A DNA stretch of 38,352 bases from a virus: IMG/VR virus record IMGVR_UViG_3300038701_001393, positions 1 through 38,352 of that record. The stretch is one strand, 5' to 3'. The stretch's first letter is position 1, and each line of letters opens with the position of its first letter. This document shows positions 1 through 38,352 of the stretch, piece by piece. The position numbers and the translations under genes are program-made. The notes under the pieces were generated by a model, which worked only from the letters and a program-made list of their open reading frames with translations, ran no database searches and was not told the origin of the DNA.

Positions 1-127
1 CCCACCATCAGCAATAAAAGACGCCGCTTGGCCACTAGTGCTTGATGTGGCATAAACGCCATAAGCGCCAAGAGGTGCAGTTTCGGCTGCATTCAGTCCA
101 TTAAAGTTAGGATTTCTAATATAATTG
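1..127. repeat. 127-bp terminal direct repeat identical to 38226..38352 (circular-assembly overlap; unique genome 38,225 bp)
   Basis: Base-by-base comparison: 1..127 (cccaccatcagcaataaaag...ctaatataattg) equals 38226..38352 exactly. An exact end overlap of this kind is what a de Bruijn assembler leaves on a circular or terminally redundant molecule. Confidence 0.95.
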
Positions 128-1257
128 TGGTGAGACTGAAATCCATCTAAATAGACTGCCGCAGTTGTATAGCCACGAGCAAAACACGAATTAAACTCAT
201 GGAAATCGTTTCCAGCATCTGTTCCGGTATTTGTAACCAGATAACAAGAAGAAACTTGGCCATTCCCAACAACACTCAAGCTGTTAAATATATTTGAACT
301 CGCACTTAAATTATTAAGCGTATTATCCTGAGTGGTAACAAAACCATTTGTTAAAGAGTTGGGAGCTTCGACATAGATCTCCATATCTTCAACACGACAA
401 TGATTGCAATCGACAAGGTTTATACCATTGGCAAATGATCCAGAAACAATCAACCGAGTCTTCCCGGCCCCTAAACCTTTAAGAATGACTCCATACCCTT
501 CTTGAACTTGTATTTCGGATGTAATCGTTACCTCGTCCTCATTAATAACCACTGCTCCAAGGAGGGCATCTAGTGTTATACCTTCTTTTCGCTCAAAGTT
601 TAAAGTCAAAAGTTCATCTATTGCGGCTTGAACCCCAGTTTGACCGCCTCCAAACCAGGAGGAATAAATAGCACCCTCAAACACCCTCTGAGCATACCAA
701 TCCGTATTAATAACAATAATAGTCCCGCCGTTATCCGTAAGACCGTGAGCAGCAGAGTTTCTTAGGACAAAGTCGCCTGCTATGCCGTCGTTGGTGACAG
801 TAGCAACATCACCATCTTGAAGTTCAGAAGACGTTAGCGCGCGTAAAGCTGTGTAATTAGTTACGTGTAAGTTTTCCAGAAAGTCTGCAACAGTTGTTCC
901 GGTTCTAAAGTTGAGCTGAGAAGCATCAAACTGACCTGTAATATTATCCACAACCCATACAGCGTTAGCTGTTGTATTATTATCAGCGTCTGTAGAATTT
1001 GTGTATAAAACCAGTTTATAGCTAGCGTTAAAGTGGGGAATAAATACCGTAGTCTCATCAGCATCATTTGAGATAGGCTCGCCACGAGAATTAAGCGCAC
1101 ACTTAGCCAATGTGGCCGTAGGTGTACTGTCTGTTCCCATACTCAATGGCGTAGTAGTACCTGCCGAATAACCCTTTAAATAATAACCATTAGCTGCTGC
1201 ACCGCCCGCATTGCGTTGAAACTGAGGTACTGCGCCCGATACTGGTGTATATGCCAT
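1..1257 (-). CDS. Tailspike / tail fibre with right-handed beta-helix (pectate-lyase-like) domain, N-terminal 419 codons. The gene crosses the circular junction and ends at 37473 (about 669 aa in total).
   Basis: ATG at 1257..1255 sits directly after the TAA (1258..1260) of the upstream gene. I read all 419 in-frame codons down to position 1 and found no stop. The frame continues through the 127-bp repeat into 38225..37473. N-terminus: MAYTPVSGAVPQFQRNAGG..YYLKGYSAGTTTPLSMGTD. Centre: GINLVDCNHCRVEDMEIYVEAPNS and repeated N/G/T-rich beta-helix-like turns. It is missing from the ORF track because it has no stop inside the window start. Confidence 0.8.
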   Translation of the reverse strand, partial: MAYTPVSGAVPQFQRNAGGAAANGYYLKGYSAGTTTPLSMGTDSTPTATLAKCALNSRGEPISNDADETTVFIPHFNASYKLVLYTNSTDADNNTTANAVWVVDNITGQFDASQLNFRTGTTVADFLENLHVTNYTALRALTSSELQDGDVATVTNDGIAGDFVLRNSAAHGLTDNGGTIIVINTDWYAQRVFEGAIYSSWFGGGQTGVQAAIDELLTLNFERKEGITLDALLGAVVINEDEVTITSEIQVQEGYGVILKGLGAGKTRLIVSGSFANGINLVDCNHCRVEDMEIYVEAPNSLTNGFVTTQDNTLNNLSASSNIFNSLSVVGNGQVSSCYLVTNTGTDAGNDFHEFNSCFARGYTTAAVYLDGFQSHHNYIRNPNFNGLNAAETAPLGAYGVYATSSTSGQAASFIADGG

Positions 1258-3159
1258 TTACTCTTCCTCCGCTGCAACTGCAGCTGCAGACGTTAAGCCC
1301 GCACCCGTAATTAAAGCTCTTTGTTGTCTTTGTTTTTTCGCTATTTCTGCAGCCTGTACAGCCAATTCCGATCCCGCTTTATCCAAATTAACGTCTGGCC
1401 TCATAAGCAGCTCAGATAACTCTTGAGCGCTTTGTTGGGATTTTGGAACGTTAGCCATATAGGCTCTAGCTATTTGCTCGGCATTATTACCAGCGCGTAT
1501 CACTCTATCAGCTAGACGCGCATTTTTTAGTGTTAGCTTCTGTGCAAGCCCCCTGGAAACCTGACCTATAGCCGGAACAACAAGCGCCCCTACTGCGGCA
1601 CCACCACTACCAGCTAGAGCGCCTAAGGCGGCACCACCACTACCACCAATTGCACCACCAACAATATTGGTTGCCTGACCCTCGCTTAATGCAAACCGAC
1701 CAAAAAGCTTAGCTATATTTGCACCTTTTGTCCCCTGCACAACACTATTCATAGCTTTTAGCTCTTCTTTGCTAAAAAACTTTTTCTTTTTGTCGCTGTT
1801 TAGAATCTGACGAAACTGAACACGAATACCATTTTCAAAACCAGAAGCCTGCCCCCTAGCCTTCTCTATGGCCTCATTAATCATCTGAGATCGACGGCCT
1901 TGACCCCAAAGCTTTCTTGCGGTCTTAACTTGGTTAACAGCTAGATTATTACCCCCCTCAAGCATTCTTGCGTCAAGGCTGTTAAACAAGCTGTCTATCT
2001 GGTCAATAATTTCCACACCTAACGCAGAAACCTTTTTGTTTGTGCTATTAGCCGCAGCCTGCGCGGTCTCCCTAGCCTGATCTATCTGCCTAAAGGTTGG
2101 CGCGCCACCAACAAGCTCTTCTAGGCGTTGGAGGGCTCGAGTCGCCTCTGGCGTATTACTAACACCGCCCTGCTTTGGAATATCCAAGCCCTTATCTTCC
2201 AGCTTTTTTCGAAGATTTCTCACAAAACCAGAAAAAAACTTATCTTTAACGATTACACCAGAATCATTCGCGGCCTCAAAAAGCTCATTGGAGGCTCTAA
2301 ACAACTGCTCTTGGGTTGGTGCCGCATCATCTAACGCTCGAGCAATTTCCTTTCCGGTAGGAGCTCTACGAATCAACTCCTCACCCTCATCTATTAGGCG
2401 CTGAGGAAGTTGATCAGGGCTGCCAAACTTAAGAGCAGCAAGCCTTTCTGCGCCAGCTCCCAAAGCTCCCCCGAGAAGTGCTGATGTAGCAATCTGGTCA
2501 GGAGCGGCTCCTTCTCCGGCAGCAATTGTTGCGGCCTCTGTTGCCCCAAGAGCTCCACTGATACCTGTTCTACCAGCTGTAGATGTGACTTGCGGGACAA
2601 GTGTCGCGCCTCCTCTTGTTAGTTGTACACCAGTGCCAACTGTCCCTGTTAATGGGGCAGCCGCTATAAATGGGGCGGCTTCGCCAGCTATCTTCCCTAA
2701 CTGTGCTGAACCCCTCGTTTTTTGCAACTCTTGTAAGGCGGGATCTTCGAGCTCCTGAAAAACATCTCCACCAAACGGTCTTGAAACACCCCTGCCCAAA
2801 GTTCTCAAACCCTGCTGAAATCCAACGGCCGCAGCCTCAACGGGGCCGAGCTCTTCAATAGTTTGAGCTAGAAATGGGTCTCTTTCCCGTAAAGACTCAA
2901 AAGCCTGCTTCCTTTGAGAAGAGGCGGATGGAGCGGTCGGTCTTACCGACTCCGGCAAAACTCCAAGCTGTCTCTCTCTAGCCTCTAGCAATAACCGCTG
3001 ATGCTCTGGCGGAAGACTTTGAGCTTCTGGGCTTAACAACTCTGAGCCGGGAACAGGTTTAGATGGGGAAAACTGTTTTTGTAGTACGGCACGAATATCT
3101 TCCTGAGACATATCATCAGGAAACTTTATTCTTTGATCACCAACTTTAACAATAGGCAT
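1258..3159 (-). CDS. Internal virion / DNA-ejection protein (633 aa), putative
   Basis: The start is coupled to the upstream stop (TAATG at 3157..3161). N-terminus MPIVKVGDQRIKFPDDMSQEDIRAVLQKQF. Gly/Ala hydrophobic segment GGAIGGSGGAALGALAGSGGAAVGALVVPAIG. It occupies the gp7/gp20/gp16-equivalent slot between the hub genes and the tailspike. Function is inferred from position and composition. Confidence 0.6.
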   Translation of the reverse strand: MPIVKVGDQRIKFPDDMSQEDIRAVLQKQFSPSKPVPGSELLSPEAQSLPPEHQRLLLEARERQLGVLPESVRPTAPSASSQRKQAFESLRERDPFLAQTIEELGPVEAAAVGFQQGLRTLGRGVSRPFGGDVFQELEDPALQELQKTRGSAQLGKIAGEAAPFIAAAPLTGTVGTGVQLTRGGATLVPQVTSTAGRTGISGALGATEAATIAAGEGAAPDQIATSALLGGALGAGAERLAALKFGSPDQLPQRLIDEGEELIRRAPTGKEIARALDDAAPTQEQLFRASNELFEAANDSGVIVKDKFFSGFVRNLRKKLEDKGLDIPKQGGVSNTPEATRALQRLEELVGGAPTFRQIDQARETAQAAANSTNKKVSALGVEIIDQIDSLFNSLDARMLEGGNNLAVNQVKTARKLWGQGRRSQMINEAIEKARGQASGFENGIRVQFRQILNSDKKKKFFSKEELKAMNSVVQGTKGANIAKLFGRFALSEGQATNIVGGAIGGSGGAALGALAGSGGAAVGALVVPAIGQVSRGLAQKLTLKNARLADRVIRAGNNAEQIARAYMANVPKSQQSAQELSELLMRPDVNLDKAGSELAVQAAEIAKKQRQQRALITGAGLTSAAAVAAEEE

Positions 3160-4076
3160 TACTTAAATGTCCCGCTAACTGGATCAAACTCAAGATCAAA
3201 ACCCTGCTCAGATGGCTGTTGAGTCGGATCTGCGGCGGGTGCTGATGGCTGTACGGACTGGCCTCGACGTTGTTTCATTTCTTCAACAAAATCAGCCACT
3301 GATCCACCGCGCTCCAAAAATGCGATTTGCTCCTCAAAATAGGATCTAAGTTTCTCTTGAGCCGCCTTTTTATCTAATAGGAACTGCTTCAATTCTTCCG
3401 GCGGAAGATCTTTAGGTAGGCCAACCTCTTTAGCCAAGTTAAGCTCAGCCTCACTAATAGCGCCCAAAGTGACACCAGAAATAACATCAAGAGCAAACTC
3501 GTTCTGAAGGTTATCCAATTTAATAGAGGCTGCGCGTATAGATGGGAAGAATCTATTTTGAATCTTGCCTGTGCTAGCGCCTTCATCTAAAGCATTAAGG
3601 GCTCTATCAATATTTCTCAGACCCGTATTAATATTGTTAATACGATCAAATCCAGCATCAATTTTTTTAGCTCTCGATGAGCCAGTAAGTTCTGAGAATT
3701 TAGTTCTTTCTTTGATGATTGACTCAGACTCGGCCACCTGTTCAGTCAAATCAGGAGTTGTCGCAGTTGTTATTGCAGAAGATCCCACGGCCCTTGGAGC
3801 CAACCCCAAACGAATACGAAGAGCCTTTTCTTGTTCTTCGGGACTTAAAACCTTAATAGATTCTCTAAAGGATAAAAGATCCGCAGATAACTGAGGCTGA
3901 CTAGAGGCTAAAGCTTGCTGTTGAGCTTGAGCCAAACGAGCTTCCTGCAACTTCTGCAACAAAGGAGCCTGCTGAATAGCCTGACGAGCCTGCAATCCTT
4001 GTTGAAGACTCGACATTAAGTCTAAAGGGGTGACCGCTCTGCCAGCTTGTAATGCAATATTAGGATCTAAAGCCAT
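3159..4076 (-). CDS. Internal virion / ejection protein (305 aa), putative
   Basis: Gln/Ala-rich ORF, TAATG-coupled at both ends (4074..4078 and 3157..3161), inside the ejection-protein block. I recognised no named motif. Confidence 0.5.
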   Translation of the reverse strand: MALDPNIALQAGRAVTPLDLMSSLQQGLQARQAIQQAPLLQKLQEARLAQAQQQALASSQPQLSADLLSFRESIKVLSPEEQEKALRIRLGLAPRAVGSSAITTATTPDLTEQVAESESIIKERTKFSELTGSSRAKKIDAGFDRINNINTGLRNIDRALNALDEGASTGKIQNRFFPSIRAASIKLDNLQNEFALDVISGVTLGAISEAELNLAKEVGLPKDLPPEELKQFLLDKKAAQEKLRSYFEEQIAFLERGGSVADFVEEMKQRRGQSVQPSAPAADPTQQPSEQGFDLEFDPVSGTFK

Positions 4077-4981
4077 TAGAGTACTCCATAGTCAACCATC
4101 AGATAGCCATCTTTCTCCAAGACAGCACCAGGGTTAATTGCCTGTACATCTTGAGCCATAACGCCGTAATACCATTGATCAGAGCTCTTATACTGATACT
4201 TATAGGCATCGTACTCTTTGTACTTACCAACCCTGGTGATATTTCTCTTAAGCCTTCGGTCCGAGAACAAAAGACCCAGACCTTGACCAAGCAAATTAAC
4301 AACATTTTGTGTCCCAGCAGCACCCGCTTGAGCTGCACCAACCTGACCAGCCGCCTGAGCATTAGCAATCTGAGTCAATAAATCACCTGTGCGACCAGCA
4401 GTATTAATTCCACTAACACCAGTCTGTGCAGCACTCGCCTGCCCAACACCCAAGGCAGATAAAAGATCACTTCTTTGACGTGAGAGCAAATCAGATCCAG
4501 TTCTTAGGAATGCATCCTGAAGCAAAACATCTGTCTCACCTGCAGGGCGACCTTGTGCCGCCTGAGATGCTTGGATTCGTCGCTGGGATTCATCTAGAAG
4601 TGCTTGTAATGCGGGATCTTGAGCAATTGAAGCGCCTGCCGTAGGCCCAAATAAACCCTGAGCTTGAGGTAATAAATCAGTACCCAAAGCTCCAGCAAAT
4701 GGGGCTAATGACTCCTCTAGTCGGCGCTGAGCTTCTTCCGCTACTGTGATAGCGCGCTGGCCCGCATCCTCTTGAAGTCCAGCCGCTCGACGAGCCGCCT
4801 CTTCCGCAGACCTGCCCGTGATGTCGTTTATAGCTCCGGTCAAAGGGTCGATAGCCAGCCCAACAGCACCGCCTAGACCGCCACCTAGAAGGTTTCCTAC
4901 GCCAAACCCAGCAATATCCAGACCCGTAGACTCCCGGAGGGGATCTCGAATCTGCTCTTGGAAAAAGCTACCTATACCCAT
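4076..4981 (-). CDS. Virion protein with a glycine-zipper N-terminus, an Ala/Gln-rich helical region and a C-terminal peptidase-S74 intramolecular-chaperone domain
   Basis: ATG 4981 is preceded by a GGTGG SD (the track start at 4993 is GTG). N-terminus GFGVGNLLGGGLGGAVGLAI. C-terminus SDRRLKRNITRVG...YYGVMAQDVQAINPGAVLEKDGYLMVDYGVL fits the S-D-x-x-L-K-x-N-I autocleavage site and core of the endosialidase-chaperone domain (Peptidase_S74). Confidence 0.65.
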   Translation of the reverse strand: MGIGSFFQEQIRDPLRESTGLDIAGFGVGNLLGGGLGGAVGLAIDPLTGAINDITGRSAEEAARRAAGLQEDAGQRAITVAEEAQRRLEESLAPFAGALGTDLLPQAQGLFGPTAGASIAQDPALQALLDESQRRIQASQAAQGRPAGETDVLLQDAFLRTGSDLLSRQRSDLLSALGVGQASAAQTGVSGINTAGRTGDLLTQIANAQAAGQVGAAQAGAAGTQNVVNLLGQGLGLLFSDRRLKRNITRVGKYKEYDAYKYQYKSSDQWYYGVMAQDVQAINPGAVLEKDGYLMVDYGVL

Positions 4982-5023
4982 AATAACCACCAAATAAAAA
5001 TATACTTAAAGAGTATAACATGA

Positions 5024-5356
5024 TTAGTTTGTAAGCTCTTTTATGCCTAAATTCAAATTTAACGATGATGCGGATGAAGCTAAGGCATACACAGTATCCC
5101 CAGTACTTAAAACCCTGCCAACTATAGGGATAGACAGCGTTTCGTTTGGCCAAATATCTTTCTTGTAATACTGGTTAGCCACGGAAACAGAAGCGCCATT
5201 CTGAACTATATTTAACGTTAGTGTTACGGTAGACGTCCCTTCATTATGAACAACCGCATAAATAATATGAGAGCTAGCAACCGAGGGAACGGTATAGAGT
5301 AGTGTTGAAGTGGCTGGAACCTGCTCCAACGGATAATCTTTATAAGATGTCGCCAT
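5024..5356 (-). CDS. Hypothetical small beta-rich protein in the tail module (110 aa)
   Basis: Clean ORF with a 2-nt gap to the upstream gene, on the same strand as the structural operon. No motif recognised. Confidence 0.5.
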   Translation of the reverse strand: MATSYKDYPLEQVPATSTLLYTVPSVASSHIIYAVVHNEGTSTVTLTLNIVQNGASVSVANQYYKKDIWPNETLSIPIVGRVLSTGDTVYALASSASSLNLNLGIKELTN

Positions 5357-5358
5357 AA

Positions 5359-6516
5359 CTACACCGAATCATAAATATTAAAAGAGAGGCGGGCTGAAAC
5401 CTCTGTATTGTTAGTGTTGGTAGAGGCTGTGCACCAAATTACATCGCGCCCACTAAAAGGAAAGTTGACGGGATCAACAATTTCCAAATGGTTCTCTGTC
5501 GAAGTATCCATCACGTATCGAAAAACCTCATATTGCGTCTCAACCAGTCGGTTATATACAAACATCTTAAATGTGACCCTAGGAGAGCCACCGCCCGATA
5601 TCTTAAGAGCATTCACAAATAGAAACTTAGCCACACCTACCGCGTTAATAGGAATATGCGCCCATAACTGCTGTGTAACACTTGTTTCCGCAGGAACAAA
5701 CGCCTGAACACTGCCGCCTGTAGTCGCGGTGACGGTAATGTCATTAGTATTGGTATTAGCGCTACCGCTTGAGACAACCACCACTCTATTAATTCCCAGC
5801 CCGCTAAAGCTAGTAGTATCCGAACCGCTAGATCCGAGAGCATGAGTCCCCTGCTGTAACTCAAAGTTCTCATCGAGATAATCAACAAGCAAAACCGTAG
5901 CGCCAGTTGTAGAGCTACCATCTGTTGTATTGTTATACGCAATATCAAACGTTCCAGCTGTTGTCATTATTGTAGGGGTGTTCGTTGCACTATCTGCGAT
6001 GATTAAAGCGTCACCGTCTGATGTATCTACATCGTCGCGAAACGCAAACTTATTTAGCTGAGATACACCACTCCTTAAACCCCTCGTGACCTCATCCTGG
6101 AAATCGGCAGGTCTGGTCAGGATGGAATCAGCATCCAAACCCTGAGATTGGTTTAAAGGGCTGTTAGGCACCTTAGCGAAGGCTCCATAATACGTATAAA
6201 GCTGGAAGGTAGACTGCGCAGAGGCAGAGTTAACAAACCTAACCCTGAAATACCGTGGACCCTTTACTGCTGTATGAAACTCATGGATACCCGCTGCAAC
6301 AGAAAAACCCTGAACCGGGAATGTGCGCCAATCCGTACCATTAACCGAGAAATCAAAATATAACGTGCCCTCAGTATCTGAATAGCATGAGCACATAACA
6401 TCAGGGAATGGATTTTGTTCTGCTGTACCCGTGAAAGTAGCGCTAGATGCCAGTGTTGTTGTAGTGGTGTTTGTGGCGCTCTGTATGCCGTAACCAGGGT
6501 TAGAAATAAAACTCAT
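5359..6516 (-). CDS. Hypothetical virion/tail-associated protein (385 aa), T/S/N-rich
   Basis: ATG 6516 makes an ATGA overlap with the stop of the 6513..7004 gene (the track start at 6528 is GTG). It contains runs such as NTTTTTLASS and SGSANTNTND. No nameable domain. Confidence 0.6.
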   Translation of the reverse strand: MSFISNPGYGIQSATNTTTTTLASSATFTGTAEQNPFPDVMCSCYSDTEGTLYFDFSVNGTDWRTFPVQGFSVAAGIHEFHTAVKGPRYFRVRFVNSASAQSTFQLYTYYGAFAKVPNSPLNQSQGLDADSILTRPADFQDEVTRGLRSGVSQLNKFAFRDDVDTSDGDALIIADSATNTPTIMTTAGTFDIAYNNTTDGSSTTGATVLLVDYLDENFELQQGTHALGSSGSDTTSFSGLGINRVVVVSSGSANTNTNDITVTATTGGSVQAFVPAETSVTQQLWAHIPINAVGVAKFLFVNALKISGGGSPRVTFKMFVYNRLVETQYEVFRYVMDTSTENHLEIVDPVNFPFSGRDVIWCTASTNTNNTEVSARLSFNIYDSV

Positions 6517-7004
6517 TGAATTACCCACTCACCAGCATCATCAATATATTTAAAGTGTGCAACATCATAAGCTCTATGTATTTTATATTCTGTTTGATCG
6601 TTTACATCCCCAGAAACAGTAACGATTATGTCGCTAGATGGCTGAACCCAAACCTCTTCACCACCCTTGGGGTTTGAGTTTAATGTAACCGTAGCAGTGG
6701 CTGTAACCCTTACAAACTCATTGCCAGATGTGGTGTGCGCTGAACTTACAGAGTAATAGCGTATTTGTTGATCATCAAAAATAGTTTGAAATAGCGCCTG
6801 AATGTTTTGCAGTCTATATGTTTGATTCTCTACACTTTCAATCTTATCCGATAGAGAGGTGGTGTCGTCGGTCGTCCCGCCAGTTCTCAAGTAAATCTGA
6901 TCAAGAATTAAGAATAGCTGCTTCCATAGATTGTTTTGTTCGGCCGTATATTGCTCATATGGATGGATTGAATATAGCGTGGCTGGTGGTATTACATCTG
7001 TCAT
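6513..7004 (-). CDS. Hypothetical tail protein in the needle/plug slot (163 aa)
   Basis: ATG 7004 makes an ATGA overlap with the hub gene stop (7001..7003). A heptad-like segment SLSDKIESVENQTYRLQNIQALFQTIF is followed by a beta-rich C-terminus. It occupies the position of P22 gp26 after the gp10-like gene. Function is positional only. Confidence 0.45.
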   Translation of the reverse strand: MTDVIPPATLYSIHPYEQYTAEQNNLWKQLFLILDQIYLRTGGTTDDTTSLSDKIESVENQTYRLQNIQALFQTIFDDQQIRYYSVSSAHTTSGNEFVRVTATATVTLNSNPKGGEEVWVQPSSDIIVTVSGDVNDQTEYKIHRAYDVAHFKYIDDAGEWVIQ

Positions 7005-8425
7005 CGCCCAGCCTCCCGAACCCATATAGCCGAATCATAAACATCAAAGGCCGTGTTCTCTGTATACCGAATTTTAACGGTTAGATCTTTAAACTTGGCA
7101 TTAGAGTAATAATCAACATTTTTTATGTAGTCACCAACTTCACCTAACGAAAGGAATTTGGAAGACCCAAAGTTCCTACCTCCATCCGTTGAAATGCTCA
7201 CTTCCATTTGTGGATTATCATCGCTCACACCAACACCCGTATTAACCGCAAACTGCAAACACTTCATTTGCAGATTCGCCCTAGGCGCTCCAAGCGTTTC
7301 TCCAGCCATGGGCCGGAATACTCTCTCTCTAACACGAGTCACAGAATTATCCTGATATGTATCAACATCCAACTCGTAAATATTGCCGCCAAATCTATCG
7401 CCAACGAGTATTTTATTAAATAACCAAGCAAACGTTTTGCCTAGATATAGTTGACCATCTATATGGTAATCAAGCTCAAACCAAAGACTGGTTTCCTCGG
7501 AAAAACACCAAGTCTTCCCTTCTGTTGGAAACACAAACATGACAACATCCTGCCCATGCACCTTAGTGCATTGGACGTATGCCGTTTCTTTTGTGTATGT
7601 CTCAAATAAAGTGGTAATACCAGGGTTGTTCTCAGCTATATCTCTAGCCTGAAACGAAACTATGCGGTATGGAATTTTGTCATTTCCAAGAAAATATAAG
7701 GCTTGAGATGTTCCGCATATGGCGTTTTTGTTTGCCAATCCGGTAGATTCAATAATCACCCCATTAATGCGAGCAAAAGGAGGGTTTCCAGAACCTATAT
7801 CCTGCCAGGGCTCAAAAGTAGACTCCCCAGCTACAAACAAGAACTGGTCAAACACCTTTATTCCGCGCGTTAAATCAGAGTTTGACTTGGCCTCAAAAGG
7901 AATTTCTGTACCAAAAGTTGTAGCGCCCACATCGCTTAGGTGAACTCTTCCCGCAGTATCTAGAACCACAAAACGTTCGTTTAAATAATCAACCTGATCA
8001 GGTGTAAAGCTTAAGGAAAGCGTTGTTAATGTCGTCCCATCATGGGTGTACGCCGTTCCACCACCAACAATAAATAAAACATTGCCGTTATCGGCCATAG
8101 AAACAAGACCAGAACCCGCTATGACTCCCTCATTTGTCTGCGCTCCGGTGGAGTCAATCTTATATAAAGTACTTCCTGAAACCTTCCACGCATTCGCAAG
8201 AAATGGCTTTCTATGAATGCCGCGATCAAACTCCCCCGCCGCGCCAGACGACCAAAGTTTGAGGCCAGGAAACGAATATAAAGCCGCAGTATTCGTCAGA
8301 GAATTCTGAGCGGGAACGGGCACCATATTCTTTGTATATTGAGACGAAAGATCTTTAGCTGAGGATATAAAGGAATCGCCAACCACTGTATATGGCTGCC
8401 TTTGAAAGCTAGTACTAAAAGGCAT
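7001..8425 (-). CDS. Tail hub / packaged-DNA stabilisation protein, P22 gp10-like
   Basis: 474 aa (P22 gp10 is about 472 aa). By eye, the N-terminal third parallels my recollection of gp10: LYSFPGL.., STLYKID..EGVIAGSGLVSMADNG..GGGTAYTHDGTT here, against ..LRSFPGI.., GGKLYKG..VGDVAGSGRVSMAHGR..LVEYRYDGT in gp10. It sits after the adaptor-like gene. Confidence 0.6.
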   Translation of the reverse strand: MPFSTSFQRQPYTVVGDSFISSAKDLSSQYTKNMVPVPAQNSLTNTAALYSFPGLKLWSSGAAGEFDRGIHRKPFLANAWKVSGSTLYKIDSTGAQTNEGVIAGSGLVSMADNGNVLFIVGGGTAYTHDGTTLTTLSLSFTPDQVDYLNERFVVLDTAGRVHLSDVGATTFGTEIPFEAKSNSDLTRGIKVFDQFLFVAGESTFEPWQDIGSGNPPFARINGVIIESTGLANKNAICGTSQALYFLGNDKIPYRIVSFQARDIAENNPGITTLFETYTKETAYVQCTKVHGQDVVMFVFPTEGKTWCFSEETSLWFELDYHIDGQLYLGKTFAWLFNKILVGDRFGGNIYELDVDTYQDNSVTRVRERVFRPMAGETLGAPRANLQMKCLQFAVNTGVGVSDDNPQMEVSISTDGGRNFGSSKFLSLGEVGDYIKNVDYYSNAKFKDLTVKIRYTENTAFDVYDSAIWVREAGR

Positions 8426-9048
8426 TAGGGCGTACTCCCTTCAGTCCTCATTCTTGGAGCAGGGCCGTAACGACCCTTGTTAAACCGCTTGTTACATCCC
8501 TTAATGGCCTGCATAAACTGATTGTAGTAATACGTAGCTTTCTCTTCCTCTGCATTATAGAGGTTTACAGCCCACATAGCTCCCATTAGGTACACGCTTG
8601 GACAGTCTGCAAGAATGTCGTTCGTGGTATTCGTATCATCCAGGGCGGTAAGCTTCTGGAAGTAATTAATCTCTATCGTATAGGTAGAATCCGGCACTCG
8701 ATCCCATACAAACTGTGAGGTGACTGTAAAAGATCTTGGCATACCGTTACCCGCGACCTCTTGTAGAGATTCGGGTGTAGCGTATTTAATATCTTGATTG
8801 TTTCCTGATAAAACCAGGCTTAAGCTGCGCAATTCAAGAAAGTTGGAGGGAAGAGCTAAAAATCTCGTGCCGTCCGTAGTGTCCGTAGTTCTGGTTTCCA
8901 TAGATCTATGGCGTATAGGCTGCTGTGCATTCCCATACATTTCAGCCTCAGCTAGATCAATCGCGTCATCAACAATATCGCTGATTCCGTTAGACCCATC
9001 TAGCCTTACAATGGCCGCCTTTAAGTTCGAATAATTATCAAGTGCCAT
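8425..9048 (-). CDS. Head-to-tail adaptor / head completion protein, putative
   Basis: 207 aa. The N-terminus YSNLKAAIVRLDGSNGISDIVDDAIDLAEAEMY resembles the conserved start of phage adaptor proteins. It lies directly upstream of the hub gene. Weak call, mostly positional. Confidence 0.45.
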   Translation of the reverse strand: MALDNYSNLKAAIVRLDGSNGISDIVDDAIDLAEAEMYGNAQQPIRHRSMETRTTDTTDGTRFLALPSNFLELRSLSLVLSGNNQDIKYATPESLQEVAGNGMPRSFTVTSQFVWDRVPDSTYTIEINYFQKLTALDDTNTTNDILADCPSVYLMGAMWAVNLYNAEEEKATYYYNQFMQAIKGCNKRFNKGRYGPAPRMRTEGSTP

Positions 9049-9559
9049 CTAGGGATCTCGCTATTACATAGAACCCATGAGGAGTATGGGTTAATTGGTG
9101 TACTTTAAATCTAGACCATAACTTCGGTAGCCACCACGTATAATCCTCTTGTGTTAGATGCGCATTTCGTCCATCTGTAAGAGTTTTAATCGCTGGTCCT
9201 GTATGTATTGTAAAGAATCCATACTTCTTAGTCACTCTTTGCAGATCATTGAGCACATTGTCAAGCATATCCGGCTCAATATGTTCTAAAACATCAATAC
9301 ATGTCACAAACTCACGCGGCTCTGGATCTTCCGACCACTCGGGCATAGCTGGATCATATAGTTCAATTAAAACACGTCGATCAGGGTCAATAGATTTTGC
9401 CAATCGTCCTTTTCCTGCCCCATAATCGAGCATTTCATTAATTTTAAGAGTGTTGATTAAGTTTGTAACCATTGGCGCAAACGACACCGAAGCCACTCCG
9501 TATTCTGGGTTTTCGTGTAGCTTCTCCTGCTCTTTGCGGTATTCATCACTTATTAGCAC
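9038..9559 (-). CDS. Class I SAM-dependent methyltransferase
   Basis: 173 aa. Motif I LDYGAGKGRLA, acidic post-I LYDP, and CIDVLEHIEPD typical of Methyltransf_11/23-type enzymes. It overlaps both neighbours by 14 and 11 nt. Confidence 0.7.
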   Translation of the reverse strand: MLISDEYRKEQEKLHENPEYGVASVSFAPMVTNLINTLKINEMLDYGAGKGRLAKSIDPDRRVLIELYDPAMPEWSEDPEPREFVTCIDVLEHIEPDMLDNVLNDLQRVTKKYGFFTIHTGPAIKTLTDGRNAHLTQEDYTWWLPKLWSRFKVHQLTHTPHGFYVIARSLDGT

Positions 9560-10277
9560 GTTTTTTTGCCTTCTTTGAATGTTTATAGAACTTGGGCATA
9601 CGATCGCTATAACTTGCAGAGGAATTAACCTCCATTAGTGTTTCATACCACTCATCCGCGAACTCTTGGTTTTCGTAACCTTCAAAACACGGAGAGCCTA
9701 ACGTGAAATGCACAATCTTGGCGTTAGGATTTGGATCGTACTCACCCACCAAATGGTTATATTCAGGAGGTAGTTCGCCAATACGTTCTGGCGTGGTCCA
9801 TTCGAACCGATGTAAATACTTGCCTGTAGCTTTACTGACACTGTCACAGGTTAGTTTTCTTACAGGATAATTTGAGCAGTTAAACAACATAACAGAAGAC
9901 CAATTCTTCATCGGATAGGCGTGCTGCTCATTTCCCAAGAACTTAACCTTATCTTTCGGGATGTAATCATGCTTAACAACGTGTACATCGTTGCCGCCTT
10001 GGTATAGATCGAATATCTCAGCGATATCACATCTAACCAGTATGTCGCAATCCATAAACAGGGCTAAACCTTTATATCCAGCCAGATATGGGGTAAGAAA
10101 TCGAGAGAAAGAAAACTCCGTACTTCCATCCTCTTTATCGCGCTTAAAGTTTCTCATATTCCCCATGTTAATAGGGGTGATGGACACCGGATGTGAAGAG
10201 TGTTTCATTATTGAGTGAGCGCACACATGATATGCGGCCGTTTCGTTTGAGTCATAGCCTATAAAAACGTTTAACAT
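9546..10277 (-). CDS. GT-A glycosyltransferase, family 8-like
   Basis: 243 aa. NVFIGYDSNETAAYHVCAHSIMKHS.., FSFSRFLTPYL, DxD in ALFMDCDILVRCDIAEIF, and a late IVHFTLGSPCF. The order and spacing are typical of GT8 (RfaJ/LgtC-like) enzymes. Confidence 0.7.
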   Translation of the reverse strand: MLNVFIGYDSNETAAYHVCAHSIMKHSSHPVSITPINMGNMRNFKRDKEDGSTEFSFSRFLTPYLAGYKGLALFMDCDILVRCDIAEIFDLYQGGNDVHVVKHDYIPKDKVKFLGNEQHAYPMKNWSSVMLFNCSNYPVRKLTCDSVSKATGKYLHRFEWTTPERIGELPPEYNHLVGEYDPNPNAKIVHFTLGSPCFEGYENQEFADEWYETLMEVNSSASYSDRMPKFYKHSKKAKKRANK

Positions 10278-10459
10278 TTAATCATATCCCAGTCATCTTT
10301 GGCTTGAGCGCCATTAATATTGTACTTAGCGCCATACCCTCTAACCCATCGAGAGTAGTTCCATTGTTTTTTCTTTGCATGAATCATCGATTTGAACATC
10401 TCCACCTTGTTCACTGACAATTCGCTTTGCTCGCTTACAGGTTTCTCGCCATCGCTCAT
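10271..10459 (-). CDS. Possible small overlapping ORF (62 aa, or 42 aa from the internal Met)
   Basis: It overlaps the last 119 nt of the TPR-GT gene in another frame. Its TAA overlaps the ATG of the GT8 gene (ATGTTAA). No motif, so it could be a chance ORF. Confidence 0.25.
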   Translation of the reverse strand: MSDGEKPVSEQSELSVNKVEMFKSMIHAKKKQWNYSRWVRGYGAKYNINGAQAKDDWDMIKC

Positions 10460-11726
10460 TTTGCTTCTGCCTTATTAATTTAACGGATTTATACCAAGGA
10501 AAATCACCTTTCATATGGTATCGATAACCAGGATGAGAGGGTGTTAGTACGTAACAAGGAACACCCAAAGCCCCGGCCACATAAACAACTGTAGTGCACG
10601 ATGTAATGACGTAGTCCAATTGAGATATTAGAGCGGCTAAGTCATCAATAACACCACCCTTGGCCGTAACGTTATAGCGTTTTAAATCATACTTTTCGGC
10701 TATTTCATCGCTCACAGCCTTATATTCTAGGCTTATAAAAGTATCTTCGTCGTTGAATATGGGCTCTAAGTCTTCGATCTCTAAGGATCTTCTTTTTTCG
10801 CCCGTGCTTTTCAATCCTCCCCGCCATGCCACGCCCACCTTTTTACCTTTGAATGAATCAAACAGCGCGCGCCACATAATTACTTGCTCTGGATCAGGCT
10901 TAAGATAAGGATCACCGGGGTACGCATCATCACTTCTTCGATAGAAATACGGGAGTTGACCGATAGCACACTGATAATCAAAATGCTGATCAGCAGCCCT
11001 CGATTGCGTTTTAAACCGATCACCATAAACCTCACAATCAAATGATCTATCAAACAAGCTTTCTAACCGAGAGTCACAATCAAAAATAACTTTATTAGTC
11101 TTCAAAACATCAGCAAGACACGAGGCAAACATAATCTCATCGCCTACACCTTGCTCGCCGTAGATTAAGACCGTGCCAGGTTCACCATTCCAGTCGGGTT
11201 TACCATAATCCCTAGCCTCCCGATGTTTTACACCAAGTGTTGCGTAGTAATCTTCCCAGCCACCCCAATCACGCAGCATAAGCCTTGCTAGACCGCGGTT
11301 GTGAACAGCAGCAGTTAGCATGGGAGATAAAGATAAGGCCTTCTCTGACAGCTCTATGCATCGCTCAGGCTGCCCTGTTTGTAGACACATAAGACCATGA
11401 TTAGCTAAAGCTCTGTGATTCTTGCGATCCAACTTAAAGGCTTTCTTGAAATAGGTCTTCGCCTTCTCGGGGCTTGACTCCTCCAAACACATGCCCATGT
11501 TTGACCATATTTCAGACATGTTTGGCTTTAATTGAGCACACCGCTGATAGATTTGATAGGCAAGACCATAACGCTCGGCTTGCATCATGATATAACCAAC
11601 CATGAATAGCGCCATTTGCCCGTTGTCGGTGTCGTATCCTTCGTTAAGGATGTCGTTACAGATTCGAAGAGCCTCGTCTGGCTCATCTTGAATGATGGAT
11701 TTTGCGTATAGCAATTCTTTGTGCAT
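10341..11726 (-). CDS. TPR-repeat protein fused to a GT-B (GT9/heptosyltransferase-like) glycosyltransferase domain
   Basis: 461 aa with a GAGGAG SD. The N-terminal ~150 aa are TPR-like (AYQIYQRCAQLKPNMSEIWSNMGMCLEE; AKTYFKKAFKLDRKNHRALANHGLMCLQTGQ). The C-terminal part has LIYGEQGVGDEIMFASC, KKVGVAWRGG and DDLAALISQLDYVITSCTTVVYVAGALGVPCYVL, as in GT9-type enzymes. Confidence 0.65.
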   Translation of the reverse strand: MHKELLYAKSIIQDEPDEALRICNDILNEGYDTDNGQMALFMVGYIMMQAERYGLAYQIYQRCAQLKPNMSEIWSNMGMCLEESSPEKAKTYFKKAFKLDRKNHRALANHGLMCLQTGQPERCIELSEKALSLSPMLTAAVHNRGLARLMLRDWGGWEDYYATLGVKHREARDYGKPDWNGEPGTVLIYGEQGVGDEIMFASCLADVLKTNKVIFDCDSRLESLFDRSFDCEVYGDRFKTQSRAADQHFDYQCAIGQLPYFYRRSDDAYPGDPYLKPDPEQVIMWRALFDSFKGKKVGVAWRGGLKSTGEKRRSLEIEDLEPIFNDEDTFISLEYKAVSDEIAEKYDLKRYNVTAKGGVIDDLAALISQLDYVITSCTTVVYVAGALGVPCYVLTPSHPGYRYHMKGDFPWYKSVKLIRQKQNERWRETCKRAKRIVSEQGGDVQIDDSCKEKTMELLSMG

Positions 11727-11749
11727 AAGCTCCTCAAGGGTTGGCTTAG

Positions 11750-12073
11750 TTAGATTTTATCTACGGTTAATAACGCCTTGTAGTCGCGCTGAATAATCTT
11801 TTCGATCTTTGGAAGGTCGTCCTTATTATTCCAATCGAGGTTATATTTTACCAGAATCTCATGAAGAACAGTATTTGGCACTGTGGCAAAGTGATACCAA
11901 TCAGATTTAATACCCTGGCGTTTATATGACGAATCATTAGCTAGCTGTTTTGTGTGTTTTAAAATAGCCTGAACATCTTGCTGTTGCGAAATTAAAAACT
12001 TACCGCTCCCATCAGCTTCAAAGTAAGTAGAAGTTCTAGTGGTGGGGTCATATTCCAATAATCGTTTACTCAT
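11750..12073 (-). CDS. Hypothetical protein (107 aa)
   Basis: ORF with a GGAGAAAAG SD immediately after the MCP terminator. No motif recognised. Confidence 0.6.
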   Translation of the reverse strand: MSKRLLEYDPTTRTSTYFEADGSGKFLISQQQDVQAILKHTKQLANDSSYKRQGIKSDWYHFATVPNTVLHEILVKYNLDWNNKDDLPKIEKIIQRDYKALLTVDKI

Positions 12074-12085
12074 CTTTTCTCCAAT

Positions 12086-12106
12086 AAAAAAGGGGCCGAA
12101 GCCCCC
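12086..12106 (-). terminator. Rho-independent terminator downstream of the major capsid gene
   Basis: Minus-strand RNA reads GGGGC-UUCG-GCCCC followed by UUUUUUAUU, a GC stem with a UUCG tetraloop and a U-tract, 20 nt after the MCP stop. Confidence 0.8.
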
Positions 12107-12126
12107 TTATTATAACTGACTAGGAA

Positions 12127-13095
12127 TTAAACAGTACAATCCGTAATTTTACCGGATGCAGCCTCATTCTTAACTTGAAGTGTGTACTCTGCTGTAATCA
12201 TGGTTCGATCACTATCGCCAGTCTTAGCTAGATCAGTGAACTCCATATCACGAAGCATCGCCACACCTAAGTACTCCATATCCAACACAAAAACTGTAGC
12301 ATCACGCTGGAAGCGGCTAGGAACAACCTTCAAAATGCCAAAGTTCGACTTATAGAAGTCTACAGCACCCATCAGTGTTACATCCTGGTTAGCGTTAGCA
12401 TCAGTTTGTAGCGTTGAAATACCGCTGAACCCTGAGATCTGTGTGCGGTTATGAGGGCCACACATAATAACCTTAGGATCACCACCTTGGTTCCAGCACT
12501 CTTGAATTACTTCATCAAGATCAGCTTTAGTAAATGAGCCAGCAGTAGAAGCATCAGTAGGAGCTGCAACGGTGCCAGATGAGAAACCCGGAGTAGTTAC
12601 GCCTGAAGCCGAAACACCAGCAGATGTTTTATTTGTTGCCAGCCACGACTCGAGAGAAGCCAAAGAGCGCGCAGTACCAGCACCACCAGCAGAAGACGCC
12701 TGGTTGCGAGTCAATGCAAACTCCATATCACGCTTGATTTCACGACCACGCTTAGCAACTTGGTATGCAAATTCATCGGCGCGACCCGCTGTATCGGCAG
12801 CACGCTGAGTGCCAGATACAGAGACAGTCTTGCGTGAGATTTGGCAGTAGTTACCTACGCGAGTTGTAGCAACGAAAGTGTTAGCCGTAGCATCATCACC
12901 TTCAATTTGACGGTTAGCGGCAGCAGACTCTAGAGCGTCTGTTTGCCATTCATGATACACCGCACTAGCAGAGCCCTTAGAAGCTTCTGACAAGAAAGGA
13001 GTATCCATTGGAGAGATATCGTAAATAATATCTACAAGATCTTCTCGGTTACCAATTGCCGCATGTGCGGTTACTGTATTAGTAGGGACAGCCAT
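12127..13095 (-). CDS. Major capsid protein (HK97 fold, DUF5309/SU10-type)
   Basis: 322 aa. The N-terminus AIGNREDLVDIIYDISPMDTPFLSEASKGSASAVYHEWQTDAL is the hallmark start of this MCP family. It follows a scaffold-like gene and is followed by a strong terminator. Confidence 0.85.
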   Translation of the reverse strand: MAVPTNTVTAHAAIGNREDLVDIIYDISPMDTPFLSEASKGSASAVYHEWQTDALESAAANRQIEGDDATANTFVATTRVGNYCQISRKTVSVSGTQRAADTAGRADEFAYQVAKRGREIKRDMEFALTRNQASSAGGAGTARSLASLESWLATNKTSAGVSASGVTTPGFSSGTVAAPTDASTAGSFTKADLDEVIQECWNQGGDPKVIMCGPHNRTQISGFSGISTLQTDANANQDVTLMGAVDFYKSNFGILKVVPSRFQRDATVFVLDMEYLGVAMLRDMEFTDLAKTGDSDRTMITAEYTLQVKNEAASGKITDCTV

Positions 13096-13099
13096 GATT

Positions 13100-14077
13100 T
13101 CACCTCATTAATTTCTTAATTGCTGCCTGGGCGTCAGACATCTTTCCGGTCTTTTTCAATCTGCTGCGCTGTTCTTGCACTTTAGATCTCGAAATCTCTT
13201 CTTTTGTCTTAACATTCCCAGCTTTAACGTTTTTGGGTTTAACTTGTACTTTCTTGGTTTCCGGCTTGGCAGACTTTAATTTGTCATACATAGCCGCCTT
13301 GCGAGCAATTACCAAAAGACGATGATCAATAAAGGGTCGTAAAGCATCTCCCTCAATTCCCATTCCCACCAACATATCATTAATAAGCTTGGTTTCTTGA
13401 GTTTGGGTCCCCTCATCCAACCACTCAGGAACAGCTTGAAATAAAAGCTCTTTCTCTTTCTCTAGTCGCTGCATAGATTGCTGCTGTTGAAATTCTTGAG
13501 CCTCTTTTTTCATTTCGGCCAAGCGATTAGCTTTAGCCTCTAGCTTTTCCTTCTTTTTGTAATACTCTTGCGGGTCGTACTCTTTAAGCTCTAGATTCTC
13601 TTCGCTGTTTAAATCTTCAGCCTCGACAATCAACAACTCTTCTGCTTGCTTCACTTTCTCAGCAAATGCCGCTTTCTCTTTCGAGAACTCATCACGCTGC
13701 CTAGCCACTTCCGAAGTCTTCTTGCGATAATCCGACTCCATCATGTAGCCTTTCTTAAGCTCATCAAGCGGTACTTCTCGCTCTTCACCATTCACTTTAA
13801 CTTTGTATGTTGGCTCCGGTTCTGTGTCGCTCTCAGATGTTTCCACCTCCGGCGTCTCTTCCGATTCCTCGTACTCAGTATCTTGCTCTTGGTGTTCGGA
13901 AACCTCGTCAGTTTCCTCAGCAATCTCCTCAACTTCTGGCTCTTGCTGTGCCTCTTCAGGACTTTCTGCCGTTTCCGGCTCGCTATCGCTTGGCTGGGTG
14001 GGCGTTTCCGCCTCTGGCTGCCCCTGCTGCAATAATTGTGCGATCTGGCTTGCGCCATGGTTTACATCGACTCCCAT
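13100..14077 (-). CDS. Scaffolding protein, putative
   Basis: 325 aa. The N-terminal third is extremely acidic (EPE/EET runs) and the C-terminal part is a Lys/Glu coiled coil. It lies between the portal and the MCP. Confidence 0.55.
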   Translation of the reverse strand: MGVDVNHGASQIAQLLQQGQPEAETPTQPSDSEPETAESPEEAQQEPEVEEIAEETDEVSEHQEQDTEYEESEETPEVETSESDTEPEPTYKVKVNGEEREVPLDELKKGYMMESDYRKKTSEVARQRDEFSKEKAAFAEKVKQAEELLIVEAEDLNSEENLELKEYDPQEYYKKKEKLEAKANRLAEMKKEAQEFQQQQSMQRLEKEKELLFQAVPEWLDEGTQTQETKLINDMLVGMGIEGDALRPFIDHRLLVIARKAAMYDKLKSAKPETKKVQVKPKNVKAGNVKTKEEISRSKVQEQRSRLKKTGKMSDAQAAIKKLMR

Positions 14078-14096
14078 AGGGTTGGTCTCCGTTGGT

Positions 14097-14381
14097 TTAT
14101 AATTCTTGCACTCGTCTCACTACTAGCGGCTTATTGAGTTGGTCTAAAGCCCTAGATCCAGACTTAATATAACCCTTAAAAACATTCTCAACTAAATCGA
14201 CCGCCTTTAGGGTGTAGTAATAACCTTCTCTATCTATCGATTGATCAAAACTACTAGAAGCAATGTTCCGATAAATATTATCTCTTATATCACTAAATGC
14301 GCTCTTGATCAATTCGTCATCAAGTAGCTGCTTTGTTCGCTCACCTTTACGGCGCTTCTGTTCTAGCTCTATTTCGTTCAC
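14097..14381 (-). CDS. Hypothetical protein (94 aa)
   Basis: The GTG start overlaps the portal stop (GTGA at 14378..14381). It lies between the portal and the scaffold. Confidence 0.5.
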   Translation of the reverse strand: MNEIELEQKRRKGERTKQLLDDELIKSAFSDIRDNIYRNIASSSFDQSIDREGYYYTLKAVDLVENVFKGYIKSGSRALDQLNKPLVVRRVQEL

Positions 14382-16414
14382 ATTAATGCTCCGGGTACGT
14401 TTTGACCTGTGTCAGCCTCGGTCTTGGTGGCTAGCTCTGTTAATTTAAATGCTAGCTCTTCATCAAACTGTTTGGCCTCCTGTGCCAACTTCATTAGCTC
14501 CATTTGCTTCTTATCAGCCATCTCTTTGGCTTTTAAAGTATCCCTTTGATTTACTTCTGCCATTCTTGCTTGAGCCTTAATTAGCTCTGCCTCAGCTAGT
14601 GGATTCTGCTGCACTTGAGCTTGCAGTTGCTGGACAGCTTTAGTTAAAAGCTCATTCTGAGCCTGCAACACCTCTTCCGGCTTCTCAGGATCATTAAAAT
14701 ACAAGGATGACTCTTTTAATCCCGTCTCGACCACCAACTTGTCTAGTGTGTTATAAACCTTGGCCTCATCTGAAAGCGTGGAACCTTGGGCAATCAATTC
14801 TAATTGACGCTGAAGTATCACATTCAAATTGACAATCTTCTCGTTGCGGTCGCCACTACCCAAACCCACATCAACCATGCAGTCTAAGTTATATCGCCAT
14901 GATGTCGGATCAATCTCTAACGGCTGTCCTGACACGCGAATCTGGATCTTATCTTCCTGATACTTAGTAATCAGATTGATTGTCTTGCGAAATAAATCCT
15001 TTACCCCCGTCTCGGCAAACACACGAGCAATCAACTCCATACGCTGCTGTGAGTAGTCTGAGATACCCTTAAACCCTGTAGCTGTATGGTTTAAAGCATC
15101 CGCATCTAATCCTTGAGAGAATCGTGTAAACCCTGTTCGGCGTTCTGAAGATGAATCAATATACTCAACTTCTTGTAATATTTGCGCCACTTGGGGCTGA
15201 GTAATGATAGGAGTGACTGCATCACCAATAGGGCCTTCACCGTCAATATGAATACCACCGCCAGGACGAGGAGTGAAAAGATCATCTTCATCGACACGAT
15301 CGTTATAAGCAATTCTTTGATAGTTTGTCGCATAAATATTATCTAATGACTGTCGAACCAATACCGACTTAGTGAATTGAATATCCGCCACCTGCTCGGC
15401 GGGACATGTACCAATAGCTCGATGCGGAATGGGGACTGGGGTAACCACCGCAAACGGATGCTCATCCCACAAATTCTTTTCCAATATTTGATCACCAGCC
15501 TCAAATATCTGCCAAAGCTCAGTTATACCATCTTCATCAGCATCGATATAAGCATACATCTCTGTAAGCTCTACCAAATCATTGCTGCGGTTAGGAACCG
15601 ATACATCTAGATTGTTGTTGTCATAATCATGGTAGCGGGCATTCTTTTCTTCAGAGTTATCAATGCGTGTTTGACCAGGTAAAGACATTACCACCTCTTT
15701 ATCAAACCCCATCTCTATTAGCTCTGAGCGCGCCTTGGGTGTCGTATGACCTATCATTGGAGGCTTAACAAAATCTCTTGCTCTGCGACTTATCAGGAAT
15801 TCTTCTGGAGGGATATTCTCATATATGACCTTGCTGTGCTTCTTCGTTCGCTTAACGGTGGCGTCATAAGTAACGCTGGCAATTACACCAATAGACGTCT
15901 CAATCTGCTCTACATCTTGCGCAACTTCCTTCACCTCGGTCTCTTCATCAGCTAATAAAGCTTCATATTCATCCTGAGATAACCCCGAGTAATTTTCCTC
16001 TGTCACCTCCTCTGCCTCGTCGTGCATCACTTTCACGGCGCCCGTGTATTGGAGCAATGCATCCTTAAACATGTTAACGAGAGTTAGTACACCCTGATTC
16101 TGACGATAGAACACATAGTTAGCCAGCTGTGTCTTTTGTTCCGCCTCATCATCAGCGCTAGAATCATCAGCGGTGAACTTCGCCACCTCCTTACCCTGAG
16201 TAAACACGCGGATAAGACTAGGGAGCATACCCTCAACAATGTCTGAAACATCACTAGAAACAAAACGAGAACGACCATCAACCTCATCACCGAAAGGCTG
16301 CTGATTGTAGTAATCCATTAATTTGGCGCGCTTAGCTCCTATCTCATCCCTGTAGGATATAGAATCATTCTTTTCCGCTTGAACTATATTCAAGATTTCG
16401 CTGTCGTTGAGCAT
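14378..16414 (-). CDS. Portal protein
   Basis: 678 aa. The N-terminus RAKLMDYYNQQPFGDEVDGRSRFVSSDVSDIVEGMLPSLIRVF is typical of P22-type/podovirus portals. It has a long C-terminal coiled coil and is downstream of the terminase. Confidence 0.85.
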   Translation of the reverse strand: MLNDSEILNIVQAEKNDSISYRDEIGAKRAKLMDYYNQQPFGDEVDGRSRFVSSDVSDIVEGMLPSLIRVFTQGKEVAKFTADDSSADDEAEQKTQLANYVFYRQNQGVLTLVNMFKDALLQYTGAVKVMHDEAEEVTEENYSGLSQDEYEALLADEETEVKEVAQDVEQIETSIGVIASVTYDATVKRTKKHSKVIYENIPPEEFLISRRARDFVKPPMIGHTTPKARSELIEMGFDKEVVMSLPGQTRIDNSEEKNARYHDYDNNNLDVSVPNRSNDLVELTEMYAYIDADEDGITELWQIFEAGDQILEKNLWDEHPFAVVTPVPIPHRAIGTCPAEQVADIQFTKSVLVRQSLDNIYATNYQRIAYNDRVDEDDLFTPRPGGGIHIDGEGPIGDAVTPIITQPQVAQILQEVEYIDSSSERRTGFTRFSQGLDADALNHTATGFKGISDYSQQRMELIARVFAETGVKDLFRKTINLITKYQEDKIQIRVSGQPLEIDPTSWRYNLDCMVDVGLGSGDRNEKIVNLNVILQRQLELIAQGSTLSDEAKVYNTLDKLVVETGLKESSLYFNDPEKPEEVLQAQNELLTKAVQQLQAQVQQNPLAEAELIKAQARMAEVNQRDTLKAKEMADKKQMELMKLAQEAKQFDEELAFKLTELATKTEADTGQNVPGALM

Positions 16415-16538
16415 TACGAGGCGCCTTTTTCTTTGGTTTATTCATCTCTCGCAGTTCATCTATTTGCTTCTGCTGCTGTTCCAGCATAGCTTTTAGGCCT
16501 GCTATATCTTGTTGCATGTACATTAACGTGCTATTCAT
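16365..16538 (-). CDS. Possible small coiled-coil protein (57 aa) between terL and the portal gene
   Basis: Not in the track (<60 aa). ATG 16538; MNSTLMYMQQDIAGLKAMLEQQQKQIDELREMNKPKKKAPR... It fills the terL-portal gap and runs 50 nt into the portal gene in another frame. Confidence 0.3.
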   Translation of the reverse strand: MNSTLMYMQQDIAGLKAMLEQQQKQIDELREMNKPKKKAPRNAQRQRNLEYSSSGKE

Positions 16539-16551
16539 TTTACCTTTAACC

Positions 16552-17802
16552 CTATGCTATTGATAGTTTAGGATACTTTTTAACCCTTGACTTCGCTGAT
16601 TTATCTTTCCAAACCACCGCAAAATACCTAAATGCATCCGCATAATGCGACGCCCAATTGTGCAGAGGCTTGCTTTTAAACACTCCGCGCTCATCATCAA
16701 AATCCCGTCGATACCCCTTTAATGCCTTAACCCCATCTCTAGTCATAGGTTCATTAAACCAGCATCTGGGAAGGATCTGTCTAACCGCATTAATCCCATC
16801 AATCACAGGGATGTTGGGAACCTTCTTGAGCTCTATCCCCATGCTCTTGGCTGTCTCTAATCGAGACTTTCCTGTAGTTAGCTCTCGAACCGCTATATCG
16901 TGTGGCGCGTGATGATCACCAAATACAACTTTATTCTTAGCCCTAAACTCATGAAGATAATTAATAAAATAATCTATGCCTTCGTTATAGCCAGAATAAC
17001 TATGTACAAACCTAAGCTCCTGTCCCCTCTGCTGCATAAACCAAATAGTCATGTCGTCATCCACACCAAGATCCCAGAATGTATGAACTGGAAGTGATGG
17101 CTCAATAGGGAATTCTTTAATCTGATCTTGAGTGATATGTTTTTGATAATAAGCGCCATCATGATTGGCTACCGGCTGGCCTTCCCATATCCACCTGTAT
17201 AGATTCTCATCCTTTTTAAATAAATGATCCTTCTCTCTTCTCAATTCGTCTGGAAACCAAGGGTTGTCCTGCCAATTAACCTTAAGAATTACCGACTTCT
17301 CTGGAGGCTCAATAACAAAACGTTGGTAAGTATCATCCATCTCATCCCTTGGGTTAAAACTTACCCATATCTCACTCTTAGGCTTTCGTATCGTAGGTAT
17401 GAGAGTTTCCCAAGATGTAAAGGTTACAGACTCTGCCTCTTCCACCCATACAATATCGATACCTTCCATAGATTTGATCTTGGTAACGTTAGACTTAAGG
17501 CCTTCGAATATAAATCTTGACCCATTGTTGGCTAGAATCTGTGTCTTCTGTACTTCAAAGAATGAGGTGAGACCCATGCGGTCTATAGTGTCGGATAGCA
17601 ATTGGATAACAGAGTCACTTATAGATCTCTGTATCTCACGCGCACATAGAATGCGAGTGGGTTTTTGATATGCCTGTAATACAAGGAGTGTGGCGATAGT
17701 CCAAGACTTACCTGACCCCCTGCCTCCATAAGCCACTTTGTACCGTGATGGGCTTAAGAATGGCTGTAGCTTCTTGGGAATATTAAGTTGGAGAGACGAC
17801 AT
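16552..17802 (-). CDS. terL: Terminase large subunit (Terminase_3 / PBSX XtmB type)
   Basis: 416 aa. Walker [11 protein letters not shown], Walker [10 protein letters not shown], and nuclease-half acidic motif [14 protein letters not shown]. Confidence 0.92.
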
Positions 17803-18034
17803 TTACTGTAATAGTCTGAGGTAAAGTGTTATTACCGTCTGCGTCTTCGAAGGTGGTATTTACTAAATCAGGTAGTTTTTTCTTCAGTAATATCTCGGCT
17901 GCACGTATCTGTGATGCGGTCATTATTTCCTCATCACTAAGTGCATGTTTATTAAGCCGATTTATCAGCTGACTACACTGAATCTTATCCCTTGTTTTTT
18001 GGTCTATTCTTGTGAATGTCTTTCTTGCTGCCAT
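17783..18034 (-). CDS. Terminase small subunit, putative (83 aa from ATG 18034)
   Basis: It lies immediately upstream of terL and overlaps it by 20 nt. [18 protein letters not shown]...[17 protein letters not shown] resembles the A-x-x-L-L-x-K-x-L-P-D-L segment I associate with small terminases. The track start at 18085 lies inside the neighbouring mini-ORF. Confidence 0.45.
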
Positions 18035-18131
18035 CTTTAATAGTTCCTGTCGGTTGACTATTGAATATACGATCCCAGTTATCACTGAATCGCTTATGAT
18101 CGGTTGGTCTTTGTTTTGAGCCTTTACTCAT
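17985..18131 (-). CDS. Small basic protein (48 aa)
   Basis: Not in the track. ATG 18131 makes an ATGA overlap with the stop of 18128..18433. MSKGSKQRPTDHKRFSDNWDRIF... resembles a widespread mini-protein motif (RP..x..F/Y..NWD.IF). Confidence 0.4.
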   Translation of the reverse strand: MSKGSKQRPTDHKRFSDNWDRIFNSQPTGTIKDGSKKDIHKNRPKNKG

Positions 18132-18433
18132 TGGTTTACAAATACTATTCCAGGTGTGTTAGCCGCTACTGTTACTGCTACCCTATATTTACCCGGGACA
18201 TTAATTAATCTCTCTGGGTTGGTTGCTGTTAATACCAAGTCTGTTCCATCATCCATCGTTGCCGGATTGTTAACACTGCCATCTGGTGCATCATAGTATA
18301 CCGCAATATTGGCACTTCCATCTAAGTTGGTGCTTCTTAACACAGCAATATGACCTTCAATCACCTTAAATGACCTTGAAGATGTCGATACTGCACCCGA
18401 TTGGGTTGTGTCTTCGATAAGAATTGCACTCAC
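18128..18433 (-). CDS. Hypothetical beta-rich protein (101 aa)
   Basis: ORF whose start overlaps the upstream stop by 4 nt. No motif. Confidence 0.55.
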   Translation of the reverse strand: MSAILIEDTTQSGAVSTSSRSFKVIEGHIAVLRSTNLDGSANIAVYYDAPDGSVNNPATMDDGTDLVLTATNPERLINVPGKYRVAVTVAANTPGIVFVNQ

Positions 18434-18885
18434 ACTAATGCTCTAAGTGTCTTCTTTACGTCTTCTAGTTTATCTTCATACAGCTTTTTAGATGCTAATG
18501 CTTCTTGTTCTTTTTCAGCTGCATCTGCTAATTTCTGCTTTGCTTTGAGTAGCTCCACTTCAGCTTCTTTTAGTTTTTGATCTGCCTTAGCTTTAGTATC
18601 CACGGCCTCAGCCTTTAGCCTTTCAGAATCAGCAACAGCATTATCTATCTTGGCTTGCTTGGCTTGGATCGCATTATTAAGGTTTACAAGTTTGGCCTTC
18701 TGCTCTGCCAGATCACCCTTTTTAGCTTCAATCTCTTTCTCAGCTGCAGCCTTCATTTGCTCAATAGAGCGGCCCTTCATGTAATCAGTATGGGCCTTTT
18801 TAAAGCTTTCCTCTTGATCCTTTAAAGCTTGAGCCGCCTTTATTGCGCTTGCTGTGTCTGTTTTGGTTAAACCAACTAAAGCCAT
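18430..18885 (-). CDS. Hypothetical Ala/Lys/Glu coiled-coil protein (151 aa)
   Basis: Continuous heptad-like sequence (AEKEIEAKKGDLAEQKAKLVNLNNAIQAKQAKIDNAV...). It is in the late unit. Confidence 0.55.
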   Translation of the reverse strand: MALVGLTKTDTASAIKAAQALKDQEESFKKAHTDYMKGRSIEQMKAAAEKEIEAKKGDLAEQKAKLVNLNNAIQAKQAKIDNAVADSERLKAEAVDTKAKADQKLKEAEVELLKAKQKLADAAEKEQEALASKKLYEDKLEDVKKTLRALV

Positions 18886-18887
18886 TG

Positions 18888-19172
18888 TTAGCGCTCCTCT
18901 GCCGAAATCGCATAATGAATATCACCATTAGACCCGACCAAGCGATGCTTAATCTTCTTAATGGATTCGATAGTGCTGTTATACAAAATACCCGTACCTG
19001 TGGCATCTACAAATATGAGCGGCACACCATCTTTATTGGTCATTACCTCATAACCCGTACCAAGATCTCTCTCTATAGTTAGAGTCCCCTTGCCTTTTGC
19101 AAGAATATTACAACTCCCCATAAAAACAAACTCCGCCTCTGGCGCGTCTTTTGTTAAGGTTCCGTTTTTCAT
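18888..19172 (-). CDS. Hypothetical protein (94 aa)
   Basis: Clean ORF in the late unit. No motif. Confidence 0.55.
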   Translation of the reverse strand: MKNGTLTKDAPEAEFVFMGSCNILAKGKGTLTIERDLGTGYEVMTNKDGVPLIFVDATGTGILYNSTIESIKKIKHRLVGSNGDIHYAISAEER

Positions 19173-19218
19173 ATAACCACCGTTTAATTAGTTTCTGCTT
19201 GAATTATACGCTAATTTG

Positions 19219-19368
19219 CTATCTTTCGTAGATTTTTGCATAAATGTTCAGGTATATCCCTTTGTATGGGCCTACCGTTGTATCTTCTACAGGAGCATCA
19301 CCGTCTGGACCGTAGTAGTTAGAGCCATAAAAATTAGCCTGATAAAAGTTTGTGGCGTAGTAGTTCAT
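19219..19368 (-). CDS. Small Tyr/Asn-rich protein (49 aa)
   Basis: Not in the track. ATG 19368 makes an ATGA overlap with the stop of 19365..19610. MNYYATNFYQANFYGSNYYGPDGDAPVEDTTVGPYKGIYLNIYAKIYER. Confidence 0.4.
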   Translation of the reverse strand: MNYYATNFYQANFYGSNYYGPDGDAPVEDTTVGPYKGIYLNIYAKIYER

Positions 19369-19610
19369 AACAGCTTCTTAGCTAACTCATTGTATCCCTG
19401 GTTTCTATTATGGTTCACTGTTTCGCCATGATCAGTGGTGTACCGATAGTTACCCGAATTACCTATCTCCGTGGTGATACTTGCTGATCGAATATAATCG
19501 ATGATCCCATTTACCGTCACTGTGACCGTGATAGTCTCACCGCCGGGTTCATCTCTATTCTTGCCGCGCCTTCTAGGCTCATTTACGGGTCTTTTCTTTC
19601 TAGCTGCCAT
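19365..19610 (-). CDS. Hypothetical protein with a basic N-terminus (81 aa)
   Basis: MAARKKRPVNEPRRRGKNRDEPGG... The start overlaps the end of the 1224-aa gene by 11 nt. Confidence 0.5.
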   Translation of the reverse strand: MAARKKRPVNEPRRRGKNRDEPGGETITVTVTVNGIIDYIRSASITTEIGNSGNYRYTTDHGETVNHNRNQGYNELAKKLL

Positions 19611-22600
19611 CGACTGTTACGCTCGTTCGTTGTCCGTTTGAATCTACCGTAGCAGTAATGCGGTCTTTCGTATCTGCCTGGTCTCTGAATGTTACTGTGG
19701 AACCGCTGACGCTCACCTGACCTGCCGACTCTGCCAACATGATCCTTTGAGCTTCTTGATACGTTGTTGAACCCTCCAGTGTGTTAGTTGTAGGGTCGTA
19801 ATCATATAAACCTAATAGTTTGTTTCGTTCTGTAGTATCTAAACCAGAACCCGAACTTGTTGAATATCCGATACCTGTGTAATAGAAACCTAATCCACCA
19901 CCACCTGATGTAGTAGTAACCTGTGGATAAGCGCCATCTGACCTCTGGATAACTATGTTATCGCCCTGTCTTGCCGAGGTTGCCTTAGTGTTATCGAAGA
20001 AGATATCCACTACAGAGTTGTTAATTGTGATATTGGATGTATCAATTGCCGTGACTCCACCAAAGAAGTTACGAATACCATCCGCTGTTGTTAGGTTGTA
20101 TTTCCACCAGGCGTAGAATCTATCTATGTAGAAAATGTTATCTGGGTCATTTACATCCACTTCAACATTGGGGAAGTCAGCCGTGTACTCTGTAACGGTA
20201 CTACCATCAATCCCATATCCATCATAAACATCATCGTCAACAGGAGTGTTTAGGAAGCTCGTAGTCCCTGCCGCTGTGGCAATACCGGTGGCCTCGATCT
20301 CATCTTCATCCGAGTCTATCCATCGCAACCTTAACGTATCCCCCGCATCAGCCTCTTCACCATCTGTCCAAGAATAAGAATAACCACTCGTATTTGTAGT
20401 GTTCTCTATCTCTATATCTCGGCATGTCCACGTTACTGTGCCGTCACTTGTGGTAGCGGCTAGCGTAGTGTTCCACGTTGGCTCTGAACCGCCTGTAGTG
20501 CCTGCAGTAGTACATTGGAAGTAAAGACCTATACCACGCTCTGTTCCTGCGCCTGTGCTTCGTAGAACCTTGTCTCCGAGACTGTAAGCTGTTGTAGCAG
20601 CCCATGCACTTGCAGTACGTCCTGTCTCATTTACTAGCTGAACTCGGCCTGCTGTGAGGTTGGGAGCGGATACTTGAGCTACTGTTGCAGGAGTGTAGTA
20701 AGTGCCATCATTAGATTGGAAGCGTGCAATATCTGGATGATCAGCACTTGAGCGTGACAAATAAACACCCGACAAATCCGTTACAGCGCCATCACCTTCG
20801 AAGTAACCACGTTCCGTTTCGTAGTTAGCACCAGCCTCTACAACTAGATCTGGCAGATCAAATGCAGTGTAAGACGTGTATAAAGATCCGCTTATGGACG
20901 TATTTACAGCGTTATACACATTGTAGTTATGTTGAGCCAATAGGTTCTCTGCGCTGGTTGTACCGGGATCTACCAATTCATAATCGAAGTTCTTGCCACC
21001 TACCGATATTGGACTGGAGGCATGATCGGTTAACGTCGTAATAGTAACTGACTGATCACCCGTAGTGCCTGCGATAGCATCTTGAGTTAATGCGATGTTG
21101 TATTCGTAGCTTTCTAGTGTTGATACACCACCATCGTTAATAACATCCCATCTGGCTTGATAGTAACCCGTCAAGAACCCTTTGAAGAGTAGATGACTCG
21201 TGTAGTTATAATCTGGGGTTCCATCTCCATTGGTGTCTTCGAAGTACTGGATAACTTGATTAACCTGATTGCTGACTAGTGTAGCCTCGCTTGGAGTGCC
21301 AGCTAATACTTGGGTGTAACCTACAACGGAGGAGGCCTGGAGAGTATTACTTGATTTAATGGAATAGAACTTCTTCGTAGGATTCCCTGTCGTATCATGT
21401 TCCCATTCCATCCCTGCGCCTTTCCAAAATTGAATATCGCCTGAATCGATCGTAGCACCCACTGTTGTAGCAGTGTTGTAATACCCAATAGCATTGAAAT
21501 CAAATCTATCTGGACCGATTGCAGTAATAGGAAATGGACAGTTTCGGTATGCCGTCTCAGATATAAAATCATCAATTAATGCAGAGTAAAGATCTCGACC
21601 TTCTTGATTGGCCACGATAGTTAATATTCGTGTAGAGGCATCATAAGAATAGTCCGCGGGACTCGATAATCCATTGGAAGCATTATAAATAGGGTCTTCT
21701 ACCAGATTCACTGTAACACTAGATGTCCCACTTAATGTGACACCCGTCACCCGTTGAGGTAAGAATCCTGCCTTCTGTACGACATAATCGACCGTTTGTC
21801 CCGAGTGAACAAAAGCCAAACTAGATCCTGTAGTGCTATCCAATACTGTCTGAGTATTCTGGGTGAAGATCTGGATAAGACTCGATGACTCACTTGAGTT
21901 AATCGTAAACGTCACCGAAGGACTATCAACCGTAATCGAACCGCCACCTGCCGTAGGACTCGCCACTGTATTACTTGTTCCACTTGGTAGCGTAATTGTC
22001 GTGTTGTTGGCTGTAGAGTTATCGAGTTCTACCGTTCCAGTCGTCGTTAATCCGGAGAGATCATACGTTCCACTTCCGGTAGTAGGAGATACCGTAACCG
22101 TATTGCTGGCTGTTAGCGTAAGTGTAATATCGCTTAGATCTGTTTCAGCAAACGTGATATCAATATCTGAATCTGTTGTCAGGGATGATCCCGATACTAG
22201 ATCAGCTGTCCAATCAATTGCCGCCGTAGATCCTGTGATAGTTAAGTCTAAATCACCATCTGCTATATCAGCTGTGGCAGGAGATGCGATTGTACACGAT
22301 GTTAATGTGACATTAGCCCCATCTACCACTGTGTCATTCACACCTGCAAATAGACCGTTTGTCACCGTAAGACTGGAACTTGCCGCCGTGCCATCAATGG
22401 TTAAATCATAAGCGGTGGAGTTGGTTGCGGCAGTGAAGTTATCAAATACCTGTGTACCACTAGCAGGACATTCCAACAGTAATTGGAAGAATCCACTAGG
22501 CATTGCGGGATAACCAAAGTCATCCGCTTCTTTAAATGCGATACCTTCTGCTACTGCTGTGGAGTTGTAATCATCCGATGCGATCTTAACCGGGAAGCCG

Positions 22601-23274
22601 AATTCAAAGGTGGGGCCTGCTTTCTTAGCCAGTTGTGATCGATAGTCCTGGGTGGAGAACTGCTCCACTAAGTCAAAGTAATCTTCTAGCTCTACCGTAG
22701 CTGCTCCGCCGGTATCTTCAAAGGTAGCAGGGCCATCAATAAATACTAGTTGGTCAATATGACATGCAAATGCGAATACGTCGGTATTGCTGGCCTGCAT
22801 CTGGAATGCAAAGCCTGTGACGTCTGTGTTATCGAATGTGCCCACCGTTGAGTCTGGCGTGCCAAACATCATACAAGGGTGATAGAACCCGTCATTCCCT
22901 GAGCTACTACCTACCGTGAACTCCCAAATACCCCAGTTAGCTGTGCCCGTGCCCGATCTGAGGCACATACGAATGGCTTTGACGTTGTTAAATCCTGATG
23001 AGTTAACCCGGTAGTGACATACAAATGCTGTATCCGTGGCACTCATATCAACAGCCGAGCCAGAAAAAGCTGCCCAAGCGCTGTACCAATCATCCGTTAC
23101 AGTCGCTGTTCCACCGTTCTCAAAGTAGTTCGATGCTGAACTACCGTTAATCCCTTCTGAACCACTCGTAAAGCCGTCGATAATAGCCTGGTCTGCACCG
23201 GCCACTACTGCCCTTGTTAACGCCGAAGCGCTAAGATCTAAAGGTCTTGTAAGGTTACTAACCGATGCAGCCAT
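19600..23274 (-). CDS. Giant S/T-rich virion-surface / host-recognition protein (1224 aa), putative
   Basis: Longest ORF in the genome. It has long T/S/G/N-rich beta-like stretches. One carbohydrate-binding-like module is present: WAATTAYSLGDKVLRSTG..GLYFQCTTAGTTGGSEPTWNTTLAATTSDGTVTWTC. The C-terminus is fibre-like (..SVSGSTVTFRDQADTKDRITATVDSNGQRTSVTVDGS). The CDS is certain; the function is inferred. Confidence 0.75.
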   Translation of the reverse strand: MAASVSNLTRPLDLSASALTRAVVAGADQAIIDGFTSGSEGINGSSASNYFENGGTATVTDDWYSAWAAFSGSAVDMSATDTAFVCHYRVNSSGFNNVKAIRMCLRSGTGTANWGIWEFTVGSSSGNDGFYHPCMMFGTPDSTVGTFDNTDVTGFAFQMQASNTDVFAFACHIDQLVFIDGPATFEDTGGAATVELEDYFDLVEQFSTQDYRSQLAKKAGPTFEFGFPVKIASDDYNSTAVAEGIAFKEADDFGYPAMPSGFFQLLLECPASGTQVFDNFTAATNSTAYDLTIDGTAASSSLTVTNGLFAGVNDTVVDGANVTLTSCTIASPATADIADGDLDLTITGSTAAIDWTADLVSGSSLTTDSDIDITFAETDLSDITLTLTASNTVTVSPTTGSGTYDLSGLTTTGTVELDNSTANNTTITLPSGTSNTVASPTAGGGSITVDSPSVTFTINSSESSSLIQIFTQNTQTVLDSTTGSSLAFVHSGQTVDYVVQKAGFLPQRVTGVTLSGTSSVTVNLVEDPIYNASNGLSSPADYSYDASTRILTIVANQEGRDLYSALIDDFISETAYRNCPFPITAIGPDRFDFNAIGYYNTATTVGATIDSGDIQFWKGAGMEWEHDTTGNPTKKFYSIKSSNTLQASSVVGYTQVLAGTPSEATLVSNQVNQVIQYFEDTNGDGTPDYNYTSHLLFKGFLTGYYQARWDVINDGGVSTLESYEYNIALTQDAIAGTTGDQSVTITTLTDHASSPISVGGKNFDYELVDPGTTSAENLLAQHNYNVYNAVNTSISGSLYTSYTAFDLPDLVVEAGANYETERGYFEGDGAVTDLSGVYLSRSSADHPDIARFQSNDGTYYTPATVAQVSAPNLTAGRVQLVNETGRTASAWAATTAYSLGDKVLRSTGAGTERGIGLYFQCTTAGTTGGSEPTWNTTLAATTSDGTVTWTCRDIEIENTTNTSGYSYSWTDGEEADAGDTLRLRWIDSDEDEIEATGIATAAGTTSFLNTPVDDDVYDGYGIDGSTVTEYTADFPNVEVDVNDPDNIFYIDRFYAWWKYNLTTADGIRNFFGGVTAIDTSNITINNSVVDIFFDNTKATSARQGDNIVIQRSDGAYPQVTTTSGGGGLGFYYTGIGYSTSSGSGLDTTERNKLLGLYDYDPTTNTLEGSTTYQEAQRIMLAESAGQVSVSGSTVTFRDQADTKDRITATVDSNGQRTSVTVDGS

Positions 23275-23496
23275 TTATTCGTCTTCGTATTTTTCAGATT
23301 GCATTGCGTGAATGAGATTAAGCTTTTCGATGATGCGCTCCAGCTTCTCTCGCGTGATCTTCTTGTCGTCTTCCAAGGTCTTAATACGGTGAATCATCAG
23401 CTTGTGCTCTTGCTGATTAAGACCGTTAGCCAGTGCCGCGCCTGATATAAAACCCGCAACCGAAAGGAATGCAGCAATAACACCCCATGCTTTCAT
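23275..23496 (-). CDS. Small membrane-anchored coiled-coil protein (about 73 aa from ATG 23496)
   Basis: MKAWGVIAAFLSVAGFISGAALANGL (TM segment) followed by HRIKTLEDDKKITREKLERIIEKLNLIH (coiled coil). The track start at 23514 is TTG. Confidence 0.5.
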   Translation of the reverse strand: MKAWGVIAAFLSVAGFISGAALANGLNQQEHKLMIHRIKTLEDDKKITREKLERIIEKLNLIHAMQSEKYEDE

Positions 23497-23503
23497 CCCA
23501 ATA

Positions 23504-23620
23504 TTATCTAACAAGCTGTATCACCTCTACCGGCATGTGCTTACCCGTTATATGCCAAGCATACACAGCCACGGGGCATAACAAAGATAAAATAGATATC
23601 GTAATTAGAAGCTTTTTCAT
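23504..23620 (-). CDS. Signal-peptide mini-protein (38 aa)
   Basis: Not in the track. A strong SD (GAGGTGG) lies 5 nt before ATG 23620. MKKLLITISILSLLCPVAVYAWHITGKHMPVEVIQLVR. It is the first gene after the terminator/promoter at 23640..23686. Confidence 0.45.
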   Translation of the reverse strand: MKKLLITISILSLLCPVAVYAWHITGKHMPVEVIQLVR

Positions 23621-23639
23621 AATGTCCACCTCATTACAT

Positions 23640-23668
23640 ATTATACGTCATGCATAAAAAAACCCCAA
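23640..23668 (-). promoter_or_regulatory. Candidate sigma70-type promoter of the late unit
   Basis: Minus strand reads TTGGGG-17 nt-TATAAT (-35 = plus ccccaa 23663..23668; -10 = plus attata 23640..23645). It overlaps the 3' arm and U-tract of the terminator. Confidence 0.4.
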
Positions 23669-23686
23669 CATATCGCTATGCTGGGG
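23656..23686 (-). terminator. Rho-independent terminator after the phosphoesterase gene
   Basis: Minus RNA reads CCCCAGCAU-AGCGAU-AUGUUGGGG (9-bp stem including one G-U pair) followed by UUUUUUUAU. Confidence 0.8.
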
Positions 23687-23732
23687 CCGTGAACATCAAT
23701 ATGGTTGGATACACATTGAAGAGAGAATTATA

Positions 23733-24449
23733 TCACGGTATATACCCATCCCACTCACCCTTATCGTTTAAAACCATGGGGAGTGTCATAGGTTTGCTGC
23801 GTTTCGTATTAATCCACAGACCATCGGAATGCCATCTCCATGTCTTCTTAGTGTCATAGAGCTTATTAAAGTCGCCTACCATACTGATAGGCAGCCCAGC
23901 TTCTTTGGCCTTTCTCTGGGGAATTCTGCAATGATTACCAGGGGTGATATCCATCTTAGGAAAGATCTCCTGTAGATCCCTGGCGTATTCTTTGGACACT
24001 TGGTATTCGTCTTCAGCGTTTAACGCGTCCGGCTCAGAAGGATGAAAACTAGCTTGATGATGATCATACACATCACCAACAGAGATAATTCGATCAAAAC
24101 CATAATACTTATCTAATGCGAATAGGAACTCAAAGGCCTGGGGATGGTGATAGGGAATGTGCAAATCAGATATAAACAGCGTATTCCCATCATCTCCCAT
24201 CGTGGCCCCTACCGATATAATAGGTCTGGTATGGGTTGCTCTTCCGTAGCTAAACGCTGATAGCTTCTGGTTAATAAGACATCCTGTTCCCATTGACCAT
24301 GTCAGCTGTTTCTTATCTGCTGCGTATTCAAAGCCACATATTCCGTGCATGTGACCTTGGACGGTGTTGTAACAGTACTTCTGGGCGTTCGTCTTTAAAT
24401 TACTTCCAATGTAGTGGTCGACGAAAGTATCGCCTTTACACTTCGACAT
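23733..24449 (-). CDS. Calcineurin-like metallophosphoesterase with circularly permuted motif order
   Basis: 238 aa. GHMH (res 32-35, motif V) and DH (11-12, motif IV-like) precede SDLH (94-97, motif I), GDVYD (125-129, motif II) and GNH (171-173, motif III). Confidence 0.75.
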   Translation of the reverse strand: MSKCKGDTFVDHYIGSNLKTNAQKYCYNTVQGHMHGICGFEYAADKKQLTWSMGTGCLINQKLSAFSYGRATHTRPIISVGATMGDDGNTLFISDLHIPYHHPQAFEFLFALDKYYGFDRIISVGDVYDHHQASFHPSEPDALNAEDEYQVSKEYARDLQEIFPKMDITPGNHCRIPQRKAKEAGLPISMVGDFNKLYDTKKTWRWHSDGLWINTKRSKPMTLPMVLNDKGEWDGYIP

Positions 24450-24624
24450 AACTCACAAAGCCTTCTGGGCTTGTATAAATGCTCGTATATAACGCTAGAG
24501 CATTCTGTATGAATTTGTCGTCGAATCCTTGCTCTATCAATCCCTGAGTTAATGTGAGATACGCCGTAACGATTTCACATTGTTCTTGTTTCTGTCCCTG
24601 ATGTACTTTTAGGTCTTGTATCAT
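24436..24624 (-). CDS. Hypothetical protein (62 aa from ATG 24624)
   Basis: A GAGGTG SD lies 7 nt upstream of ATG 24624 (the track start at 24657 lacks an SD). It overlaps the phosphoesterase start by 14 nt. Confidence 0.45.
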   Translation of the reverse strand: MIQDLKVHQGQKQEQCEIVTAYLTLTQGLIEQGFDDKFIQNALALYTSIYTSPEGFVSYVEV

Positions 24625-24682
24625 ATGCGTACACCTCGTATAAAAAGTGTACAACATATTAAAACAAGCGTTAGATTAATTC

Positions 24683-24892
24683 TTAATCAGAATCGCCGCA
24701 TTCTAGACAGTATTCATATACACCGCATCTTGGTGAATCTTCATCTGGCTTAAAGTTTTCTGGCCATTCGCTTCTTGGCTTATAAATTGTATTATCAATC
24801 GTGTAAGTCCCTGGATGTGTATGAGGAGCCAAACCATAATAAGGGTATACGGTCTTACCTGTTCCTGGATCTGTACAATATTTACATGCCAC
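24683..24892 (-). CDS. Zinc-ribbon mini-protein (69 aa)
   Basis: GTG start with a GGTGGAG SD 7 nt upstream. CKYC at the N-terminus and CLEC at the C-terminus. Confidence 0.55.
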   Translation of the reverse strand: MACKYCTDPGTGKTVYPYYGLAPHTHPGTYTIDNTIYKPRSEWPENFKPDEDSPRCGVYEYCLECGDSD

Positions 24893-24997
24893 AAATCATC
24901 TCCACCAATTCATCTTCAAAACAAATGCAAAAAATACATTTGCGCGGCTTTTTCGTCGCCATCTTTCCAATCTACGGATAGTAGCCATTTTTGGTAT

Positions 24998-25222
24998 TCA
25001 GTCATTTCCCTTTCCTTTTTCAGCATGGATTGTTATATCTCGATTATAAGTTCTATCAAATAGCTTTATTTCCTTATCAAAATCCTTTTCCATCCCTCTT
25101 TCTTTTAAAAGCTTTTTTATCAGGGACATATGCATCCCACCAACAACCATTAGTGTTCTTTCGGCATCCTCATAAACAGCCTCAAACAAAAGACCCTCCA
25201 GATCATCAAAAACATTACTCAT
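24998..25222 (-). CDS. Hypothetical protein (74 aa)
   Basis: Clean ORF. Its ATG 25222 makes an ATGA overlap with the stop of the upstream frame. Confidence 0.5.
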   Translation of the reverse strand: MSNVFDDLEGLLFEAVYEDAERTLMVVGGMHMSLIKKLLKERGMEKDFDKEIKLFDRTYNRDITIHAEKGKGND

Positions 25223-25276
25223 ACAACCGTCCCTATTACTTTAATTCTGTGTTTGTCTAACATTGCTAGATACTCT

Positions 25277-25708
25277 CTACTCATTGAAGATAGACAGAAT
25301 AGCGCTGCATTTCTCGCGACCTCTAGCCTTTCTTTCTTCTTTAGCTTCTTTGGATTCTGGTAAACGAGGTGTAAACACTTTATGTGCTTGATTTGTTTTG
25401 CCTGATTCATACATTAACCCTATGACCCTATCAATATTTAGAAACTTAAAATCTTCATGACCTTCTCGCCTTAAATCATGAAGTGCCGCAAAACCGTTAT
25501 CCATCTGCTCTTTAGTCATCCCCATTAAGCTACCGGCATACTCTCTCTTAATGATTGATTCCGTCTTCCTATCTGGCATATGCCGATCGAACTCACCCGG
25601 ATCAATAGCCTTTAAGCGAAAGAAGAAATACCCCACGGCATCTCTCTGCTCTTTAGTTAGTTGATCTGAACTTATTGGCTTGCCTCTGTAGACGGTTAAA
25701 TCGTTCAT
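25277..25708 (-). CDS. Replication-associated protein, lambda P / helicase-loader-like (weak)
   Basis: 143 aa, TAATG-coupled to the upstream RHH gene (25706..25710). The segment KREYAGSLMGMTKEQMDNGFAALHDL..FKFLNIDRVIGLM resembles the small domain of P/DnaT-type phage replication proteins, from memory. Confidence 0.4.
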   Translation of the reverse strand: MNDLTVYRGKPISSDQLTKEQRDAVGYFFFRLKAIDPGEFDRHMPDRKTESIIKREYAGSLMGMTKEQMDNGFAALHDLRREGHEDFKFLNIDRVIGLMYESGKTNQAHKVFTPRLPESKEAKEERKARGREKCSAILSIFNE

Positions 25709-26127
25709 TAGAACCTCGTTGCGGTATCGTAATCAAAGATCTCACTATTACGCTCAGCGCGCTTCTCCTGAGCAGTTAAATAACCTTTAGGCTTAGAGCT
25801 TCTACTTATCCAATTTGCGGCTGCAGACTTCCAGCACTTCATTTTCGACTTACCAACCTTCCAATCCTTAGATGTGTAGAAGTTAACGAAAGATGCTGCC
25901 TCATCAGTGCTTGAACCTTTATTTAAAAACTCATCTTGAGCCTCTACCAAAGTGGGAGGTGTAAACCTTTTGACTGGAGCTTTACTAGCCTTAGGCTTAT
26001 CTTCGAAATACTCCTCCATAGCCTTCCGCATAAAGTAAGTTCTATCTCGATCCTCTTTAATTGCCAGCTCCTCAAACTTCTCAATTAGCTCTGGGCGCAT
26101 TCTTATATTCACTTGCTTAGTCCGCAT
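25708..26127 (-). CDS. Ribbon-helix-helix DNA-binding protein with a replication-initiator-like C-terminal module
   Basis: 139 aa. QVNIRMRPELIEKFEELAIKEDRDRTYFMRKAMEEYF is a CopG/Arc-type RHH. The C-terminus FVNFYTSKDWKVGKSKMKCWKSAAANW resembles the Y..GW.vG...MKDW module of phage replisome-organiser proteins, from memory. Confidence 0.55.
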   Translation of the reverse strand: MRTKQVNIRMRPELIEKFEELAIKEDRDRTYFMRKAMEEYFEDKPKASKAPVKRFTPPTLVEAQDEFLNKGSSTDEAASFVNFYTSKDWKVGKSKMKCWKSAAANWISRSSKPKGYLTAQEKRAERNSEIFDYDTATRF

Positions 26128-26170
26128 AATCTCTTGATCTCAATCGATGATATACATTTGCTATACGTTG

Positions 26171-26198
26171 ATTATAGTCAGCTAATCGATTATTTCAA
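26171..26198 (-). promoter_or_regulatory. Near-consensus sigma70 promoter upstream of the RHH/replication pair
   Basis: Minus strand reads TTGAAA-16 nt-TATAAT (plus tttcaa 26193..26198; attata 26171..26176), about 45 nt upstream of ATG 26127. Confidence 0.5.
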
Positions 26199-26310
26199 CT
26201 GTTTTGAAATTCTTCTTAAGCTCTTTGATTAAATTCTCTGCCGATATCGGGTAAGGATTGATAATGCTTGAGCCTTTACCGTTTAGTCTTACTCTCCAGT
26301 TAGTTTTCAT
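26182..26310 (-). CDS. Possible mini-protein (42 aa)
   Basis: Not in the track. ATG 26310 overlaps the end of the upstream gene (ATGAAAACTAA). MKTNWRVRLNGKGSSIINPYPISAENLIKELKKNFKTVEIID. Confidence 0.35.
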   Translation of the reverse strand: MKTNWRVRLNGKGSSIINPYPISAENLIKELKKNFKTVEIID

Positions 26311-26485
26311 GTTCGGAAGCCACGCGACCATAGACTTGGCCTACGCGCTTCTCGTGTAGATATTGAACCTTCACTTCTTCAGCCTCCGAACTCCCCGCCT
26401 TCCTTAGTTCGCGCCACTCCTTTCGGTAAAACTCGGCTCGCTCATAAGCTTCATTACAAAGATCCGAATATTTTCTATTACTCAT
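26300..26485 (-). CDS. Hypothetical protein (61 aa), a trimmed version of the 97-aa track ORF
   Basis: ATG 26485 makes an ATGA overlap with the stop of the 59-aa gene. MSNRKYSDLCNEAYERAEFYRKEWRELRKAG... The upstream 36 codons of the track ORF overlap a better-looking gene. Confidence 0.45.
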   Translation of the reverse strand: MSNRKYSDLCNEAYERAEFYRKEWRELRKAGSSEAEEVKVQYLHEKRVGQVYGRVASEHEN

Positions 26486-26661
26486 ACTCTTATATCCTTT
26501 GTGTTTATTGGGTTCTTCCAGCCATCCTGCTTCCGCATCTCCATGATCTGAATCAGCGTAAGCTCTTTCTGACTCCACCCTTTCTTCTCGCAATATTCCC
26601 TAATAAAGCGATCTCTAGCGCTCAAAAAACTATCTCGATCAATAAAGTCTTTAATATCCAT
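26482..26661 (-). CDS. Hypothetical protein (59 aa)
   Basis: Not in the track (59 aa). SD AGAGAGG..ATG 26661. MDIKDFIDRDSFLSARDRFIREYCEKKGWSQKELTLIQIMEMRKQDGWKNPINTKDIRV looks globular and protein-like. Confidence 0.5.
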   Translation of the reverse strand: MDIKDFIDRDSFLSARDRFIREYCEKKGWSQKELTLIQIMEMRKQDGWKNPINTKDIRV

Positions 26662-26678
26662 CTCTCTTTCCTCTCTGT

Positions 26679-26828
26679 TTAAAGTATAAAAACCGTCTTA
26701 TCTTCATTATTAACATCCAGCTCACCAGCTTCACAAGCCGAGCACCCACAACACCCTTGATCTGTCACCTGAACCTCAAAATCTTCTGGCAGCTCCAAAA
26801 GCTTCTCTATTAATTCTTTTACTTTCAT
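26679..26828 (-). CDS. Cys-cluster mini-protein (49 aa)
   Basis: Not in the track. MKVKELIEKLLELPEDFEVQVTDQGCCGCSACEAGELDVNNEDKTVFIL. The N-terminus MKVKELIEKL..P.D.EV is a common small phage-protein pattern. Confidence 0.5.
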   Translation of the reverse strand: MKVKELIEKLLELPEDFEVQVTDQGCCGCSACEAGELDVNNEDKTVFIL

Positions 26829-27031
26829 ATTTACTTACTCTCTGTTTATTTACGTTTCTTATAGGCATAACTACCCCGCTATTGTGATACCCCTAATAAA
26901 AATTACCTGCCTACCAGATCTATTTATTAGTTAGTCACAACTGCCACATTACACCGAGTATTCCAGACTCCTTTTATAGTGGGTCAGCACTGATACCTCT
27001 AGTTCATTTATAGCTTACAACTAGAATTAGC

Positions 27032-27277
27032 TTACTTAGGAGATTTACACTTAGTACCGCATGATTCACATATGATTTTACCGCCATGATTCACAACATA
27101 AGCCAAGAAAAGGTTTTCAAGAGATTTGAATTTATGACCACAAAGCAAGCACGTTTTGCTCGTTTTGATGCCATGCGAATCTCTTATTTCCAATACTTGG
27201 TTATAAGTCATGAAAGGCTTTGCGAATTTCGCCTCGTATGAGATTTTTCTCGCTGGTATTGTCCTAGTGAACCTCAT
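27032..27277 (-). CDS. Zinc-ribbon protein (81 aa from ATG 27277)
   Basis: CLLC ... CESC pairs. The track start at 27283 is TTG. Confidence 0.5.
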   Translation of the reverse strand: MRFTRTIPARKISYEAKFAKPFMTYNQVLEIRDSHGIKTSKTCLLCGHKFKSLENLFLAYVVNHGGKIICESCGTKCKSPK

Positions 27278-27320
27278 AAGCAACTCTATTTATCACGTTC
27301 AGTCTGTTTGCGACCGCCGA

Positions 27321-27698
27321 CTATGGCTCGGTTGGGTCGGGCTGGGGTTTCTTAGTAATTATGCCCCTCGGTTTGATTGCATTTTGACTCTGCTCAAGAG
27401 TGGCGCTTTCATAAAATGCACACCCCACCGATAAATAATCAACACTTTCTGGGCCTCCAGAATGACTATCTTTGGTGTTTTTTTCATTGTTACATTCCCA
27501 GTAATCCCATGTCTCTAAGCCCATACTGCCATGATCCTCATAACCTTTATCACGACAACCGTGCCTGCATGTTTTGCATGTTTTCATTTTTGGGTTTGTC
27601 CAATGACGACAAGTATCTTCGTGATTAAGACAGTCTTTTTTGCTCCAGAAGCCTTTTCCACAATCCGCTATATATCTTGTCGCTTTGCGTACTTTCAT
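27321..27698 (-). CDS. Cys/His-rich putative zinc-binding protein (125 aa)
   Basis: DCGKGFWSKKDCLNHEDTCRHW, CKTCRHGC and other Cys/His clusters. Confidence 0.55.
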   Translation of the reverse strand: MKVRKATRYIADCGKGFWSKKDCLNHEDTCRHWTNPKMKTCKTCRHGCRDKGYEDHGSMGLETWDYWECNNEKNTKDSHSGGPESVDYLSVGCAFYESATLEQSQNAIKPRGIITKKPQPDPTEP

Positions 27699-27764
27699 TA
27701 CTATTTGCCTGTTTATATTTAGGGTTATCGCTTAGTTGCGTTTTATGGTGTCAACTGTTTAGCA

Positions 27765-28226
27765 TCAAATGAACCGCTGTTTGATATTCTTGGCCTCATA
27801 TGACTTTCTCGCGCAACAAGCCTCAAAAAAGTCATAAAAACTGCCTAGATGAATAATCTTCCCGTTGATCCTCATTCTTGCCATATACAGCTTTGTCGTG
27901 CAGTGCCAATTGACACCCAACAAGCCGCTAGAGCTATTGCTATAAGGTCGTAGGTTTTGCATGTTTTCTTTATGAGTCACATCAACCAAATTTGATATTC
28001 GGTTGTCGTCCTTTATGCCATTTATATGATCAATCTCATGCTTTGGCATATGTCCGTGATTCATTAAGTAAACCAAACGGTGTTCGTAATAACGCTTTTT
28101 GTTAATCGTTAACTGCCTATACCCGTTGGCATCTCCGCCAGCCCTTTTGTCATTAGACTTCCGGTAAAGAGAACCCTCTTTCTGATAAAAAAGCTCATGG
28201 CAAATTTCATACAAACACATATTCAT
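27765..28226 (-). CDS. HNH homing endonuclease with an AP2-like DNA-binding domain
   Basis: 153 aa. GYRQLTINKKRYYEHRLVYLM..EIDHINGIKDDNRISNLVDVTHKENMQN is HNH_3-type. It is followed by GVNWHCTTKLYMARMRINGKIIHLGSFYDFFEACCARKSYE, which is AP2-type. Confidence 0.85.
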   Translation of the reverse strand: MNMCLYEICHELFYQKEGSLYRKSNDKRAGGDANGYRQLTINKKRYYEHRLVYLMNHGHMPKHEIDHINGIKDDNRISNLVDVTHKENMQNLRPYSNSSSGLLGVNWHCTTKLYMARMRINGKIIHLGSFYDFFEACCARKSYEAKNIKQRFI

Positions 28227-28244
28227 CTCTCTGATATAAGATCC

Positions 28245-28433
28245 CTGCTATGCAATACAGTTAGGAGAGTGTGCTAGGTTTACCAATTTTTAAGCAATTC
28301 CCAGTAGCGACGAGATGGTCTCATCAGGTGCTACCTTTGAGGCTTTCGAGCTAGTGAAACTCGGACGTTTTAGTTTAAGTCATCGCCTTAGATCACGACT
28401 ATCTAACACACTCTATTAACTGTACTGCTATGC
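28245..28433. mobile_element. MITE-like element: 18-bp terminal inverted repeats flanked by a perfect 9-bp direct repeat
   Basis: DR CTGCTATGC at 28245..28253 and 28425..28433. IR-L is TACAGTTAGGAGAGTGTG at 28256..28273. IR-R is CACACTCTATTAACTGTA at 28407..28424, and its reverse complement matches IR-L at 16/18 positions. There are 171 bp between the DRs and no ORF inside. Confidence 0.45.
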
Positions 28434-28566
28434 CGGATGAATCAGATATTGGAACTTTCGTTTTGATTTGGCATAATGTGTATGCCGGTTGGTAACGATT
28501 CTCTTTCAATCTGATCCGTAAAGTCCTGCAAGACTTCCGGCGTATTTCTATACTACTACACTTCTA

Positions 28567-28767
28567 TTACTTATCAAGCTCCTTTAAATACTTTTTAAAA
28601 CTCAACCCGTAGTTATTGCAGCTAGTACAGGTCTTTGTATAGACCACCACTTCATTTCTATGAAATCCTGTAACCTCGCAGGGGTCAGCTTCCCATACAG
28701 CTCCACACTTGCCGCACGTAGCCCTATATACCTCCGGTAACTTATTCCCCTCTTTAATTAGCCTCAT
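28567..28767 (-). CDS. Zinc-ribbon protein (66 aa)
   Basis: CGKC ... CTSC pairs, with a GAGAGGA SD. Confidence 0.55.
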   Translation of the reverse strand: MRLIKEGNKLPEVYRATCGKCGAVWEADPCEVTGFHRNEVVVYTKTCTSCNNYGLSFKKYLKELDK

Positions 28768-28769
28768 CT

Positions 28770-28928
28770 CTATATCCTCTCTACTTTAGGCACATCTGAA
28801 AACTTAATTAGAGTGCTGTTTTTATTGGTTCGATAGTTATTCGTGTGAATCCATATGACGCCATTATCGTCTTTCATTAGCGAGATCTTATGTGATCCGT
28901 TATCATTTTGTTTTATAACTCGTAGCAT
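28770..28928 (-). CDS. Hypothetical mini-protein (52 aa)
   Basis: Not in the track. It fills the 28768..28939 gap exactly. GAGAGAA SD. MLRVIKQNDNGSHKISLMKDDNGVIWIHTNNYRTNKNSTLIKFSDVPKVERI. Confidence 0.4.
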   Translation of the reverse strand: MLRVIKQNDNGSHKISLMKDDNGVIWIHTNNYRTNKNSTLIKFSDVPKVERI

Positions 28929-28939
28929 TGTTATTCTCT

Positions 28940-29131
28940 CTAAAGCTCGTTAATCAATGGCACCGTGATTCCAAGCATGCTGTTATCTTCAAACCAGAAC
29001 CCAAGAAAACCCTTCTTAACGCCTTTGTAAACATAAGGATAGTCCTTCCAATAAATATTACTAACAACATAGTAATTATTAGCGAATTTGATTAAGCCTT
29101 TAGGTTCTACTAATTTATTCCACCAATTCAT
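28940..29131 (-). CDS. Hypothetical aromatic-rich protein (63 aa)
   Basis: AGAGAGGATAACA SD before the ATG. No motif. Confidence 0.5.
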   Translation of the reverse strand: MNWWNKLVEPKGLIKFANNYYVVSNIYWKDYPYVYKGVKKGFLGFWFEDNSMLGITVPLINEL

Positions 29132-29195
29132 TGTTATCCTCTCTACTGTTATGTGTTAGTCGCTCATGGGGATATAAAGACCTCTGTCCACTCCG

Positions 29196-29420
29196 TTATT
29201 CATGATTACCCCTTAATTTATCTAAATATTCTTTTAATCGTGTAGTTCTAATTGTTTTATTTTTTCTGCATATTTTGTAAAGCTCATCGATAACACTTTT
29301 CTGATTTCTGAAATCTAATGCGTGCAAATAATCTGGATTAGCACCACACTGGATTCTTTTTAACTGATTCTTGAGGTCTATCCTTTCCTCATATTCCTTC
29401 TGTTGCTGCCACTTATCCAT
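29196..29420 (-). CDS. Hypothetical protein (74 aa from ATG 29420)
   Basis: ATG 29420 overlaps the upstream stop (ATGGATAA). The track start at 29429 is GTG. Confidence 0.5.
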   Translation of the reverse strand: MDKWQQQKEYEERIDLKNQLKRIQCGANPDYLHALDFRNQKSVIDELYKICRKNKTIRTTRLKEYLDKLRGNHE

Positions 29421-29655
29421 GGCATTCACGCAGTTTTTCTTTTAGTGACGCCATCAGACACTCAAGCTCTAAATCACATCTGTCGCCACATCGATAAGCC
29501 TCAACAAGACTGTGCCACTCACCATAAACCATAGGTAATACATCACACATATTGTCACTGTTAATATCATATAGATCATCCATCACTTTCTCTTCGATAG
29601 CTCGATCTATCTCTGCTTGTTCTTCATCTGTATATGTGGGGGATTCGTCTTGCAT
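29413..29655 (-). CDS. Strongly acidic promoter-proximal protein (80 aa)
   Basis: ATG 29655 with a GAGGAA SD. The track start at 29694 would lie over the -10 of promoter A. MQDESPTYTDEEQAEIDRAIEEKVMDDLYDINSDN... Confidence 0.55.
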   Translation of the reverse strand: MQDESPTYTDEEQAEIDRAIEEKVMDDLYDINSDNMCDVLPMVYGEWHSLVEAYRCGDRCDLELECLMASLKEKLRECHG

Positions 29656-29680
29656 ATCTATTTCCTCATTTGATGTGATT

Positions 29681-29710
29681 ATATTAACCCACACATGTAG
29701 GTTAGTGCAA
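29681..29710 (-). promoter_or_regulatory. Candidate promoter A (part of the duplicated cassette)
   Basis: Minus strand reads TTGCAC-18 nt-TAATAT. The same architecture is conserved in copy B. A terminator lies upstream, and a GAGGAA SD plus the ATG lie downstream. Confidence 0.45.
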
Positions 29711-29745
29711 GTGATTACACAATATATTTAATAATAGATAGGCAT

Positions 29746-29770
29746 AAAAAAGGGGCCTGTTATAGCCCCT
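29746..29770 (-). terminator. Rho-independent terminator A
   Basis: Minus RNA reads GGGGC(U)-AUAAC-(AG)GCCCC followed by UUUUUUAUGCC. It is a shorter, bulged stem. Confidence 0.55.
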
Positions 29771-29832
29771 TGCGTTCGTTACCCCGGTTAGCCCGATTAA
29801 GGAGAGTAACTATGCTCTTGGAATCATATATC

Positions 29833-29946
29833 CTACTTGATCCCACGACGCATACGGCATCGGTGGTCTGTGGATGTATGACTGTAATAATTGACGATAA
29901 GTGGCACGAGACCAAAAATCATTAATGCTATTGCGATATGTATCAT
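29833..29946 (-). CDS. TM mini-protein (37 aa)
   Basis: Not in the track. ATGA overlap with the upstream stop. MIHIAIALMIFGLVPLIVNYYSHTSTDHRCRMRRGIK. Confidence 0.35.
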   Translation of the reverse strand: MIHIAIALMIFGLVPLIVNYYSHTSTDHRCRMRRGIK

Positions 29947-30116
29947 GGCTCACAGCTAATAAGTATCGAGGTTAGTTGATAGATTTGAGTTTGAATACTT
30001 TCACATGTTGGATCTAATTTAGAGTAGATGCCAGCACCGATAAGCATCATTAATACAGCGAATACGGTTATTTTAAGATAACGCTTAATATGAAATAAGA
30101 GGCTTGTTTCACTCAT
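29943..30116 (-). CDS. TM mini-protein (57 aa)
   Basis: Not in the track. ATGA overlaps at both ends. MSETSLLFHIKRYLKITVFAVLMMLIGAGIYSKLDPTCESIQTQIYQLTSILISCEP. Confidence 0.4.
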   Translation of the reverse strand: MSETSLLFHIKRYLKITVFAVLMMLIGAGIYSKLDPTCESIQTQIYQLTSILISCEP

Positions 30117-30229
30117 GCTTTAATCCGATAGATATCTCGCCATGATCCACACTTAACGCAAATCACTACTTTATCTTTAATTACTTTCTTCTCATGTTGA
30201 CAGAATTTGCACTTTTCTTTGATTTCCAT
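30113..30229 (-). CDS. Zinc-ribbon mini-protein (38 aa)
   Basis: Not in the track. MEIKEKCKFCQHEKKVIKDKVVICVKCGSWRDIYRIKA (CKFC...CVKC). Its stop makes an ATGA overlap with the next ATG. It overlaps the last 49 nt of 30181..30402. Confidence 0.4.
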   Translation of the reverse strand: MEIKEKCKFCQHEKKVIKDKVVICVKCGSWRDIYRIKA

Positions 30230-30402
30230 TCTCGTATCTCGTATCTAGCGCCACCGTTAAAATGGGCATTTGTTTGTATAACCTCAACTTGATCATCTTC
30301 CCATCGTACCCAGCCACTATCTAGCTTTTCATCCCACATCACACCAGTGCGATTAAGCATCTTGTCATAGACTTCTTCAAGCCAAGGCATTTTGTTACTC
30401 AT
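30181..30402 (-). CDS. Hypothetical Trp-rich protein (73 aa)
   Basis: Track ORF whose start overlaps the upstream gene by 8 nt. Confidence 0.5.
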   Translation of the reverse strand: MSNKMPWLEEVYDKMLNRTGVMWDEKLDSGWVRWEDDQVEVIQTNAHFNGGARYEIREWKSKKSANSVNMRRK

Positions 30403-30640
30403 GTTTCTTTATATACCTGTATTCGTCTTCGTAGATCGTTTTAGGTACCGCCACTAGAACCCTTTCCCAACCAATAGCCGCAGCCATCTTTAACGGTGCG
30501 GGCATACTTCCAGCTCGTACAGCGTCAATCGTCATTTTGGGCTCACCTATCATTTGGGCAAACTCAGTGTCGCCAATACGATTCATTCGTAAAAAATGAT
30601 CATAATGAGCTAGAAATACGGATATCGGTTCTTGTGTCAT
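30395..30640 (-). CDS. Helix-turn-helix DNA-binding protein, putative (81 aa)
   Basis: DTEFAQMIGEPKMTIDAVRAGS reads as an XRE/Cro-type HTH. Confidence 0.5.
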   Translation of the reverse strand: MTQEPISVFLAHYDHFLRMNRIGDTEFAQMIGEPKMTIDAVRAGSMPAPLKMAAAIGWERVLVAVPKTIYEDEYRYIKKHE

Positions 30641-30752
30641 GCATATATTTTAACCCAAAACAGGGATGGCGTCCGCTGTCCCGGTATATATCAATGCCGC
30701 TAGAACTAGAAAGCATATAGCAAGCCCGGTTATATATTTTTTTAATTCGTTA

Positions 30753-30881
30753 TCATTGTTCATAAGGTTTCCTTAGCTTGCTAATTTTTCTTTTGAGCCA
30801 CCACAAATAAGCACTCAATACGCTTTGCATTGAAGACAAGAGTAAAGTGACTGTTAGAATCCAGATGAACCATTCTGGCAT
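30753..30881 (-). CDS. TM mini-protein (42 aa; 47 aa if TTG 30896 is used)
   Basis: MPEWFIWILTVTLLLSSMQSVLSAYLWWLKRKISKLRKPYEQ. This is the only protein-like part of the 129-aa track ORF. Confidence 0.3.
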   Translation of the reverse strand: MPEWFIWILTVTLLLSSMQSVLSAYLWWLKRKISKLRKPYEQ

Positions 30882-30912
30882 TGTGATTGTTATCAAAATT
30901 CGCCCTCTTTTA

Positions 30913-31029
30913 CTATCGACTAAGATGCTGTGACCAGCTGTGGCCACAATCTTTACATGTGTAAACTTTTTTTTGGCCTTGGATGTCCCATTCGTAATTT
31001 TTGTGGTCACATTTATTTTTAACACCCAT
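30913..31029 (-). CDS. Zinc-ribbon mini-protein (38 aa)
   Basis: Not in the track. MGVKNKCDHKNYEWDIQGQKKVYTCKDCGHSWSQHLSR (C-x-H ... CxxC). It is in a different frame from the 129-aa track ORF. Confidence 0.4.
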   Translation of the reverse strand: MGVKNKCDHKNYEWDIQGQKKVYTCKDCGHSWSQHLSR

Positions 31030-31159
31030 CGTGATGCACCCCCGCAGTTCCTGGACAATCCGTAGATAATCCAATTAATACATACATGCCAAACAGAATA
31101 CTGATGCTCAGTGTTACAGCTAACGGTATAGCTAGCGCCCATCGTTTAATTGTGTTCAT
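31019..31159 (-). CDS. TM/secreted mini-protein (46 aa)
   Basis: Not in the track. An AAGGGG SD lies 7 nt before ATG 31159. MNTIKRWALAIPLAVTLSISILFGMYVLIGLSTDCPGTAGVHHDGC. Confidence 0.35.
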   Translation of the reverse strand: MNTIKRWALAIPLAVTLSISILFGMYVLIGLSTDCPGTAGVHHDGC

Positions 31160-31308
31160 GTTCATACCCCTTAATATTTAGTGGACTAGCTTTATCATCA
31201 CTGAACACGCCTTTGTACCAAGTAACCCAGAACTCAAAGCCATTCATTAACACTTGGCCTTGGCCACAACCTTTATATTCTGAGTAGTTTTTAATTTCTC
31301 TTCCATCA

Positions 31309-31596
31309 TTAGTTTGCATCTTCAATCACCATTTCAACTAGTTCACGAATCTTAGGGCGTGAATAAAAATAAAAGTTATCTCTAAGCATCCCTATATCTT
31401 CATCGGTATGATCAAAAACCTGCCTTAACCCAGCCATACCATCTTCACTAAATGGGTTATACGCGTATAAACGCTCCTCCATTAAGTTGAAGTACTCACG
31501 ACACATAAGCTGCTTCTCCTCATGAGACCAAAACATGTACTCTTTAAAGGGCAGCTCGTTATCAATCATTAATGTTTTACATTGTTTGTAGTTCAT
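31309..31596 (-). CDS. Hypothetical promoter-proximal protein (95 aa)
   Basis: Strong GGAGG SD. It is the first gene after promoter B. Confidence 0.6.
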   Translation of the reverse strand: MNYKQCKTLMIDNELPFKEYMFWSHEEKQLMCREYFNLMEERLYAYNPFSEDGMAGLRQVFDHTDEDIGMLRDNFYFYSRPKIRELVEMVIEDAN

Positions 31597-31616
31597 AATT
31601 GCCTCCTGTTAAATAC

Positions 31617-31646
31617 AATATAGCCTACACATGCAGGTTAGTGCAA
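31617..31646 (-). promoter_or_regulatory. Candidate promoter B (part of the duplicated cassette)
   Basis: Minus strand reads TTGCAC-18 nt-TATATT, homologous to copy A. Confidence 0.45.
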
Positions 31647-31680
31647 GCCTTTACACAATATTTATAGAATCAATAGGTAT

Positions 31681-31703
31681 AAAAAAAGCCCCGTTATGGG
31701 GCT
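31681..31703 (-). terminator. Rho-independent terminator B
   Basis: Minus RNA reads AGCCCC-AUAAC-GGGGCU followed by UUUUUUAUAC. Confidence 0.7.
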
Positions 31704-31744
31704 AGTGCTTAGGGGTATCTAAGCTTAGGCAATCAAGTGTTTCT

Positions 31745-32089
31745 TCAAGCGGTTTGAGCAAGCTCTGGGCTAATGCCTTCTGTATCTTCCGTTCGCCCTT
31801 GGTCTTCTTCGTATTCAATACCTGAACATTGCATGATGGCATCGAAGTCTTTTCTATCTTCTTCTGTGAGCTTTTCTCGAAAGGATTCTGCCAATGATTT
31901 GACAGTTTGACGCTCCTCTTCTAATTTCTCTTCCATCTCTTTCTTAATCTGGCTAGCTAATGACATCTGCTCACCAAGCTTAGAGGCTTTCTCTCGCAAC
32001 TCTTGCGCTTCTTTTTCTGCTACATCGGCTTGAGCTAACAGGTCTTCAATCCTGCGCTCCATCTCTTCTAAACGTTCTAATGCTGACAT
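31745..32089 (-). CDS. Acidic coiled-coil protein (114 aa)
   Basis: MSALERLEEMERRIEDLLAQADVAEKEAQELREKASKLGEQ... No TM segment. Confidence 0.55.
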   Translation of the reverse strand: MSALERLEEMERRIEDLLAQADVAEKEAQELREKASKLGEQMSLASQIKKEMEEKLEEERQTVKSLAESFREKLTEEDRKDFDAIMQCSGIEYEEDQGRTEDTEGISPELAQTA

Positions 32090-32091
32090 GT

Positions 32092-32259
32092 TTATTTCTC
32101 CGCGATTAAAGTTTGTGAATTAGGTTCGTAATAATATTTAATAGGTTTAATTTCTGGTTCGACATGAGACACACAACCGAACGCCGAAATAATAAAAATC
32201 GTTAGGATGGTTCCCATGAGCATGTAAAAAAGCGCTTCTGCTATTTCTACCCATTTCAT
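32092..32259 (-). CDS. Small lipoprotein-like protein (55 aa); o-spanin-like candidate
   Basis: Not in the track. ATGA overlap with the holin stop. MKWVEIAEALFYMLMGTILTIFIISAFGCVSHVEPEIKPIKYYYEPNSQTLIAEK has a hydrophobic signal ending in AFG-C (imperfect lipobox) and a Pro-containing tail. Confidence 0.35.
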   Translation of the reverse strand: MKWVEIAEALFYMLMGTILTIFIISAFGCVSHVEPEIKPIKYYYEPNSQTLIAEK

Positions 32260-32759
32260 TTGATATTACCTCCGCGTGAACCAAACCACCAACCAACACA
32301 CATACTTGTAAGAGCCAATAGTTGATTAAGTACTAACAGAAGCATTTCTTTATGCTCCCAGGGTTCTAAAGCTGCGAATCCGTCTGTTTCTACCCATAAT
32401 CCAATAGCGAGAACGGTAGTCATAGTTAAAAGATAAAACGTGATGATAGGGCGAACCAACCGAAGAAAACCTTTAAGCTTCCCTAACGTTTGCTGAGAGA
32501 CTGTAAACGCTCCTACATCAGCCTTCTCTATCTCAATATCACCTTCAACCTGCGCACGCTCTATTTGCTTATCGGCTACCTCTAATTCGTGATGACGTTC
32601 GTTAGCGGCCTCTTCAATCTCCATCTGCTTGGCTGCAAGTTTATATTCATATTCATCTTTTAAAGCTTTGCGTTCTTCTCTTTTAGAAACCCATGAACCA
32701 ACAAAGCCAACCAGACCATTAAAGGCTGAACTGCCCAACGTGCTTACTAACCATTCCAT
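32256..32759 (-). CDS. Holin-like membrane protein (GTA_holin_3TM-like)
   Basis: 167 aa from ATG 32759 (TGATG coupling with the upstream stop). It has an N-terminal hydrophobic segment, a charged coiled coil, and then LRLVRPIITFYLLTMTTVLAIGLW and LLLVLNQLLALTSMCVGWWFGSR TM segments. Confidence 0.5.
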   Translation of the reverse strand: MEWLVSTLGSSAFNGLVGFVGSWVSKREERKALKDEYEYKLAAKQMEIEEAANERHHELEVADKQIERAQVEGDIEIEKADVGAFTVSQQTLGKLKGFLRLVRPIITFYLLTMTTVLAIGLWVETDGFAALEPWEHKEMLLLVLNQLLALTSMCVGWWFGSRGGNIK

Positions 32760-33139
32760 CAAATCACCCTCAACTTACCATTTAATTCTGTTTCATTTAT
32801 TTCAGATAGTGCACTTCTAGAGTTTAGCACCGCCCTATGTCCTGCAAGGCTTCCCACGCGCTTACCAGGCAAAATACAGCCTCTTGTGTTCGCTACCGTA
32901 TTACCTGTGTGTATCAGGATCTCAGAGCGGCCAGGGACGTTTAATATATGGTAGCAGTTACGATATCTGCCACTAGACGATTTCGGCATAAAAACAAAGT
33001 CATACTCACCTGGGGGAATGCAACTTATATTCCGTTTGTTGTCTTTCCACGGCGGTTCCATCGTGTAAAACGTACCGCTACCCGTGAATAACGCACCTAA
33101 AGTGTATTTATCTGTTTTAAGGTAGCGAAACAAAATCAT
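32759..33139 (-). CDS. DUF5675-like small enzyme with a YkuD-like H...T-x-G-C-I motif; endolysin candidate
   Basis: 126 aa. TLGALF..TMEPPWKDNKRNISCIPPGEYDF.., then VPGRSEILIHTGNTVANTRGCILPG. It lies directly upstream of the holin-like gene, with ATGA coupling to the gene above it. Confidence 0.5.
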   Translation of the reverse strand: MILFRYLKTDKYTLGALFTGSGTFYTMEPPWKDNKRNISCIPPGEYDFVFMPKSSSGRYRNCYHILNVPGRSEILIHTGNTVANTRGCILPGKRVGSLAGHRAVLNSRSALSEINETELNGKLRVI

Positions 33140-33348
33140 GCGTTAAACTCATATGTAATAACTGCCCCATTATTTGGGTCTACTACAGTTAGAATTCCAT
33201 CTTCAAGACTGCCCAGCCACAAGGCATCATTAGCCCTATAGTGCCAAGTTTTAAAATAAGGCGCGTTGCCGTAAATCGGCTTAACCGCTTCTGCAAACTT
33301 ACGGTAGCTCAAACCCGTACTTTCAATTACTTCTAATAATGGCTTCAT
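33136..33348 (-). CDS. First leftward gene, hypothetical (70 aa from ATG 33348)
   Basis: A GGAGGG SD lies 8 nt before ATG 33348 (the track start at 33369 is TTG and contains the SD). GLSYRKFAEAV is weakly HTH-like. Confidence 0.5.
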   Translation of the reverse strand: MKPLLEVIESTGLSYRKFAEAVKPIYGNAPYFKTWHYRANDALWLGSLEDGILTVVDPNNGAVITYEFNA

Positions 33349-33369
33349 TAATTGCCCTCCAATAATCAA

Positions 33370-33411
33370 ATAGTACTTGCATTTCTCGTGTAAAGCAATA
33401 CACTATGTGTA
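33370..33411. promoter_or_regulatory. Divergent control region: candidate back-to-back promoters plus a 13-bp palindrome
   Basis: Leftward: TTGCTT (plus aagcaa 33393..33398)-17 nt-TACTAT (33370..33375). Rightward: TTGCAT (33377..33382)-16 nt-TACACT (33399..33404). The palindrome TACAC-TAT-GTGTA at 33399..33411 overlaps the rightward -10. GTGTAAA is repeated at 33388 and 33407. Confidence 0.3.
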
Positions 33412-33437
33412 AACAATGAAACATTAAGGGACAACAA

Positions 33438-33533
33438 ATGAGCAAATCATTAACACAGAGACAGCTACTATTATCTATAGGTATGAAAGGTAAAGCTTTG
33501 CGATGCACTAGATTTAAGAGGGTTAAGAAATGA
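33438..33533 (+). CDS. Possible basic leader peptide (31 aa)
   Basis: Not in the track. AAGGGA SD 7 nt upstream. MSKSLTQRQLLLSIGMKGKALRCTRFKRVKK. Its stop makes an ATGA overlap with the ATG at 33530. Confidence 0.3.
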   Translation: MSKSLTQRQLLLSIGMKGKALRCTRFKRVKK

Positions 33534-33754
33534 GTCTGCCTTTAGTTTATTTGGAGGAAACCATCAGGCTCAATAAACTAGAAACTGCTGACCAGCTTAT
33601 GAATTACCTAAAGGCAAAAGGTATAGCTAAATGTGAGCTGGTTATAAACACGAGGAATAACAAATGCGATACGTTTACCAAAATAGAGAAGATGAGCAAG
33701 TCATCGGCGGATTCAAATGTGAAAAAGAACAGGAGCAGGACGGCCTACGCTTAA
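33530..33754 (+). CDS. Hypothetical protein (74 aa)
   Basis: AGAGGG SD. The C-terminal 30 codons overlap the next ORF and look low-complexity. Confidence 0.4.
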   Translation: MSLPLVYLEETIRLNKLETADQLMNYLKAKGIAKCELVINTRNNKCDTFTKIEKMSKSSADSNVKKNRSRTAYA

Positions 33755-33873
33755 TAGGACATATGTCCGGGGGAAAGTTTTACTCGATTGAGCGAGGACA
33801 TCGGGTAAGGGCCGTCCAAGATCCTTTTACAAAAGAATGTAGAGATTTATTAAATAAGTGGGGGTGGTCATGA
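33664..33873 (+). CDS. Hypothetical protein (69 aa)
   Basis: GAGGAA SD 8 nt upstream. The sequence looks globular, and its stop makes an ATGA overlap with the next ATG. Confidence 0.45.
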   Translation: MRYVYQNREDEQVIGGFKCEKEQEQDGLRLIGHMSGGKFYSIERGHRVRAVQDPFTKECRDLLNKWGWS

Positions 33874-34004
33874 GTGATTACGAAAGAGGTATATGTGATT
33901 TCGAAAATAATGAGCCCGTTAAAAACGGTATGCCTGAAGATTATTATGAAGGCTTTGCTTATGCCTATGAACGAGCACAACAAGCAGATGCGAGGACATC
34001 ATGA
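33870..34004 (+). CDS. Mini-protein (44 aa)
   Basis: Not in the track. ATGA overlaps at both ends. MSDYERGICDFENNEPVKNGMPEDYYEGFAYAYERAQQADARTS. Confidence 0.4.
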   Translation: MSDYERGICDFENNEPVKNGMPEDYYEGFAYAYERAQQADARTS

Positions 34005-34492
34005 AGTTATATGAAATATCAGAAGAGTTTAAAGAGCTTGAGGCGTTAATTGATAGCGGAGAGCTAACAAAAGAGCAGGCGGCTGATACATTAGACGCAA
34101 TTGAAGTTGAGTTTGAGGAAAAGATTAAAAACTGTTTATTTATACGTCAACAATATCTTGCGGATGCGGCCGCCTATAGTGCGGAGATTGATCGCCTTTC
34201 AGCTCTTAAGAGTGACGCTGAATCTAAAGCCGATAATCTGCTTAACTACGTTAAAATCAACATGCTTAAATTAGGAAAAGATAAGATGAAAGCGGGGGTT
34301 TTCTGGCTAACTCTAAGAAAGCCTACCAAAAAACTTGGAGGGATTGACGAGTCTATTATTCCTGAAAAATACTTCGACGAAGTTCCAGCTACTAAAAAAC
34401 TTAATAAAAGACTTTTGCTGTCAGACGCAAAAAAAACTGACATTGAAGGTGTAAATCTTATAGATAGTGAAAGATCGTTAACAGTTAAATAA
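34001..34492 (+). CDS. Siphovirus Gp157-family protein (recombination-module accessory)
   Basis: 163 aa. MKLYEISEEFKELEALIDSGELTKEQAADTLDAIEVEFEEKIKN... and the C-terminus ..IPEKYF..KKLNKRLLLSDAKK..IEGVNLIDSERSLTVK match the Gp157 pattern as I remember it. Confidence 0.7.
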   Translation: MKLYEISEEFKELEALIDSGELTKEQAADTLDAIEVEFEEKIKNCLFIRQQYLADAAAYSAEIDRLSALKSDAESKADNLLNYVKINMLKLGKDKMKAGVFWLTLRKPTKKLGGIDESIIPEKYFDEVPATKKLNKRLLLSDAKKTDIEGVNLIDSERSLTVK

Positions 34493-34515
34493 ATCAATAT
34501 ATAAAGGTGAAAAAA

Positions 34516-35124
34516 ATGAGCTTAATAGTCAGTCAATCAAATAGTGATTTTAACTTTGAGAAATGTCCCGAAGGCAATCATATTGCTGTGTGCTTTTCAG
34601 TTGTAGACTTGGGGCTTCAAGAGGTTAATTTTCAAGGTGATATTTCCGTAAAAAGAAAGGTGCGCATATCTTGGGAGATTCCGGGGGAGTTAATGAAGGA
34701 AGGGGATTTTGCAGGAAAGCCTTTTTCAATATCAAAGAATTATACGTTATCGTTTCACGAGAAGGCGGTTCTATATAAGGATCTCATTTCTTGGCGAGGT
34801 CGAGCATTTACGACAGAGGAGCTTTCTGGGTTTGATCTATTCACAATACTTGGTGCCCCGTGCATGCTGAATGTACTGCATCAAACATCAGGTGACGGTC
34901 AAAAAGTGTATGCGAACGTCGTTAGTGTTAGTCAGCTTCCAAAAGGAATTGAAAAGCCTATTCCTTTGAATCCTATCAGGAAATTCAGTACTGACTCATA
35001 TACAGATACTGAATATGAAAACCTGGAGGACTGGCTGAAAGAAAAGATAAATTTACCAAACCCTAGTAGCCAGCAGGCGCCACCTCCGACAGAAGATCCA
35101 TTTGACGACGACATCCCATTCTGA
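34516..35124 (+). CDS. Phage ssDNA-binding-type protein (DUF669-like) with a bacterial SSB C-terminal tip, DDDIPF
   Basis: ATG 34516 with an AAGGTG SD (the track start at 34507 is GTG). ..DFNFEKCPEGNHIAVCFSVVDLG..KVRISWEIPGE.. is followed by a Pro/Gln linker and the terminal PFDDDIPF. Confidence 0.6.
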   Translation: MSLIVSQSNSDFNFEKCPEGNHIAVCFSVVDLGLQEVNFQGDISVKRKVRISWEIPGELMKEGDFAGKPFSISKNYTLSFHEKAVLYKDLISWRGRAFTTEELSGFDLFTILGAPCMLNVLHQTSGDGQKVYANVVSVSQLPKGIEKPIPLNPIRKFSTDSYTDTEYENLEDWLKEKINLPNPSSQQAPPPTEDPFDDDIPF

Positions 35125-35199
35125 TCGATGCATACCCTGCTGGCTAGCGATAGCAGTGTTATGTGTAGTTATATTAATTAAATATGTGCCGGGGTTTAT

Positions 35200-35703
35200 A
35201 TGAGAATTGATTGGAGTAAACAGCATTGTGGAGTTCATAGGGCGTCTGGTGATGATCTTTTTTATTACATGCCTGACTTAAAAGATATGGTAATCGAAAC
35301 TTTTCCTGAGAGGGTCAACGACTTTGTGTGGGATGTAAAAGTACACATGCTAATGCCTGGGCAGTATCCATGTATACCAAATTGGCATTATGACAACGTG
35401 CCCAGGGTTAATAATAAGCAAGATTTTGATTTGGTTGACACAAGCAAGCCGATGTATTTGTGGCTTTCAGGGGCACCCTTAACGGAGTTTAGAAAAAATG
35501 GAAAAAGCTGGCATATTAAATCTGGCGAGTGGGTTAAATTTAATCAAACAGATGAGCACCGAGGGACTATAAGTAATGATTTTTGTTGGCGCGGGTTTAT
35601 AAGGGCAACCCATAAAGATGTTTTAGCTCCAAACGAATCCGGCTCTGACTGCCTGAGGCGGCACTCTCAGGTATATTTAGATGCTTCTAATTTTTCATGG
35701 TAG
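35200..35703 (+). CDS. Hypothetical protein; possible minimal cupin / 2OG-Fe(II) oxygenase-like (167 aa)
   Basis: H-x-D in PNWHYDNVPR, a distal His in NQTDEHRGT, and Arg 11 residues later (CWRGFIRAT). This reads as a facial-triad-like pattern only. Confidence 0.3.
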   Translation: MRIDWSKQHCGVHRASGDDLFYYMPDLKDMVIETFPERVNDFVWDVKVHMLMPGQYPCIPNWHYDNVPRVNNKQDFDLVDTSKPMYLWLSGAPLTEFRKNGKSWHIKSGEWVKFNQTDEHRGTISNDFCWRGFIRATHKDVLAPNESGSDCLRRHSQVYLDASNFSW

Positions 35704-35710
35704 GTGATTT

Positions 35711-36064
35711 GTGACAAACCGTATTATTAATTTTATTTTATTTGTTCTCGGTGTTCCTGTGTTCACTATGGTTGTGTGCTCCTATGCGGTAGCTGAAGGG
35801 CCTTTCGCAGGATTAGAGGTAGAAGCATCACACGATAAACACAAATCGATTCTGTGCTACTCAGGAGGCTTTAGTCGTAACTTAACGTATGACACAGAAT
35901 TTAATCTTGGTTATCAGTCTGGTGATTTTTATGCGTTAGTTTTCTATTCAAAGTCTGAGTGTTTTTCCAATGGTAAAAAGAGGGACGATGATAGAGCTAA
36001 ACATGTGAGATCTAGAATTGAAGAGATGGGTGTACGAGTAGGTGTGAGGTTTGATTTATTCTAA
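35711..36064 (+). CDS. Secreted small protein with an outer-membrane beta-signal-like C-terminus (117 aa)
   Basis: GTG start. Signal peptide MTNRIINFILFVLGVPVFTMVVCSYAVA-EG. The mature part has alternating hydrophobic residues and ends in GVRVGVRFDLF, with a terminal Phe. Confidence 0.5.
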   Translation: MTNRIINFILFVLGVPVFTMVVCSYAVAEGPFAGLEVEASHDKHKSILCYSGGFSRNLTYDTEFNLGYQSGDFYALVFYSKSECFSNGKKRDDDRAKHVRSRIEEMGVRVGVRFDLF

Positions 36065-36219
36065 TGAGAGACAGAGTAACGAAAGAGAATTGGTATAAGT
36101 ATGAGCGTGAGATATTAAGGCGTCGTGGTAGTAAGGAATCTTATTTAACGATAGCTAAGGCGCTCAATGTGGGTGAGAATTTTGTAAGAGTGATATGCAG
36201 GGGGAATGGTCTTGTTTGA
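36064..36219 (+). CDS. Small HTH-like protein (51 aa)
   Basis: Not in the track. TAATG overlap with the upstream stop. ..SYLTIAKALNVGENFVRVICRG reads as an HTH. Confidence 0.4.
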   Translation: MRDRVTKENWYKYEREILRRRGSKESYLTIAKALNVGENFVRVICRGNGLV

Positions 36220-36296
36220 CGGTATAGCGTATTTCTTTACGGGAATGTTATTGATTTGGTTTATTGAATGTATGTGGCAATTGGGTAAAACGATAT

Positions 36297-36656
36297 ATGC
36301 AGCGAAGAGCAACAAAAAATACTAGAGGGCCTAACGCAGATGAAAAACGATACGTTACATGGATTAAAGAAGAGAAGCTTACATGTGATGCGTGTGGCCG
36401 ATATGGGCCGCTCATTGGGCACCACTGTGAAGGCGCTACTTTTAAGCATAACAAGGTACTTATTGGGCATTGGTTTATTATTGGTCTATGTCAGTCTTGT
36501 GATGATATTGTCACCCGCGGTTCTCGTCGTGCTTTTCGTCAGATTTTTGGCCCACAAGCTAGAATCTGTTTACAAGCACTTCATGAGTATATGAACCATA
36601 AAGGCAAAGTAGTTCCTTTAGAAGTATTGGATTCAATAAGAGACTGGGATAAATGA
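36297..36656 (+). CDS. Zinc-binding YbcO/DUF1364-like putative nuclease
   Basis: RGPNADEKRYVTWIKEEKLTCDACGRYGPLIGHHCEG...IGLCQSCDD. It lies immediately upstream of rusA, as ybcO does in lambdoid nin regions. The start at ATG 36297 is preferred over 36264. Confidence 0.4.
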   Translation: MQRRATKNTRGPNADEKRYVTWIKEEKLTCDACGRYGPLIGHHCEGATFKHNKVLIGHWFIIGLCQSCDDIVTRGSRRAFRQIFGPQARICLQALHEYMNHKGKVVPLEVLDSIRDWDK

Positions 36657-36985
36657 TAGGCATAAAAATAAAACCTGTAAGTGTTAATGAGGTTTGGCAA
36701 GGTAAGCGATTTAAAACTAAGAAGTATCAAGAATATGAACAGGAGCTTTTATATCTTTTGCCTAACCTAGAGATACCTAATGCAGATCTGTGCATTAATT
36801 TAGAGTGGGGTTTTAGTTCTAAAGCAAGCGATATTGATAACCCTGTTAAGCCGTTTTTGGATGTGCTTCAGAAGAAATATGGCTTTGACGATAAACAGAT
36901 ATATGAGTTAAACATTAAGAAGAAAATATGTAATAAGGGGGCGGAGTACGTCATGTTTAATATAGAGACGTATGTAGTGCAATGA
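36653..36985 (+). CDS. rusA: RusA-family Holliday-junction resolvase
   Basis: 110 aa. DIDNPVKPFLDVLQKKYGFDDKQIYEL matches the RusA D-x-D-N...D-D catalytic signature, and the N-terminus contains PVSVNE. Confidence 0.8.
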   Translation: MIGIKIKPVSVNEVWQGKRFKTKKYQEYEQELLYLLPNLEIPNADLCINLEWGFSSKASDIDNPVKPFLDVLQKKYGFDDKQIYELNIKKKICNKGAEYVMFNIETYVVQ

Positions 36986-37146
36986 AGATAATAGATCTAA
37001 AACTTCCTAGAACTGGAAAGGTTCTACGTAAGACCCCGTTAAATAGTTACTACGTTCAGTGGCATTTTGGCGAGACTGACTTTCTTACTGCGCTACATAG
37101 GAAAGAGAAGTTCTATGGACAACCTAGATATAGGGTAGTTAAGTGA
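36982..37146 (+). CDS. Mini-protein (54 aa)
   Basis: Not in the track. ATGA overlap with the rusA stop, and its own stop overlaps the next GTG start. MKIIDLKLPRTGKVLRKTPLNSYYVQWHFGETDFLTALHRKEKFYGQPRYRVVK. Confidence 0.4.
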   Translation: MKIIDLKLPRTGKVLRKTPLNSYYVQWHFGETDFLTALHRKEKFYGQPRYRVVK

Positions 37147-37439
37147 ATTACACAAATCAACAGAGAAAAGCGCTTCACCTTTGGTGCAGACAATGTGAAA
37201 GGGTTTTAAATAAAGCGGGTCTATTTCGTAATGGCGTATTGGATTACCGAAAGCAGTATAAGTGGGGTGAAGGTGATTTTAAGTATTACGTCTACAAGCC
37301 GTTCTTAGATTCGTATGCGGGAAAGAAATCCACAGAAGATCAGAGCAGTATTGATCCATCGGATGTGTATCTAGCGCTTTCTGGCCACTTCCAGAGTGAA
37401 CACGGGGTTCAGCTTCCAGAGTGGCCTTCTATTCGTTAG
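37143..37439 (+). CDS. Hypothetical protein, weakly NinB/Orf-like (98 aa)
   Basis: NQQRKALHLWCRQCERVL resembles the DQNRKLWACLGDV segment of lambda NinB. It is the last gene of the rightward arm. Confidence 0.35.
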   Translation: MNYTNQQRKALHLWCRQCERVLNKAGLFRNGVLDYRKQYKWGEGDFKYYVYKPFLDSYAGKKSTEDQSSIDPSDVYLALSGHFQSEHGVQLPEWPSIR

Positions 37440-37472
37440 TCCTATTAACTCCAATCAGAGGAAGGGGAATAT

Positions 37473-38352
37473 TTAAATTTCACACCATCTACCAAATGAA
37501 TTTTCGTATTTAAGCTTCATGACGTAAGGAACGACCGTGGGAGTAAAGTTAGCAGCAGCCTTTAAAAGGATGGTGCCAGTCCCGCCAGCATTATGCTGAA
37601 TGGTTGTATTTAGGTTTGTGAAAACTAATTCAATTTCCTGTCCAGGATAAGATGCATTTATGTTTGTAATTGTAGTAGCTCCAGTATGTGCCATTACATG
37701 CGCAGAATCGCCAAAAAATGCATCAAATATTGAAGCGCCGGGATTTCCCGCTTCCTCCAAGTAAGACTGCATAGTGGTGGACCCACCATTGATCCAGTTA
37801 CATTCTGAAACTCTAATGTCTGCGTAGCTAACCTGAGTTCCGCTAGGCTCGATCACTGAAAAATCAGTTGAGTTGCCAACACCGGAATTGTACCAAGGAA
37901 ATCTAGCCCCAAACACTTTACATATAACTGCGTTATTACTTATAAGCTGTATCTTCGGCTCTGCAGTACTTGTGGTTCCATTTGTTCCATAAGATCCACC
38001 CATAACCATTAACTGACCAGACAGTCTAAACCTTATTGCGCGACCATCGGAGTTTAAGTTTTCGCTTGAATAGCGGTTATTCTTTAAAACCACGCTCGAG
38101 CTTGTATTATGCTGATCGGTTACAAAAAATCTTACCGAGTTCTCAGAGCTGATATTCTGAATATCGTATCCATTAGAGTTGCCTCCAGTTAGATAATAGT
38201 CGGATATTAAATGTCCGCCACACGCCCCACCATCAGCAATAAAAGACGCCGCTTGGCCACTAGTGCTTGATGTGGCATAAACGCCATAAGCGCCAAGAGG
38301 TGCAGTTTCGGCTGCATTCAGTCCATTAAAGTTAGGATTTCTAATATAATTG
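37473..38352 (-). CDS. Tailspike, C-terminal part (same gene as 1..1257; 38226..38352 duplicates 1..127)
   Basis: The frame of the track ORF 37473..38093 stays open upstream to the window end (I read 38094..38351 with no stop). It is in phase with 1..1257 through the repeat. ...ACGGHLISDYYLTGGNSNGYDIQNISSENSVRFFVTDQHNTSSSVVLKNNRYSS... Confidence 0.8.
   Translation of the reverse strand, partial: NYIRNPNFNGLNAAETAPLGAYGVYATSSTSGQAASFIADGGACGGHLISDYYLTGGNSNGYDIQNISSENSVRFFVTDQHNTSSSVVLKNNRYSSENLNSDGRAIRFRLSGQLMVMGGSYGTNGTTSTAEPKIQLISNNAVICKVFGARFPWYNSGVGNSTDFSVIEPSGTQVSYADIRVSECNWINGGSTTMQSYLEEAGNPGASIFDAFFGDSAHVMAHTGATTITNINASYPGQEIELVFTNLNTTIQHNAGGTGTILLKAAANFTPTVVPYVMKLKYENSFGRWCEI
38226..38352. 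repeat. Second copy of the 127-bp terminal overlap
   Basis: Identical to 1..127. Confidence 0.95.

Follow-up and report, generated by a model that had tools for sequence, protein, structure and literature searches.

A putative FlmG-like O-glycosylation cassette beside the capsid gene of an uncultivated short-tailed phage

The cassette and its place in the head operon

The IMG/VR record IMGVR_UViG_3300038701_001393 comes from a short-tailed phage that has not been cultivated; the window, that is, the whole stretch of 38,352 nt analyzed here, has 127-nt terminal repeats and is the complete genome. A preliminary description of this DNA had placed three same-strand enzymes between the major capsid protein (MCP), plus one 107-aa gene, and the head-tail adaptor, and all three ORFs were found there on the minus strand: a TPR + GT-B protein of 461 aa (TPR-GT; positions 10341-11726), a GT8-like GT-A glycosyltransferase of 243 aa (9546..10277) and a class I SAM methyltransferase of 173 aa (9038..9559). 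Upstream lie, also on the minus strand, the MCP gene (12127..13095; 322 aa; Pfam SU10_MCP, E=1.4e-98; phrog_1328) and the gene for the 107-aa protein, p107 (11750..12073; phrog_3982, E=1.4e-10). The adaptor gene (8425..9048, minus; Pfam SU10_adaptor, E=2.8e-24; phrog_2941) bounds the cassette downstream and is followed on the same strand by the gene for a 474-aa head closure/DNA stabilisation protein (7001..8425; phrog_578 'head closure Hc3', E=2.3e-66), whose ortholog in the related locus L001 carries PF11134 Phage_stabilise.

Based on PDB structure matches (9ny2, E=7e-55; SU10 7z45, E=4e-23), the MCP is of the SU10/LUZ24 type with an HK97 fold. The phage had been called a P22-type podovirus, which does not hold, since MCP, portal and adaptor are all SU10/LUZ24-type and likeness to P22 gp10 is limited to the tail-hub 'stabilisation' protein, which belongs to a Pfam family that we take to be that of P22 gp10. 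Beyond the structural module and a 1224-aa protein, no ORF of more than 240 aa was found; a lytic lifestyle is likely, because the genome has no integrase-sized ORF. The reported lack of sugar-nucleotide synthesis genes holds for the complete genome.

Overlaps of 11-14 nt had been described between the genes. They exist at two of the four junctions (GT8-like/methyltransferase by 14 nt, methyltransferase/adaptor by 11 nt), whereas the other two are gaps of 63 nt (TPR-GT to GT8-like) and 23 nt (p107 to TPR-GT). Just 3' of the MCP stop, a terminator-like G+C hairpin with a T-run (AAGGGGGCTTCGGCCCCTTT TTTATTGG; 12089..12108, minus; 8 pairs, 5 of them G-C) probably attenuates transcription, so that the downstream products would be less abundant than the MCP. 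The cassette itself lacks a promoter and a terminator. It overlaps the adaptor gene and lies behind the terminator-like hairpin that follows the MCP gene, and judged from these sequence features it is no separate transcription unit.

Domain architecture of the three enzymes

The 461-aa protein contains all three motifs noted previously (GEQGVGDEIMF, VGVAWRGG and DYVITSCTTVVYVAGALGVPCYVL). Its N-terminal TPR domain (aa 1-155; 11262..11726, minus) consists of nine helices, or about 4.5 repeats, and is matched by Pfam TPR_8/2/1/14/19 (TPR_8, E=6.8e-10); in the AlphaFold model the helices span residues 3-150 with pLDDT above 90. The C-terminal domain (aa about 176-440; 10407..11201, minus) was predicted to adopt a GT-B, GT9-like fold with a pLDDT of 89-92, the full-length model reaching 92 and the catalytic domain alone 89. 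In an alignment of 38 homologs (48-74% identity), 49 columns were invariant. Among the catalytic-type residues of the GT-B domain, G193-x-G195-D196-E197 is invariant, and W301-x-G303-G304 and R313 are also carried.

The assignment of a GT-B domain with a GT9-like fold rests on structure prediction. The GT-B/GT9-like domain proposed earlier is recovered in the AlphaFold and Foldseek results, but not in sequence comparison: the Pfam GT9 match was not significant (E=0.12, 12.1 bits vs a cut-off of 22), nor was GT9 in a profile search of the PDB (E=2.3), and Pfam GT41 gave no match in this protein. When the full model was searched with Foldseek, SPINDLY, OGT and XcOGT ranked first (E 1.7e-10 to 3e-7, TM 0.32-0.43), which bears out the suggested likeness to the TPR + GT architecture of OGT, SPINDLY and FlmG-type enzymes. 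The catalytic domain alone matched GT9 structures in the PDB, namely WaaF (1psw, E=1.1e-5), 3tov, WaaC (2gt1/6dfe) and TibC (4rb4), with E 1e-5 to 1e-3 and TM about 0.5. Matches in BFVD were viral 'Glycosyl transferase, family 9' and TPR proteins, with TM up to 0.77.

Like the phage enzyme, the GT41 proteins (OGT, SPINDLY, Xanthomonas XcOGT) place a TPR superhelix before a GT-B domain and act on protein Ser/Thr, and they are its best whole-protein fold matches; however, the phage catalytic domain alone matches GT9, and the phage enzyme is a far smaller protein that lacks an intervening domain. The GT9 enzymes WaaC/WaaF and TibC/AAH are the best fold matches of its catalytic domain. TibC, an autotransporter Ser-heptosyltransferase, is an example of cytoplasmic protein glycosylation by an enzyme of this fold. 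In the alignment with WaaF, the N-terminal G-D, which falls within the G-x-G-D-E motif of the phage enzyme, and a C-terminal helix motif (…VAGALG.P…) are in register. WaaC/F and TibC have no TPR fusion, whereas the phage enzyme has one. Where GT9 enzymes carry the donor-binding motif D-S-G, the phage enzyme has a C-T-T that is near-invariant, which makes ADP-heptose an unlikely donor.

FlmG recognizes flagellin through its TPR domain, and its GT-B domain determines which donor is used (PMC7591256; bioRxiv 10.1101/2022.03.25.485807). The TPR + GT-B layout is common to the FlmG proteins of Caulobacter crescentus and Brevundimonas, as described, and to the phage enzyme, the likeness being one of architecture. 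Both are cytoplasmic, and both target Ser/Thr of a self-assembling structural protein, as is proposed for the phage. FlmG has 596 aa, compared with 461 aa and about 4.5 TPRs in the phage enzyme; its acceptor is flagellin, whereas that proposed for the phage enzyme is a capsid protein, and the phage genome and cassette have no pseudaminic or legionaminic acid genes.

The 243-aa protein contains the motifs FSFSRFLTPYL and FMDCDILV. Its match to Glyco_transf_8 (E=3.5e-5) scored 23.9 bits, below the cut-off of 24.3; together with matches of 7 of 28 family members to GT8 at E<0.01 (best 3.2e-7), it upholds the GT8-like GT-A identity. The protein also matches phrog_28018 (E=3e-50) and, weakly, the DxD region of WbbM (E=0.1); D76-x-D78 and H190 are invariant in the family, for which at least 7975 homologs were obtained. 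In the 173-aa protein, LDYGAGKG and CIDVLEHIEPD were found, and its identity as a class I SAM methyltransferase was borne out by Methyltransf_23 (E=8.1e-7, above its cut-off) and phrog_24759 'methyltransferase' (E=3.5e-18).

Viral and bacterial relatives

Conservation was examined in 80 IMG/VR loci, 71 of which span the full interval. The gene order is scaffold, MCP, p107, TPR-GT, other cassette genes and adaptor. TPR-GT is present in 71/71 spanning loci, the GT8-like gene in 67/71 and one or more methyltransferase genes, which belong to five non-orthologous types, in 69/71. The insertion site is identical in all 71, so the synteny check called for at the outset found the MCP-adjacent site retained throughout; a distant spring-water podovirus shares this layout. 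None of the three genes was found in 134 cassette-less relatives, in which the MCP-adaptor gap has a median of 447 nt. The p107 gene lies between the MCP and TPR-GT genes in 56/80 viral loci, and the cassette-less phage Venkman has an equally long ORF between MCP and adaptor; p107 is a member of the general head module, outside the cassette.

Bacterial homologs (29-40% identity; proteins of 512-571 aa) were surveyed in 78 loci. A flagellin or type IV pilin gene, both kinds confirmed by Pfam, lies within 6 kb in 30 of them (flagellin in 16, pilin in 14) and within 600 bp in 23 of those 30. The place between fliC and flgL is taken by the homolog in Pseudomonas putida QH1, and likewise in three further Pseudomonas genomes. 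The bacterial loci also contain GT8-like genes (18/78) and methyltransferase genes (17/78), and in L012, L029, L034, L039 and L058 the methyltransferase is fused to a GT9-like or GT8-like domain. This co-occurrence and the fusions indicate that the three enzymes form a functional unit in bacteria too.

The adjacency of these homologs to flagellin genes recalls FlmG, and also the fgt1/fgt2 and vioT/vioM islands of Pseudomonas syringae, where the genes immediately upstream of fliC encode glycosyltransferases (PMC3927599). Flagellin of that species carries Ser-linked oligosaccharides that include methylated sugars, whose synthesis involves a dedicated methyltransferase (PMC3927599). Many proteins of 1170-1190 aa with two copies of the GT9-like domain were also observed. 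VioT, with 1173 aa (PMC3927599), is close to them in size, a candidate link that is a lead only.

Candidate acceptors and a proposed virion glycosylation system

On balance, we lean towards reading the three genes as an FlmG-like cytoplasmic O-glycosylation cassette that acts on a virion protein, with the MCP as the most probable acceptor. The proposed site is an S/T-rich loop of the MCP (aa 155-186; 12538..12633, minus; NKTSAGVSASGVTTPGFSSGTVAAPTDASTAG), in which the S/T/G stretch pointed out before, TSAGVSASGVTTPGFSSGTVAAPTDASTAGS, is present. TTPG[FY] and APTD are conserved in this loop across the cassette-bearing clade. Its S+T content is 33% in that clade (median 11 residues; 39 MCPs), compared with 17-26% in 122 cassette-less MCPs of three lineages (67 HTVC106P-like, 54 Venkman-like and phiM5), while S+T outside the loop is 18-19% in these groups and 13% in the single phiM5 sequence. 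The longer, S/T-richer form of the loop is confined to the cassette clade, but the contrast is drawn from about four independent lineages, and cassette-less MCPs have a G/S/T-rich loop too. Virion glycosylation, as raised in the preliminary description, has gained considerable support from the MCP-adjacent site, the flagellin/pilin neighbors, the fusions and the S/T-richer loop, with the MCP as the putative acceptor.

The cassette would be expressed alongside the late structural genes. The TPR superhelix of the 461-aa enzyme would bind the acceptor, and its GT9-like GT-B domain would start the glycan on Ser/Thr with a sugar taken from a host nucleotide-sugar, the best candidate site being the MCP loop (aa 155-186) in which TTPG[F/Y] is conserved. 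The GT8-like GT-A enzyme, proposed to be of the retaining type, would extend the glycan by a second sugar, which the SAM methyltransferase would finally O-methylate; the nature of the sugar and the order of these steps are part of the proposal.

Mycobacteriophage glycosyltransferases are encoded among structural genes and use host nucleotide-sugars, and we know of no TPR + GT-B fusion among those that act on virions. Like the enzymes proposed here, they are phage-encoded and tied to capsid and tail protein glycosylation; however, the enzyme families differ, their glycans are attached to C-termini of the capsid and tail-tube subunits, the phages are siphoviruses of Actinobacteria, and their glycosylation was demonstrated experimentally, whereas ours is deduced from genes. 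Glycosylation of both subunits is reported in PMC12619734 (citing Freeman et al. 2023, Cell Host Microbe), and that both are modified lends some weight to an acceptor other than the MCP: the 1224-aa protein, a 389-aa or 110-aa tail-region protein, the scaffold or p107. These candidates have the highest S+T content of the genome (23-24%); the 1224-aa protein is S/T-rich as noted (24%), and the T-rich protein given as 385 aa is in fact 389 aa long, with 22.9% S+T. Such an acceptor, a sub-variant of virion glycosylation and no true alternative, is unlikely, as adjacency favors the MCP or p107.

The bacterial homologs, which directly adjoin flagellin and pilin genes, point to filament acceptors, and it is conceivable that the phage copy, too, acts on a filament of the host. 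Either flagellin or type IV pilin would then be glycosylated during infection, masking a receptor and thereby excluding superinfecting phages or keeping progeny from being trapped on cell debris; pilus glycosylation is known to block phages (Harvey et al. 2018, as cited in bioRxiv 10.1101/2022.03.25.485807). We judge this unlikely, given that every related phage has the cassette beside the MCP, packed translationally among its late head genes, that the cassette itself lacks a promoter or terminator, that filament modification late in a probably lytic cycle would be of little benefit, and that the bacterial homologs have TPR domains much longer than the roughly 155 aa of the phage enzyme.

GT9 and GT8 are best known from LPS core synthesis, which counts against the virion reading. 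Among solved structures, the LPS heptosyltransferases WaaF and WaaC are nearest in fold, GT8 includes LPS core glycosyltransferases, and some homologs are named 'lipopolysaccharide biosynthesis glycosyltransferase' by JGI; the enzymes might thus remodel a host envelope glycoconjugate (LPS core or capsule), like the serotype-converting glycosyltransferases of temperate phages. This is quite unlikely, since the TPR fusion and SPINDLY/OGT-like architecture favor a protein acceptor, the change from D-S-G to C-T-T argues against a typical ADP-heptose enzyme, a screen of the bacterial loci for flagellin/pilin genes found them in 30/78, and the phage, apparently lytic, carries the cassette within its late structural operon. 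Modification of phage DNA (e.g., hydroxymethylated bases) against restriction, the classical role of phage glycosyltransferases (PMC12619734), is hardly credible: no base-hydroxymethylase-like match was found among the larger non-structural ORFs scanned (many small ORFs lay outside the scan), no DNA glucosyltransferase was among the top Foldseek matches, the cassette is in the head operon rather than the replication module, and the TPR + GT9-like architecture and flagellin/pilin neighborhoods fit poorly.

If virion glycosylation by this cassette is correct, it suggests that a large group of such phages coats its own particles with a methylated sugar.

Genome organization and the late gene module

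The first and last 127 nt of the window (1-127 and 38226-38352) form a perfect direct repeat, and the window is therefore a complete phage genome with a unit length of 38,225 bp, whose ends reflect either a circular assembly or direct terminal repeats. Logan run SRR15330770 contains this contig too (38,255 bp). When close DNA relatives were sought by blastn against 50,697 phage records, no match was obtained, and the phage therefore has no annotated close relative in that set. No tRNA genes, which were sought in the window as a clue to the host, were found, and no DNA polymerase-sized or integrase-sized ORF was present anywhere in the genome. Between 33000 and 34000 both the coding strand and the GC skew flip, with minus-strand genes up to ~33.1 kb and plus-strand genes from 34.0 kb; this stretch probably serves as an origin or as a divergent promoter region for early and late genes. 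An HNH endonuclease gene (27765-28226, minus strand; HNH_3, E=4.9e-15) is located amid small early genes.

The late module runs uninterrupted on the minus strand and encodes, in order, the terminase (16552-17802), the portal (14378-16414), the scaffold (13100-14077), the major capsid protein (MCP; 12127-13095, Pfam SU10_MCP, E=1.4e-98), a 107-aa protein (p107; 11750-12073), a 461-aa protein with tetratricopeptide repeats and a putative glycosyltransferase domain (TPR-GT; 10341-11726), a 243-aa GT8-like protein (9546-10277), a 173-aa methyltransferase (9038-9559), the adaptor (8425-9048; SU10_adaptor, E=2.8e-24) and the head closure or stabilisation protein (7001-8425), after which the tail-region genes follow. 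The motifs quoted for the three enzymes in the preliminary description were all found in the window sequence. Its assignment of the phage to the P22-type podoviruses was rejected, given that the MCP, portal and adaptor are of the SU10/LUZ24/phiM5/HTVC106P type. The close packing that it described, with overlaps of 11-14 nt, holds for the GT8-like and methyltransferase genes (14 nt) and for the methyltransferase and adaptor genes (11 nt), but gaps separate p107 from TPR-GT (23 nt) and TPR-GT from the GT8-like gene (63 nt).

The 53-nt spacer past the MCP stop codon holds a strong hairpin resembling an intrinsic terminator (12089-12108, minus strand), with GGGGGC…GCCCC and then a T-run. Such a hairpin after the MCP gene is the usual set-up for making more MCP than downstream products, and here it probably reduces transcription of p107 and of the genes for the three enzymes. 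A promoter of the cassette's own, or a moron structure, was considered and rejected, as promoter-like sites occurred at chance level (12 found, 11.5 expected).

Predicted activities of the three enzymes

The N-terminus of TPR-GT gave Pfam TPR matches at aa 32-135 (TPR_8, E=6.8e-10), and NCBIfam recognized TPR models only. Its C-terminal 300 residues gave a non-significant Pfam match to GT9 (E=0.12; 12.1 bits against a cut-off of 22), so that the gathering score of Glyco_transf_9, the CAZy GT9 test, was not reached; phmmer and profile searches of the PDB with this domain were also non-significant, the profile yielding WaaF at E=2.3. As all sequence searches were non-significant, the C-terminal domain was resolved by structure prediction only. 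An alignment of 38 homologs (48-74% identity, 49 invariant columns) was used as input, and the full-length AlphaFold model (pLDDT 92, pTM 0.87) showed nine TPR helices and, after them, two Rossmann-like lobes, for which Foldseek returned GT-B matches. Pfam, AlphaFold and Foldseek thus agree with the proposed N-terminal TPR and C-terminal GT-B architecture, which is the FlmG-type fusion of a TPR to a GT-B domain.

When the full model was compared with the PDB, SPINDLY, human and Drosophila OGT and bacterial OGT homologs ranked first (E 1.7e-10 to 3e-7), with low TM-scores of 0.32-0.43; because the scores are low, this predicted resemblance is read as the common TPR plus GT-B architecture. When the catalytic domain was modelled alone (pLDDT 89.3), the best PDB match was WaaF 1psw (E=1.1e-5, TM 0.52), and further matches were 3tov, WaaC (2gt1/2h1h/6dfe) and TibC (4rb4/4rap), an enzyme that glycosylates an autotransporter protein; the probability was 1.00 for 1psw, 3tov, 2gt1, 6dfe and 4rb4. 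Among predicted viral structures, uncultured-phage proteins matched the domain at TM 0.6-0.77, including a Synechococcus phage 'tetratricopeptide repeat protein' and proteins named 'Glycosyl transferase, family 9' in UniProt. Membership of GT41 was rejected: no Pfam GT41 match was found at E up to 10, and in the domain-only Foldseek search GT9 ranked first, with no GT41 structure in the top 50. The suggested likeness to OGT and SPINDLY therefore applies to the architecture of the whole protein, but not to the catalytic domain, which prefers GT9.

The predicted GT-B fold is nearest to GT9 structures and carries the N-terminal catalytic Asp motif. In a weak HMM alignment with WaaF both conserved blocks were in the correct register: the invariant G-V-G-D-E of TPR-GT pairs with the N-terminal W-V-G-D of WaaF, and the block …LD.VVT.CTTVVYVAGALG.P… pairs with …IVTNDSGLMHVAAALNRP… of WaaF. 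The donor-binding D-S-G motif of GT9 is, however, replaced, as the WaaF 'NDSG' pairs with 'acTT' of the profile, which corresponds to the near-invariant C377-T378-T379. Based on the GT9-type fold and registers, together with the replacement of D-S-G by C-T-T, the domain is predicted to be a GT-B enzyme of GT9-like type whose donor is probably not ADP-heptose. The GT9-like label of the preliminary description is accordingly upheld by structure prediction, but neither by significant sequence similarity nor by the donor motif.

The GT8-like protein scored 23.9 bits against Pfam Glyco_transf_8 (E=3.5e-5), slightly short of the cut-off of 24.3, its Methylococcus homolog exceeded the cut-off with 24.5 bits, and 7 of 28 relatives matched at E<0.01. 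The metal-binding DxD motif (D76-x-D78) and the C-terminal H190, as expected of GT8, are invariant in 28 sequences, and the DxD region aligns to the GT8 enzyme WbbM, in line with the earlier prediction of a GT8-like GT-A enzyme. Likewise, the 173-aa protein, with a Methyltransf_23 score of 29.3 bits (cut-off 27), a match to phrog_24759 and the glycine-rich motif LDYGAGKG, is, as had been predicted, a class I SAM methyltransferase.

Conservation in phages and relatives in bacteria

The catalytic domain of TPR-GT has 1028 homologous clusters at 90% identity, and among those listed nearly all have the TPR fusion, are 430-490 aa long and lie on contigs no longer than ~41 kb; TPR-GT relatives are encoded on at least 178 IMG/VR contigs, and at least 7975 clusters are homologous to the GT8-like protein. 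An NCBI metagenome contig (61% identity) encodes the MCP, a 109-aa protein, TPR-GT, the GT8-like protein, a 449-aa methyltransferase-containing protein, the adaptor and the stabilisation protein. In the distant spring-water podovirus MW202512 (36% identity), the MCP gene is followed in order by two small genes and genes for a TPR protein, an endonuclease, an FkbM methyltransferase and a 'galT-like' protein, and then, at the place of the adaptor, by a gene for a hypothetical protein and by that for the stabilisation protein. The endonuclease gene of MW202512 (L002 7911-8387) thus lies within the putative glycosylation cassette itself.

In all, 80 IMG/VR loci were scored with HMMs, and the gene order was always scaffold, MCP, p107, TPR-GT, …, adaptor. 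Among the 71 loci that hold the whole MCP-adaptor interval, TPR-GT was found in all 71, the GT8-like enzyme in 67, and at least one methyltransferase, of five non-orthologous types, in 69; the MCP/TPR-GT/adaptor layout is thus kept in related phages. As in mycobacteriophage-type virion glycosylation, glycosyltransferase genes lie inside the structural operon beside capsid genes. Optional members of the cassette include a 295-aa protein without a Pfam match (27 loci), a stand-alone GT9-like enzyme (L160 3080-3835), a radical SAM/SPASM protein (L138 3663-4589) and an RmlB-like NDP-sugar 4,6-dehydratase (L127 10919-11902), which hints at a 6-deoxyhexose donor. No sugar-nucleotide synthesis genes were found among the window ORFs scanned, in line with the preliminary description, and no nonulosonic-acid genes were present in the phage. 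A minimal form, with TPR-GT and neither a GT8-like nor a methyltransferase gene, was found in a phage genome of the same clade that had been binned into a bacterial MAG (L003; JADFOI010000014.1, 40,971 bp, labelled 'Acidobacteria bacterium'). With an initiating enzyme that stays constant and tailoring enzymes that vary, the cassette has the look of a glycan-diversifying locus. In 134 cassette-less relatives with the same MCP and adaptor type (Venkman-like phages, HTVC106P-like phages and phiM5), the median MCP-to-adaptor distance was 447 nt and none of the three enzymes was encoded there. The cassette is a conserved, clade-specific insertion adjoining the capsid gene.

A scan of one genome per species yielded 538 bacterial relatives, of which the best 80 were kept (29-54% identity over the catalytic domain). 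These came from Methylococcus, Pseudomonas, Zhongshania, Reyranella, Pirellulales, Burkholderiales, Rhodospirillales and others, with no Caulobacter among the best 80 of 538. After L003 had been set aside as a phage contig, 78 bacterial loci were counted. A flagellin gene was found within 6 kb of the TPR-GT homolog in 16 of the 78 and a type IV pilin gene in 14, the filament gene lying within 600 bp in 23 loci, and Pfam confirmed Flagellin_N/C, and Pilin with N_methyl, in these neighbourhoods. The phage enzyme is linked to the MCP and some of its bacterial homologs to flagellin or pilin, which by analogy suggests protein acceptors. In P. putida QH1, a 571-aa homolog is encoded between fliC (with flaG, fliD, fliS and fleQ beyond) and flgL/flgK, the classical site of flagellin glycosylation islands. 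In Methylococcus capsulatus, a GT8-like homolog precedes the TPR-GT homolog and a pilin gene follows after 98 nt; the same direct succession of a TPR plus GT9-like gene and a type IV pilin gene was observed in this species and several Betaproteobacteria MAGs (L007 5290-7438, L004, L015, L022, L023, L030, L038 and L071), in many cases with a GT8-like gene in the vicinity. The pilin glycosylation known so far is carried out by membrane oligosaccharyltransferases, and a cytoplasmic TPR/GT-B system tied to pilin would be new.

GT8-like genes were found in 18 and window-type methyltransferase genes in 17 of the 78 bacterial loci, and single-ORF fusions join a GT9-like domain to a methyltransferase in Planctomycetaceae (L012, L029, L034 and L039, about 4400-7600) and a GT8-like domain to a methyltransferase in a gammaproteobacterial MAG (L058 8453-9817). 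Because of this co-occurrence and these fusions, the three activities are predicted to form one pathway in bacteria too. The GT-B domain family is very large: searched exhaustively by HMM, it yielded 36,516 representatives (at 50% identity) at E≤1e-3 and 29,243 at E≤1e-10. Many of its members are giant proteins, of 1000-3100 aa, with 2-6 tandem GT-B copies (L005 3037-9174, L006, L025 and L078; proteins P0241-P0389), and in Pirellulales their genes lie immediately downstream of those for flagellins of unusual length (785 aa). A length of 1170-1190 aa, shared by many two-copy proteins, is by itself near that of VioT, the flagellin viosamine transferase of P. syringae (1173 aa; PMC3927599).

Candidate acceptors and proposed pathway

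By analogy, the MCP would be the most likely acceptor, because the bacterial rule of an enzyme encoded beside the filament subunit maps onto the MCP-p107-enzyme order. The length and S/T richness of its loop (aa 155-186), which from the order of HK97-fold elements is expected to lie in the A-domain, also fit this assignment. In the cassette clade the loop has a median of 31 aa and 33% S+T, with TTPG[F/Y] and APTD conserved, whereas in cassette-less lineages it has 23-31 aa and 17-26% S+T, a purely descriptive contrast over about four independent lineages; outside the loop the MCP has 18-19% S+T in the three multi-sequence groups and 13% in phiM5. Other S/T-rich virion proteins (1224, 389 and 110 aa) remain candidates too. 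The 1224-aa protein (19600-23274, minus strand; 24% Ser+Thr), a possible alternative acceptor, gave no Pfam match and a single weak match, to a head-decoration PHROG (aa 866-952), and its gene sits upstream of the terminase region and not among the tail genes.

In the proposed scheme, the TPR domain of the 461-aa enzyme would capture a virion protein, the GT-B domain would place the first sugar on Ser/Thr from a host nucleotide-sugar, the GT8-like enzyme would extend the glycan, and the methyltransferase would cap it. The scheme was drawn by analogy with FlmG, Pseudomonas flagellin glycans and mycobacteriophage virion glycosylation. FlmG, in which the TPR domain binds flagellin and the GT-B domain determines the donor (PMC7591256; bioRxiv 10.1101/2022.03.25.485807), is the closest precedent; the phage TPR-GT has the same layout, but its gene is linked to the MCP and not to flagellin. 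Pseudomonas flagellin glycans are Ser-linked and contain a methyl-sugar (PMC3927599), and mycobacteriophage capsid and tail-tube subunits are glycosylated, as PMC12619734 summarises. In mycobacteriophages glycosylated virions were shown by experiment, whereas here virion glycosylation is a computational prediction.

Remodelling of LPS or capsule is suggested by the histories of the GT9 and GT8 families, but speaking against it are the fusion to a TPR domain, the change in the donor motif and the bacterial neighbourhoods. Modification of a host flagellin or pilin, the kind of acceptor to which those same neighbourhoods point, is a poor match for a cassette that is translationally built into the late head operon, in a phage without an integrase-sized gene. 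Glycosylation of DNA has no support.

To our knowledge, experiments have demonstrated the glycosylation of virions by phage-encoded enzymes in mycobacteriophages only, in which it shields the particles from antibodies. The components and the concept, namely FlmG/OGT-type enzymes and mycobacteriophage virion glycosylation, are already known; the full texts searched described neither a TPR plus GT-B cassette among phage structural genes nor a glycosylated capsid in podoviruses of this kind. Somewhat short of an even chance, in our judgement, is the full proposal: that a large, previously unrecognised clade of metagenome short-tailed phages, probably with Gram-negative hosts, coats its own capsid with a methylated short glycan via a captured FlmG-like TPR/GT-B system, and that the unannotated GT-B family (~36,500 clusters at 50% identity) may obey one rule, the enzyme being encoded beside the self-assembling protein that it decorates (flagellin, type IV pilin or phage capsid). 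If true, capsid glycosylation would have its first described case outside actinobacteriophages, a new cytoplasmic pilin-linked glycosylation would be indicated in Methylococcus and Betaproteobacteria, and there would be a putative function for a domain family that is very large and not recognised by Pfam. The four-gene system, expressible in E. coli, could serve the study of how TPR-coupled GT-B enzymes choose their acceptors.

If the cassette fixed beside the capsid gene is glycosylating, glycan-coated capsids would be common far beyond actinobacteriophages, on a scale judged from the at least 178 IMG/VR contigs with a TPR-GT relative and the more than 1000 clusters at 90% identity matching the catalytic domain. 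The interpretation of viral metaproteomes would be affected, as modified peptides escape detection. If the phages are aquatic, a glycan coat could bear on how stable the particles are, on their aggregation, on adsorption to marine or freshwater gels, and on grazing and decay.
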